Shown: positions 1-64,000 of the stretch, one piece after another
How positions within the stretch are numbered: the first letter of the stretch is position 1
Layout of the letters: each line of letters starts with the position of its first letter
Assembly: GCA_032718475.1 (NCBI GenBank)
Contig: JAUCBJ010001204.1
Location: 40,618 to 104,617, forward strand
Length of the DNA: 64,000 nucleotides
From: Nemertoderma westbladi
Taxonomy: Eukaryota; Animalia; Xenacoelomorpha
Direction: 5' to 3'
Translations under genes and position numbers: made by a program
The notes under the pieces: model-generated
Database searches by the model: none
What the model was told of the DNA's origin: nothing
Seen by the model: the letters and a program-made list of their open reading frames with translations, nothing else

Positions 1-1660
1 CGTCCCCTTATAACTAAGGAGTAATATCTCGATGTCGTCCCCTTATAACTAAGGAGTAATATCTCGATGTCGTCCCCTTATAACTAAGGAGTAATATCTC
101 GATGTCGTCCCCTTATAACTAAGGAGTAATATCTCGATGTCGTCCCCTTACAACTAAGGAGTAATATCTCGATGTCGTCCCCTTATAACTAAGGAGTAAT
201 ATCTCGATGTCGTCCCCTTACAACTAAGGAGTAATATCTCGATGTCGTCCCCTTATAACTAAGGAGTAATATCTCGATGTCGTCCCCTTATAACTAAGGA
301 GTAATATCTCGATGTCGTCCCCTTACAACTAAGGAGTAATATCTCGATGTCGTCCCCTTATAACTAAGGAGTAATATCTCGATGTCGTCCCCTTACAACT
401 AAGGAGTAATATCTCGATGTCGTCCCCTTATAACTAAGGAGTAATATCTCGATGTCGTCCCCTTATAACTAAGGAGTAATATCTCGATGTCGTCCCCTTA
501 TAACTAAGGAGTAATATTTCGATGTCGTCCCCTTATAACTAAGGAGTAATATCTCGATGTCGTCCCCTTATAACTAAGGAGTAATATCTCGATGTCGTCC
601 CCTTATAACTAAGGAGTAATATTTCGATGTCGTCCCCTTATAACTAAGGAGTAATATCTCGATGTCGTCCCCTTATAAATAAGGAGTAATATCTCGATGT
701 CGTCCCCTTATAACTAAGGAGTAATATCTCGATGTCGTCCCCTTATAACTAAGGAGTAATATCTCGATGTCGTCCCGTTACAACTAAGGAGTAATATCTC
801 GATGTCGTCCCCTTATAACTAAGGAGTAATATCTCGATGTCGTCCCCTTATAACTAAGGAGTAATATCTCGATGTCGTCCCCTTATAACTAAGGAGTAAT
901 ATCTCGATGTCGTCCCCTTATAACTAAGGAGTAATATCTCGATGTCGTCCCCTTATAACTAAGGAGTAATATTTCGATGTCGTCCCCTTATAACTAAGGA
1001 GTAATATCTCGATGTCGTCCCCTTATAACTAAGGAGTAATATCTCGATGTCGTCCCCTTATAACTAAGGAGTAATATCTCGATGTCGTCCCCTTATAACT
1101 AAGGAGTAATATCTCGATGTCGTCCCCTTATAACTAAGGAGTAATATCTCGATGTCGTCCCCTTATAACTAAGGAGTTATATCTCGATGTCGTCCCCTTA
1201 TAACTAAGGAGTAATATCTCGATGTCGTCCCCTTATAACTAAGGAGTAATATCTCGATGTCGTCCCCTTACAACTAAGGAGTAATATCTCGATGTCGTCC
1301 CCTTATAACTAAGGAGTAATATCTCGATGTCGTCCCCTTATAACTAAGGAGTAATATCTCGATGTCGTCCCCTTATAACTAAGGAGTAATATCTCGATGT
1401 CGTCCCCTTATAACTAAGGAGTAATATTTCGATGTTGTCCCCTTATAACTACAGTTATAGGAGTAATAAGCTTACTAACAGCTTACTCCTTACTAACAGT
1501 AAGGAGTAATATTTCGATGTCGTCCCCTTACAACTAAGGAGTAATATCTCGATGTCGTCCCCTTACAACTAAGGAGTAATATCTCGATGTCGTCCCCTTA
1601 TAACTAAGGAGTAATATCTCGATGTCGTCCCCTTACAACTAAGAGTAATATCTCGATGTC
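1..1660. repeat. 35-bp tandem satellite (CGTCCCCTTATAACTAAGGAGTAATATCTCGATGT), about 46 copies, running off the left edge
   Basis: The unit recurs with exact 35-bp period (restarts at 1, 36, ... 421, 841, 1261) with few variants. One interruption at ~1451-1500. No spacers between units. Confidence 0.98.
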
Positions 1661-2134
1661 TTCCCGTTACAACAATTATAGTTGTAGTTCGCTTCTGTAT
1701 TCTCAATCGTCCGATACCACAAAATGGTTGAGTTTAGCAATGAAATTTTTTTGTACATTGTTAGTTTACTTGGGGACAGTGTTACTAACTTGGGCACAGT
1801 GTTACTTAGAAACCACAGTGCTTTTAGAGTCATAGTAAATACAAATGAAAATAGGCGGGACATGCGTGATTTTTGAATATGAACTGAGTTTTTGATGTTA
1901 CTACCTACAGAACAGTTACAACCGTGTTATTCTCGATGAGACAATGCCAGTGACTTCTGAAAGAAAGTGTTAGTTAATTAACCCATTCTTAAATGGTTAA
2001 TATTTCCTATTAAAGTGTTAAATCCTTTCGACCCTTTCTTAACATCGCTGACGCTCGGTAAATAAAATGCCTCGAGAATAGTGAAAAAAAGTTCTAATTT
2101 TTTTCCCATGTAATAAATATTTAAATATACTTTT

Positions 2135-3214
2135 TTATGATAAATCAACTTCACTAAAGCTTTCAAATATAACCCATCCAAGATTATCAACATCCTTAGA
2201 ACTAAATGTGAAAATAGAAGAACATTCTAGTTTATTAACTAACAAATCGTCAGCTGAGTTCCTGAATAAAGGAAGAATTTTAGCTAAAGGTAACGCCTTG
2301 TCGGGGGAATTGTTTAAATCATTCCAAAGCATCGATTTGATTTGATTCAATCCAACTTCCAAAGAGTTATGTAAAGTTACACTGGTATCCCTCAGCAAAA
2401 ACAAACTCGATATTTCCTCCTGGACGCTTTTCACGAAATAATAATCTGGGTTTGTGCAGCTGTAGGTTTGGTAACCAGGACTGCAGGGTTGAGTGACTAC
2501 CGGGTCAACTTCCGAAATGGAGATCGATATGGCGTCAATTAGTCGCGAAACTTGGTTGAAATCCATCGATTCAGTCAACTTATATGTTAGTAAATAATCC
2601 CGGACGACTTCTGTAATACATCGGGTCAGACGGGGGAATTGGGTGTCGAAATAAACAGAGACGCAGGACATAAAGTTTGTTTGAGCATCGGGGGATATCT
2701 CTTCTACGAGTTCGAGACTCGACTTAGTAGAATTCGGTGAGTTGGAACTATTGCTGAGTTTGAATGTGAGCCCGGCGATGGCGCTTATATGAACTCTAAA
2801 TAATATATTAATAAAGCTAAGGCAGTAAACAGTTGCGAATGAACGACTCACGCTGGAAACCTTCAACTCATTCCATAATGTATTCCGTTGACGAGACGAA
2901 TCGGCTTTCTGTAGTCGCGAAACAATGAGATCAATGTTGAATTCCTCGTCCAAATGTCGGCTAGCATGAGCGAACAAGTTGATTGTGGATGTTGTCCACT
3001 TCACTTTATTTGTCGAATAATACTGCGACTGTTTACTTTTTCGCATCCAACTAGCCAGATTTAGTTGCGACTTTGTTCTCAAGGAATGAATCACGTTTGA
3101 ACCGATTTCTATGGTTTTATATATCCCGAATGCAGAAACTCCAACGATACCGGTACCGGTTAACCAGAACTTTCCTTTGTGTTTTCTGACAAATCCCTTG
3201 AAGTATTCAGTCAT
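2135..3214 (-). CDS. PEX3: Peroxin-3 (peroxisomal biogenesis factor 3), 359 aa, uninterrupted CDS
   Basis: N-terminal FVRKHKGKFWLTGTGIVGV resembles PEX3 FLKRHKKK plus TM. LWNELKVSSVSRSFATVYCLSFINILFRVHISAIAG resembles [36 protein letters not shown]. Also ISPDAQTNFMS and C-terminal LPLAKILP. Length is typical of the family. Confidence 0.9.
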   Translation of the reverse strand: MTEYFKGFVRKHKGKFWLTGTGIVGVSAFGIYKTIEIGSNVIHSLRTKSQLNLASWMRKSKQSQYYSTNKVKWTTSTINLFAHASRHLDEEFNIDLIVSRLQKADSSRQRNTLWNELKVSSVSRSFATVYCLSFINILFRVHISAIAGLTFKLSNSSNSPNSTKSSLELVEEISPDAQTNFMSCVSVYFDTQFPRLTRCITEVVRDYLLTYKLTESMDFNQVSRLIDAISISISEVDPVVTQPCSPGYQTYSCTNPDYYFVKSVQEEISSLFLLRDTSVTLHNSLEVGLNQIKSMLWNDLNNSPDKALPLAKILPLFRNSADDLLVNKLECSSIFTFSSKDVDNLGWVIFESFSEVDLS

Positions 3215-5185
3215 GATGGTAACCTACCCGTACAATATTCGTTTTAATTAATTTTAATTAATAATCTAATTTATTGTTCGACAAAAAAAAACTAACACAG
3301 TAATTATACTACTGGTCCGGGTACTGGTACAGTACCGTACTAGTACAGTACAGAGTAGTAAGTACCGTCAACTGGGGTCAGATTGAATAATTATTTCCAG
3401 CATAAATTTGGATGCGGTTTCTTACAGCAGATACAAATGTAAATAAACCATATTAGTTGTAACAATTTACACAGTACATTCCGGTTTCTACGGTGGCTGA
3501 TCTTTGCCAATTAATTTATTTTTTTTTATTTTTTTTCAGAAGTTCGATGGAAATTCGACGCAAAGAACAGCTGATTACTCTAAAAAATAAAACTATAGGC
3601 CTAACCTGTTCTATTGTGTTCAGTTTATTGTTTTGGTTAAAATAACGTGCTGCTGTAACCTGCTACTTTCCCTAAATTTAGAATTTAACATTGAGGCGGG
3701 ATATTAATTCGCCTAGATGGAATTTGCGTCCAGCCCCCCCCCCCCCCCCCAAGTCTCACAAAGTCACCAAGACGCTGCCTATGGATGGTCTATGGAGCTC
3801 CGTTCCGGCCAAAAGGGCATGTCATTTTCGGCTCAAGAATGTCATGTACTTTTGCTTTTGGCCAGAAAGAGTCCCATAATAGTCTCCAGCTGTCCAGCAC
3901 GTGTATCTGCCAAATTTCAGTTTGAACGGATAACAAATAAAAATTTATAAATATAAATAAAATAAAAATTTCGCCCTCTAGTGGCAAACTTTAGAAGTTT
4001 ACATGGAGCAGTGTCAAACAAAGACGCAGTCAGTTAACTAATACATAATTACATACAGTATATTCCAAGTTCCAGCTTAAATGAATTAAAATTAAGGAAC
4101 GGGTGGAAGGTTTTTACTTGCAGACATTTCACTCACTAGCACGGCAGACTGGGAGAAAAAGTTCTTATGATAAAAAAGGTCGATCTACTTAGGCGTCTTG
4201 TTGCTTAATGTATATTAATGCCATTACTTTCAGTTTCGCCTTCACTGTGGGAAAAATCCCGGACCCGTCCCTGATGTAAGTGTGATAAAAGCCAAATTCG
4301 TTGGTCATACATACACAGAGCTGTCAATACAAAGGATATAGAACCGAGACAGTGGAATATGTAATTAGAGTTATACTGTATATCTCGTGTGGTGCGCATA
4401 GACAAGTACAAGTATAACGGGAAACCAATTTCCTGTTCCTTTCTGTAATAAAAGATATTCTGGGAAAATAAACCGTACAAGTACACTTATTGCTAAAAAA
4501 AGTGAACCAATCTCCGGTGCAAAATAATGTTCTCTTTGTTATTATAGACAAAATTTAATTCATTTTTAATACACAGTAGGTGTAATTCAATATCACTGAT
4601 TTTGTTTTGAAGATATAGAATCCAGTCTGTTTACGTATTTATATGATTTTTCTGTAAGAATTCATCGATCCGGTCTCAATTTCTGTACGAAATTGCACGA
4701 CTAGGGATGACGTTAAATAGGTAGGATCCCCTGTATACTCAACGGAATCTCGAATTATACACCGCACAAAGTCGGTCTCCACTTTTATACTACAGTATTA
4801 CATCACCACGGTGTGGATCTGTTTACCATACGGGATACTCTTCACTCTCTGTCATTGTGTCCGGGTAGTTACAGCGACTGAACTTCTTTAGCAATAGCGT
4901 TTGGCGGCACGCACAGGTTAAAATTAGACTAAAGTCTGCAGAAATTTCGCAATGCTGTTTCCATAATGAAAACTCTTCAGACATTCGTGCAAACGCAAAG
5001 ACAGTGGTACAATGGGTTCATATATTCATACGTGATACAATACGAGGATATTCATAGCGCTGATGATGGGGTGGACACATCTCCACCATCTGGTAGCCGT
5101 TGCCGAGTCGTGAGTCCCAGAATATCAAACCAATCCTTGGAGAGAGATCTGAAATTGTTATCTAGGTCTTATTGGAGGCTGCATC

Positions 5186-5438
5186 CAGGACATTGCTTTC
5201 GCCGTGAGGACCAGCCAGTGCATAATCTTGTACTTTGGCAGCCTCATGGAATGAATAAGCATGGTGGACAGCCCATGACTTTCTTGAGACGCATCTTAAA
5301 GGACACTGGCCTTGAAGATGCGGATGATCTAGCAAATGTCATGGGTGATAGGGAGTTGTGGCGGTGCAATTTTGTCGATAAGCCGGCACAACATTCTTAA
5401 AAATGCAGCTGCAATGCAGCATGCCGATCCTAGTAGTA
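5186..5438 (+). mobile_element. 5'-truncated LINE (RTE-like) 3' end
   Basis: Encodes GHCFRREDQPVHNLVLWQPHG..DTGLEDADDLANVMGDRELWR, typical of a LINE ORF2 C-terminus. Near-identical to the 3' end of the minus-strand copy at 45213-45475. Ends in a (TAG)n tail. Confidence 0.8.
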
Positions 5439-5570
5439 TCCAGTGTTGCCCTCTTTGTGAATATCAGAAAGACCACAATTTTGATAGAAAAAATGGACTC
5501 GAACCAGCGGAAAAAAATTGAGCGTGATAATATTCAATCGCTGGATGAACCGGTAAGTAAGTAAGGTGAC

Positions 5571-5900
5571 ATGGACAAGGACTTTTGCTATCTTGGATCA
5601 AGGGTTCGGAGGTCTGGTGGAGATCTCCGAATTCGCAAATGGAAAGCCTGGTCTGCCATCCACAAGCTATCCAGGATCTGGAAGAGCTGTGATATATCAT
5701 GCTCTTTAAAGGTACGTCTTTTCGTGCTGCTCTATAATGGCAGTACATTCTTGGCTCGAACTGCGCTGAAGACAACAGGTCTCCGGATGGTACACATACT
5801 CATACACATTCTCCGGATGGTACACATACAGTATACCACGATACTGCGAAGTGTGCATAACATTTCCTATGATACACCCCATTACCAAGACCCAGCATCA
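5571..5900 (+). mobile_element. LINE ORF2 fragment (post-RT region), degenerate
   Basis: DFCYLGS..DLRIRKWKAWSAIHKLSRIWKS..LKVRLF, homologous to ORF 45454-45927. Confidence 0.75.
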
Positions 5901-7792
5901 CTCTGCAGAGACACCGCCAGAAGCTTGCTGATCACTGTTTCAGCCATCCATGTTAAAGTTATATATTAATCGACATGACGAATTCAGGGCGTTCATATTG
6001 CAGTTTTCAGCGAGAAGGTTATTATGATAAATCTAGGAGTTTTTTTTACCGCCCGTTTGTATATTATATACATAAATTACATTAATAAATAAATAATTTA
6101 TTATTTAAGATAAATTATTTATTTATTGGCCTAGGGAATCGCCTGCCAAAGTGGTATACACCATACTCCATGGTGATGGGGTGGGTGCGCGCCCGTCTCA
6201 CCTTTGCAGTATTCTCCGTGGAACTTTTGCGTGTCTTCGCTCCAGCCGAACAATGTGGCTAAACGGTCTGTAACGTCCAACCATATAGAAACAGGAGAAA
6301 AACACACAGGGAGAAGTGAGACCCTGATTGGCTAGAGAAGCGTGACGTGATTGGCTGACAGTACAGTAAGTAGTTACGTTTACGAATTCGTAAGCCTGGG
6401 CCTATATATTCTTATATTAAAATCCGGGATGTCCCCGGCGCTATAATATTGCCATAAATAAAATCATTAAAATCGACGCACATAACGCTTAAAATAATAG
6501 AGTAAGGGCACATAACATCAGAAAGTGGTTAAATTGGTCCTAATCAATAATACTGTTTCTATTAGGTTGCCTCAAGTAGACAATATGTGGGGGTTGCGCC
6601 ACATGTTGAATATTATTAGCAAGTAGACAGTATTGTAGGCAGTATGTACAAAGATATACCATGACACGGGGCCAACATGAATATACATTTCAAGCCAATG
6701 TTATCCAACATGAATATACATTTCAAGCCAATGATAGTACACTAAATAAGCCATTCAATATGACATATTATGGGATATACATATAGAATCATAATTCAAA
6801 ATTCAATTAAAAAAAAATAATAAATTTCGTGAATTGCTATTAACAACCGACGTAGCACTGGTACTGTACCAAAACTTCTTCGCCGCCGATATACAAAACA
6901 AAAACGATACCGGTATATAGATGTGAAATTGCTACGTTGGGACTGCACCAATAGCTTATTTCCACAGATATATTAAAAATCGATTTTACACGGGCACCGA
7001 CACCAGTATATAGATAGACAGAATTCGATACCGGTATATAGATGTGAAATATGCTACGTTTTCACTGCACCTAGACTTATTTGCCGCAGATATATTAAAA
7101 ATCGATTTTACACGTACACCAGTAAATAGATGTGAAAAATGCTGCGTATAGGAATTTAGAAGATTATTATACATACCGGTATGCATTTCAAGCCAATGTT
7201 AGTACTCGAAATAAATCATTCACTATTCTTTAGGCATTAAGATATTATTATGTGATATACATTTCAAAAATTCAAATCAAATTAAAATAAATTTCGTGAA
7301 TTAATTGTTATTAATCAAGCGACATAGCACTGGTACAAAAGATGTGAAAAATCCTACGTGTGGGGATTTAGAAATTCCTTTAATATCATTAATCTAGTGG
7401 ATATAGCGTAGTTTGTATTGTTCAAGTGTGATTGCGAGTACCAAGTGGTGAATTGATCCTTGGGGCTGATATCCGCCGTCTGGGCCATTTTTGCGGTTTG
7501 ACTACAATGTTTGGTTGAATATGGGTGGACAGCAATGGATAACAAATTCGGATTATTATATCTCCACGCTGTGAAATTATATGATGCAAATATGTCTACT
7601 GAGGGTCCCACACAATGGTCACACAATGTACTACCAAAGAGAAAAGCTAGTTTGGGATTCTTTACCAGCTATGTTGTAGCACTGACACTGTTGTAGCTAC
7701 TGGACTGGTATTTTTGCAAAAATTTAATGGTTTGGCTCTTTGGTACCGGTTGACTGGTATGTCTTCTTCTGTTGTAGCTACCGGTACCGGTG

Positions 7793-8719
7793 CCGGTGTA
7801 ACAGGAAAATATGCCCCCCCGGGAAATGTGCCCGGGGGGGCATATTTTCCTAGGAAAAAATGCCCCCCCCCGGGCAAATTTCCCTAGGAAAAAATGCCTC
7901 CCCTTAGGAAATTATGCCCCCCCTGAATTATACAATAAACAAAACTTATTACTACTAAAACTTACAAAAATTATACAAAACAATAAACAGTCACTTTACC
8001 AAATGAAGGAAAGGAGCAGGTTACAGAGGCAGGCCTTTCTAACCAAAACAATAAACGATCATTTAACTAATTGAGGGAAAGGAGCAGGTTACAGAGGCGG
8101 GATTTTCTAACCAAAACAATAAACAGTCACTGTAGCAAATCAGGGAAAGGAGCAGGTTACAGAGACGGGATTTTCTAACCAAAACAATAAACGATAACAT
8201 TACCAATTGACTGATTGAGAGAAAGGAGCAGGTTACAGAGGCGGGATTTTCTAACCAAAACAATAAACAATCACTTTACCAAATCAGGGAAAGGAGCAGG
8301 TTACAGACTTAAAAAAGCTTGGAGCTGCTCGGCGCCCACACAACACCACACACTCGCACTGCTGTTATACCAGTAGTTACTACAGTAGCCTACTGACTTA
8401 GATACTTCAGTATGCTGTTCTACATCCCTTACTGCCTTACCTGCTTACCTACCGGCAGACCGGTACCGTACTATTCTTCCAACTATTACAAGTTCTGCAG
8501 TTGGTAGATTAAAAGTGGCTACCAGCAGACCGGTATCGTACCAGTTTTCAGACTTTTGAGGGGGGCTAATTTTCCTGAGGGGAGGCATTATTTCCTAAGG
8601 AGAAAATGCCCCCCCGGGCTAAATTTCCTAGGAAAAATTGCCCGGGGGGACATAATATCCTAGGAAATAATGCCCCGGGGGGCATATTCTAGGGGGGGCT
8701 GATTTCCTTGTGACACCGG
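7793..8719. mobile_element. MITE-like element with GC-rich subterminal repeats
   Basis: Ends CCGGTGTAACAGGAAA and TTTCCTTGTGACACCGG form an imperfect TIR. Arrays of GGGGCA..TTTCCTAGGAAA..TGCCCC at both ends. TG on both flanks. No ORF. Confidence 0.7.
7975..8310 (+). repeat. Tandem ~70-bp repeat (AAAGGAGCAGGTTACAGAGGCGGGATTTTCTAACCAAAACAATAAAC), about 5 copies; decayed inverted relatives at ~9770-10150
   Basis: Repeated motif seen directly in the sequence. Confidence 0.8.
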
Positions 8720-11700
8720 TGCTGGTATTTTTTGCAAGAATTGAATGGTTTGGTACCGGTAGACTGGGATGTTTTCCGTATCTGACACATAAGGAATCCG
8801 CATGCGGATGCATCATCGACCAATCAAAATTGCTAATCATCCCCTTCTATTTGCTTAGAAATTGGAGCCCTCCTATTGGCTTGTTTAGTCTTAATTAAGG
8901 ACAATTAAGGATATAATAGTAATAGGCCTAAAATCAATTCTAAATCTATCGCGATATAAGCGTGTACTAATTTCCTGACAGCACCGTAAAGTTTCAGCCA
9001 ATCAGCGTCGCACTTCTACCTGTGTGTTTCGCTCCGTGTGCTTCTCTATATGGTTGGACGTTACAGACCCTTCTCTAAAGAATGAAATGAAACTCAGTAG
9101 TCCAATACAGTAATACATTCTTAATACTACGCTATCCAGTTTTCAACATCACAAATCCGATTGGCGCAAGTTGGCAAGTTCGTGATGCTGGTTCACAGTG
9201 GATAGTTGTTGTATACAGTACATCTTCACGTTTTCCAGGTGTGAGGTTGTATGTTCCCCCCCCCCCCCCCCCCCCCCCCCCTACCACCCATCCTCAGAGG
9301 CCTGTTCAGCCGTGATTCCATACCGGGCATTACAGAAAGTGGGTTCCAAAGAGCTGGAGCTGAATTAATTTAGATTTTGCTAGTCGAATACTTTTGTAAA
9401 CATGATATAGGTATAATGTTATTACCAAATGTACGTGCGTGTTTTGTACGTGCGTGTATTTAATCACCGTTTATTTCCGCTGGCTGTTTCCCTAGGGGAA
9501 CCACTGAGGGACTGAAGTGAGGCTGCGATACGCAGTACAGTCCACACCGAGATAGGCTAGGCCTACAGCAGTACAGTTATGTACAGTACAGCAGTAGGCT
9601 ATACAGTACTGTATATTAAAGAATAAATAATGATTAATTGAAAAATAACTATACCGTGTATATGATTGCGTGGGTATACCTGGAACGTGATGTTTAGGCC
9701 CTAAGAACTGTCTGGATATTATGGACAGTGAGCGGGGAAGGTGGATGTAGTGCTACATCGTTAATAAAGCCAACCTCTGTAACCTGCCCCTTTCCTTCAT
9801 AATTGTTATCAACATATTTTATTGCTTTGCTTATAAAACACCGCCTATAATCTTATCCGTTCCCTCAATTTGAAATAAATGTTATCGTTTATTGCTTTTA
9901 TCAGAAAAATACCACTTTTATAACCTGTTCCTTTCACTCAATTCGTAACGATATATTTTATTACTTTGGTTAGGTAAACCGGCCTCTGTAATAAATTTCC
10001 TACTCCTTTTCCAGAATTGGTATCGATATATTTTATTATTTTGGTTAGGAAAGCCAATAACCTCTGTAACCAACTCCTTCCATCAATTCATAATTACATC
10101 GTTTTTTTGTTTTGGATAAAAAATTCCGCTCCTGTAAAAGCATGCTTTCCTTCAATTAGATGTTTGTTTTAAGCGATATGTATACATATACTATTTTAGT
10201 TATCATGTTCTTTAATTGGGAAATTATCAGAGACTGTTTTAATTACAGTTTGTTTAGGCAATTGAATTGGGGTCACTTATCTACGTAAACAACAGCTAGC
10301 ATATTTTGCCCAACCCCTACCTACCCATTATTAATAATGGGAACATTATTTCGATCATCACACCGGTAATGAAGAAAATGATATAGAAAATGAATTGCTG
10401 AAAACAGCTTGATTATTCTCATCCAATCAAAATGTTCTAAAGTGTCTCCGACCAATAGAAATTCGGAATCAACTAGTACTTCTGTATTGTACAATAAGGC
10501 GGTATAAAACCAAAGTATAATGCGCTTATGAAGTTGAATATCACACAATCCAAGCTCAGTAATAATTACGGTACGTTTTATATACGAATTTATTTGATTA
10601 AGAAAGATTTATATTGGATTGGCTTTATTATATTGGACTGGCCTAAAATAATGCCTCTCAGAGAATTGATTTTTCTAATGATTTGTTTTATTTCCGTTTC
10701 TCAATGTTTGACAGGTTAGTTAATGTCTATGTCCAATTATTGGATATATTGTACACCAGCTTCATCTCACAGAGAGACAGGGCGGGGTAGGTGGGGGCGG
10801 GGTAGGTGGGTCTTTTTTTATTCTATCCAGTGCCGAATTTAATGGAGATTTCAAATCTGCAAGTAGTTTTCTCATATCTTTTCTCAAACTCAAGTTATTA
10901 CCCAAAATGTAAGAACTCGTCTGATTTTTGACAAGCCTTCGAGCAGCACGATATTTTACAATTGTACGGGGCCCTTTTCATAAAGGTTGTTTTACTAGTT
11001 ATATTATAAGTTTAGCAAGCATGAAAAATTTCGTTGAATTTCATTCATTTTTGACAAAGTTATTGTTGAACATTCACGTAAAAGGCTTTTTTGACCAATT
11101 TTTAGGCCAATTTTAACTGAAATGAGATGAAATTTGGTACACTTGTTAAGAATGGCTTTCTCCATACTTCGACTGAAGAAATTTAGGTGGAAATGCCCTG
11201 GAGCCTTTTTATAACAAAAAGGCCTAAAAGCCCTTTTTTGTCTTTTTGTTCTAAAAAGGCTCCTGAGCATTTTAGACAAAATTTGTTCAGAACAATTGGA
11301 TGCAGGGTTCTTCTGAACTTATATTCCAAATTTCGACAAATTTCAACAATTATTGCTGGAGAAATAGCCCTTGGCGCAAAAAGGCATTTTTGGCCATTAC
11401 GGAACCATTTTGGTGCCACTTTTAAAAATATATGGTTTGGTTATTCTTACTCAGTCCTGACGATGTTTAGTAGCACAAAAAATAATTTTCACCCAATTTT
11501 ATGGTCCAGAGACACACAAATGTGAGGTTTAAATTTGGGGGTGCTAAGGGAAAGTTTAATTAATACTACTGTATTACTAGAAAGCCAGCAAGCTGGCTAT
11601 AAGAAGACCGTCTATAAGACAACAAAACCGAAAAACTAAAAATGATAATCTAACCCCCAATCAAATATCAATCGCAATCAATATGTAAACCCCTCCCACC

Positions 11701-12961
11701 CTCCATGCAAGCCTTGGAGAAAGCAGAATTAATGCCATGACCAGTTCGGAGTAATCAATAGACAACCCACCCCAACCATTGGATTTACTGAGACTATCTG
11801 TACTCCAACCAGCTTGCTACCTGTCTTCCCAGCTAGCCAGAGTTAAATAATTATACAACGTTGCTATGATACAGAGAAAATCCTTCCCTATTCGCTACCA
11901 TAGGCAAAGTTCAGGCTGTGTGAGGGAATATTACATATTTATACACTATTTTATTTTCAATCAATAAATAATCATACATCGTTATATTAAACACTCGAAT
12001 ATAATAAAAACTTTGTGAGAATGGGACACGGCGAATCGACCTGTGCTATTTTTATACAGCAAGAGCTTACTTTTACCCGCTTAAATAATTAATAACCGAA
12101 ATAAGAACCCAAATAATCAATACATTTCTTTGTATAGTTTGCCATGAAGTAGAGCACTTCTTACCCTTCCAAGCCAATATCAATGTGCACAAACATACAT
12201 ACAGACAAACACACATAAGTTTTTTTTGACAGCAAGAAGCCCTGACGGTCTTCTAATTATCATTGTGATTGGCAGGTTACAGAGGCACCCAAAGCAATAA
12301 ACTAAACGAAATTAATAACGCATGTTACTGTTTGTAATCAGTCATAATTTGAGTCCATTTCCCTTGCAGATTCATGAAATTGATTGGTATGGCACCTAAT
12401 GAGTACATTTTTATGAATGTTGGTAATCCAATACACCAATGCAATGTAGGCAAAAGACTCCTACTTTATTTTTAAGCCAAATAATTAAGTTGGCCTACCT
12501 TGCTAGTTACCTGCAAGTTGGTCTACCATCTAGACCATTGCATCAGTTCAGCTAAATATTCATGTAAAAAAGTAATGTTTATTAACAATCTGATTATTTC
12601 TTGAAGGGATTCCTATTGGTTTGAGGGATTTTAAATTACATAATTTATGCAATTTAAATTCAATTTAGCCAATAATTTTGTTAGAATAAGAAATGATTAA
12701 GGCGGCAGTGTGCCGCCTTTGAGGGTAGGGTATAGGTAATAATGTGGTTATCTTCTTAATAGAAAAATCTCTGGTACGTCAAGAAAATAACATGTTAATA
12801 ACATGTTGACACATATTACATTAGCCCTACACTACAGGGCGGCCTTAATATCCAATAGATGCGCTCTTGTCCTCACCAATGTACTTTCCTGCCCACTATT
12901 GGCTTAACCTGATTAATTCTCACCTCGCAACTCCCTGTTGGCATTGTCCCTTGATGCTAGC

Positions 12962-13265
12962 CTTACTCCGCAATACGGGTGCTCCGCTTTACGGGTACTC
13001 CGCATTATCGGTACTCCGCGTTACGGGTACTCCGCTTTATGGGTACTCCGCGCTACGGGTACTCCGCGTTATGGGTACTCCGCATTACGGGTACTCCGCG
13101 TTACGGGTACTCTGCCTTACGGGTACTCCGCTTAAAGGGTACTCCGCATTACGGGTACTCCGCTTTACGGGTACTCCATGTTAAGGGTACTCAGCTTTAC
13201 GGGTACTCCGCATTACGGGTACTCCGCATTACGGGTACTCCGCTTAACGGGTACTCCGCGTTACG
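12962..13265. repeat. 16-bp minisatellite (TTACGGGTACTCCGCG)n, left copy
   Basis: Tandem 16-mer; the same array occurs at 36501-36968. Confidence 0.95.
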
Positions 13266-13720
13266 TGTGACGGAATCCGCTGGAGTTGACCGTGGTGGAT
13301 TCCGACTGGTGTGTGGATTGTACGCGTCGTCGCGTCCGTGGGCTGCTGGGCTAACGCTGGATATATATATATATTAGGCCGAAGGCCGTTGAAAACAACA
13401 GAGTTAAAATGTCAGTATTAATAATCACAGTAATTGATAATAGCACAGTCTGAATATAATAATATGCAATACAACGGTCAGTAACAACGACGGTCAAAAC
13501 TATTCCGGTCTCACAACTGTAAGGAAATCAACTAAACTAATAATCAGTAATCACAACGGTTATATCATTGACACATATTACATTAGCCATACACTACAGG
13601 GCGGCCTTAATATCCAATAGATCAGCTCTTGTCCTCCCCAATGTACTTTCCTGCCGACTATTGGCTTAACCTGATTAACCTGCTTAACCTGTTAGCGTTG
13701 TCCCTTGTTGCTAGCCTTGC
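13266..13720 (-). repeat. 3' LTR (shared portion) of the outer element
   Basis: High identity to 36043-~36500; diverges after ~13680-13720. U3 boundary unresolved. Confidence 0.75.
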
Positions 13721-14055
13721 TAGCTTGTTTGTCCCTCTGAGGTGGTTTGACCTCTCACCTTTCTCTGTGGCTTACGGCGTATGTCCCCCCCCCCCCCAGT
13801 TGGTTATGAAGTGAGATTATTGTTGGTGATCTCACCTCACCAACTATATTGGTAAAATGCCACTAACTTAGGAGTTTGTACTGTTGCGTTCATCTGGTGC
13901 CTTCCAGGCACACTTACACCCCTGTTCCTGTGTCCTAGTTTGCTCCTCCCGTCTTCGGGAACCATCTGAGTTCCTTGCCCCTATCATCATCTTGCCTAGG
14001 CCGTTTCCTTCCTTCCTGTTTATCCTTGAGGCTACTCATCCCTTGCCGATACCGT

Positions 14056-14661
14056 CTAACCAAGCCCCGTTGTTGGTTCTTTGGGTGCAGGTGTTATCAA
14101 CTCCCAGTATCGCTTCACAGGTGGTCCCACTGAATGTCCCTCCTGTCTCCCTCTGGTAGTATCCCACAAGATCATCTTCATCGCCCACGACCCGGAACTT
14201 CTCCTCATCGTCCATCTCCTCATCGTCGGCGCTGCCAAGTGCAGCAATATAGTTCTAGCCAATCCTCCCAACCCCCTTCTCGAGCCCTCGTCATCCTCCA
14301 CAGTCCCTTCATCGTTTAGGACCATGTATCCGCCCCTCTCCACGGAATCTACAAATCTCCTCCACTCCTTCCTCGGTGGTTCCCTTGGATACTTTGGTAT
14401 CCCGAACTTCGCCTCGTCTCCCTTCACAATGTAGCGAAGATGCTCGTGGATAGCGTTGTCCAATGATGGCGTCCCGTAGGTCCCGACCAGTCGTCGCTCA
14501 TGCATCTCCCTAAACTGGTCCTGTAGCGCGTGCGCTCTGTGACCCTTTGGTAGTAGTTTGTAGTATCACTTCGTCTTCTCCGGATGCCTCTGCGTGAAGT
14601 CCACTAGCAACTCTTTTCCAGTCTTCTCCGACTTTCTCTTCTTTACTAATTTCTCCGCCAT
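14056..14661 (-). pseudogene. Truncated cargo ORF of the outer element, homologous to the exonuclease-like ORF of the inner element
   Basis: ATG at 14661 (MAEKLVKKRK) is in frame with ORF 14056-14505 across one TGA. KEWRRFVDSVERGGYMVLNDEGTV aligns without gaps to inner KEWNETLNVIEMYGVVTYDNEGSV. Confidence 0.6.
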
Positions 14662-15149
14662 CACCAATCTTCACGCTCTCACCCAACTGTTGGGGCCCTA
14701 CAAAGGCTCAGTTTAAGCCAGAGGGTTGTCAAACAGAATGTTAATTGTCCCAATCAGTGATAGCCTACCTCCTATATTACGTTTTTGGTATATTTTATAC
14801 AAATATACCCCCTAAGTGTCAATTTACCCTAAATTTGTAATTTTTGTCCGTTGCTTTTATTAATGATTCTAGAATTCCCTCCCTCCAGTTGCCATAATTT
14901 GTTAATCTTCTAATTTTGTTATTATTTATATTCCCCCTTTATGTGTGCTATTATTAACTGTCATTGGATCACTTACTTAAGTAACCCTTCTACTTGTATA
15001 CAGAGAAGACTAGCTACAGTTTTCTCATTACTGTGCTAGCTTCCTACCAGACAGTTTTCTGGCTCTGCAACAATATCCTACATCTGTACTACGGGCTTAG
15101 CGGTACAGTAGTCTATTTCGTGCGGCCTACACAGTCTATCCTACTGTGC

Positions 15150-15370
15150 CCACATGCCCCCCTTTTCCCTCACGTGGCTCCCTTAGTGCCCACAGGTTTA
15201 CGGTACTGTGTACCCTTCTACTACGGTATGCGTACATACCCCCCAATTCCTCATGTGGTGCCCTCAGTGCCCACAAGTTTTACGGTACTGTGTACCCTTC
15301 CACTACGGTATGTGTACATACCCCCCCAATTCCTGATGTTGCGCCTTCAGTGCTCACAAGTTTACGTATG
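15150..15370. repeat. ~80-bp tandem repeat (about 3 copies) in the outer element intergenic spacer
   Basis: CCC..CTCA(C/T)GTGG..CAGTGCCCACA..TTTACGGTACTGTGTACCCTTC is repeated. Confidence 0.75.
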
Positions 15371-15613
15371 TAAATTAGGTACGTTGGTACATTATTTCTA
15401 CCCATCCGACCTACATAATTGTATGGTAAAATACTGATAATAAAACTACCTACATTTGTATATTATGTACGTACATACATAATATCTACTATCTACCTAC
15501 AGCGTACCTTGGTACTAACTACTTATTTTATTATTTTGCTTATTTTTGTTTTATTTTGTGGGAAGGGTGTATCGCCCTCATTCCCACCCCCTCAGTCCAA
15601 CTTATTGGACGAC

Positions 15614-18600
15614 TTAACAACCTAAGGGCGATTCTTTCAGCAGGCAACTCTCCCACTGCCCCCCTGTAGGTTCTCTTAATCTTCGTCCCACTCTCCTTGT
15701 CAATTCCAACTCTCTTGGAATATACCTTCCCTTCTCCTCCACCCTAAAATTGGGTCTTTCCGTCACCTCACTGATCTCCTCGTGGTCCCCTGGCAGCAAA
15801 ATGCCACCCTTCATCTTGTCGTCATTTGGCAGTAGAATGCTGCCCTTTATGTCATCCTCACTGGTACATGCCACCTCTGCTGGCCTCCCCCTCAATATGT
15901 GCGCCGGCGTTAAAGCCCCCAATGACCCCCGGTCATCCTTCGGTACGCATAATGGCATAATGGCCCCGTGTACAACACGTCTCCTCTAACTTTCCTGCCT
16001 CCTTTGTCACGCTTCGTTATCGGCTTCTCTGCCTTTGGTTTAATCTTCCCACATCCTCTCCCTTTCCACCTTGTCTTCTTATTATACCTCCTCCCCATCG
16101 GTATGCTTCTCAACTGGACCGGCGTCTGTTCTGGACATCTATCCGGATATCTCGCCGTCCACTCTTCTCCATCCTCATACCGATACTCGCCAGGAACATC
16201 TATGTTCCATCCCATCGCCTCTAGGTCCTCTGCGTCAAACCCATTCTCCTCCGCCCACTCCCTTGGTGTTACTTGTCGTCCTGTCACCTCTTCCAACGGT
16301 ACTTCTCTGGATTCGCTCTCCACCCTTTTCATTATACGTGGATCCAGATCCATACCCATCCCCGACTCCTGGTGTCCTTCCTCGGGCTGCTTCCCATATG
16401 GGACCTCCCCATCGCCCGTCTTTGACTTCTGCTCAGGCCGCTTCCCATATGGGACCTCCCCATCGCTCGTCTTTAGTTTCTCCTCAATGTCCTCAACAGT
16501 ACCGGACAGCATGCATCCTGATATTTCGGATACACCAAACGGTGTCCTCGTCTTAATTGGGCCAGTGAGCGTCCATCCAAATGGCGTGAGAATGGCCATC
16601 GGGTCTCGCTCCCTGTCATCGCCAAAAATGATCTGTAGTCTCTCATGGGCTGTCAGACAGTCCATGCCGACTATGAGAGATACTTTCGAGACATCCAGTT
16701 CGGGCACAGAGAAGTCGATATTATCCAGGTACCCGTATTGCTCGACCTCGATCTTTGTGGGTCGCCTGGCGTTAATATTGATCGATTCTATTATCTGAAT
16801 GGGTTCGATCGCACCCTGGTGTTATCGCTGTTATCTCACAGCGTCCCTTTCTCATTCTCATGACCTCGTCCTTACTGGAAATAGTGGTTACCGCCATTTT
16901 ACTTGGCCTCGTCCGTAACCCTATCCTTTTGGCCACCCAACTCTCCGTTAGCGTGAATGCTGCTCCACTATCGACCAACATCAGTGTCATAACCGGCTCT
17001 ACTCCCAGCTCCTTGTGGACTACAAGTCCCCTGCATGGCCGCATGCTGTAGCGACTGTCTCACTTTCGGAAATGCATCCACTGAACTATGTTCTGGTTTA
17101 GGTCGGCTGCATTCCGCTTTCGGTACCTTCCCCAAACTGTCCTCACTGTAGACTGGGTCTGTGATTAATTCTGCCTCGTAGTTAAGGAAGTTCGACATCT
17201 CCTCCAGCCCTGGCTCCGCACCTTTCCTTTCTCGGGTGGAGAAAGCGATCTTTCTCCACTTATTTCTCAGCCAGATCGGTAGTGCCTGCGCTATTGTAGT
17301 GATATTGTTTGATGCATTGAGTTCGTAAGGTGCATCCAGAGTTTTTAATATTATCAGGCCTTTTCTACTTTATTAGCGAAGGTCTTGATGCTGACGGGAT
17401 TGTCTGTGAGTCTGCCTGATGTTATTCCCCTTAAGGTTTGTCGGATAATCTTCGCAGGATGGCCGAATTCCCTGTCCAGGGCTCGCCATGCAGTCGTGAA
17501 TCCTCCTTCAATACCTTGGTATTGTCTCACGATGTCGTATGCTGGCCCCCTGTATAGACTTGTAGATATTTAAGGCACTCCGCCTGCATGAGGTTTTTTG
17601 TTAGGATTTCGTTGCTGTACATACGCCGGAATTGCAGATATTCCTCCGGCTTGCTACCATCAAACTTGAAGGGCTCCACTGGCGGCAGCTCGATTCTAGT
17701 TTTTAGTGCGTCGATGAGTGTTGCCATTCCCATCGATTGTACTTCCAGGGCGCTCGATGGCAGGATATATCATTGGGGGTAGCGGTCCCCTCCATATCTC
17801 TGTGTCGCACGATTTGTTTGGATCTGAGGGGGTCGGGGTTCTTGTTTTTGGTTGTGTATAATGCGGATACTGTAATGGGGGAATGTCACCCTGCCCCCCC
17901 CCCCCCCCCACCGATGTTATGTTTGGTACTGGGGTTGATGTTATTATATTGGGGCCCATACACCTATCTGCAATACCCCTCCCCTCCCCTGGGTATATAT
18001 TGTATCCCTCTGCATGTTATAGTCATACTGGTGTGCAGGTACTGGTATAGGCCTATCGGCTCCTTGCCTATTAACCGGTATGTATGCTGCGACCTCCGGG
18101 TCCAATCCCATCATTCACGCTACCCTATCGCCTACACTATCTCTCCCAGCATGGCCTATTGTATGTGCAGTAAGGCCTACAGTATGTCCTGCAGTCTGCC
18201 TGTGTCCTTCTGGATCGAAGTTTAATCTTCTCGAGTATTCTGAGAACTCCTCCCCGCGACTACCATATTCTCGGTCGGCAGCTACGTTCTGACGGGAAGT
18301 TCCTCTCCGATCCCCTCTCCTGTCTTCTTCCTCGTACCGGTACACTCTGTACCCCTCTCCCGGCGTGTGGTATATTTCACCAGGTTGTGTTTCTCCGGGG
18401 CTACAGCAATCTCCCGGAGTATGACCCCACCGGCTCTCCTTCTCGACTTCGACTATCGGCGGTTCACTGTCCGTCCTTCCCCTCTGGTTGCCCATAGCAA
18501 CGCTTCCTCTTCCCTCTTCGATTCTTTTGACTTCAGTGTGATATCCTCCCTCATGAGATCTCATTTCGACCTCCCGGAAGAACTCCGCTGTTCTTCTCCC

Positions 18601-20079
18601 ATCTTCCGAGTGGGCACAACGTTTCCTCGTTTGGCCGCTTACGGCGGCACCAATGTCCCTCCCTCTGCCCGGTTGGACGGCCCCGCGGATATTCGCAGTC
18701 CTCCTACTATCCTCTGTTGCCGGGTGCCATGGTTCACTTAACTCACCATATGCATTATCTGCCGACGCTCGTGGGACATTCTCTGCCCCCCCCCCCCCCC
18801 CCCCTCTCATCCACCGTCGGGTGCCATAGTTCACTTAACTCACCGTGCGCATTATCCGCCGACCCTCGTGGGACATTCTCTGCCCCCCCCCCCCTCTCGT
18901 CATTAATTGGTTGTGGCGGGGTGCCCGTAGCCCCCAGCCCCCCCCCCCCCCCACCCGTCACCTCTTATTTCGCCCCATGTTCCGTTCCAGTCGACACGTT
19001 AGTTCTACCCTCACTGGGTTCATTCACCCCCGCTCCTCCCTGCGCAACTGCGTGGCCTTGTTTTCTCTCACTAGGCAAATTGCCTGTTCCCCCTACGTTT
19101 ATATTAATTGCACCGCTAATAGTCTCGCCCTGTTGGTTTGCTACGTTATTAATTATATTATTTTGATTAATTCCACCGGGGTTATTTATTATATTGTTAT
19201 TTGAATTATTATTTAAATTATTTAAATTATTTTGATCTACATTATTTATATTATTCAAATTATTTTGTTCACCATTATTTACATTATTACTTAAATTATT
19301 TTGTGCACCAATGTTAGAATTATTACCGGGCAAAATATTATCTCCTGCAAGAAAAGGTGCCATTTTTGCCAGTTCTAATCGGTGCTTCTGTTTCGCCTGG
19401 TATTGCATTAACCCCCTCAACCGGGTATGCATATCATCCTGCAATCGTTTGCCCGCCCTCTCTCTTTCTCTATCTTCTCTAACTCATTTGACAGTTGACT
19501 AATTCTGTCTCCCTCGCCTTCCACTCTCTACATTCGTCCACCTCCCTCGCCTCCCGCTCTTTCCGCTCATTTTCCACTACCTCCTCCCGCTCTTTGCGCT
19601 CGTTTTCCACTCTCTCATCACGTTCTTTGCGCTCATTTATCTCTCTTTCCTCCCGCCCCCTATAGTTTATCGCCACCCTCTCGGCCCTCTCTTTACACTC
19701 TCTCGCTAATTCCCTCTCCCTCTCTAGTCCCTCGTCCAATTGTCTCTCTAGTTCCTTTTGATCCAGCGCTACAATATCTAATTGACACGCCAGATCTATC
19801 TCTAACACCCTTCTTGCTTTCGCAGAGGATGTAGCGGACTTTCGGTTGAGACGGAGCTGTCTGTCCTACTAATTTTCCCGCGTTTGCTGCGATTCCTACT
19901 AACCAATGACACTGAATCTTCGGGGTTACCTCGGATTCGGTGTTGTGCGGATCCGCCCATCCCACTAACTTAATCCCCCTCGCATCTACCAGATAAGGCC
20001 CTAGGTAAACAATGCTGGCCTCCGCCACCTCGGATCGCTACAATTCAAACAGTTCAGTGGTGACCCCCGTTGCCCTCTC
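15614..20079 (-). pseudogene. gag: Outer element gag-protease, 3' part; frameshifted, RT/RNase H absent
   Basis: Fragment chain 19693-20028, 19479-19808 (coiled coil), 18965-19444 (Asn-rich), 18115-18834, 17527-17733 (BEL gag motif), 16968-17198 (LITDPVYS), 16772-17044 (DSG protease), 15910-16707, 15614-15958 (IN-tail remnant). Confidence 0.8.
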
Positions 20080-21245
20080 TGTAAAAGCTTTTGCGGAATT
20101 GGCTGGTTATTTTCCCCGCAAAGTACTCTGTAGTTGGTTTGACGGGCATAAAAGGCCGTTTCATTACTGTACTGGTGTTTTAGTGGACATAAAAAGCCAT
20201 TTCTTCTGTATGTGTACTTTAGCGGACATAACTAGCAATTTTATGTCGCAATACGCTAAAATCCTCTTGACACAGTGTAGTTACTATGACGACGGCTAAC
20301 AGCTGATCTGTACACGTGTAGCTTTTCCTTTGTCTCTTTGTTTGGACAACCAATCAGAGCGATTCTCCTGTTATTTGTACAGAAACCTCACTGTTTATGT
20401 TTACCTTTTTTGCCTGATGCCAGAAGACCGGCTTTGGAACCTCTGTGTTTTTCAGGCTTCAGTCCTACATTAGTAGGCTTGATCATCGAAACGTATATCT
20501 GTTATCAAACCACAAACAAACTCAACAAACTAATCAATGCAAATCATATTGTCAACTACAAACACCGCATTTTTACTGCTATTTACTGTCGGTTATTAAT
20601 TATATCAGTTGATGGAATATTATTATATTTGGATAATATCGGTGAATAATCATAAAACCCCCAATCTTCTTGATATACTGAAGGTAAGAGAGACCGGTTA
20701 CATATAACAATTGCGACTTACTTTAAAGTGGTTTTGGAGTGAATTTAATGCTATTTCATAGGCACTACATGAGTCGGTTGTTGTTCTCTTCATATGTGAC
20801 TAAAATCAGTGAAGGTAGGCAGATCGGTGTGCAGCATTGTGCGGTAGTGTGCATGATTGTGACTGATAACGAAGCATCTCCTAAAGAATGCGATTTATAC
20901 GTGAATCTATAGCCATCCCGTTGTGTCTAGTGTAAGTCATAACTCTGTTTACATATTTAGAGCGCCACGTCCTAAAGGAACTGTTAATATTTCCCAAAAG
21001 TGAATAATATTGGTCAGAAATTATATCTTAACGATCAGTTGAATAATACAGTAGGCCTACGCCGCAATAAGGTCAAGCCCCCGAATCCAGTCTCCCGGGT
21101 ATATCCAGCGGGTGAATGGTCGCGCATAGACTGGCTTCGGCTAATGTTGTGAATCAAATATTTGTCATAGGCTAAAGTCGATTTATAATCTAGAAGACAT
21201 ATAAATTTGGCAGGTTAAACTGCTAAAGGTCTGAAAGCGCGAACA
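20080..21245 (+). repeat. 5' LTR of inner element (1166 bp)
   Basis: TG...CA ends. Matches 34285-35471 except for roughly 15 substitutions counted by eye and one 21-bp indel. Confidence 0.96.
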
Positions 21246-21257
21246 ATAACAGATATA
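21246..21257 (+). promoter_or_regulatory. Putative self-priming primer-binding site (ATAACAGATATA)
   Basis: Immediately follows the LTR-terminal CA. Exact reverse complement of LTR 20494-20505 (TATATCTGTTAT). No TGG-starting tRNA PBS is present. Confidence 0.6.
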
Positions 21258-21525
21258 GCTTCTTTATTGCACGTAGGCAATAAAAGGGCAAAAGTACCGG
21301 TCGACCGGTAACTAGTAGGCCTAACTACCTAACCACCCGAACCGGTACTTACAGCAGTACAGGTACTAGTATTATTTCGATTGTGATATTGTATACCGGT
21401 AGGCTGTTTAAGAGATTAGGGACTGTACACCCCTTGTTTCTTTTGGAGCTTACTTATTTCTGTCAGTTTTATTTACTTGTAGGTTAATATTGAGCAGAAG
21501 ACGTGTAAGCCTGCCCAGAATATAC

Positions 21526-22105
21526 AGATAATTTGTAGGCTGGACTGTTCTCTGACTGTTGTTAAGTCTGAGGAGATTGTAGTGTGTGTAGAGCGTATGT
21601 CCGAAAACGTACTAGTTAGGAACGTAGGGGCTTCCAGTGCTGTGAGGTAAATTCCCTCGAAAGAATAAGTCGTACTACTCGGTTAGAACGCATACTAACT
21701 AACCATTTCGGAGTCTGCATATACTGTAGTTTGTTTAGGCTTGATAGTGGTCTGCCAGCGTTTGGTCTGTACTTTGTTTGTGTAGTCTGTACGGGTAGCG
21801 TAATATTTCTTATTTAGATAATTTGTAGGCTGGATTGTTGCCTAGCTGTTGTTAGGTTTGAAGAGATTGCGGTGTATGTACAGTGTATGTCCGATAAAGT
21901 ACTAGTTAGGAACGTAGGGGCTTCCAGTGTTGTGAGGTCAATCCCCTTGAAAGAATAAGTCATACTACTCAGTTAGAACGCATACTAACTAACCATTTCG
22001 GAGTCTGCAAATACCGTAGTTTGTTTAGGCTTGATAGTAGTCTGTCAGCATTTGGTCTGCATTTTGTTTGAGTAGTCTGTGCGCGTAGCGTAATATTTAT
22101 TATTC
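21526..22105 (+). repeat. 290-bp tandem duplication in the 5' leader of the inner element
   Basis: AGATAATTTGTAGGCTGG starts at 21526 and 21816; the two copies are colinear with scattered substitutions. Confidence 0.9.
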
Positions 22106-23441
22106 AGAGTTTATGCGATTATTCGCAACATTCATATCCCCAAGTTTATTCCTACAGTAATTGTGCTTGTTATATATACCGTTATAGTTAAATTAACCCC
22201 GGTACTACATCAGGGCTGCTTGGCGTAGGTAAAGACTGGTGATTTTGTGCCCCGGTCACTCCAGCAGATGCCGTGGTTCTTTTAGCTGTACAAGTATTTC
22301 TAACTGCTGATTATTTGTTGTATAAGTACTTGTACCTAATTTAGGGTTTAGTGTACAATACTTTCCGAAGGTAATTAGTGTGTAGGCAGTATATTTGTGT
22401 TGTAAAGTGGTTAATAGGCACGTTGGTTCTGGTAGACCGCGGTAATTAACTTCTAGGTAGGAACACTCCGTGATACATAACGTAGTACTTATAGCGATAC
22501 GGCTATAAGTCGTCAGACGGTGGTATTTTTCCTATCTGGACAACACAGTATATTTACTACTGCTTTGTTATTTTCAAATACCGTAGTACCCTGTCTGTTG
22601 CAATAACCAGATATTCTAACCCTTTGTTAGGCTGGTTTGTAGACTTCTTGTAAAATTACCCTAAAAATTCGTACGTGTAATTTTTGTGTTTATTTAGAGA
22701 TTGTAATCTCACCCCGAATTGTACGTAATTTGTAGTATTAAGTAACTTAGGTAAATTATAATTATTTGTTTTAGTGTCCAACAAGTAGCACTTCACTGAG
22801 AGCGTACAGCTTCTGTGCAGTGACTCCTTCCTAGAAATAATAACATTTATTTCAAATATTGACAAAACCCATTATACGGGTATATATATATTATAAATCA
22901 ACTCAAACCGATTTATAAAATAGTAGGCCTGTCTTACAACAATTAGGTCTTAATGTCAGTTGGACTACTGCTTAAATAACGGTAATCAAGTAAAGTAAAG
23001 TAACCAAGTAACCCCTAAAATTCAGAAATTCAATTATTCTAAAAATAATTGACATACCGGTATTTACAATAGGCTCATTGTATTTATTTCTATAAATTTA
23101 GGCCGAAATTATACCGGTATTCTGTAATTAATTCTAGTCCATAATTATACTTATATATACTATAAGTGTAAGCTGTATACTGGTATTCACGATAGGCCTA
23201 TTATATATTTATATATATAGTTGTGCTAAAATTATATACCGGTATTCTGTGACAAACCTAGTCTGTAATAATACTTATATATATACTATAAGTGTATACC
23301 GGTATTCTAATATATTGTATATATATCACGTTACATAGAGTAACGATATCGGCAATTAATTACTAGGCTAACAGTGATACTGAATTACTAGATTTGCTTT
23401 AACTGTAACATAGCAGTAGGCATTCAACTGTGCAAACAAAC

Positions 23442-25727
23442 ATGTCTGACACAAAGCAAAACCTGTCAGACAGTCTCCTAGATACGACCATCTGTGACCC
23501 AGACAGGAGTGTGGAACGTGTGAGACCGAAGTTCAACTCACCTCCTACTGTAAGAAAGATCATCCCTCCAGTAGTAATATCAGACCCTAGGCTAGTCCAA
23601 CATCGTAGGTCTATCATAGGCACTCGAGCTCAGGTCAAGCGGGACCAAGAAGCAGCGGAACAGCAGCAACACTCGAGCCGAGAACTTATTTCTCAGCGGA
23701 CCGACAGCTCCAGTGGTGCGGATACTGTAGAGCTGACACCCGAGCGCGGAGCTAAGATGGCAGATGCGGTTTATTCGGATCCCCTTCTCATCCTTCCTGC
23801 AGCCGTACTCGCTAGGGTATTGATTGCGGTGGAGGAACACCAGATTGATTGGGCGAGAAGTAAGCGATCGACCAAGGATAGTTATGCAGGATACACAAGG
23901 GAAGAACTGAAGTCTATTGTCGAGTCGCAATGGAACTTCCCCGGACCCGGACTCCCGTTTGACTTATCGGAAGCTGCCTGGGAAGGCATACACAGGATGG
24001 GAGTGACAGAAGAAAACCAGCGATCCAGCTGTGTGTGGAAGAGGTCAGCAGCAGGATATGTACAGGGATTCTTCAGCTCTATGGAGCGATTAGAGGAACA
24101 ACTGTTTCGACAACCCCAAGGACCTCAAGAGCAGGGAGAGCTGCTTTATCAAGTTAGAGAAAGAATTCTACGAATCAGACTAATCTTATCGGCCTTTGAG
24201 GAGGCTTCGAAAAGAAGACAAGACACGTCGTTGCAAGTTGCCATAAAGACTTGGTTTCAGCGGGTGAGTCTCCAAGTTCAAGGAACTGCCCAGTGGAAAT
24301 CTCGGCTGGCCGAGCGCTCAACCCATGGAGAATCAACAGACGCTACATTTTCCCAAGTGGAAAGTGAAGCGACGGCAGAGAAACCGCATGAGAGGGACGC
24401 TATTGACATCTATCTGTCAGACTATCAACGATTTGTAGGTGACGAAGAGTTGAGGAGATGGCTGTCTGGACTTAGCCCTAATAGTGAAGGAGCCAAGCTT
24501 GTGTTGGACGCAATCGATGCGGAGATGATAGCTGCGAACCAAGCTAAATTTGATGAACGCCTCCGCATCGCTAGAGTCCAAGAAGAACAAGTAAAGAAAA
24601 AACGTATAGAAGACAGAAAGACAGCGGCAGCGGCAGAAGTTGAAAGAAAAGCGGCAGCGGCAGCGGCAGAGGCAGAAGCGGAAAGAAAGGCGGTAGAAGT
24701 GGAAAGAAAGGCGGTAGAATTGGAAAGAAAGGCGGTAGAAGTGGAAAGAAAAGCGACAGTGGCAGCGGCAGAAGCGGAAAGAAAAATAGCAATGGCAGAA
24801 GCAGAACGAAGGGCATCTGAAGAGACCACCCAACTAGAACTGGAAAATATTCAAGAGAATCAAGACTGCATAAATAAACAGTTAACAGCTAGTAATATGC
24901 AGATGATGAATCGATCTACTCCCAAAAGACAGGGATATACATCATCTGATGAAGGCGATACCACCGATCCTGAAGGCGGAGGAAATAGATCTCGTCTAAG
25001 CAGACGTAGAAGAATGTCCCACCGTCAGAAATTGCCTGATTTGCCCCCAGCTGTTAGAAGGCAACTAACTAACACAGGCTTAGGTAGTACAGAACCCACA
25101 GACCAAATAATTAAAATAGAAAGACTCCCTACTATAGTAGATGAGCCTGAAATAATTAGGCCTGTTCTTGAAATCACCCCTTCGGTGATAGAGACACCTG
25201 TGCTCCCAGAACCTACCTCTAAATTCCCTTTGCACAGTACTAAACTACCTGTGCCCCACAAAACAACCCCTGAGACAGTTCATGTCCTGGACTCCGAGCG
25301 GAATATTAATGATTTGTCGCCCGTTGTCCCTCGTCCGCCCGCTACAACGTTGGCGGCTCCCGCTTCGGCGGTCGAGTGGGTGGATGAGAGGCGGCGGGGG
25401 ATGGATCTCCTGCTCGGGCAGATGCAGGAGACTGTTCAGCAGTTCAGGGGCACAGTAAGGGAAAGTAGGTTAGAGTTGCAAGAAGTGCAGCAAAGTATCG
25501 CGTTAGAACGCGATAAATTAGTAAATACCCAAAGAGGTATACCACCACCACCACCCCCGGTAACAATGTGTCAACCTGTTAGGTCTGAAGTATCTCATGC
25601 GCAAGGTGTAGAGCCTACACGCATCTATACTGCTAGTGAAGTGGAAACTCCTATAGTCAACCCTATTAAGGGTAATTATAAACCTGTTGACAATGATATT
25701 CCATATAGACCTGATCATAATCCGTGA
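23442..25727 (+). CDS. gag: Gag N-terminal region (coiled-coil, AEAERK repeats, Pro-rich)
   Basis: Long ORF with first ATG at 23442. Same frame as 25764-28016 and separated from it by a single TGA. Confidence 0.75.
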   Translation: MSDTKQNLSDSLLDTTICDPDRSVERVRPKFNSPPTVRKIIPPVVISDPRLVQHRRSIIGTRAQVKRDQEAAEQQQHSSRELISQRTDSSSGADTVELTPERGAKMADAVYSDPLLILPAAVLARVLIAVEEHQIDWARSKRSTKDSYAGYTREELKSIVESQWNFPGPGLPFDLSEAAWEGIHRMGVTEENQRSSCVWKRSAAGYVQGFFSSMERLEEQLFRQPQGPQEQGELLYQVRERILRIRLILSAFEEASKRRQDTSLQVAIKTWFQRVSLQVQGTAQWKSRLAERSTHGESTDATFSQVESEATAEKPHERDAIDIYLSDYQRFVGDEELRRWLSGLSPNSEGAKLVLDAIDAEMIAANQAKFDERLRIARVQEEQVKKKRIEDRKTAAAAEVERKAAAAAAEAEAERKAVEVERKAVELERKAVEVERKATVAAAEAERKIAMAEAERRASEETTQLELENIQENQDCINKQLTASNMQMMNRSTPKRQGYTSSDEGDTTDPEGGGNRSRLSRRRRMSHRQKLPDLPPAVRRQLTNTGLGSTEPTDQIIKIERLPTIVDEPEIIRPVLEITPSVIETPVLPEPTSKFPLHSTKLPVPHKTTPETVHVLDSERNINDLSPVVPRPPATTLAAPASAVEWVDERRRGMDLLLGQMQETVQQFRGTVRESRLELQEVQQSIALERDKLVNTQRGIPPPPPPVTMCQPVRSEVSHAQGVEPTRIYTASEVETPIVNPIKGNYKPVDNDIPYRPDHNP

Positions 25728-25763
25728 AATTTATATACCGATAACTCGATATTAAATAACACG

Positions 25764-28016
25764 ATGGCCCAAGAAAGTTTTACGCGTCAAATGGCTAGAA
25801 CCGAAGCCCGTCAAGCGGTAAAGGTGGGAGAGATAGTCAAGTTCAATGGAGATGAGATGAAATGGTTACCTTTTAATGAATATTACAAAGATAACATACA
25901 GAACTCTGTGCTATCTAACGGAGAGAAACTTAGATTCCTTATCGAGTGCTTGGAAGGATCTCCCAAGTTAATGGCGTTAAAGTTTATTGGACATCCAGAT
26001 GGATTAAGACAAGTTTGGGATACACTAAACATCAGGTATGGTAATAGGACTAACATAGCTAGGTATTTATATGCGAAATTAATGGCGCCCCGAAAGTTTC
26101 TTAGCAGCGGGATTATAGAGTTTTCCGACGAGATTCAAGAGATCTGTAGACAACTAGATTGGTTAGGTAAGTCTCATGAATACCAGAATTCTATGGTTGT
26201 AGGAACCTTAGCATCTACTTTGCCCAAGGGTGGAGTAGGTACACGCTGGGACAAGAAAATGTTATATATGATGGAACAACAACGACGAGACCCTACCATG
26301 GCTGATCTCATGTCATTCTTAGATGGAGAGGTAAAATTACAGCTCCTAAAGCAGTCCAGAGAGAAGACACCGGAAAATAAGGTAAGTGAGAAACCCGTTT
26401 CTAGGAGAAAGGTAATACCAGTGTGTTATACAGACGACGGCGAAAGCCAGGCTTCTCAAGAGGAAGACAGCGGGAAAGACACTGAAAGATCTTACTATGA
26501 AAACAAAGCGCCTAAGGACGTAAGTAAATTCAAGTCTCGAACCAATGATAGGAGAGAACAGGTAAGAAAAACTCCTCCTACGTCTCCTAAGAGAATTCAT
26601 GTAGGAAAGCCCGAGGAAAGAACGAGTGTGCACAACGTTACCCAAAGTAAGGTAAGTAACATCAAACCAAAATGTGCGCTGTGTGACGGGCCCCACCGTT
26701 TAAGTGCGTGTGATGAATTCCTGAGAAAATCATTAAAGGATAGACGGGAAGTCATGTGGGATAAGCGGTTGTGTTATAATTGCCTCAGACAAGGACACCA
26801 ACGGCGAACCTGTTACTCCGACGCAAGGTGTGCGAAGTGCGGCGCAAAACATCATATCTTGTTGCACACTGAATTCGAACGAAACAGCCCGAGTCAGGTA
26901 AGTGAGTCCGAACTACATGTCCAATTCAGTGATGTGAACGACACTGACCAAAGTTCTGAGATGGAAGGATTCTATACAGACGAATTCTCCGACGAAAACG
27001 AATCCTGTTACCTGATAAATACCGCAGTGTATCGAGCACTTACGTATGAAAAGGACACCGACAGCGAGCTCCCCCTAACTACTTCTGACCGACAACCATC
27101 TTGGAAAGCACCAACTTCCAATGTAGGAATCCGAGAATTTCCCGTAGTGCAGTTAAGGGTCCACGGACCTAAAAGGAGTTATACAGTGAACGCCCTCCTT
27201 GACTCCGGTAGTACAGGAACATTCATCGACAAAGAACTAGCCGAAGACATCTTTGCTGGACAACCCAAGTTCCGAACTAAGTTAAACATGTCAGGAATTA
27301 TGCAGGTTTGGAAATCTACAGTAATAGCGGATTATTATGTAGGTGCGTTGTCCACCCCCCAGGATGAACTAGGAGAACACAGCATAAGGTCAGTAAAAAT
27401 GGTGGCGATAAAGAACTTCGCTACCAGCCAAGTAGAACCTTATAACTGGGATGAGGATGATTCCACCCAGCAGCTTAATATACCTAGATTCAACACAGAC
27501 TACCCTGGAGTGCAAATACTCATCGGCCAAAATGCGCATGAGGCGCTTGAGACATTGGAGAAACGGCCTGCTCAACCGCAACCACTACAAGCCTATGCGG
27601 GAAGAACTAGAGTAGGTTGGTACTTTACTGGCCCTTCCCGTAGAACTCTCCTAGAAAGGTTACCAAAAGAACGGGTATACCAAGTAAGTGAATGGGAAGC
27701 GGAGAGCAGTGAGGTAGACGACCCAACTGAGGGAACACCATACTCCTCAGATAATGATGATATTAACTCCAATGTAGATCAATGGAGACATTGCCCCGAG
27801 ACGATTAATCTAGCCGACATCGCTTCCAGAGGAGTAACTCCTCAAGAACTGACAGATACTCCAGACTGGTTAGGTGGACCCGACTTCCTAAGTCAAGAAG
27901 ATGAATGGCCTCCCCATCTTACCACGGCTGAGATTAGACAAGCCAAGGGAGCGGAGAAAGTCAAACCTAAATCCCGGGCGAGTAAATCTCTAAATCAAGG
28001 TTATTTAAACCCGTGA
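25764..28016 (+). CDS. gag: BEL/Pao Gag core, CCHC zinc knuckles, aspartic protease and RNase H C-terminal remnant
   Basis: IVKFNGDEMKWLPF..LSNGEKLRFLIECLEG (BEL gag). Knuckles CALCDGPHRLSAC, CYNCLRQGHQRRTC, CAKCGAKHHILLH. Protease ALLDSGSTGTFI, then VQILIGQN..RTRVGWYFTGP. Pao RNase H tail QWRHCPETINLADIASRG..WLGGPDFL. No YxDD RT motif. Confidence 0.92.
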   Translation: MAQESFTRQMARTEARQAVKVGEIVKFNGDEMKWLPFNEYYKDNIQNSVLSNGEKLRFLIECLEGSPKLMALKFIGHPDGLRQVWDTLNIRYGNRTNIARYLYAKLMAPRKFLSSGIIEFSDEIQEICRQLDWLGKSHEYQNSMVVGTLASTLPKGGVGTRWDKKMLYMMEQQRRDPTMADLMSFLDGEVKLQLLKQSREKTPENKVSEKPVSRRKVIPVCYTDDGESQASQEEDSGKDTERSYYENKAPKDVSKFKSRTNDRREQVRKTPPTSPKRIHVGKPEERTSVHNVTQSKVSNIKPKCALCDGPHRLSACDEFLRKSLKDRREVMWDKRLCYNCLRQGHQRRTCYSDARCAKCGAKHHILLHTEFERNSPSQVSESELHVQFSDVNDTDQSSEMEGFYTDEFSDENESCYLINTAVYRALTYEKDTDSELPLTTSDRQPSWKAPTSNVGIREFPVVQLRVHGPKRSYTVNALLDSGSTGTFIDKELAEDIFAGQPKFRTKLNMSGIMQVWKSTVIADYYVGALSTPQDELGEHSIRSVKMVAIKNFATSQVEPYNWDEDDSTQQLNIPRFNTDYPGVQILIGQNAHEALETLEKRPAQPQPLQAYAGRTRVGWYFTGPSRRTLLERLPKERVYQVSEWEAESSEVDDPTEGTPYSSDNDDINSNVDQWRHCPETINLADIASRGVTPQELTDTPDWLGGPDFLSQEDEWPPHLTTAEIRQAKGAEKVKPKSRASKSLNQGYLNP

Positions 28017-28420
28017 TAGATCTGTCTGTACTACACATTGCCAGGGACGACGCTGTGGATCTAAACTCCCCCACCGCGAACCGATCTGTTGTGGAGATCA
28101 GAGAGAGAGACTGGAGATCTGGAACACCAGACGTCTCGCCGGGACTCTCACCTCTCCTGCCGGGAGCGATGGACCACTATAGATCCTGGAATCGGCTTTG
28201 TAAAGCCGTCGTGTATTTGAAGCGATGTTTCTATCATCACTATTCCAGGACGAAGAGGAAACCTGGAATTGTCTTCGAGACACAGCAGCTCAATCGCCCA
28301 GTTGGTCGTTTATGTTTACTGGAACGAGACCGAGAACTGTCCGGAAACTATGGAAGGCAAGATACTCTTCCCACAACCACCTCCCTAATCCAACAAACAT
28401 CTAGGGACTCCCCAACGTAA
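28013..28420 (+). pseudogene. Residual pol tail of the inner element
   Basis: HYRSWNRLCKAVVYLKR resembles the BEL RFSSW.KL.RV.AWV.RF segment. It is fused to LNRPVGRLCLLE, resembling the BEL integrase terminal RP..KLC.L motif. Confidence 0.65.
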
Positions 28421-30127
28421 CAGCGTCTGGAGTGGGTGTGTGACTATATTATTTTATATTTGTTTTTATTATTTTATATTTATGTATGTATTATTATGTA
28501 ATTTTATTATAATCGTTTTCTTTAATTTTATTTAGTAGAATGTTATTTTAGCGATTATTTAGGAGATTAGTGCAATATATATTAGTGTTTATTACTTAAT
28601 TACTTATATATTATATATTTAGTGCGACGGCGAGAAATAATTCTTTTTCTCTTTCCTTACTGTCCGTATTACATTATAAATACGTGACTACAGTAAGATG
28701 AAATATCCGTACTTATTAAAGTACAATAAAGCTCCTACTATATTCAAGTATTATTGGTAAGTAGAGTATTAGGAATGCAAAATTCAGATCCTCGTGTCTC
28801 GGCTAAACCAAGCTCTGGGTAGACCTTGGAAACGACTTGCCTCTTCTCACTGACATTGCTTCGTGCGATATTGCTCTCATACCGTATATTAAATAATACA
28901 TATAGTAGCGTGATGTCCCTTTAACAGTAGCGTATAACGCAAAAATAAATCTGTTAAACCCTTTGACCATCTGTAATTCTAGTCGATTAAGATATCGCGG
29001 CACCCACCGATATACTTGAAAGACAAAATTCTAGAATCAATGGTTAACGTCCCCAGACATGTTCTGGAATAAACCGGTGCCCATCTTAAATATTAATTAT
29101 TAATATTTATAAAATCTGTCAAATAGATACAATAGAGTAACTACTTACAAGTTAACTCTAGAAAATCTATAAATTAAAATCTGTCAAAATTTAGATCCTT
29201 TAAAATTCTAGTCAATTAAGATATCGTAGCACTTACCGATATTCTTAAATAGACCAATTTCCTAGAATCAAGGATCCCAGTCCCCAGACATGTTCTGGAA
29301 TAAAATTGTGTCTATTTTAATATTAAATAATAAAATTTACGGGAATAAATTTAAATTCATATCTTTTAATGAATTTGATAAATTTTCATTTTTATGCAAT
29401 TTATAACATTACCAAAATTCCATTAATTAAGAGATCATGGGAGCGGAGATTCACCTTATTAAGTGTATTAGTGTGCGAGAATCTCCAATATATAGTCAAT
29501 AGCCGGTAAAATTCATAAAATCATGTATAAAGAGGAATATTGACAATTAAAGAATTACTATTAAATAGCATCCCAGATCTGTATGCATGAGAATTACCCT
29601 AATTCTACTGCTAGCTTTCCATAATGTCACCATGGCAACAACCACGCTAGAATTAGAAGTGAGTTAAAAGAACAATAAAGGCTTGCCCCATTGAATAGCA
29701 TAAGGAATAAAATAGCACACTGCTAGTATCCCAGGATACCCAATAATAACGTGGCATTCTGGAAGGCACTGACTAATGGACAAATGGCCCGAATGTGTGC
29801 GATTTGTGACGGTTGTGTGGAATTTGTGCGTTTATAGGTGAATGTTACTACTAAAGTGTGTTTACAGTAGCGAGTCGCAATTGTGAAAGTAGCCCTAACT
29901 CTCCAGTAAGAACCTGAAGTAAATCTAAGCCTTTGGGACGGACGGTGGAGTGACTCGCGCTGGTTGTTGTGGTCGTTGTGCAGCTACTACGTTGGCGATA
30001 GGCACATCGGCGAAAGTACACCAGCGCTGAGGATCTTGCGCTGTCCGGGGGCCGAGAGGGGTAGGCAGCGACGCCCGCTAGCCTAAATACAAACTCATTA
30101 TAATATTGATAAACTCATATAGCAGCT

Positions 30128-33100
30128 ATGACTGAGTTGATAGAAGATGATCTTGGTATCAGGGAGCGATATACTTTACCTTTACAAGTGTTTGTTGACA
30201 GCTTTATACGCGGCGACGCTGGTCCAACTACTACGGAGGACGATGGTCGTTATATCGAACCGCCAATGTCCCAGGAGCAACTTACGCGTGAATTGGACTA
30301 TAGAAAATTCACCGCTCGCTATACGCATCGTAATGGTACGTATATGGACTTCTTAACTACCGGCCATCCTATCGATTTACACGATATGGACGATATCGAC
30401 ACCGAAAGGGAAATGGTCCTATTTAAATATCATACCCAGTGGAGTCGGAATGATAAATTGAGAATCGAATGCGAAAATTCTATTCGAAATCGACTCGAAA
30501 GAGAAGACGTTAAAGAACCGGATAAACGCGGTAACTCCAACGTATATTTGGAATTCTTGAGAGAAACATTGTAAAACCGAATAAATATCACCCGCGTTTC
30601 CCCTACAAGACGTGCGTCTTTGGTATTATTGCGATGAATGCCCAAGACCCAACCAACAAACGGAAAGACGTAAACATCCGTAGAGACATTGCTTTAAACA
30701 CGGTTTTACTCGCTATATTTATGGGAGTTTCGAGCGAAACTTGTTCGATGTATCACCTACGCTCGCTCGATTCAAACGATCCTTAAATAAACCTATGATC
30801 AGAGTTCCGGGATACTCGGTCAGACCTCCTCATTCCTCAGTGAGACCTCAAACGCTTGATCCTAATAGTATAACGGATCCCCCTGAACTGTACTCACTAT
30901 TTAAAGATCTTGTGTTACCCGAACAGTTGATCGGTAGCACTCCGGTAGTGGGCTCACTAGATATTCGCCAACCCTACCTAGCCGGATTAGGACGCGGTCA
31001 TCTAATATCGCCGTTTAACCCGTACAACCGTCCAGGCTTAAACCCGATACAACCCGTTACTGAAGTCGAAGAGAGCGTTGTACGAAACGCTTTAGACGCT
31101 ATTCAGCAGAAAATCGGAAAAGGAACTTACGATTGTTTAGAGAAACGCAAATTGCAGCAACAAGTCCAAGCGGTGAAAGAATTAGCTTTACCCCAGTTCA
31201 ATAGAGAAATACAGGATCTCGAGGAAGACATCGAACGTGGACGCACCTACTCTTTACAAGAGTTCCTAGACGAGCGTTTACAACAGCAAGCGGAGGAAAA
31301 TCAGCTCGAGGAGAGACATATAGAAATGGATGAGAGAGAAGAAGCAGCTTTAGCCCAGCCGGAAGCTCAAATTCTTATAACGGATCTCTATTCTAAAACC
31401 ATCATCCATCCTTCGATGGTTCCCCATTTCGGAGACAAACTCTTTGCCACGGCACAGCCTCAACCGGTTGATATCAACCTAAGATCTCGAGATCTTATCG
31501 CTGACGCTCCTATGTTGCAACGTCCGCCAATCGAGGCCGCTCGTGTCGATGGTTTACTCGTTGAACCTCCGGACAATAGAGCGGATCTTGTCCGTCGCAT
31601 GGTACACGATGTTAACATACGCGCTAGACCTTTACCGAACTCGTTTTATGGGATCAAAGATCACCCTTATTACGTCAATCTAACGCAATATTACATGGTA
31701 AAACCGGAAGATCCTACACATAGTCTGAGGTTTCTACCACTAATAAATCCTCTCGATCTTGTCGAACTTGAACAACTGCAGAAACATCTGGACCAGTTAG
31801 TTAAAGTAAATTCATTTCGAAAACCCTATAATGTTTCCAGGATAGAGAAAGAGACAATACCTCCGTATAATCTTGATGGATTCATCAAAACTCGATTAGT
31901 ACACTGGAATCTCGATGTGTTATTCGAGGAGGAAAGAATACAACGATATGGAGATTTAGAAACATATACTACACAATATTTAAAGTATAGAGATCTACCT
32001 AACGCTAGCGAATGCGCTACCTTGTGGCATCCAGTGGGAATGACTCTAGAAAACGCCACAAAAGAGTGGAATGAGACTCTTAACGTTATCGAAATGTATG
32101 GAGTTGTCACTTACGATAACGAAGGTAGCGTTCCGGTTGGAGAACTGGGAACTACGCGAATGATACACATACGAGGACTAGCTGGTTCTACCCACGTATT
32201 TACTCGAGCGTGTTCCGATGTGATTGATTATTCCTTTGAGACTCTAACCAAGACACAAAAGAAACTCCGACATGGACAATTCGAACTCGCGCAGCGTTAC
32301 GTCACCGACACCGAGCGCAAACCGGCCATGGGTATCGATGGATCGATGTTACCCCAGCCCGTGCTCGAGATGTTGTTTAACGAAAGAATCCTTAAAATCG
32401 GCTCAGCTGTTTATGGAGATCTCCAAAACGACTTTAGGAACATGGAAAACATTCCATACCCTTTCATTGATACTCAGCTGATTGCTCCCTGGGCAGAAGG
32501 CCGAGGTTTCTTCTGCACTATGTACGCAAATACAACCAGCGGCATTACTAAAGTACAACGAACCTCCATCGGACATCTTGCCTTTCAAGAATACGGATGG
32601 AATTTCGAGGTTGAAAATCCTATTAACTATCAACAAGTATATGGAGATCATTATTCTCGATTATACTTTGACGGACCATTGACCGCACCTGGCACCGTGT
32701 ATAGCTTTATGATTGTACCACTTCGTCCCTCCTTAGCTATATACACGATCTTTGAAAAAGCCGCACTTGCCGGTTGGCTAGCCGATGTGTGCAGTCGTAC
32801 CATACGCGCCCATCCCTTAATACTTGGAACCAAACTTGCCAAGCTAGATGAACACAATAAATTCATCCGCTTCGAATGTTTCAGGCGCTTTTTGACTCCG
32901 TTCCGTAACGTTGATAGTCAATTCAAGGACCGCGCTCTGACCAAACTCAGCCTAAGAGACTCAGCTGCGGAGAAGTTAAACAGCGCGGGATTCGCCCTTT
33001 TCAAGGACGTTTGTATACAGAACTTACATTCATCTGTTATACAAAGACCTCGAATACCCACGGGTTATTCTGTCGTGGAAGTTCAGACAGTGGGTTCACT

Positions 33101-34207
33101 TGCGGAGACAGCCGCACCTATCTCAGCTATGCAATTGGAGGACGAACCAATATGCTTAGAATCTGAGGAGATTCAGCCTACAGCGCCCCGGAACAGCGAT
33201 AACGACTACGTTTTGGAATGGTATCAAGGTCCACAATGTCTCACCGCATACGATTATCGGCACGCCAACTATGTTTCTCGAAAACGTTGCCGATTATGCG
33301 CATCGAGAAATCATTTCACCCCTATGGACTCAGACGTACCCTGCTCCTATTTCCACGAACAACCGATGATATAGATCTATTGTGCGTATTGCAGACTTAA
33401 TAACTCGCACATTTTTGCAGTCTGCCCCCAATTTATGACTCAATGCCACCACTGTCAACTTAAAGGACATGCCAGTTTTAATTGCCCTTTTAACCGCGAT
33501 TTGGAAAGCGTAGATGAGTTGATTACCCTGCGCTACATCCGAGCTTGGGAAGCGAACGCGGATTTGCATTGTGAGTCACGCCATCGCTATTACCCTGGAC
33601 GCGCCTACGAGGGAGTTTACGCGTTCCATCCTTATCTATTCGCGTCTGTTGAACAAAAAACACGCACACTGAGTTATGAACTAATGAAGCGTGTATTTCC
33701 ACCAAATTTGTTCGAAAATATCTCAGGAACGTCAATCCTAACGATATTAATTCATACCATTTGATCAATTTCATCCGTCAAGACCCTGAGTATGGCGATT
33801 TATTTATCAACTCGCACCCTGAGTTACAGGAAGTATCTCGACGGCCCTACGAATATCGAGCCAGAGAACGTGAGCTGGAAAGAACCATTAAACCGAGGAA
33901 GTTTCTCACCACTCACGGTCCACCTACCGCTATTGTCCAGACGACTCGTCAGGGACCAGTAGGAGCTGCTGTCCTAAGACGCGCCCTAAAGGCCGTTGAC
34001 CTCGCTCCACTGAAGTTGATATCGATCAACCAGGTACCTCGACCGGCGGATACACCGATCGTAATCCTAAACCTTCTGATGCAATTGTATTGCACCCTTC
34101 ACCCAGGAGTTACAGCCCTCTTAGTAAAGTGGCTCGCCCCAAAGAGAAAAGGACTCTTGCTAGCCTCAAAAAACTGCGTAAACGCCGTCCGCGTAAGAAA
34201 GACTAAC
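30128..34207 (+). pseudogene. Extra cargo gene of the inner element: DEDDy-like 3'-5' exonuclease, three CCHC knuckles and a basic tail; broken by a few stops/frameshifts
   Basis: ORFs 30128-30574, 30741-33374, 33435-33764 (same frame as the preceding ORF, one TAG between) and 33761-34258. An alternative-frame tail ends KKLRKRRPRKKD* at 34207. Confidence 0.7.
30741..33374 (+). CDS. 877-aa ORF containing a WRN/EXD/RNase D-like DEDDy exonuclease domain
   Basis: ExoI GVVTYDNEG (D 32115, E 32121). LPQPVLEMLFNERILKIGSAVYGDL resembles LP..L..LL.DP.ILKVG.....D (ExoII D 32418). Then PFIDTQLIA, SIGHLAFQEYG, and PLTAPGTVYSF..SLAIY resembling PLS..Q..YAA.DA..SL.LY. Confidence 0.75.
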   Translation: MFDVSPTLARFKRSLNKPMIRVPGYSVRPPHSSVRPQTLDPNSITDPPELYSLFKDLVLPEQLIGSTPVVGSLDIRQPYLAGLGRGHLISPFNPYNRPGLNPIQPVTEVEESVVRNALDAIQQKIGKGTYDCLEKRKLQQQVQAVKELALPQFNREIQDLEEDIERGRTYSLQEFLDERLQQQAEENQLEERHIEMDEREEAALAQPEAQILITDLYSKTIIHPSMVPHFGDKLFATAQPQPVDINLRSRDLIADAPMLQRPPIEAARVDGLLVEPPDNRADLVRRMVHDVNIRARPLPNSFYGIKDHPYYVNLTQYYMVKPEDPTHSLRFLPLINPLDLVELEQLQKHLDQLVKVNSFRKPYNVSRIEKETIPPYNLDGFIKTRLVHWNLDVLFEEERIQRYGDLETYTTQYLKYRDLPNASECATLWHPVGMTLENATKEWNETLNVIEMYGVVTYDNEGSVPVGELGTTRMIHIRGLAGSTHVFTRACSDVIDYSFETLTKTQKKLRHGQFELAQRYVTDTERKPAMGIDGSMLPQPVLEMLFNERILKIGSAVYGDLQNDFRNMENIPYPFIDTQLIAPWAEGRGFFCTMYANTTSGITKVQRTSIGHLAFQEYGWNFEVENPINYQQVYGDHYSRLYFDGPLTAPGTVYSFMIVPLRPSLAIYTIFEKAALAGWLADVCSRTIRAHPLILGTKLAKLDEHNKFIRFECFRRFLTPFRNVDSQFKDRALTKLSLRDSAAEKLNSAGFALFKDVCIQNLHSSVIQRPRIPTGYSVVEVQTVGSLAETAAPISAMQLEDEPICLESEEIQPTAPRNSDNDYVLEWYQGPQCLTAYDYRHANYVSRKRCRLCASRNHFTPMDSDVPCSYFHEQPMI

Positions 34208-34276
34208 TGTTTAGAGTATTTTTATATTTTAGAAACTGTGATTTTTTATATTTTATAGAATTAAATCCCATTTTCT

Positions 34277-34284
34277 GGGAGCGG
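34277..34284 (+). promoter_or_regulatory. Polypurine tract (GGGAGCGG)
   Basis: Directly precedes the TG of the 3' LTR. Confidence 0.6.
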
Positions 34285-35471
34285 TGTAAAAGCTTTTGCG
34301 GAATTGGCTGGTTATTTTCCCCGCAAAGTACTCTGTAGTTGGTTTGACGGGCATAAAAGGCCGTTTCATTACTGTACTGGTGTTTTAGTGGACATAAAAA
34401 GCCATTTCTTCTGTATGTGTACTTTAGCGGACATAACTAGCAATTTTATGTCGCAATACGCTAAAATCCTCTTGACACAGTGTAGTTACTATGACGACGG
34501 CTAACAGCTGATCTGTACACGTGTAGCTTTTCCTTTGTCTCTTTGTTCGGACAACCAATCAGAGCGATTCTCCTGTTATTTGTACAGAAACCTCCGGGAA
34601 ATCGCGCAATGCATTACTGTTTATGTTTACCTTTTTTGCCTGATGCCAGAAGACCGGCTTTGGAACCTCTGTGTTTTTCAGGCTTCAGTCCTACATTAGT
34701 CGGCTTGATCATTGAAACGTATATCTGTTATCAAACCACAAACAAACTCAACAAACTAATCAATGCAAATCAGATTGTCAACTACAAACACCGCATTTTT
34801 ACTGCTATTTACTGTCGGTTATTAATTATATCAGTTGATGGAATATTATTATATTTGGATAATATCGGTGAATAATCATAAAACCCCCAATCTTCTTGAT
34901 ATACTGAAGGTAAGAGAGACCGGTTACATATAACAATTGCGACTTACTTTAAAGTGGTTTTGGAGTGAATTTAATGCTATTTCATAGGCACTACATGAGT
35001 TGGTTGTTGTTCTCTTTATATGTGACTAAAATCAGTGAAGGTCGGCAGATCGGTGTGCAGCATTGTGCGGTAGTGTGCATGATTGTGACTGATAACAAAG
35101 CATCTCCTAAAGAATGCGATTTATACGTGAATCTATAGTCATCCCGTTGTGTCTAGTGTAAGTCATAACTCTGTTTACATATTTAGAGCGCCACGTCCTA
35201 AAGGAACTGTTAATATTTCCTGAAAGTGAATAATATTGGTCAGAAATTATATCTTAACGATCAGTCGAATAATACAGTAGGCCTACGCCGCAATAAGGTC
35301 AAGCCCCCGAATCCAGTCTCCTGGGTATATCCAGCGGGTGAATGGTCGCGCATAGACTGGCTTCGGCTAATGTAGTGAATCAAATATTTGTCATAGGCTA
35401 AAGTCGATTTATAATCTAGAAGACATATAAATTTGGCAGGTTAAACTGCAAAAGGTCTGAAAGCGCGAACA
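34285..35471 (+). repeat. 3' LTR of inner element (1187 bp)
   Basis: Copy of 20080-21245 with an extra 21 bp (CGGGAAATCGCGCAATGCATT); followed by TSD CTCTC. Confidence 0.96.
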
Positions 35472-35984
35472 CTCTCACTTGCTAGTTCCCCCTGTCCAAA
35501 TCGGACTAGATAACGAAAATGTTTGTTGCACTCACCTAGCCTTTGGTACAACTTGGGCTGGTCTACCTTTCTCCCCTCCCTAGCGTCCTTCAACAGCCTC
35601 TTTGCGGCGTTGTATCCTCGTCGTAGGCGATCACTCATCCCAACGTCTTCCTCGTGGACTTTGCCTTCCCTCCTCGCCCCGCGCCCTACCGTCGGCCCTA
35701 CTGTCGCCATTCCGGTGGGCCGTTCGCCGCCCTCGGCCAGTGGTTGGCCTGGCGATTTCGGTACCTCGTCCGCCACTGGGATCTTGCGTCGACTTGTTTT
35801 CTCTCCCTCCCTGTACTCGGCCGCCCTCCTCCTCGATGTCCGGAGCCTCCCTCGTTGGCGATTCCGGTGTGGCGGGCCGGTACCGCCTCGTCGCGGCCTC
35901 TCGAAACGTTTGGTCTCTATCGCTCGGGGTCCGCGGCAGAGTCCCTTTGGTTTCTGAACCTCGGGGCGTTTGTTCGCTCATCAT
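35472..35984 (-). pseudogene. gag: Outer element gag, 5' part
   Basis: ORFs 35631-35984 and 35441-35776. Removing the inner element and one TSD copy joins ..GELASE-RATGVTTELFEL*RSEVAEASIVYL in frame with ORF 19693-20028. Confidence 0.75.
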
Positions 35985-36032
35985 TGGTGTTCTTTGGTTG
36001 TGGTCACAGTTTAATTAGTTGTCTCAGGTGGG

Positions 36033-36042
36033 TAGTTTTGAC
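36033..36042 (-). promoter_or_regulatory. Putative self-priming primer-binding site of the outer element (sense GTCAAAACTA)
   Basis: Abuts the LTR end at 36043. Plus-strand TAGTTTTGAC is the exact reverse complement of LTR 36268-36277. Confidence 0.55.
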
Positions 36043-36968
36043 TGTGACGGAATCCACTGGAGTTGACAGTGGTGGATTCCGATCGGTGTGTGGATTGTAC
36101 GCATCGTCGCATCTGTGTGCTGCTGGGCTAACGCTGGATATATATATATTACGCCGAAGGCCCTTGAAAACGACAGAGTTAAATTGTCAGTATTAATAAT
36201 CACAGTAATTGATAATAGCACAGTCTGAATATAATAATATGCAATACAACAGTCAATAACAACGACGGTCAAAACTATTCCGGTCTCACAACTGTAAGGA
36301 AATCAACTAATCTAATAATCAGTAATCACAATGGTTATATCATTGACACATATTACATTAGCCCTACACTACAGGGCGGCCTTAATATCCAATAGATGCG
36401 CTCTTGTCCTCCCCAATGTACTTTCCTGCCGACTATTGGCTTAACCTGATTAATTCTCACCTCGCCACTCCCTGTTGGCATTGTCCCTTGATGCTAGCCT
36501 TACTCCGCTTTACGGGTACTCCGCGTTACGGGTACTCCGCGTTACGGGTACTCCACATTACGGGTACTCCGCGTTACGGGTACTCCGCGTTACGGGTACT
36601 CCACTTTACGGGTATTCCATGTTACGGGTACTCCGCGTTACGGGTACTCCGCGTTACGGGTACTCCGCGTTACGGGTACTCCGCGTTACGGGTACTCCAC
36701 ATTACGGGTACTCCGCGTTACGGGTATTCCATGTTACGGGTACTCCGCGTTACGGGTACTCCGTGTTACGGGTACTCCGCGTTACGGGTACTCCGCGTTA
36801 CGGGTACTCCGCGTTACGGGTACTCCACTTTACGGGTATTCCATGTTACGGGTACTCCGCGTTACGGGTACTCCGCGTTACGGGTACTCCGCGTTACGGG
36901 TACTCCACTTTACGGGTATTCCATGTTACGGGTACTCCGCGTTACGGGTACTCCGTGTTAGGTACTCA
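36043..36968 (-). repeat. 5' LTR of outer element, including the 16-bp minisatellite (36501-36968)
   Basis: Starts TGTGACGG and ends GGTACTCA. Homologous to 13266-13720 and to 12806-13265. Right boundary inferred. Confidence 0.65.
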
Positions 36969-37139
36969 ATAATATAGATGTGTAACTCACAACTACAAGC
37001 CAAGCAAAACCGACAACAGTTCCTTCCCTCTCTGTATCTGTTGTAATCTAATCTAATCTAACCAGAATATCATATACAATTTTAATAAGCATGACCTAAC
37101 TTTAGATAAGCCAATAATCTATTTATTCCTCAAAATATA

Positions 37140-37300
37140 ACAGTAACGCGACAGTGAGTAGCCGTAACGAGACAGTGAGTAGCCATAACGCGACAGTGAG
37201 TAGCCGTAACGCGACAGTGAGTAACAGCAATGCGACAGTGAGTAGCCATAACGCGACAGTGAGTAACAGCAATGCGACAGCGAGTAGCCATAACGCGACA
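37140..37300. repeat. 21-bp minisatellite (AACGCGACAGTGAGTAGCCRT)
   Basis: About 7 tandem copies. Confidence 0.9.
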
Positions 37301-38058
37301 ATAGCGTTCTCACATATGCCACCTAAGTTCGTGTTGATGTTTATTTGATTCCTCATAAACAGTGTAAGGGACATAAGAGACTGTATAAGGGAGTCAAAAT
37401 TTTTATTTTAATGATTTTCTTAATTGAATTGGAGTTTCAATGATTTTCTTCTAATGTTTATATTATTCTGTAGGTTGTTTTGTTTTGCGTTTCATCAAAA
37501 TCAATATAAATACACATTATTTTTTGTTGTTGACGGTTCTTTTAATTACATAATATGTGATATAAATTTAAGTAAAGTGCACAAATGTAAATATATAATA
37601 AAAACCAGATAAGAATATTGGTAGTTAAACGCATAGTGTTGATATATTAATTTGTTCGTTAGCGTATCTTATTCCGTTGGAAAAAACACAGCATCAGGTT
37701 ATGCTTCCTTCCAAAACCCAGGATAATTAATCCAAAATTACCTCGTTCAGTATTTTGGCTTCCGCGCTGTGTGATCCCTTAGAGTCATGTGACAATTATT
37801 GTTAGAGCGCTCCTTAATTACTTTAATGTCATAATTAAAGTGTAAGTAGCGGGGGTTAGCTGTGGGAGTTTAAGTCTTGGCTCTGTCTTCTGCCCGTAAG
37901 TAGTCCTCTATGTGCTGCTAACGCTCGGTTTGTTACCTCAGGGACTGCTGGCCATAAGATTGGAAATCATCAATGATAATGTATGAGTTTGTTGGGGCAG
38001 TGTTTGATAGGCGGGCTGGATCAGCGACAGGGCCCTTTAGAAAACATATTAAAATGTC

Positions 38059-38808
38059 GCACCAAGCTCCACTAACCGCTTAGTGTTAGTGAAAAAAGTG
38101 CTTTGTGACACAAACCTACACCACCCTAACAGCTCTTATCTTACCGTTGCACCAAACTCACTATTAACCAGTAAATGTCACTAACTACTTAGTGCCGGAT
38201 GCTTATATTTAATTAATACCTACTTCCTATAAATAATATTCGATGGCTTCTCAGCGTATTTTGTTGTTTGAGCTTCGTCAAAGGGACAATGGGGTTTTCT
38301 TCATAAGTAGAAAAAATGCGGATCAACGTCAATTTTTCAACCAGCGTTGCGTTGTATATTTGTATGTCAGTAGGCCTACGGTACCGTTTAATTCAGCCTA
38401 TCAGGTGCGCTAAACCAGTTCAACCACTTGCCCCTAATCCTTACTCTCCCACCTAATATCCACGTATAATTATTGAACAAGCAGTCTTTACAGAATTTCC
38501 ATATCCTTCTGGGTTTCATCCTCATGCGTAAATTTTGCCGTCGGCGGTTTTTTCATATATTCATACTGTATTTAAAACGAACGCGGGACCACCAATTTAG
38601 TAGGCCTACTGTAATTCCGCTTAGTGGGGTTTGTTAGTGGGAGTGCTTGGTGAGGTGGTTAGGGGGGTAAACTGGCACTAACTTGAGTGTTAGTGTTAGT
38701 GAGCTTGGTGCAACGGTAATATATGAAAGTCTCACACTCACTCAAGTTAGTGCCACTAACACCACCGTAAGCGGTTAGTGGCACTAAGTAGTTAGTGGAG
38801 CTTGGTGC
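38059..38808. mobile_element. Decayed MITE-like element
   Basis: GCACCAAGCTCCACTAAC (38059) is inverted relative to GTTAGTGGAGCTTGGTGC (~38791-38808), with repeated internal copies of the motif. Confidence 0.4.
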
Positions 38809-39963
38809 AATAGAGGTTATAATTATGGAATATTAGTGTTGCTTTGGTAACACCCACGGAGAAATTTCCGATAAAACCTGTCGATATTATCCACTTGCTT
38901 GTATGTGTTGCAATTAAATCAACAATTAATTAACGGCTGTATAATATGGCGCGAAATTTTTGTGTAATCGGCAGTGACTCAAATTGGGCCGTTTTGAATA
39001 GCAAGGAATTTGGTTCTGACGTCACGCCACATCTGCAGTTGCATCTGCAGTAACCCCCCCCCCCCCCCCCCCCCCGACTCGTAGATTTATGCAAAGCATA
39101 AGTCGTATTACACTTGGAACAACGATTCTCCAACTAATGAAGGCACTTACAGTAGTTGCGAAGCCTGCATTTTAATTTCTACTTTGATTTATTTTCCGAG
39201 AAGTGTTTAAAACGTGTCCTTTTAAAAGCAGCCAGAGTTCGAGCGACTGCGCGACAAAGGAAGTTATTAACGCTTAAACGAAATGAAACCCCAAGGCGAT
39301 AAACAATCCGTGAGGAATCAGTTTAATGTCGACAGTATTGACCGGTGGGAATATTTCAAATTGGTTTCCTATTAGGGGATGAATGGACGGGCAGAGATGA
39401 TTAAACTAGCCCGTAACAAATCATAAAGTAGAGGAAAAGGCGAATGTGAAAATAGAAACACCCGAGGCGACCCGAAGGCTGTTCTCTCTCAAGTCTCGTC
39501 TCTTGACTGTTACTTGTATGGCAGGGAAGGGAGGATTCTACACTAACTCCCAAGACGCAACATTCCATAACTAACGAATCCTTTTCTTTACCCTCCCTCC
39601 AGCTGTTTTAACCAAAACAATAATTGTATGATTATGATCCCCTGCAGTGTGAGGCGTCATAATGGGGAGGGGGGGGGGGGGGGGGGGGGGGGATGGGATG
39701 GTGTATATCCTATGTAAATCTATTTGAAGATTTAGATATGTTAATAAAAGAGCGGCTTAATTTAATAAAAATTAATTCGCTGTCAAGTACCTTTTACTAA
39801 AGATATAATTAAATTATTGAGTTATATTAATTCATTTACCAATATTAATTATATATTATGTAGTAATATGCCTATAGTAAAGTTAACTGTGACACAAACA
39901 AAGGAGTACAATTACAAAGGTGTTTATATCAAGATCTCGCAAAACAAAACGAGAACCAACATA

Positions 39964-40690
39964 CACCATCACCCTTAATACAACAACCATTTTTAGGGGG
40001 GTCGGACCCCCCCCCCCCCCCCTAATTTTTTTCAAATTTCAATAAAATGCTACGAAATTCGGTATGATGATAGATCGACACCTTTTCTTACTGGTGGCCT
40101 GGCCGGATTTTTCAATTTCTCAGGTATTTCCATACAACAAGCCCTTAAAAATGTCTATTTAGCAATGTTTAACCTCCTCCATAGACTTTATTTTTCGTAT
40201 ATTAATTATTATTTAGCTGAGCGTTTAAAACTCTACATATTGTTTCTACATTATATGCGTAATTAATATTCTAGAATTGAGTATAATAAAACGTTAGAAT
40301 TATATCAATTTACGTGTCAAAATGATTGAATACCTTTGAATTTTGATAATATCTCCGGAAGTTAGTGGTGAAATTTAAAACGGTTTTCTGAATCTGAATC
40401 TGCAGATGAAGGCGGTTCTAATGAAATTGAGATTTCATTCCAAAGACGAAAAATAAAACCGACTGAAGTGGCTAAATATTGCGAAATAGACGATTGTTAA
40501 CGGCTTGTTGTATCGAAATAGCTCATAAATTAAAAAATCCGGCTCTGCCACCAGTAAGAAAAATTGTCAAACTATCATCATACCAAATTTTAATTGAACC
40601 AAAATTTTATTGAAATTTGAAAAAATTAGGGAGGGGGGGGGGGGGGGTCCGACCCCCCTAAAAATGGTTGTTGTATTGAGGCAGATGGTG
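39964..40690. mobile_element. MITE with long TIRs and TA flanks (Tc1/mariner-type)
   Basis: TA|CACCATC...GATGGTG|TA. Inverted similarity extends about 200 bp. No ORF. Confidence 0.85.
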
Positions 40691-42510
40691 TATATTAATC
40701 TGGAGCTCCACGTTGCTGAAATATTGATGGTAGGTAAACAAAATGGTGATTCTACTAATCCTTATTTATGAATTAATGATACAAAATCAGTAAAAAATGC
40801 ACCATAAAAATAAAAAGAGGACCGCAAAAACAATATTACTTTTAGGGCTTTTTTTTTATTAGCAATAAATTTTTATTATTTAAGTTAATTTTATGAAACC
40901 AAATCATTATAGGCGCTAATTACTTGTTTTTATCTATGTTTATATCTTTCCATTTGACTACTAATAGCAGCACCGCATCGAACCGATATTTTTCCATTTT
41001 GGACTGTGAAAATGTATTCGCAAAAATTATGGGCGAGGGTTAACAACACGGTTGAATAATGTGTACAACTGATCGTCTCACAGAATAACAAGAATTGCCG
41101 GAGCCGTGGAAAACAAATCCAATAAATTTGTATAGGGCAGATCGATATTATAACCTTTGAGTTGACCACCTCAAACCGCCACAGAATATAAAAAAAATCC
41201 AGTATTTCATTAGCGAATAACCAATAAATGAATAATTTTAATGTAAACTGACATTAAGTCAAGAACATATAACTCCACAGTCAACTGGATTAGGGACTTA
41301 GGGAGTTTAATGTTGTACTAAAAGCCATCCCGTACAATATTTTTGGATGTTAAACATTGTCAAAAGTTATTGTGAGAACATTATTTTTCAAGTGTTATTT
41401 TATTATATATATAATTACATTGTTATATTTTACTAAGTTCTAGAACGATAAGCTAAATAAATAATAATGTGAATTGTCTGGATCATTAAACAGTGATATC
41501 TGAACACAACAATATATTTTAGATTGACAAAAATATACTTTCAATTGAATATCGATTAATTTCGATAATAAATACTTGTAAATATTTAATATAGGATTGT
41601 TTTTAGTTTAAATAAACTCAATTCAACATTCTGGTAGATATTGCAAAATAAACTATCTGACAAATACAACCACCAACCTAATGTAGCCACAGTTGAAAAT
41701 CATAAATAAACAGTTAATTATATTATATCTGTGTAATATGACGTCTCCACCATAAAATAATGTACGTGGTTGATAAATATTTGAAAAATTAAACTATTGA
41801 CTGAAAAACTTGTCGTAACTTAATGATTAGGTCCCGCCCCCTTATAGTTTTAAAATTTCAATCAAAAGCGACGATATTTGGAAAGGCGAATTGGGAAATC
41901 GGCTTTCAATTTCAGCCTAAATCGACGCCGAGAATAATTATCTTACCGAATTTGGTTACATTGGAGATATAATTGTTAATAAGTTGTTGTTCGATTAAGG
42001 GGGATGGACCGATGGTGTAATGTAGTAAAACGGTATATAAATGCCCTCCCGGGGTATTCCCCCGCTCACAAGTGGTGCATTCTGTTAGTATCTCGAGTAG
42101 TTAGAATTATAGGAATGTTAAGTCGAGCTTTCCTACGAAACATAAATTCTTCACTCGCTACAATTTGAAAGTTATTATATAACACAAATATGTGGTGAAT
42201 CCTAGTAACTAGAAGCGATAATAACAGTAAATAAACGAAACGTCGACAACCCAAAGTTTAATCCCAACAGCGACCGCCCATAAATACAACTGTCCAACAT
42301 TTTAACCAAATGTTCTGTTCAACGAAGTAACAACATGTCGAGTCTATCAATGTAACAGTCCAACAAGCATCAATGTGAAACGTAACTAAATAAAGTCCAA
42401 CAATGTAATGTAACTAGAGAACAGTACCGGTATATACAAATATTCAACAAAGTTTTACATTTTAGTATTTGACCCCGGGTTGGTGAGGCTTCCTTCCTAC
42501 ACCCCGGGCC

Positions 42511-43617
42511 CTACACCACGTGTTTATCCACCGATATGAGCGGCGTTTTATCCGGCAATGGGCCCGCTAGATCCCCGGACAACGGCTGAAACGTCAACAA
42601 CTTCTCGGGCATCAGCGCGACGACTTTCTTCTTCTCCACCGATTTCGCGGCCTTTCTGCGCGCCGCGGTGGCGCAAAGCAACCACATAACGGCGATAACA
42701 CTAAACCCTAGCGTACCGATGAGCATCCAGTGGGTGACGCCCAACTTACAGTTGAGCAACCGGCGTATAGCAGAGAAGATACCGCGGTTGTAATTGTTTG
42801 ACTCCTCGAAGTTGATATCTTGATCTTCCTTATTGAGATGATCCCTTACCATATCGTTAGAAACAAATTCGCCGCCCAAATCTTCTGGTTTATCATCTAA
42901 AACATATTGGTCATTCCAAACAGAAGCGTCTTCCTCTATCTCAGGTTCTTCTTCTTCATCTACCCAGGAATCTTTATCAACCCTGACATTCCCGTCTGCA
43001 TCGATGGTTTTCTCTCTTATATGGACCTCCCCATCCGCGCCTCTTTGTATGGAAACCATATGACCGGCGACTCCTTTAGGGAGACCCATTGCGTCGAAGG
43101 GGTCCTCAGAACCGCCCTCGAAGAACGAGCGCATATTCTGCATCATAGAGAGCATGCGGTCGGTGATGGAATCAAGGTTGCCGGGTTCCGCTTCGCTGCC
43201 AATATCGAACGGAGGGAATAGGATCTGGTCGGATATTCTTCCTAGAGGGATAATGCTGATGCCGCGATCCGCGCTCCCCGTTGGGTTAGCGGTGAACTGG
43301 TAGCAGCAGCCGGAATCGCCGCAAACATTGTCGAGCTCATCGTCGATAGGGTAATTCTCTTTACACGATAGGGAGCAGTCCTCGATAGCATCGTTGACGT
43401 CGTTGTCTATCAGCTGAATAACATTGTAAAGCGCGCAACCTTTTGAGCACGCTCCAACCCTGGCATCATTCCCATCGAAGGTATCCAAGCAATATGTGAC
43501 GCACGAGCGATCTGTGTTCTCTATAACGCTGTCGTTACATGTTAGCGCGGCTTGTGTCGTTTGGGTACTCGCGATAATGAGCAGTGCGAGATAAACCGAA
43601 CCCCCCATAAAATACAT
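42511..43617 (-). CDS. TMEM59: TMEM59/BSMAP-family type I membrane protein, 368 aa, uninterrupted CDS
   Basis: Signal peptide, then the cysteine pattern SCVTYCLDTF..ACSKGCALY..CSLSCKENY, resembling SCHRACQLTY..ACQRGCRLF..CESACTEAY. TM WMLIGTLGFSVIAVMWLLCAT. C-terminal AGPLPDK resembles AGPLPTK. Confidence 0.88.
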   Translation of the reverse strand: MYFMGGSVYLALLIIASTQTTQAALTCNDSVIENTDRSCVTYCLDTFDGNDARVGACSKGCALYNVIQLIDNDVNDAIEDCSLSCKENYPIDDELDNVCGDSGCCYQFTANPTGSADRGISIIPLGRISDQILFPPFDIGSEAEPGNLDSITDRMLSMMQNMRSFFEGGSEDPFDAMGLPKGVAGHMVSIQRGADGEVHIREKTIDADGNVRVDKDSWVDEEEEPEIEEDASVWNDQYVLDDKPEDLGGEFVSNDMVRDHLNKEDQDINFEESNNYNRGIFSAIRRLLNCKLGVTHWMLIGTLGFSVIAVMWLLCATAARRKAAKSVEKKKVVALMPEKLLTFQPLSGDLAGPLPDKTPLISVDKHVV

Positions 43618-43960
43618 TGTCTAAAGTCAGAAAGTCAAATGAAGTCAAAATCAAAAGTAAGGCCTACTGAATTATGTTATGCAAACAGCCTACCTATCGG
43701 TACGCACGCGGTACCTACCTCAGTTTTATATATACTTTACTGCTTTAATAAACCTAATCTTTTAAGGTTGAGGCAGTTAAGGTTGATGGTAAGTGTTGGT
43801 CAATTCGCTCCTAGAAAGACCCATTAGTTTATTATGATATTGTCAGAATCGAGTCTAACTGCCCATATAACTGTAGAGTGACTTGTTCGGCTTCTCAATG
43901 TATGAATGTAAAGTGTGTCCAGATTTATATAGCTGCAGCTGCCCTGCCACGTTAGTTAAA

Positions 43961-45125
43961 ATATAGAATCAGGACATTAAGCCCAAAATACCTTCCAGAC
44001 CCTAAGGCCATCAAGGAACACAAAACAAAACAAACAAAAAACACAAACAAAAGTATAGTATCAGGACATTAAGCCCAAAATACCTTCCAGACCCTAAGGC
44101 CATAAGGAACACAAAATAAAACAAACAAAAAACATAAACAAAATATATTATACCATGCTCCACATACAAGTATGTATCGCAACCCTAACCCTAAAACCTA
44201 ACCGCCATACACTAAATGATACCGGTATTAAACTGCACAAAAGCTAAGCCTATATTCTATAAGAAAATATATGACATTTTTGTCGCCGTGAAAGAGGTAG
44301 GACTAAGACAAAAATAATTAATTTGTTAAAAATATGGTTGCGTTTCGGCGTCTAGGACCAGTACGCGCTAATCCTCGACACCTCATCAGCTGGACAGGGA
44401 ATTAGCCAAGCCTAACTATATTGCACCATTGACCTAAATTAATCGCACCATCAACTCAGTTACCACTCAGCCCAAACAGACTTCAGACCTCAGAAACATT
44501 GGAACCCTATAGGCCTACGGTAAATAAACATGTTACCAATGGAAAACTGGTAGTTTGCTAGAGCAAACACACAGCACAAAAATTATATAAGATTTAACAA
44601 CATGCAGTGATGCCAGAGTTCTGCTCTATCCCAGTAAAAATTCGGGATATTCATATGTGATAATTGAATGTACCGACATACTGACTAACAGGGGGTTGTG
44701 ATGTATATATTAACTTTAAGGTAAACACTAGAGTCTTACACCCTTAAACTACAAAAAAATATAGAATCAGGACATTAAGCCCAAAATACCTTCCAGACCC
44801 TAAGGCCATAAAGGAACACAAAACAAAACAAACAAAAAACATAAACAAAATATATTATACCATGCTCCACATACAAGTATGTATCGCAACCCTAACCCTA
44901 AAACCTAACCGCCATACACTAAATGATACCGGTATTAAACTGCACAAAAGCTAAGCCTATATTCTATAAGAAAATATATGACATTTTTGTCGCCGTGAAA
45001 GAGGTAGGACTAAGACAAAAATAGTAGTTTAAGGGTGTAAGACTCTAGTCTAGTGTTTACCTTAAAGTTAATATATACATCACAACCCCCTGTTAGTCAG
45101 TATGTCGGTACATTCAATTATCACC
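43961..45125 (-). mobile_element. Rearranged insertion with direct and inverted internal duplications (possibly Penelope-like)
   Basis: Flanked by TTAGTTAAA at 43952-43960 and 45126-45134. Segment ~44060-44315 is repeated at ~44767-45023. Inverted pair at 44657-44752 and 45024-45124. Confidence 0.5.
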
Positions 45126-45212
45126 TTAGTTAAAGACAGTGCATGGTGCATGTAAACACATACATGTAGCGCATTCCATTTTTAGGGGTAGGCCTATGTC
45201 AGGTATGTATCT

Positions 45213-46350
45213 CTACTACTACTAGGATCGGCATGCTGCATTGCAGCTGCATTTTTAAGAATGCTGTGCCGGCTTGTCAACAAAATTGCACCGCCACAAC
45301 TCCCTATCACCCGTGACATTTGCTAGATCATCCGCATCTTCAAGGCCAGTGTCCTTTAAGATGCGTCCCAAGAAAGTCATGGGCTGTCCACCATGCTTAT
45401 TCACACCATGAGGCTGCCAAAGTACAAGATTATGCACTGGCTGCGGCTGGTCCTCACGGCGAAAGCAATGTCCTGCAAAGAGCAAAGCGGAGGCGATTTT
45501 GTTCTAGTGTCAAGCTTGGGGGAACCAATGAGACACCTCCAATGTTATATAGTGTCTGGTTGGAGATGTGTGCATTGTACTTGACACAATGAACCCGGCG
45601 TAGCATTCTTGTGAATGTGCCATCCAGAGATTTGGTGTCCTCAGCAGTTAGAGCCCAGCATGGACTCTCGTAGAGGAGTACTGGAACTACTGCTGCTCTA
45701 AATAATCGGACCTTAAGTTTCCGATTAATTCTCGTTGACTTCCAAATTCTGGAAAGCCTATTCAAGGCTGCCCATGCCTTTCCCCAACGTATTCGAAGGT
45801 CCTCACCTGACTTCCGGATCCATGATCCCAGGTAACAGAAGTCGTCCACATGCTCAAGCATACCATCCTTTGAGCTTATGCTCATCTGATCACAGACTTG
45901 CTGAGGACTTTCAAAGTTAACTGTCAAAATTTTGGTCTTTCTGGAGTTAATAAAAAGACCAACACTAGAAGCAGCATGTTCTAATGAGCTGAGGAGCCGT
46001 TGGGCTCCCTCTAATGATTCTTAGAGTACTCCTAACACCTAAGTCATCAGCAAAGTCTAGATCAGTTAGGTACTTGGCAGGATTTCCTCGACTTCTGGAG
46101 CCAGTAGGTGGAGTTATCATCACCCCATCTGCCCATCAGCCATCATCATTATGATGATCTAAGGACATGTGTAGAACATAGTCAACCACAATAATGAACA
46201 AGAATGGTCCAAGTGTGTCTCCTTGGAGGACGCCCCATAACACAGTAACACTTAAAATGGTTCTGTGTCACCGTCAACAGTAGACACAAATGTTGTCTAA
46301 CCATCGTATACTGATCTGATTGCTGCAATAATTTCAACAGGAATCCCATA
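45213..46350 (-). mobile_element. 5'-truncated RTE-like LINE with RT fragment, degenerate
   Basis: Minus strand encodes GVLQGDTLGPFLFIIVVDYVL, YLTDLDFADDL and VDDFCYLGSWI..AWAALNRLSRIWKS. (TAG)n tail at the 3' end. Confidence 0.88.
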
Positions 46351-46359
46351 CTATGTATC

Positions 46360-46665
46360 TCGAGTCCGAGTGCACCCCATCAACAGCCGACTGCACCCCT
46401 CCTGACTGCCTGAGTGCACCACTTCCGAGTGCTGGAGTGCACCCCTCCCGAGTGCACCACTTCCGAGTGTACCCCTCCCGAGTGCACCACTTCCGACAGT
46501 CCGAGTGCAGCACTTCCGAGTGCAACCCTCCCGACTGCCCGAGTCCAGCTTAGATGTTCACGTGCTGCTCGAAATCCCAGACTAGTTAACCAGTCCAGCA
46601 GTCAGCTTAGTTGTGTTGTTCACGTGCTGCTCGAAGTCCCAGACTAGTTAACCAGTCAGCTTAGT
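46360..46665. repeat. Short tandem repeats (CCGAGTGCACC-type, then a ~55-65-bp unit)
   Basis: Seen directly; the second unit resumes after 49127. Confidence 0.75.
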
Positions 46666-49119
46666 CAGTAGGGAACATACCCTTAAATAAGCTCCAAAAC
46701 TGGGTTCTTATTTAAGGAAAATGGCTCTTATTTAGGGGTTTTTGGGCCTTTTTTGGATATTTTTTCGATATAATATGCAATAACTTATTTCAGGAAAAAA
46801 TACCGCATAATTTAATTTCGCAATGTAAAAGTTGGGTCTTTCTTGAACATACAGCAAAAAACCAGAAAACATTTCACCGTCCGGTTTTTTTTCTACAAGC
46901 GTTTTAAAATTGCATCAAAAATATGACTAGTTCTTAAATAAGGGGATTTTTTAAATTTACCTTATTTAAGATATCGAAATCGAAAATAAATACCACAAGT
47001 CCCTAAATAAGAACTTTTTGACCTGGGTTTCTTATTTAGGAATACAATTGTATTCCAAAATCTGCACATTCCTTAAATAAAATAAATATTCCTTATTCCT
47101 TACAGTATATGTTACACTTCTTTCATAATTCTTTGATTTATGTCAGTCTGTCTGAATATTGCTAATTGTTGGGTTAAGGATAAGGACAATGGTTGCACTG
47201 CACTCTATAAATCGTCTATAGAATATCGTATCATAATGAAGTTGCTAGCACTGGCATTCTTACCTCACACGGTAGCATAGAATAGCCCATTGATATTCAA
47301 AAGAATAGCCCATCGACCATCTGAGCGCACATCATTGTCACGTATTTCGATGAGACATGACTCAAGTAACTGGACATCGCCGCACAGTTTCGAAAAACTA
47401 ACTTGTGTCCTGCATTTCCTCTTCTGCTCCGCGTTACGCCCCACTTAGATGGATTGTCCTCAATGTTGTACTTGAAAGGTGTGAAAAAAAAACCAATGTC
47501 AATGTCATGTCTCATGTCAATAGGCACAAAGATGATTCCGTCCGGCAGCTGATAGCAGGATTCCGCCAGGATAGACGTTAGAAGGTTAAAGATGATGACT
47601 GGGTGACGTTTTTGGCCTAACTGGCTCAGGCAGCAGTGGGACACGTTCGTGGGACCTTTACGCAGCATGAAGTGAGCAAAGCCTTAGCTAGCCCTAGCTG
47701 ATAGGGGTCCCACCCCATTAACATGTTGTCTTTCGGTAGTCAGAGGTCGTTCAACACAATACTCGTCTCCTTAATTTGCCTCATTGCGTTAGTTTGTTTT
47801 TTACCAAACTTCAGATTATTTCTAATCTTTTGACAGACTACATACCGGTACATACCAAGTTTCGTTTAATTTCATCAAGGAATGACCGAGTTATTAGCGA
47901 TAAAAAATTTACAACGACGACAGACAACTCGTTAATAGCACCCATATGCTAAGGTTTCGCTCACTTGAACGTGGCTCTCCCCCACATTCAATCCGGTTCG
48001 ACGCAGTTTGTTGCTCATTGCTGCTCATTGTGCTTTATTATTTCTCATTGTTGGTCATTGTTGCTCGTTGTTGGTCATTGTTGCTTGTTGTTGCTCGTTC
48101 AGTCGTTGTTCCTCATTATTGCTCATTGTTGATCGTTGTTTCTCGCTGTTGCTCATTGTTGCTCGTTGTTGTACTTTATTATTGCTCATTTTTGCTCGTT
48201 GTTGCTCATTGTTTCTCATTGTTGCTCAATGTTACTCGTAGTATTCGTAGTTCTGTAGTTGATCATTGTTACTCATTGTTGCTCGTTCAGTCGTTGTTCC
48301 TCATTATTGCTCGTTGTTGTACTTTAATATTGCTCATTGTTGCTCAATGTTACTCGTTGTTGCTCATTGTTGCTCGTTGTTACTCGTTGTTGCTCGTTGT
48401 TTTGTTACTCATTGTTCATTTGTTGCTCGTTGTTGCTTATTGTTGGTCATTGTTGCTCGTTGTGCATTTTTGCACCTATCAAATTAAGCTCAGAAGCTCC
48501 CTTATCTCGGCATCTTGCAATGTCCTGTAAAGGTTAGGCAGTTAGGAGGTCATAACTGTCATAAGCAGTTAAGGGCAGAAGGAGGACGGGGCTGGGAGAC
48601 GAGGTTATAAGAGACATTATACAGTTATATAAGGATATTTAATTTAATTTATTTAATTTAATATATGAGAAATGAGAAATATTTAATTTATTTAAGGAGT
48701 ATGCAGATTTTGGAATGAAATTGTATACCGGTACCTAAATATGAAACCCATGTCAAAAAGTTCTTATTTAAGGACTTTTAGTATTTATGTGTACAATTTC
48801 GATGTCTTAAATAAGGTAAATTTAAAAAATCCCTCTTATTTAGGAACTGGTCGTATTTTTGATGCAATTTTAAAACGCTTGTAGAAAAAAAACCGGACGG
48901 TGAAATGTTTTCTGGTTTTTTGCATTATGTTCAAGAAAGACCCAACTTTTATATTGTGAAATAAAATTATGCGGTATTTTTACCTGAAACAAGTTCTTGC
49001 ATACTATGTCGAAAAAATATCCAAAAAAGGCCCAAAAACCCCTAAATAAGAGCCATTTTCCTTAAATAAGAACCCAGTTTTGGCTGTTTGGAGCTTATTT
49101 AAGGGTATGTTCCCTACTG
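46666..49119. mobile_element. 2.45-kb non-autonomous DNA transposon with ~430-bp TIRs
   Basis: CAGTAGGGAACATACCCTTAAATAAGCTCCAAA at the left and TTTGGAGCTTATTTAAGGGTATGTTCCCTACTG at the right. Inverted identity over ~46666-47095 and ~48680-49119. No transposase. Confidence 0.9.
48005..48465. repeat. Low-complexity (TTGTTGCTCR)-type microsatellite
   Basis: Degenerate TTG/CTC repeats; the overlapping ORFs are artefacts of the repeat. Confidence 0.9.
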
Positions 49120-50899
49120 CCTACTGTTAGTTGTTCACGTGGTGCTCTTAGTCCCGACTAGATAAAACAACAACAATAACTGAATAACGGATGAGTGAGT
49201 TAAACCGATAAGAAATAATTTATTCTGATTCAATGAATTAATTACATTAGTCAGTTAGTCTTACTCTATTCACAGATTCATGCAGTCATGTCAGCATGTA
49301 CCGTATTCAACTGTTCAATGTTAAAACAGATTTCAATTTACCACCAAAATATAGGCAGATAGGTGGCAGATCTGATCTGCCACCCTGCCCTTACCCTTCT
49401 GCCCTTTCCAGCTGTCCAGTACAAATTACATGTCTTTCAGTCATTTGAATTTCCCGTGCTATGGAGCAGGGTTGAGGGTGGCACCTTTTAGGGACTTGTA
49501 TCGTAATCGTATCACAGTACAGTATCCATCCAGGTAACGTATCATTCTGCATTCAGTCATTCAACTACTGAACTACGGTCAGACGGTCCTGCGGTCAGTC
49601 TGTCAGACTGTACATATGACTATTGGCAGATACCGGCTGACCGGTACCAGGCACCAGGCAGCCAGGGTACAGACAGACAGATATAGACATCAACAGGAAA
49701 TTCTGAAATTGTCACATTACATCATTCTGTCATTAGGCCTACTCCAGTACAGCAGTACTCCTACTGCATTTAAGTCTGAAAATTAATGTTTTTATGATAT
49801 GAAATGTTACTGACCGTGCCATACAGTATGAATAGGCCTAATGCCTAATACGACATCACTACCAGTAGCGTATTTCAGTATTTTACTGTATTTAAAAATC
49901 TAATCGTTGTTTAGTACATTACTAAATTACTAGCAAGATTTACCGTACAACTCTACTACAACTCTACGTCTTCAACGTACAACTCTAACCCTGCATACAC
50001 CTGTACACTACACTACGCAATCACTCATATAATCACAACGAATTAGGGGCCGTATTTATAAAGAAGTGACATACAGTACTGCAGCCCTGCTAAATCTCAT
50101 GTCAATTAGATTCAACGTCATGGGTCATGTTAACAATAATTAGAATTTACGTATTATAAAGTACATGTATGTGTATCTCAAATCATGCTATAACCTTTGT
50201 ACTAATTGGATTGAGTGGGTGGTGGGTGTGGTTGGAAGTCGGATGAGCTCTGAGTTGTTTATAATAATCAAGTTTAGCTGTTTAGGACGAAGTTATCGTC
50301 GACTGACCACCCGAACCCCGTGCGGAATAATATTTACCGGGTACCAAAACCAATTATTTAAAAATATAAGTTGATAGTGGAATATTCATATTAATACCAA
50401 AAATACTGTACGTAATAAAGTTCATAAACAGTAATACTGTAATTACAGTATCTTCATGTTTTTTCTACATATATTTGGTTATTTTTTCATGTTATGGAAA
50501 GTTTAGAAATGAAATCATACGACTAAACTAAATCAAATGGATGTCAAATATGAAACCCGGCTTAGGGGTTGAGTTATGGCTGTCTGTTCGTTTCGTTTTA
50601 GTTGGTTTATCTATCAAAATGTAAATTATGACTGAAAGGCAGTAATTAATGTCTTATGATAATTAGGCTATTTAGCAGGTAGCACTTACAATTAATGGTG
50701 TCAAATTTTTTGTTAAATTCTCCCTCATATTTGACTTTTTCCTTATCAAGTTTCACATTTTTTCGGGCGAATCGAACACAGTACCGAAGGCAATTGCCCG
50801 CCTCCCTCCCCTTACTCCGGCACTCACTGTATGTCAGACATACTGGCCTATTTAATTCCACCAAATATGAAAACTAACATTGGAAATGTCTTGCATACG

Positions 50900-51365
50900 T
50901 CGCCATGCTGCATTACATTAAGAATGCTGTGATTCCGGCTTCCATCAACAAAATTGCGGCTCAACATCACCCAACTGTATCCCCCATTGCGTTTACGAGA
51001 TTATCCGCACCCATAAGGCCAGTGTCTTTAAGTAGCGTCTCAACAAAGTAATGGGCTGTCCACCATGATTATTTTCTCCATGTGGCTGCCAAAGCACAAG
51101 ATCGTGCAATGACTGGCCCTTGCGGCAAAATCAATTTGCTGCTTAGCGGTGGCGGCTCTGTTCAAGTCCCAAGCTTGGGTAGACCAATGACCCCAGCGAA
51201 GCATTTTGTGTTTGTGCCATCCAGAGATCTGCTGTCATCACCTGATAGAGCCGAGCATCGACTCCAATTTGAGTCTATTGGTGCTCTAAATAATTAATAC
51301 TTATTGCGATTCCGGATTTCCGGGTTCATGACCCCAAGTACAGTAGCATAAGTTATCTACATGCT
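50900..51365 (-). mobile_element. Old degenerate LINE 3' fragment, same superfamily as 45213-46350
   Basis: TTAAGAATGCTGTG..AACAAAATTGC, AAGGCCAGTGTCTTTAAG and ATGGGCTGTCCACCATG match the younger copy. Confidence 0.7.
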
Positions 51366-52767
51366 ACAAGAATATCATCCGTGGTGCTTTGGACTCATGA
51401 CCTTTATGGGAGCAATTCCGATGCCCACGCAACAAACAATGCGATTCGATAGAATTCTATTGTATTGCATTGCAGCAATTGAGATCAAAGAGAATCCAAG
51501 AGATTATCCGAAAAGTGTTGCGAAATTTGTTTGACAGCAGTTTGATAAATTGTCTGTCGTGTCTGATGGCGTCAAACTGTTGATTGATAAACTCCTGTAT
51601 TTCTTACGAAACATAATCACAGAATGGTCGATCCGAGATTTATGGCCATTTTGGTCTGAAATCGAATTATATAAAACAACCCGGGATGGTGTAAACTTTA
51701 AAGTCAATAACTAGCTAAACATTAACTATTAAGTGGTGGCAAAAAAAGTGGACTTTTTTGTCTAACGTATATTGAGACAAATAAGAATGCAAGACGAAAT
51801 ATGTTACTTTTTGCCACCACTTACGTCGTTTTATTTGTTTTAAGTTTTCCACTTTTATCTGGTCCTATTGTATTTCAGCTTAAATATCGTCCATCGAAGC
51901 TTCTTCCATAGTGAAAATACCGTTATATATAGCGAAATAGCAAAATATATAATATAGGCCCCATTATGAAATTATAATATTTTAGAATATTAAATAACCC
52001 GTGGATACCACCAACGCTATCCATCTAAATTCAATATTATTACTAATGTCATGGAAATTACTTTGAAATTTAATTAGAACATTACTTTTTTGTTGACAAA
52101 AAAGTGTTATTTTTTTGTTAAACTTGTTAACGAATTTGACAAAAAAATAACCTTTTTTAATGATTTTTTTAATTAAAATAAACTGCTTCAAATTCAACGT
52201 TAAACAAGAGAAAAAATACTAATAATATATAATTTCCAAGGAAAAAATATTCTTACAAAAATTTAAAATTAAAAAGGCCTACAGATGTACAGATGGGGTA
52301 AAAATATAACAACATTGTGGCGTTTCTGACGTTTCTGTTATTATATACAGGGTATAATTATTAATATAATTTATATAGGCCCTATATACTGTATATAATA
52401 AAATATGGCTTCGTGTCAATATAGTCCTTATTACAGTACATGAAAGATCTATTAATTACAAATTAAATATGTGAACATTAATCAGTCTGGTGGAATGTGA
52501 TTAATTATTAATTATAGTGGGGCTAGTATATTGTTAGCGGTTGTACAGTATACTGTATCAGTGTGCCGGTAGGGTATACAAGATTTACTGTACACATATA
52601 CCGGAAGAATAAATTAATACACAGACATGAAAATGAAGGTAATTGGTGTTCTTCTGTACATGCACTGGGCCTAAGTCCTATATTAAACTGTACAGTAGAC
52701 CTAGTTCATAAATAAAACGCTTCATACATTTAGGTAGTCCTACTGTAAATATTTTACTAATTTTCAG

Positions 52768-52845
52768 ATAAAGGGCTTTATTTTGCCAATCGAAATAATG
52801 TTGACAGACGTGGCGTACGGACTCCATTTGGAAGTGATATTCCAG
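52768..52845 (+). other. Candidate isolated 78-nt internal exon
   Basis: TACTAAT branch-like site and TTTTCAG acceptor, CAG|GTAATT donor, length a multiple of 3, open frames. Parent gene not identified. Confidence 0.35.
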
Positions 52846-54836
52846 GTAATTTTACAATATGAATTCAATTTAATATACAGTACCTTCCAATATATAATAA
52901 TATTGCGGTTTATACCGGTAGTTACTTATTCTTTGTAATTTGAGAAAGTTGATCGAATGTATTTAATTAATGCGTATGTACCGTAGTAATTGATAATTTT
53001 ATATTTTACATTTGTAATTGATACGTTTGTTTGCTTGACTTCTTCTATTTCAATTCGTATTTCTCAAAGACTCTAGGAAGAATCCTTAATGATTAGAGAA
53101 CTAATTAATTAAACATAATGTTTCTATGAATGGAATACTAATTTACTTCCTGTATTTATGGCGATCGCTTCTATACAGTATAACAAAACAATATCCTTTG
53201 TATAGCGTTCCTACCTACTGTATAATACGCCTTGGCGTTTGCTGGTTTTTCCATGAAGAAAAATATATACAGTATGTTATATTTCTATCAACTAATCTTG
53301 ATAAGAATACAGGAAGAATCAATTTACTGACATACAGTAGGTTGTCGGCTTGACAGCTCAGAATTTTTAACGAAAGGCGCATCCTTTCTATAACACAGTA
53401 CAACATATGTAGTTATGAAACTACTGTACACAGTTATTTTAAACATGTGCTGTGCCTCTAGGTCGGGCCCACCCCAATAACCAACAACATCTACGTATTT
53501 CTATGCAATCTAGGAAAATTGTCCTTCTAATTTTTTTGATTCGTGTGTTTTCATTTTTTAATTTCGTATAATTTAGTTTATATTAATCACATTAACTCTT
53601 ATAATTATAATTTTGTCACCTGTGTAGGATGGCACACACGTTATGGTAAGTTTAAAGAATTTAATCACAAACTGATAGATTAAATTAATGTCTGATATAA
53701 CATACAGTAGGATACCTAGTACTGTATACTGCACTGCGGTACAATTTGGTACACTGCGGTAGAGTCTTGTTTTCCGCAAGGCTTGTGGTACACTTTGAGT
53801 GTGAACGAATCATTGGTAAGCGTGCAGTAGGCCCAGGCCTACTGTGTTGTTTTTAGCAAGGCCTGTGGTACAAACAAATCCACCAAATAATTGATTTTTC
53901 GTATTGTTTTTTACAAATATATTCTTAAAAATCATATTTGTGTCGCATCATATCACACAAATTGGTTCGTATCGTATCTAATTTTGCGTTTCGTAACTTA
54001 TCCTGTCCCTAGTTTATGACATACAGTAATGCATCCATATATATAGCCTACTGTACTTCAGTAGTAATTAAATGTCGCACACTTCACAGCTCGTCGATGT
54101 ATCACACGTATGAATCACAACTGTTTATGAATTCAGATTCATTTTTATATTTCATCTTTAATCTATTTATTCATACAGTAGTTATAGTGTATCACAAACA
54201 TGATCATTACCGGTAGTCTTTGTTCAATGTATCACACATACTGCACATTTCATGCTGTTGATTGTGAATGTATCACACGGACGGGCTAATAAGTATTTTA
54301 AAATTTTTTGTGTATAAGGTAGTTCATAAGATCTCTCAATGGCACATACATACATAATGGTCTAAGATACAATGGCCACTTAAAAAGCGGTGCATTGTAC
54401 AACTTCGGTTGTAACGTATTATTAAGAAAACCAAGTAACACCCTGCATGCACTATTGAAGAGTCTTAAGAATTATAGGGGTTTATATGGCTGATCGAGAA
54501 CTGGGAGCTGTTGAGTTGCAGGACCGGCGGGTGGTCCATCCTAGTGGATATGTGGCCCATGTAGGAATGTTTGTACTGTATGTTGGCAGCTTTTTTTTTC
54601 CGAAATACTTTTTTTTACACTGGGTACGCGGGGTCTTGGAGTTGGATGATGGCCTATTTTCGGCTATGCCTTAATCTGACCCTGCCTGGAAATGTATTTG
54701 TATCTGTACTGTATTTATTTGTAGCTGTATTTGACTATAAATAATAAATACAGTATAATATGTATAATAAAATTGTTAATTTCGTGTTAATCTAAAATAT
54801 CATCAAGGTGCTTTTGATCTAAAATGTTGTTAAGTA

Positions 54837-55722
54837 TCAAATATATTCACTAAGTATTGAAATTTGTTCATCAAGGCGCTCTTGGTTTGTGTAAATGAAG
54901 GCCTCAGGTAATTTCCGTCTCTGTTCATAAGATTTCTCCCTCATCAGTTGAATTAGCCGAAGATTTCTGCGAGGTTTTGGGCATTCCATGACTGATTTGC
55001 GTTCTTCCTTATCAATCACACCCTTTTCCTGGAGTTGATAAAGTAAAACGCGATTGGTAATCATTTTATCTAGTAACACGGGTCTTAGAACTGTAAGTAT
55101 CTTAACTGGGAAGCTCATTGACTCTGGAGCGTATCTAATAACATGTCTGATACGGATCTCGATATCGTCGATAGACGGCATCAATTGTATCAACCAACTA
55201 CTCGGATCTGGTTCCACTCTTTCGGGTGGTAGCCCGGTGGATGGTTGCTCTACCAACTGTGGTAGCCCGCTTGTCTATGTTCCCCCTACCAACTGTGGTA
55301 GCACGGTGAAGTTCTTCCCTAGTGGGTGATCTCTTCCATTCCTGTTCGGATCATTTACAAGAATACAATTCAATTTAGTTCGGTCTATGTCGATTTGGTT
55401 GAGTGCACCACAGAATTTAACAACGTCGTCATGGTTAACAAATCTGGTCTAATAGCTATTCTGTAGGAGTATGAGTACATACTGTATTTTCTATTTTCAC
55501 CAAAAAAGGAAGTCCATAAATTTATCGTTTAGTGTTTATTGAAGTAATATCATATGGCTGGAGCGAATTCCACAATGGTTCCTGTATTTGTCGTGCTTGT
55601 TATTCACAATTAAGCGACTTGTTGTTTTCACCATCACAAGTAATTCTCAATAACGGGTCTCCAATTTCGATAACTACCTTTCGTATTCCATTAAGAGCTA
55701 CAATTAATTCCTTCCACTGTAT
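54837..55722 (-). pseudogene. Death-fold (CARD-like) domain gene fragment, probably a disrupted exon
   Basis: LTVLRPVLLDKMITNRVLLYQLQEKGVIDKEERKSVMECPKPRRNLRLIQLMREKSYEQRRKLPEAFIYTNQERL fits the CARD helix pattern. The upstream frame continues through a TAG. TCTTTCAG acceptor near 55723. Confidence 0.55.
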
Positions 55723-56156
55723 CTGAAAGAGTGTATGAATACTGAATAGTTGCTTTGGTAGGTCCTGGTGTTGTTACGGACAAATGAATTACTATATATA
55801 AAAAAGTAACTTCAGTAACTAACGGGACCTCCATTTAAAATGTTATTTACGTTGAAAATAATCGTATAAAAGGTAAAATGTATCTAATTTTCTTTCTAAT
55901 TTAAATATAATTATTTTCACAAAACTGGTACTGTAGCTAGAGTTTTTGATGGTAGCTAGTGTTTTTTGGTACTGGTTCAGTTTGCGTACACACCCCACCA
56001 AATTTTATCTACTAGCTAGTTTTTGATAATTTCTTTTTTTGAAATATACCAGATCATTTTAGACAATTTATTTTGAAAAAAATTAAAGTTCTAGAACAAA
56101 AATTTTTGTTCTAGAACATTTTTTAGACAAAGTATTTAAAAAGCATGGTATGGTTA

Positions 56157-56412
56157 AAGCCATGTTACTCCACAGGAGCGGCGAGCGGCAGCGGCGGACG
56201 GCCGCGGCTGAGGTGAGCGGCGACTTTTAGTATGATACACTATAGGAGCCGCGAGCGGCCATTTGTGGTGTATCATCACCAATAGAAAATAATGTGTTCT
56301 ATTTTTAAAAAGTAGCCGCTTGCCGCGGCCGCTCGCCGCTGCCGCTCGCCGCTGCCGCTCGCCGCTGCCGCTCGCCGCTGCCGCTCGCCGCTCCTGTGGT
56401 GTATCATGGCCT
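56157..56412. mobile_element. PIF/Harbinger (Tourist)-like MITE
   Basis: TTA|AAGCCATGTTACTCCACAGGAGCGGCGAGCGGCAGCGG at the left and CCGCTGCCGCTCGCCGCTCCTGTGGTGTATCATGGCCT|TTA at the right. Confidence 0.75.
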
Positions 56413-56502
56413 TTATAAAACGTGAATAAAATAAATAAAATACTTTTTTTAATGTTTTGAAATTTTTCAAGTACATAAATTATGATGATAGCAGTAAAAT
56501 CA

Positions 56503-56600
56503 AAGATAACAGCAATGATAACAGCAGTGATAACAGCAATGATAACAGCAATGATAACAGCAATGATAACAGCAATGATAACAGCAATGATAACAGCAAT
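56503..56600. repeat. 12-bp minisatellite (GATAACAGCAAT)n
   Basis: About 8 tandem copies. Confidence 0.9.
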
Positions 56601-56856
56601 TTTTACTGTACAATAAAAAATTATAATAATATTTTATTTTTTCACGAGCTAATAAAAAGTACTAGCTAACACAAAATTAAAATTTCTAGCTACCATTTTC
56701 CTTCAGAATATAAACTTCATGATAAAACCTATTTTCATATGAAAAAATTGGTCAAAAAGTGGGTACCCAACACATAAAAATTTGAGACACAGGGCCGGGC
56801 CTATGCTACTAGTGTAATATTATGGTTTTGTTCAGAAGATGGAAAAATGAGAAAGC

Positions 56857-56932
56857 ACGTCACCGGGAGTTGAACCAGCGCTATACGTATCAGGCCTCAT
56901 CAGTAGCGCTAACCAGCTCAGCCACTAGCCCC
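56857..56932 (-). mobile_element. tRNA-derived SINE head or tRNA pseudogene
   Basis: Minus strand reads GGGGCTAGTGGCTGAGCTGGTTAGCGC (A box) and GGTTCAACTCCCGG (B box). The acceptor and anticodon arms do not fold cleanly. Confidence 0.5.
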
Positions 56933-57714
56933 TGACACTTGCACTCCCACCTAATCCACTTCTATTTCGGGCAGTCATAAGTTGCATATATTCTATCTCT
57001 AACAGCGGTCCTAACGGCCTCAAGTATGCTAGAGTGAAACAGGAGGGAAGTACAAATAAATAAATATTCAGGTCGAGTATTGGTGCCAGGTGATATTAAT
57101 GTTACTAATATTATTAATATTAATGCTACTAGTGCCCCAGAACGGTTTCTACGCACAAAGTGGCAGATTGTGAATAGGACTAGTTACTTTTTATAAAAGA
57201 TCATAATGTTTCCAGAGAATCAATAAAAATTATAAATACTGTTGATATAACGAACTCATAAGATTTTAATACAAACCTTGTTTTTTTTCTAAAAAGATGT
57301 TACAGATTAAAAATATTTGTTCAAGAACATTATTTTTCATAAGCAAATAGCTAACAACTAGAACATTAAAAAAAAAGAAATTATCAAAAACTAATTAGTA
57401 TAAAATATTTTGTGTGGATGTACGCATACTGAACCAGTACCACTTCACTATGGATATATTCTTTCCTAACAAGTTCAATCACAGTAGGTACTGTAAATGC
57501 AGTGAAGATTCTTTGTGAATTTTCCTCTGGGACTCGGCGAGAAGATTTAAACGCAAACAACATTATTCTACGTATTTTTCGAAACATAATTAGTTTAATT
57601 AATAATTAGTTTAATAAGCTTGTTTTTTTTAAAACACAAGCTACCATGAAAACATTAAATACCACGAAAGTTTTAAAATGTAACTATCCTAACTATGTTC
57701 TATAATATAAATAC

Positions 57715-60700
57715 TGCATGCTGCACCGCAGTAGAGAAGGCCGCCACCCTAGACTTGATGCTGTGCCAGGTGGCGAACTACTTCCATATCATAGCCCGCA
57801 ACACCATAGTCCCGCGGCTCTACCTCCTTGCCTTCCATCTGGCAAGCTATCCGCCTACACTACGGATTCCAGGTCACGGGCGCCCATTTCCTCGCATTCA
57901 GCGAGATCACTTTGCAACACGAGGAACGCCCCGAGGACTTGTTCCAACGTCTCTCAGCGTTCATAGACGATAGCCTCCTCCACCAGGATGGTGGAATCTC
58001 CCACCACAGCATCATCCATCCCAAGGACAAAGAGCTTTCCCCAACCCTCGAGAACTTTATCATCTTAGTTTGGCTTTGTCTGATCCATCCGGATCTCCCA
58101 CGACTCGTCCAGCAATGGTACGGGACCGAACTTCGTTCCCGAATCCTGGTGAGCATAAAGCCTGAGGTTTCTCAAGCACTTTCCTCGCTGTTGGACGAAC
58201 TCCATTCAATGGCCGAAGTCCCCTCTTTCCACGCTCAGACCCGGCAGCCACCACCACCACCCGCAACCCACGGTTCCAGCCGATCTATGCGCCGGTGCCC
58301 CCTGTGCACACAGACGAAACATTCAAGTACCGACCACTTCCTCAACAGTTGCCCCTTCCTCCCTCCCGCTGACAAGTGTTTCATATCTTGAGCAAGCCTT
58401 GTCCACGTCGATGGAGATGAAGAGTTCGTTGATCAACCCAAGGACGACCCCGATCCAGTCCCAACACCAACCTCCGATCCCTCGGTTAATGTAGTGGCCG
58501 TACGACCTAGTCCGGTGTTTGTCACCCACTATGAGCACAAACCTGTCAACATCCTCGTTGACTGCGGTGCCGAGTCCAATCTGATCGCACACGACACCGC
58601 CATCCGCCTAGGCGTCCCCATCACCCGGGGCTCCCAACAAGTACCCGTAAAAGCTGACGGTTCCCCGATGCTCGATGTCATCGGCGAAAGCTCGTTCAAC
58701 CTGACGTATGACGACCTCAGCCTCCCTTCCACGACCTCTTCGTCGCAAGCCTAAGCATCCTGCTTCTTGCAGGCATGCCATTCCTCCCAACCAATGACGT
58801 CACTGTTCATCCCGGCCAGTCATTAATATCACTCCACAACGGCAGATCTATCCGGTACCCTCCCCCGAAGTGGCCCGGTCCCATGATCCGCCGCACATCT
58901 GTACTCCGAGCCCCGGTACAGTCATCCATTGTCCTACCAGGTGAATCCCTATCCCTCCCAGCCCACCTACATGAGTCCTCTGAACTCCTCGTATCCCCAC
59001 ACATAGCCAACAGCCCTGGCCACTTCACCGCTCAGTCTTGGTTCCCACCAATGCATCTACAACCCCTTGCAGGCGCTATCACTATCCCGAACCTATCCCC
59101 CAGTCCTGTGTTCATCCAACGCAACTCGCACATCTGTTCCGTCCTTCCTACCACACTCGCACCCAACAACTCCACTACCCAGTCACTCCTGTCCCACGAA
59201 ATCCACACCGTAATCACACACCCTGCGCCTGCCGCCACAACCAAATACCACATCAGCACAGTTCAACTAGATCCCAACAACATCCTCACCCACCGGGAAA
59301 GCGCCTCCTTCCACGATGTAATGGAACAATGTCGTGTTCGACCCTCACTATCCCGGCTACAATGGCTCTGCCAGTCCGTTCGAGGCCATTGTCAACATTC
59401 CTCCCACATTACCCCCACAACACAAAGGTTGCATCCCGCAATATGCCCGCGATCGCCTCGTAGAACTCCAAGAATAGTTCGATTCACTCGAACGCCTCGG
59501 CGTTTTCATCCACCCCGAGCTCGCCGGCATCACCGTCGAATACCTCAGCCCGAGATTCCTCGTCATCAAACCCAACGGCGGCTCCCGTTTGCTGACCGCA
59601 TTTACCGAGATCGCACGCTATTGTAAACCCCAACCCGCGTTCCTCCCCGATGTCGAGTCAACCATCTGTTCCCTCGGACGGTTTAAATACATTATTAAAG
59701 CGGATCTTACCAGCGCCTTCTACCAGATACCTCTCCAACGTGAGTCGATGTGCTTCTGCGGAGTATCCACTCTACTTCCGTAGCGTGCGCGTGTTCAGGC
59801 GCTGCGCCATGGGCATGCCTGGCAGCGAAACCAGGAACAGGAACTTATGTCCCGAGTCCTTCGCGACCTTCTTGTCCAGGGATCCATCGTCAAACTCGCC
59901 AACCACATATATTGCGGCGGCAACACCATCCCCGAACTCCTCGCGAACTTCACACAGCTCCTCTGCGCATCGTGCCGACTTACGCCTATCCACCAAGAAC
60001 ATGTTTATCTGCCCTCAGACCACCACCATCTTCAGTTGGTTGTGGTCCAACGGTTTGTTATCTGCATCTACCCACATCACGTCAGCATTGTCCAGGTGTC
60101 CCATCCCAGCCACAGTTAAAGGATCTGCATTTATAACTAGGATCTTACAATATTCTTGCCCGTGTCCTCCCGCGCTGCTCCACACTCGTGGCTCCACCCG
60201 AGTCCCTCCTTACACCCAAACCCGGCGATTCCGTCGCTTGGTTGCCTGAGCTTAACGCAGTCTTCCACCGCTCCCAAGCCACCATCCAGTTGAGCCAGTC
60301 CGTCACCATCCCGCGTCCCAGCGATGAACTCTTCCTCGTTACAGACGCTGCGTCATCCGTCGACGGCCTAGGTGCAGTGTTGTATTCTAAACGCGGTAAG
60401 GAACTCCTCCTCTCCGGTTTTTACTCTGCCAAGCTAAAGGCCCACCAGCGAACCTGGCTCCCGTGTGAGTTAGAAGCACTCGCCATTGCTGCCACAGTAC
60501 AACACTTCCTCCCGTATTTCATTAGCTCCTCCAAGCAGTCGCATGTCCTCACCCACAGTAAACCCTGTGTTGAGGAGGCATACAAAAAAAAAGCTATCCC
60601 TCTGAGCTTACTCCAACACTCCCCGCCTGTCAACCTTTCTATCTATCGCTAGCCAGGCCCAAGTAACTATCTCCCACATCAAGGGAACCACTAACCTACC

Positions 60701-61055
60701 GGCCGACTTTCAGAGTCGCAACGTCGAGCCATGCTCTCTCCAGGCGTGTCAGGTTTGTTCCTTTGTCGCATCCGTTTCTGAGTCCCCCGTAGTACGTCTC
60801 GCGACACAGCCACCAGGTAGTCCGCCCCCCTACCCATCCCTGAGGTGCTTTGTGTCCATCAAGTTGGGTGACCCGCGCCCCCTCTGCACTAGCCGACCCG
60901 CGTGGCTGGCTACACAACGTGAGTGCGCCGAACTCGTATGCGTTGCAGAACATCTCGCGTCCGGCACACGACCTTCCAAGCATATTACCAACAAATGCGA
61001 TGTTAAACGGTACCTGGGCATCTGCTCCCTTGCCCCCTCCAGCCTCATTCTAGCT
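57715..61055 (+). mobile_element. Degenerate Ty3/Gypsy retrotransposon internal region (gag, PR, RT, RNase H; truncated before the integrase core)
   Basis: gag IWQAIRLHYGFQ..ERPEDLFQRL..ELSPTLEN. PR LVDCGAESNLI. RT KADLTSAFYQIPL, MGMPGSET and decayed KLANHIY. RNase H LVTDAAS..GLGAVL and WLPCELEALAIA. Many frameshifts; no LTR pair seen. Confidence 0.88.
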
Positions 61056-62127
61056 GCGATTAACCACCCCCCCCCCCCTTACTTCTACCGCGAGTTAGTT
61101 AGTTGCGATATATACATAATGAGATTATAATCCGCCGTGGTGACTTCCAGCCGCTAACGGCAAAACAAACCCCTTTTAGTGACTTTTAGTTTGAAAAACT
61201 TAGCTGTATTACATACTAATTTGACTATTACATACTTTCTTCGCTTTGTTTGTGAACATTTTCGATCTAATATGGAGGTGCAACTAGTATGTCATATCAT
61301 ACCACCCGCACACCAACTGTTACCCAACACCCCGATTAGCTTAGGGGATAACGCATGTGTACCTACTCCCAACCATACCGAGTTTGACACCTAAGTTGGC
61401 CAACTGTTTTTTTTGCACACATATGATTATCATTGCTCCATTGTTATTATAGTTGTATACTCCTATTTAGTGTGTTTATAGTTAGTTATATTACGTATGT
61501 ACGCCTTACAGCTTACTTTACCCGATGTTTGTGTTGACTTTATATGACTGTGGTGAATGGATGTCACCCTAGTTAGTAGTTCCTGCCTCGCCTACGGCAC
61601 ACAAACTGGGTAAAAAGATAAGTTACGCCAGCCGGTTAGGACCTACCGTCTGTCTGTCTCACATGGCCTGACGGTCGGCCTGACATACAGTGTGTCAGTA
61701 CACGGTGCAGGGTGTGCACGTCAGCACACGACCGGTACCTGCCGACTGCACAGCTGCTGGTACCGTAGCTGCACTGTGTTACCTACTGTACATCCTACCG
61801 TAGCCGCACTGCGTTACCTAGTTAGGGTTCGCTGCTATACGCTATTGTTCCATTGCGTTATATATATACTGTATATATGATAATATATTATACGTACACG
61901 TCGCAGTCGCATTCACCTTGTTATTCCCGTTCACCCTTAGCACGAGACTTCCCCGTCTTGCCTTACTTCTGGCGTTAATTAATTAATAATAATTTTATTA
62001 TATAATAATACAGTAATAAAACTATATAATATTATTCATACAAATATAAGAAATGGTCAATATTATATATTATACTATACATCTTGTTAAGTAATCCAAA
62101 AGTTTTACAATAAAACAACATATTACA

Positions 62128-62257
62128 GATTGTGTATAATGTACCTTTATCTCACTTTGATCCCTTGTTTCAATATTTCACTCACTCGCTTCGCTCATTC
62201 GTGTAGATACTAACACTCGGGACCGGCGTGAAATAAAGTGCTACATTATACACAATA
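62128..62257. mobile_element. Small palindromic MITE-like element
   Basis: ATTGTGTATAATGTACCTTTATCTCAC is inverted relative to GTGAAATAAAGTGCTACATTATACACAAT, around a CTCGCTTCGCTC core. Confidence 0.45.
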
Positions 62258-64000
62258 TAATAAATAGTTATTTCTCAGTTTAACAAGAACGAGTTAGCTC
62301 CGTTTTAACGCCAAGTGACGATATATCAATGTTTGAGTTAGCCCTTTTTAAACGATGCTGTCTAAAATGAGCTACTGTAATTCTGTTATTGGAATTCCTA
62401 TTCAAAATATGATAAATGTAATTAAATTAAATTTATTATACAGACTATAAATATTGAAATTGGTACCGGTACACAATCACCTTTCCAAGTAGTACCAATC
62501 GAAGTCAAATTTTATCAGCTATCTGCCTATAAATACAATAATTTCCAAAAACTCGAGTTAACAGCTTTTTAACGCCAACCGACGTAATGTAGGCCTACAG
62601 TATACCATTATTATTCTACACTGTAGATGTCATGCATCATCACACATGTGGATCACTTGTACTTTGTTAATTGTTTAATGTGTCCCACACACGTATCATA
62701 GCTTGTAAATGTATCTCACATACATACTGAATGCATCACACCCCTCAGTGTATGGCACGTAATATCACATTTGTTTGTATATCTAGTATGTCAATTTATC
62801 AAATATAAATGTTCAATAATGAATTTATGAAAATGACAATTTTTGACATTTTTTAGCCATTCATTTGTTTTAATTGCATAATTTGTTCAATATTCAATAA
62901 ATTAGGCATACGGTAGGTACTGTATATTACAGTAGGCCTACGGTACTGTAGGTACTGTATATTACAGTAGGCCTACGTTAGGTACTGTATATTACAGTAG
63001 GCCCTCTAGTTGCTAAATTAGCTTGTTAAATGCAATTCCCCAAAATGTCTACAAAAATAATGTATTTAAATTTATTCCTGAACTTAATTTATTAAAGGAA
63101 ATTCTACGGAATCTTGCCTTGCATTCTTATCCAAGCAAAACATGCGGGTTGGAAGTACAGCTATAAGTTACGAATTTAGTGATTTTCCAGCGAATACTGT
63201 TGTTAGTGAAGATTTTTACACAAAAATGTGGGCTTCCTTCGTACTGTAGAATATACTGTTCGTGTAATAATATATTTACATATTTTTGTCACAATAGTAT
63301 ACAGTATGATATAACGCCCAATTTTTTTGGGAGCATGAGTTTTTGGGTATTGGGAGCAGAAATTTGATGGGCGGGGTTGCAACCCACCCCCCCCCCCCCC
63401 CCGTACCCCCCACCACCACCGTTGCATTACGGTATATAAGTTGTGATATTTAGCTTCATACTGTACCAAATAAAAAGATTAAATTATTAGACAAATTTAT
63501 GTTTCTCTAAACTAAGCCTACAGTTAATTACTACACTTCAGTCAATCGCTACTTAGCTATTGGTATAAAGTTTGTCTGCACCAAATCCAAATGTCTTGTT
63601 TGTCCAAAGTTTGTCTTGCTTAGATTTACTGAACTACTACTGTAACAGAGTAGGCCTACTCGCCTACTACAGTATTAGATCAATGCATTCGATACAGACA
63701 TATCGATTTTTACATTTATGGTAGGTACAGAATAGGCGGTGTGATATAAGTGTGATAAAACATACCCTACTGTACAATTAAAGCACATATTTTAAATATA
63801 TTTAATTTTTTTATTTATAGGAAAACGATATTATTTGGTTAACTTAACTAAACACCCAAAATCGGGCGTGAGCTCACGCTCAAACGACCGCTCCAAGGCT
63901 GCTCAAATCCAAGGACAATCACCATTTCTTTGGGACATTTCTAGTGGAAATAACTGAATAAATACCTACATGTGGTCTTTATTTACCGGTATATAATATA

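Follow-up and report, generated by a model that had tools for sequence, protein, structure and literature searches.

How does a BEL/Pao-type LTR element start minus-strand DNA synthesis when no tRNA-type primer-binding site (PBS) follows its 5' LTR? This question is raised by two elements, one nested in the other, in the window, i.e. the whole stretch of 64,000 nucleotides that was analysed. Among the LTR classes of animals, BEL/Pao ranks second in abundance (PMC3118150). As the preliminary description of this locus noted, its members are usually described as tRNA-primed: according to the ICTV, the PBS of Belpaoviridae comprises 18 nt complementary to host tRNA-Arg or tRNA-Gly, and their tRNA-primed replication is poorly understood (PMC8742986). 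Self-priming has been shown for Tf1, where the first 11 bases pair with the PBS and RNase H cuts between bases 11 and 12 (PMC7175516), and has been proposed for Tf1/sushi, for Tcn1 and, in PMC6317226, for the Copia TAR lineage. From the sequence, folding models and the analogy with Tf1, we consider it probable that both elements of the window, which are non-autonomous and BEL/Pao-derived, use part of their own transcript to prime minus-strand DNA, in the manner of Tf1.

The inner element is nested within a minus-strand outer BEL-type element (Table 1). The end of its 5' LTR is firmly placed, because there is a second LTR copy and the 5-bp target-site duplication CTCTC is intact on both flanks. 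The two LTRs (20080-21245 and 34285-35471) share 97% identity and differ by one 21-nt indel and 14 substitutions. Given these ends, the 12-mer that follows the LTR starts at the first base past the terminal CA (offset 0), and it is there that the 3' end of the LTR segment pairs, in the register reported by the preliminary description. Its two other observations also hold. Reverse-complementing 20494-20505 gives precisely the letters of 21246-21257, the match being exactly 12 nt long and the segment being conserved in the 3' LTR at 34720, and no TGG is present near the LTR end, the first one lying 198 nt into the leader.

Table 1. Features of the inner and outer elements, in positions of the window
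Feature	Position	Strand	Remarks
Inner 5' LTR, TG...CA, 1166 nt	20080..21245	+	Self-BLAST and alignment to 34285-35471
Inner 3' LTR, TG...CA, 1187 nt	34285..35471	+	Holds primer copy at 34720-34731
Target-site duplication CTCTC	20075..20079 (left copy), 35472-35476 (right copy)	+	5 bp
Predicted self-primer, inner element	20494..20505	+	12/12 complementary to PBS; duplex -11.8 kcal/mol
Predicted unpaired linker, A/C-rich (85%)	20506..20545	+	Just 3' of primer; highly variable among family copies
LTR arm of predicted 20-bp LTR-leader stem	21055..21078	+	Pairs with 21258-21278
LTR arm of predicted 12-bp U5 stem	21120..21132	+	Pairs with 21228-21242; alone not significant
U5-end arm of predicted U5 stem	21228..21242	+	
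Inner PBS, directly 3' of terminal CA, no TGG	21246..21257	+	Predicted single-stranded between two stems
Leader arm of LTR-leader stem	21258..21278	+	Alternative: local hairpin with 21274-21290
ORF1, 772 codons between stops, without a family match	23409..25727	+	Same frame as gag, one in-frame stop between
Gag (DUF1759, three zinc knuckles) and protease, BEL/Pao-type, fused to RNase H C-terminal remnant (27765-27965)	25728..28016	+	
Cargo ORF, 859 aa from ATG 30795	30684..33374	+	Likely DEDDy/RNase D-like 3'-5' exonuclease domain at ~32050-32850
CCHC-like knuckles after cargo domain, continuing past a stop	33288-33761	+	
PPT candidate, short purine-rich tract preceding inner 3' LTR	34277..34284	+	From sequence
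Outer PBS, directly after LTR terminal CA, no TGG	36033..36042	-	
Predicted self-primer, outer element	36268..36277	-	10/10 complementary to its PBS
Outer primer copy in other outer LTR	13493..13502	-	13266-13678 matches 36043-36453, 95%
Predicted U5 hairpin (12 bp), outer element	36046..36084	-	Ends 3 nt before PBS
Gag/protease remnants, BEL/Pao type, several frames, outer element	16483..17724	-	tblastn best E 8e-11, profile 1.2e-7

A match of at least 12 nt arose in 8 of 20000 dinucleotide shuffles of the inner LTR, and the Markov expectation is 3.5e-4. This is about four times the chance of 1e-4 given in the preliminary description, which had allowed for a higher value in AT-rich DNA. When the internal region was used as a source of pseudo-PBSs, a single position out of 12921 equalled the match. 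Cross controls, i.e. the inner PBS against the outer LTR and vice versa, gave 6 nt, and same-strand controls 6 and 5 nt. None of the 16 sites that differ between the two inner LTRs falls in any of the four arms, a number of sites too small to matter.

The outer element shows the same arrangement with different letters. Its LTR copies begin at 13266 and 36043 (plus-strand coordinates), and the ten bases past its 5' LTR, 36042-36033, pair perfectly with the LTR segment 36277-36268. The offset is once more 0, and no TGG comes after the LTR (first TGG at 267 nt). By chance, at least 10 nt were reached in 21 of 20000 shuffles of the LTR without its tandem array and in 27 of 20000 with it, in 17-18 of 5000 when offsets 0-3 were allowed, and at 4 of 6241 internal positions used as pseudo-PBS. 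Aligned by their 3' ends, the inner and outer primers are identical at 5 of 10 positions and different at the other 5. If independent, the two matches at a pre-set offset have a joint probability of about 4e-7. A second family of the window has different letters in the same register, which the preliminary description had not considered; no compensatory change was seen within a family. No clear target-site duplication and no clear far LTR end were found for the outer element, whose target may have been an LTR from its own family. Its LTR copies (12806-13790 and 36043-36968) are permuted around a 16-bp tandem array, with 19 copies left of the left LTR and 29 inside or beyond the right one. A weak similarity between the inner and outer LTRs was also noticed in an AT-rich block that lies 3' of each primer (20581-20654 vs about 36272-36190, minus strand); 11 of 500 local shuffles were as good, and the primers are not aligned by it.

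Metagenomes provided 71 BEL loci for comparison, 21 of them with long direct repeats and 9 with a resolvable 5' LTR end; these 9 represent about 6 families (three pairs share sequence), and the other 62 were left out of the count. All 9 have a TGG within 2-8 nt of the LTR and a self-complement of at most 7 nt. When 30 of the 71 loci were scanned less strictly, 6 of them had matches of 10-11 nt following a CA (7 matches in all), none of which was at a resolved LTR end. As these elements belong to another clade and have short LTRs (99-393 nt), the control set only shows that the method recovers ordinary tRNA sites.

We then considered the folding of the RNA around the PBS. The unconstrained fold of 21045-21290 contains a 20-bp and a 12-bp stem, and the terminal ACA and the PBS form the open stretch that separates the two. 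None of 200 shuffles was as good (z -3.2). In 8 of 8 folds computed without the primer, the inner PBS is unpaired with a probability of 0.83-0.95. The LTR-leader stem begins at the first base 3' of the PBS, and its predicted energy of -26.6 kcal/mol is matched by 2 of 1850 internal 22-nt windows and by none of 783 GC-matched ones. The U5 stem is not significant alone, since 114 of 758 GC-matched windows equal it. At 20 °C, the LTR-leader stem has a competitor in a local hairpin of the leader. The predicted layout of the two stems and the open PBS resembles the arrangement described for the Tf1 "pretzel". Because the pairing of the primer crosses the leader stem, the structure would be a pseudoknot, which ViennaRNA, restricted to nested pairs, cannot show. 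In nested folds starting at 20494, the probability of the primer helix is 0.99 for an RNA ending at 21300, 0.63 at 21400 and 0.0 at 21520; the model is blind to pseudoknots, yet the fold to 21520 gives no support to the helix. In the outer element, a 12-bp U5 hairpin is predicted (z -1.6), and no LTR-leader stem was found (222 and 238 of 300 shuffles as good).

The coding content identifies the type of element. The ORF at 25728-28016 matches DUF1759 (E 3.6e-12), all 14 long Gag homologues found are BEL-type polyproteins (19-38% identity), and the three zinc knuckles are common to both, with invariant Cys/His columns. A profile built from 13 BEL polyproteins gives an E value of 6e-63 and matches only its positions 8-619 and 1174-1239 of 1759: in this search, the RT and the integrase core were absent and only a short RNase H tail was present. 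The inner element is therefore non-autonomous, and its priming needs the enzymes of an autonomous partner. The proteins nearest to it share 27-43% identity over short stretches. Searching metagenome contigs with the inner Gag-protease, we found no relative among 16 stretches; viral contigs gave 5 short loci with matches of 18-19 residues only, which were not used. The inner element is a non-autonomous BEL/Pao derivative rather than a full member of Belpaoviridae. With the genus Semotivirus of this family, it shares TG...CA LTRs in the 0.2-1.2 kb range, a DUF1759 Gag with three zinc knuckles and a protease, and its RNase H tail resembles that of BEL polyproteins. Unlike Belpaoviridae, it has no tRNA-type PBS, lacks RT and the integrase core, carries extra ORFs and is 15.4 kb long (vs 4.2-10 kb).

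The complementarity, which is observed over 12 and 10 nt right up to the LTR end and in the absence of a TGG, would be used as follows. The transcript would start at or just before 20494, which would make the segment the 5' end of the RNA. U5 and the leader are predicted to form two stems that keep the PBS open, and the 5' end, on an unpaired A/C-rich linker, is predicted to anneal to the PBS as a pseudoknot. As in Tf1, RNase H, here that of the autonomous partner, would then cut after 20505, and the RT of the partner would extend the primer into U5. During plus-strand synthesis, the PBS would be rewritten from the primer; in Tf1, a PBS copied from the primer is present in about half of the cDNA (PMC11042837). 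The two arms would thus stay matched while drifting, and two families would have different perfect pairs. Self-priming by this route is supported by two independent tests, the match in the outer element and the predicted stems flanking the inner PBS. Counted against it were the lack of a TATA box before 20494, the loss of the helix in long folds, the missing leader stem in the outer element and a family copy with a changed 12-mer. The preliminary description had concluded that this BEL lineage self-primes. The 10/10 outer match and the two predicted inner stems favour this view, which concerns two non-autonomous families in one window, the inner one devoid of RT.

For the copies of the inner family, contigs of sequencing runs X1 and X2 (one sample), X3, and X5 (a second organism) were aligned to 19900-23400. 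We obtained 33694 (X1), 16693 (X2), 9110 (X3) and 226 (X5) contigs, whose summed depth is not a copy number. With its intact target-site duplication, 14 LTR-LTR substitutions and thousands of contigs on the LTR and leader, the family has been much copied. Among the listed X1 and X3 pieces at 20450-20507, 5 out of 16 end at 20506-20507. The X1/X3 depth, about 10000 across the 12-mer, is less than 130 at 20518-20529 and recovers from 20542, and the indels listed for these runs lie at 20489, 20492 and 20515-20532, with none at 20494-20505. The sequence shared by the family therefore stops where the primer stops. The variant table leaves out differences near contig ends, so that it does not prove the invariance of the primer, and one loose end in X3 shows a copy in which position 5 of the 12-mer is substituted. 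The 40 variants shown out of 528 on 19900-23400 include none in either arm and are uninformative on the PBS. In X5, which may be a run of RNA, no contig covers the 12-mer, which is no evidence either way. In the 2.2-kb leader, a 290-bp tandem duplication (88%) was also observed at 21521-22108, and family contigs show joints that skip one unit. The LTRs contain splice-site-like motifs at 20684 and 20815 (donor-like), at about 21212 and 20456, and at 36292 (minus strand), with an acceptor-like motif shortly upstream of each primer. A primer assembled across a splice junction was rejected as unnecessary, both primers being contiguous, although donor-like motifs do exist.

The explanation that best survives beside self-priming by the RNA 5' end, while being unlikely, is that the pairing is real and involves another part of the RNA. 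The segment would lie in U3 or inside R, and its copy in the 3' LTR (34720), or a second RNA, would pair with the PBS, either to yield a primer once cut or simply to circularise the RNA. The segment is indeed present in both LTRs, and there is no canonical promoter at 20494. No TATA box is found 25-35 nt upstream of this position; an initiator-like TCAGTY occurs at 20459 (35 nt upstream). In the outer element, a TA run situated about 130 nt 3' of the primer is a potential TATA box. In addition, the bases 3' of the inner segment are A-rich, as they would be past a cleavage site. Against this explanation, neither AATAAA nor ATTAAA is present in either LTR, and the helix probability peaks in both elements when the RNA starts at the segment. 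With a start at the initiator-like site (about 20457), the inner helix drops to 0.59 for an RNA ending at 21300 and 0.05 at 21400; the outer helix reaches 0.7-1.0 if the RNA begins at the primer and 0.01-0.43 with 14 extra bases (37 °C). Moreover, sharing among family copies is low upstream of about 20560 and strongly higher downstream, which is the expectation for R/U5. For a purely structural role, the flush stop at the LTR end in both elements would be unneeded. As to a promoter further downstream, the sole TATAAA of the inner LTR, at 21200, was rejected as a poor candidate because it is polymorphic, being altered in 38, 45 and 30% of the depth in X1, X2 and X3, respectively. Tf2 is described as having a downstream start that is not productive (PMC5341516).

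Still less probable is priming by a host small RNA, for example a 5' tRNA half produced by cleavage in the anticodon loop. Some Copia lineages use half-tRNA primers, which need no TGG (PMC6317226). Such a primer would not explain why two families each have a perfect complement in their LTR (about 4e-4 and 1e-3), nor why the match ends exactly at the first PBS base. By eye, and after the fact, we noticed that both primers end in a pyrimidine-T-NNN-A-N pattern, which we take to fit the anticodon loops for Asn and Gln. With the inner primer, however, the tRNA stem would be all A/T, which is unusual for a cytosolic tRNA. Furthermore, Rfam gave no match at 19900-23500, and no tRNA gene was found within the 64-kb window. 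Finally, coincidence, or a single snap-back duplication in defective copies for which a PBS has become dispensable, would suit the internal deletion of both elements, the higher match frequency of AT-rich 12-mers and the contig with an altered 12-mer, but is very improbable given two families agreeing at a pre-set offset, a 20-bp stem that starts right after the PBS and the traits of a family that was copied.

The mechanism is thus quite likely to be like that of Tf1 in an element that is not a Tf1/sushi member. In Tf1 and Tf2 (Schizosaccharomyces pombe), Tj1, Tosmo1-3, Tcry1 and the Tf1/sushi and Tcn1 chromoviruses (Ty3/gypsy), the PBS likewise adjoins the 5' LTR and pairs with an LTR segment. 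The match has a similar length in Tf1 (11 nt; PMC7175516) and in the inner (12) and outer (10) elements. Tf1 requires three duplexes, namely the primer-PBS helix and two others in which sequence next to the PBS pairs with parts of the LTR 3' of the primer (PMC10085805); for the latter two, counterparts are predicted in the inner element, one of them significant, and only a U5 hairpin in the outer element. The inner PBS (21246-21250) and the Tf1 PBS (PMC11042837) share their first five bases, ATAAC, by chance or through a shared constraint. Unlike the Tf1 group, the elements described here have Gag and protease of the BEL/Pao type, no chromodomain integrase, and are non-autonomous; with a DUF1759/BEL-type Gag and no integrase core found, the inner element does not belong to Tf1/sushi. 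In addition, about 740 nt separate its primer from the PBS, the LTR being 1.17 kb long, and the start and cleavage shown for Tf1 are here presumed.

Outside Tf1/sushi, self-priming has been predicted from sequence for the TAR lineage of plant Ty1/copia (Houba, Osr-1) from a complement of at least 10 bp within 0-5 nt of the LTR (PMC6317226), which both the inner and the outer elements also display. TAR belongs to another superfamily in hosts of another kingdom, and is likened to them by this prediction. In the open-access papers surveyed by title, opening of the abstract or excerpt, we found no report of self-priming in BEL/Pao. The likely novelty of these putative self-primers is their occurrence in BEL/Pao, the Tf1 route itself being already known. 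If true, this route would exist in a third superfamily, which suggests a repeated origin, down to the flanking stems. The elements would be independent of the host tRNA supply and would lack the site used by tRNA-fragment silencing (PMC7472051). Annotation tools that demand a tRNA PBS would miss such elements or misplace their bounds.

The inner element also carries a cargo ORF (30795-33374), likely with an RNase D-like (DEDDy) 3'-5' exonuclease domain. This domain has an Atlas score of 0.91, with 24 of 30 hits to PF01612, and a weak match to NCBIfam rnd (E 0.0027, far below the cutoff); its acidic motifs ExoI, ExoII and ExoIII were placed by eye. The ORF had no match in Pfam or PDB, and its single-sequence structure model (pLDDT 32) was unusable. 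No similar exonuclease ORF was found in the examined part of the outer element. Juno and Vesta, LTR elements of bdelloid rotifers, also have an RNase D-like DEDDy ORF3 downstream of pol in an animal host (PMC5408684). They are likened to the inner element by this type of ORF; the excerpts of PMC5408684 do not describe them as BEL/Pao, and no mention of a PBS or of self-priming was found there. It is conceivable, at long odds, that a BEL/Pao lineage reached the Tf1 pretzel independently, free of tRNA, and that its own DEDDy exonuclease trims the cut RNA to the edge of the primer-PBS duplex. If so, the primer would be matured by an element-encoded nuclease other than RNase H.

Elsewhere in the window, single long ORFs at 2135-3223 and 42511-43620 (both minus strand) match the Pfam families Peroxin-3 and BSMAP/TMEM59, with no homologues in two protein searches. 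From sequence, such Pfam matches without homologues indicate a very divergent animal-type host. Fragmented ORFs at 57810-61130 look, by eye, like a decayed Gypsy-type element, one tested ORF giving no Pfam match. At 46662-49123, an inverted repeat of about 450 bp (90%) surrounds an array of 10-bp units and is possibly a DNA transposon. Two further stretches, 1-1700 and 43958-45023, hold between them a 35-bp satellite with about 98% identity and a duplication spaced by 707 bp, after which comes an inverted copy of nearby sequence.

Follow-up and report, generated by a model that had tools for sequence, protein, structure and literature searches.

What is encoded in the env position of the LTR retroelement described here, and has selection kept it? 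The element lies in a stretch of 64,000 nucleotides of Nemertoderma westbladi contig JAUCBJ010001204.1, hereafter the window. It spans 20080-35471 (15.4 kb), with a CTCTC target-site duplication, LTRs that are 1.3% apart and a DUF1759 gag/protease. The original prediction placed a cargo gene for a DEDDy-like 3'-5' exonuclease with zinc knuckles at 30128-34207, on the sense strand between a pol remnant and the 3' LTR. We find that this gene is under purifying selection among the copies of the family, and that its DEDDy-like domain likely lacks one catalytic residue.

The paired LTRs with TG...CA ends, the target-site duplication, and a DUF1759 gag with a triple knuckle and aspartic protease support assignment of the element to the BEL/Pao type, as had been proposed. 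In Pfam the gag region matches DUF1759, which we take to be a marker of BEL/Pao, with E 3.6e-12 (47 bits against a cut-off of 25.4) and Asp_protease_2 with E 0.002; PF03564 was present in all six gag homologues found. The RT, most of RNase H and the integrase are deleted from the window copy. The RT and most of RNase H were lost near 27757, where genomic contigs diverge from the window sequence. The residues QWRH...ADIASRG at the end of the gag-protease region (to 28016) presumably represent a C-terminal remnant of RNase H; the overlapping frame that continues beyond them has no Pfam match, and we take it to be a pol remnant on the basis of BEL/Pao motifs. A single in-frame stop (25725-27) interrupts the gag-protease region, and no canonical TGG primer-binding site was found directly after the 5' LTR of the window copy. 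The element family is abundant, and the window copy is a broken member of it.

Table. Features of the element and its cargo gene, in window coordinates.
Feature	Position	Strand	Basis or remark
5' target-site duplication CTCTC	20075..20079	+	same 5 bases at 35472-35476
5' LTR, TGT...ACA, 1166 bp	20080..21245	+	97% to 3' LTR; 15 substitutions, 21 gap columns
Long 5' non-coding region with 290-bp tandem duplication	21246..23441	+	
Gag-protease region	23442..28016	+	coiled-coil N-terminal part, DUF1759, three zinc knuckles, aspartic protease (LLDSGS)
Presumed pol remnant after RNase H, without integrase	27986..28420	+	BEL/Pao motifs; no Pfam match
AT-rich non-coding spacer, 1.7 kb, internal repeat of ~135 bp	28421..30127	+	
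Upstream cargo frame, acidic, 148 aa from ATG	30128..30574	+	ORF listing
Main cargo ORF, 896 aa stop to stop	30684..33374	+	ORF listing
DEDDy/DnaQ-like domain	32031..32810	+	motif blocks, NCBIfam, ESM Atlas, own profiles
Two further Cys/His fingers (CX2CX5HX4C, CX2CX4HX4C), same frame after stop	33375..33764	+	
C-terminal cargo remnants, two further frames, basic end KKLRKRRPRKK	33680..34207	+	
Purine-rich tract, short, adjoining 3' LTR	34275..34284	+	
3' LTR, TGT...ACA, 1187 bp	34285..35471	+	

The coding region of ~4 kb lies where it had been placed, but it is not a single open frame in the window copy. The 877-residue ORF is present and begins at a TTG (30741); it extends further when read between its bounding in-frame stops (30681-83 and 33372-74), and shortens to 859 residues from the first ATG (30795). 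It consists, in order, of an N-terminal half with an acidic coiled-coil-like stretch, the DEDDy-like domain and the first Cys/His finger. The upstream frame, to which a Pfam search assigned no family, probably supplied the N-terminal end of the cargo gene, and we infer that it was joined to the long ORF. All three knuckles are present; only knuckle 3 has the canonical CX2CX4HX4C form (Pfam zf-CCHC_3, E 0.048, under the cut-off), and knuckles 2 and 3 lie beyond the second stop. The basic KKLRKRRPRKK, also as predicted, is found in a separate frame. The N-terminal half (residues 180-445) gave no ESM Atlas match above 0.79 and no Pfam match; a reading of it as LOTUS- or Nanos-like found no support. 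Kyte-Doolittle hydropathy, averaged over 19 residues, did not exceed 1.38 in any of four cargo frames. The cargo is thus rejected as a retroelement env gene because it has no transmembrane segment, in agreement with the prediction that it occupies the env position without being env.

Searches of 5.8 billion and of 1.84 billion sequences yielded no homologue of the cargo protein (none of 4,820 candidates was homologous, nor was any of the 1.84 billion representatives). Pattern matches in metagenomes (51) and viruses (3) revealed no related loci, a phage search gave no cargo match, a plasmid search gave two chance-level matches (E 8), including one that fell on an RNase D gene, and sequence searches of the PDB gave chance matches only. 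Protein searches with the cargo returned neither a close host-type homologue nor the DEDDy ORF proteins of the rotifer elements Juno, Vesta and Athena.

The motifs on which the exonuclease assignment was based are all in place: counted in residues from 30741, VVTYDNEG is at 455, LPQPVLEMLFNERILKIG at 537, FIDTQLIA at 575, SIGHLA at 609, PLTAPGTVYSF at 646, SLAIY at 664 and CRLCASRNH at 850. The ordered ExoI-ExoII-DTQ-PL..Y blocks score 40.2, a value reached by none of 500 shuffles (mean 2.7, maximum 22.2). When the ExoII and DTQ blocks are left out, the score of ExoI and PL..Y together rises only modestly over chance (equalled by 48 of 2000 shuffles). The top ExoI-like site across all 877 residues is the proposed one. 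Among 18,950 NCBIfam families the sole matches to the domain come from two RNase D models, which cover residues 539-589 (E 0.0011-0.0051). In the ESM Atlas, 25 of 30 domain matches are PF01612 clusters (score 0.92), with feature counts of 163-165, slightly below the 170 typical of same-family matches; these neighbors are mostly plant 3'-5' exonuclease clusters. Our own RNase D profile gave 16.9 bits (none of 2000 shuffles as high, maximum 6.0), a WRN-like profile was barely above chance (5.3 bits, where the best shuffle reached 5.1), and the domain went undetected by a short-RNase-D profile (score equalled by 336 of 2000 shuffles). Pfam returned no match for the main ORF or the domain, the gathering score of PF01612 not being reached, and hhalign gave a weak match to bacterial alignments (probability 2.7%, E 0.017). 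The AlphaFold2 model from the single sequence had a pLDDT of 31; the alignment-based model of the domain had a mean of 52.5, with the C-terminal third below 50. This latter model resembles RNase D, EXD2, Rrp6 and WRN (best Z 8.8, rmsd 4.3, 117 aligned), a match that is not independent because the model was built on an exonuclease alignment. The motif order and the NCBIfam and Atlas matches, the latter two obtained without any alignment of our own, indicate from sequence that the domain has a DnaQ-like fold. The sequence shows no particular link to EXD1, Mut-7/Nibbler or Egalitarian, the piRNA-pathway members that the original prediction had named: the best match is to the RNase D ExoII block and the Atlas neighbors are mostly plant.

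Identity of the domain to its relatives is about 15-25%, and it contains two insertions of about 40 and 18 residues. The ExoI and ExoIII registers rest on block scores, because their placement by MAFFT changed with the input set. The ExoI acids D459 (32115) and E461 (32121) are kept and align with DTE, the ExoII acid D560 (32418) is invariant in all alignments, and the tyrosine of PL..Y, Y654 (32700), is also kept. In canonical enzymes the ExoIII Tyr and Asp are one helical turn apart; here no Asp is found four residues past Y654, in the window or in the copies aligned to it, and at residue 658 the middle base in essentially all aligned copies of four runs cannot encode Asp or Glu. Against the Y..D block, each of four candidate registers gives a negative score. 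A displaced candidate outside the expected site, D682 (32784), falls in a modeled helix (674-690) within the C-terminal third of low pLDDT, and in one MAFFT alignment its LADV is set against the ExoIII AADV of RNase D. The domain thus likely lacks one catalytic residue, the ExoIII Asp, whose presence had already been doubted.

The cargo occurs family-wide, with thousands of genomic contigs covering it. Contig depth, which does not measure copy number, is smaller in the cargo than in gag. Of 185 differences among copies, 40 are listed, each classed one letter at a time; 28 of these 40 are synonymous against 31% expected (p 5e-7). Among those listed, the segregating differences comprise 27 synonymous and 5 replacement changes (p 6e-10) and the window-private differences 1 and 7 (Fisher p 3e-4). 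The listed differences of four runs include no indel in the 801-bp domain. The cargo is therefore under purifying selection among the copies of the family, while the window copy itself is decaying, as seen in its stops, frame changes and mostly replacement private changes. A single capture of a host gene fragment, since carried along without selection, might account for this broken copy, for the different origin hinted at by CpG observed/expected (cargo 1.23, gag 0.75-0.80), and for derivatives that skip the domain (joints 30496-33137 and 31326-34044). However, the purifying selection, the lack of a close host-type homologue in the protein searches and a GC3 that equals that of gag (0.42) largely refute this account, and we consider it very improbable, in line with the original prediction of more than a neutral one-off capture.

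Our preferred explanation, held tentatively and at a little under an even chance, is that the cargo is a selectively conserved accessory gene whose DEDDy-fold domain is a catalytically impaired binder of RNA 3' ends, acting with the knuckles on element RNA. The protein would be expressed from a separate or spliced message. Its D459/E461/D560 pocket may hold an RNA 3' end without hydrolyzing it efficiently, in the manner of Exd1, Exuperantia and, in its nuclease-independent role, Egalitarian, with the knuckles and basic tail contributing RNA affinity and nuclear access. By binding, and so shielding or escorting, the element's own RNA, it could guard that RNA from host decay or small-RNA silencing, or bring it to where particles assemble. 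The window copy is non-autonomous and would have been mobilized in trans. Inactive or catalysis-independent DEDD RNA binders have precedent (bioRxiv 10.1101/2025.08.03.668247).

The main alternative is an active, non-canonical 3'-5' exoribonuclease that draws its fourth ligand from D682 or E672 and trims or destroys small RNAs or cleavage fragments directed against the element, or matures the 3' end of element RNA. Against this, the PL-x6-Y anchor and LAIY tail assign residues 654-672 to the ExoIII helix, whose Asp position carries no acid; registers that set D682 or E672 there score -3.1 and -1.0, and the canonical Tyr-Asp spacing is a single helical turn. Yet the retention of three of four acids and the ExoIII Tyr at such low identity is just as compatible with selection for catalysis, and those four codons contain none of the 40 differences listed out of 185. 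The modeled helix covers D682, and the domain already accommodates large insertions. RICE1 is an exoribonuclease of DnaQ fold that is active although it lacks the canonical DEDD set (PMC5451212), and arenavirus ExoN is a viral example of such a domain used against host defence (PMC7968707). We regard an active enzyme as unlikely, though a serious contender. It is doubtful that the cargo instead serves reverse transcription or integration by trimming primers or cDNA 3' ends or by proofreading, as has been suggested for the DEDDy domain of Dada transposases (PMC3706591); the fold is common to WRN-, EXD2- and Pol A-type exonucleases and the tail is basic, but the cargo is a separate unit 1.7 kb downstream of pol and unfused to it, the ExoIII Asp is missing, and the zinc knuckles and RNase D-like ExoII block suggest RNA. 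A bolder proposal, which we think improbable if less so than a reverse-transcription role, is that a high-copy giant BEL/Pao lineage independently captured a DEDDy nuclease and rebuilt it into a knuckle protein of ~1,300 residues that suppresses piRNA/siRNA defence by sequestering or destroying the 3' ends of guides or cleavage products. If true, this would explain the abundance of the family. With its remodeled active site, the cargo is a candidate, open to testing, for a factor by which an element protects its RNA or counters silencing.

The element shares LTRs, a short purine-rich tract, a DUF1759 gag with three knuckles, a protease and an extra third gene with those Belpaoviridae that carry an env-like third gene (ICTV profile, PMC8742986; de la Chaux and Wagner 2011, PMC3118150). 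It differs in that its third gene is not env-like, and in its size even without RT and integrase, against 4.2-10 kb given for that family (same sources). With RNase D, RRP6, WRN-exo and EXD2 (PF01612) the cargo domain has in common, in order, the ExoI DxE, the L..LL.D..I.K ExoII block with its Asp, DTQ, the S.G.L helix and PL-x6-Y, whereas its two large insertions, the lack of an ExoIII Asp in register and the lack of a visible HRDC domain set it apart. Exd1, Exuperantia and Egalitarian, which are host genes, share with it the proposed mode of RNA binding around a DEDD pocket without need of catalysis; the likeness is one of action, not sequence kinship, and Egalitarian, unlike the cargo domain, keeps all four acids.

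The rotifer carriers of a DEDDy ORF3 are gypsy-like, whereas the carrier described here is of BEL/Pao type. We found no published case of a DEDDy third ORF in BEL/Pao, and DEDDy capture would thus extend to a second LTR superfamily, with direct evidence of purifying selection on such cargo; the extra genes of LTR elements reveal limits on their spread in the host. The rotifer ORFs occur in the Juno and Vesta LTR retrotransposons and in Athena/Terminon elements of bdelloids (Rodriguez, Kenefick, Arkhipova 2017, PMC5408684), which are low-copy elements. Like the cargo, they are separate sense ORFs between pol and the 3' LTR with a DEDDy-type domain and no TM domain (PMC5408684). They differ, by description only, in having intact catalytic residues (DEED) where the cargo has no ExoIII Asp, and the cargo domain forms part of a far longer protein that also has Cys/His fingers. 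Finally, the cargo copies are under purifying selection, in contrast to the approximately neutral within-genome variation of the env- and GDSL-type ORF3s sampled in rotifers (PMC5408684).

The element that carries the cargo gene spans 15,392 bp of the window (20080-35471). Its two LTRs differ by 15 substitutions over 1166 aligned bases, plus 21 gap columns; both start with TGT and end with ACA, and CTCTC is found on either side of the element. It is therefore a single integrated LTR element, and a fairly recent one. We place it provisionally in BEL/Pao, on gag and characteristic motifs rather than on an RT tree; all six database homologues of the first coding region contain PF03564. This region is split by a single in-frame stop at 25725, and its frame passes from the protease directly into a short stretch that we take, from its motif, to be an RNase H tail, so that the copy has lost RT and the greater part of RNase H. 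No integrase is present downstream of 28420 in the window copy, which is non-autonomous. Eleven contigs of sequencing run X1 diverge from the window at 27757, which fits siblings that retain the missing part. A second repeat pair surrounds the studied element, and the minus-strand ORF between its members has motifs of the BEL/Pao post-protease region; the studied element thus likely inserted into an older LTR element.

Features of the window, with positions, strand and sequence matches
Feature	Position	Strand	Remarks
Direct repeats (LTRs)	20080-21245 and 34285-35471		Align at 97%
First coding region (gag-protease)	23442-28016		DUF1759 (E 3.6e-12), three zinc knuckles, aspartic protease motif
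Cargo coding sequence	30128-34207	+	Window copy has three frame changes as well as two in-frame stops
Cys/His cluster CDEC...H...HC..H	30575-30700	+	Main cargo frame, just upstream of long ORF, across stop
Exonuclease domain	32031-32810	+	In main cargo ORF
Second long direct-repeat pair	12806-13678 and 36043-36930		91-95% alike, with 16-bp tandem array; encloses element
ORF between second repeat pair	15910-16821	-	
Uninterrupted 362-aa ORF	2135-3223	-	Peroxin-3 match (E 3.5e-7)
Uninterrupted 369-aa ORF	42511-43620	-	BSMAP/TMEM59 match (E 2.5e-5); hydrophobic N-terminus and C-terminal hydrophobic segment
35-bp tandem satellite	1-~1700		Very homogeneous, units 98-100% alike
Other retroelement fragments	45454-46020 and 57810-59626	- and +	DUF6451 match (E 5.6e-6); by eye, ORFs resemble gag/dUTPase-region remnants

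A 1.7-kb AT-rich spacer separates the pol remnant from the cargo, the longest piece of which is 896 aa from stop to stop; the long ORF of the original prediction exists, its 877 aa being counted from a TTG. Every motif quoted in that prediction was found, and the cargo lacks a transmembrane segment, as claimed. The Cys/His cluster is possibly another zinc finger. The CpG observed/expected ratio is 1.23 in the cargo (30741-33371) versus 0.75-0.80 in gag (23442-28013), with equal GC3.

Sequence searches of Pfam and PDB gave no match to the cargo or its domain, and no homologue was found among 4,820 scored candidates from a 5.8-billion-sequence collection or among 1.84 billion representative sequences. 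The only domain matches in NCBIfam, made with no alignment of ours, were two RNase D models (E 0.0011-0.0051; residues 539-589, counted from 30741). In the ESM Atlas, likewise searched with no alignment of ours, 25 of 30 matches were to PF01612 3'-5' exonuclease clusters, mostly from plants, at 0.92, a score that shuffled proteins attain 4-10 times per 100. We made our own profiles from bacterial PF01612 proteins and compared each with 2000 shuffles. None of the shuffles scored as high as the domain with the RNase D profile (16.9 bits; shuffle maximum 6.0), the mixed PF01612 profile (9.0 bits) or the WRN-like profile (5.3 bits, but with a shuffle maximum of 5.1); a short-RNase-D profile did not detect it (336/2000 shuffles as high). 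The four ordered motif blocks scored 40.2 versus a maximum of 22.2 in 500 shuffles, and GVVTYDNE is the top ExoI-like site anywhere in the ORF; the ExoI and PL..Y blocks alone give p of about 0.024. An alignment-guided AlphaFold2 model (mean pLDDT 52.5; block means 67-88 across the ExoI and ExoII cores) resembles RNase D, EXD2, Nibbler, WRN, Egalitarian and Exd1, a circular match that shows compatibility only. The domain very probably has the DEDDy/DnaQ-like fold originally proposed.

Three studies whose runs are labelled organism A contain the region, and a small share of it is in a single run labelled organism B. In X1, 128,060 of 8.9 million contigs align to the 15.8-kb element, and all 30 bins of the element are covered in each of the four runs compared. 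In these runs the 801-bp exonuclease stretch matched 3,295, 1,144, 35 and 12 contigs, which come from repeat graphs and do not count copies; identity is 80-95% for many of them, and no indels were listed. Many diverged family copies thus carry the cargo. Of the 40 best-supported among 185 differences, 28 are synonymous, and third positions likewise account for 28; the mutation spectrum would lead one to expect 31% synonymous (p 5e-7). Within these 40, the sites that segregate between copies split 27:5 (synonymous:replacement; rough omega 0.08), against 1:7 for window-private sites (Fisher p 3e-4). The cargo protein was therefore under purifying selection during the spread of the family, and decay of the window copy followed its insertion. 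In several runs, contigs have joints that skip 30496-33137 and 31326-34044, revealing internally deleted members without the exonuclease domain; such derivatives show the cargo gene to be dispensable in cis.

The ExoI and ExoII positions are filled by D459, E461 and D560, and the PL-x6-Y anchor sets Y654 at the ExoIII Tyr position. The doubt first raised over the ExoIII Asp was justified: SFMIVP follows Y654, and each of the four candidate Y..D registers has a negative score. Essentially all aligned copies depart from the window at residue 658, and since the middle base they carry there excludes an Asp or Glu codon, the missing Asp is not just decay of the window copy. D682 is a loophole for a displaced acid. 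The AlphaFold2 model, supplied with no alignment past Y654, leaves that region unresolved but draws a helix across 674-690; one alignment pairs LADV of the domain with AADV of RNase D.

We tentatively favor a catalytically impaired protein that would bind RNA 3' ends and handle the element's own RNA. The knuckles and basic tail would act together with the impaired domain, and the RNA might be protected from decay or small-RNA attack, or transported. Exd1 and Exuperantia bind RNA via inactive exonuclease domains, and in Egalitarian the catalytic residues are dispensable and the ExoI Glu touches the RNA 3'-OH (excerpts of bioRxiv 10.1101/2025.08.03.668247). An active non-canonical exoribonuclease, the main rival, is rather unlikely, though three acids and the Tyr are retained in the face of extreme divergence and RICE1 is a DnaQ-fold enzyme that works without canonical DEDD (accessible text of PMC5451212). 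A role on cDNA or primers is improbable. Neutral carriage is very improbable: the many diverged copies and the 27:5 ratio argue that the cargo is not a neutral one-off capture. Neither of the adverse outcomes named in the original prediction, a domain without a DEDD fold or a neutral one-off fragment, is what we found.

In rotifers, DEDDy third ORFs have been described in two LTR elements, Juno and Vesta, and in Athena elements; their catalytic residues are intact and their function undemonstrated (sections of PMC5408684; echoed in parts of PMC6431247, PMC5718144 and PMC6338049), and Dada DNA transposons likewise carry a DEDDy domain (portions of PMC3706591). Third genes of BEL/Pao elements, which are 4.2-10 kb long, are described as env-like only (ICTV profile PMC8742986; excerpts of the metazoan survey PMC3118150), and the word "exonuclease" is absent from the accessible parts of that survey and of a mollusc survey (PMC6238403). 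No exonuclease cargo in BEL/Pao was found in searches of the open-access literature (main texts); an annotation may exist elsewhere, for example in Repbase. Capture of AlkB by plant Gypsy elements offers a parallel for enzyme cargo (passages of PMC9289625). The cargo of this BEL/Pao-type family is real, selected and of DEDDy fold with a remodelled ExoIII region: it is like the rotifer ORF3s in position and, probably, like the DEDD pseudo-nucleases in action, but it does not belong to the canonical DEDDy group.
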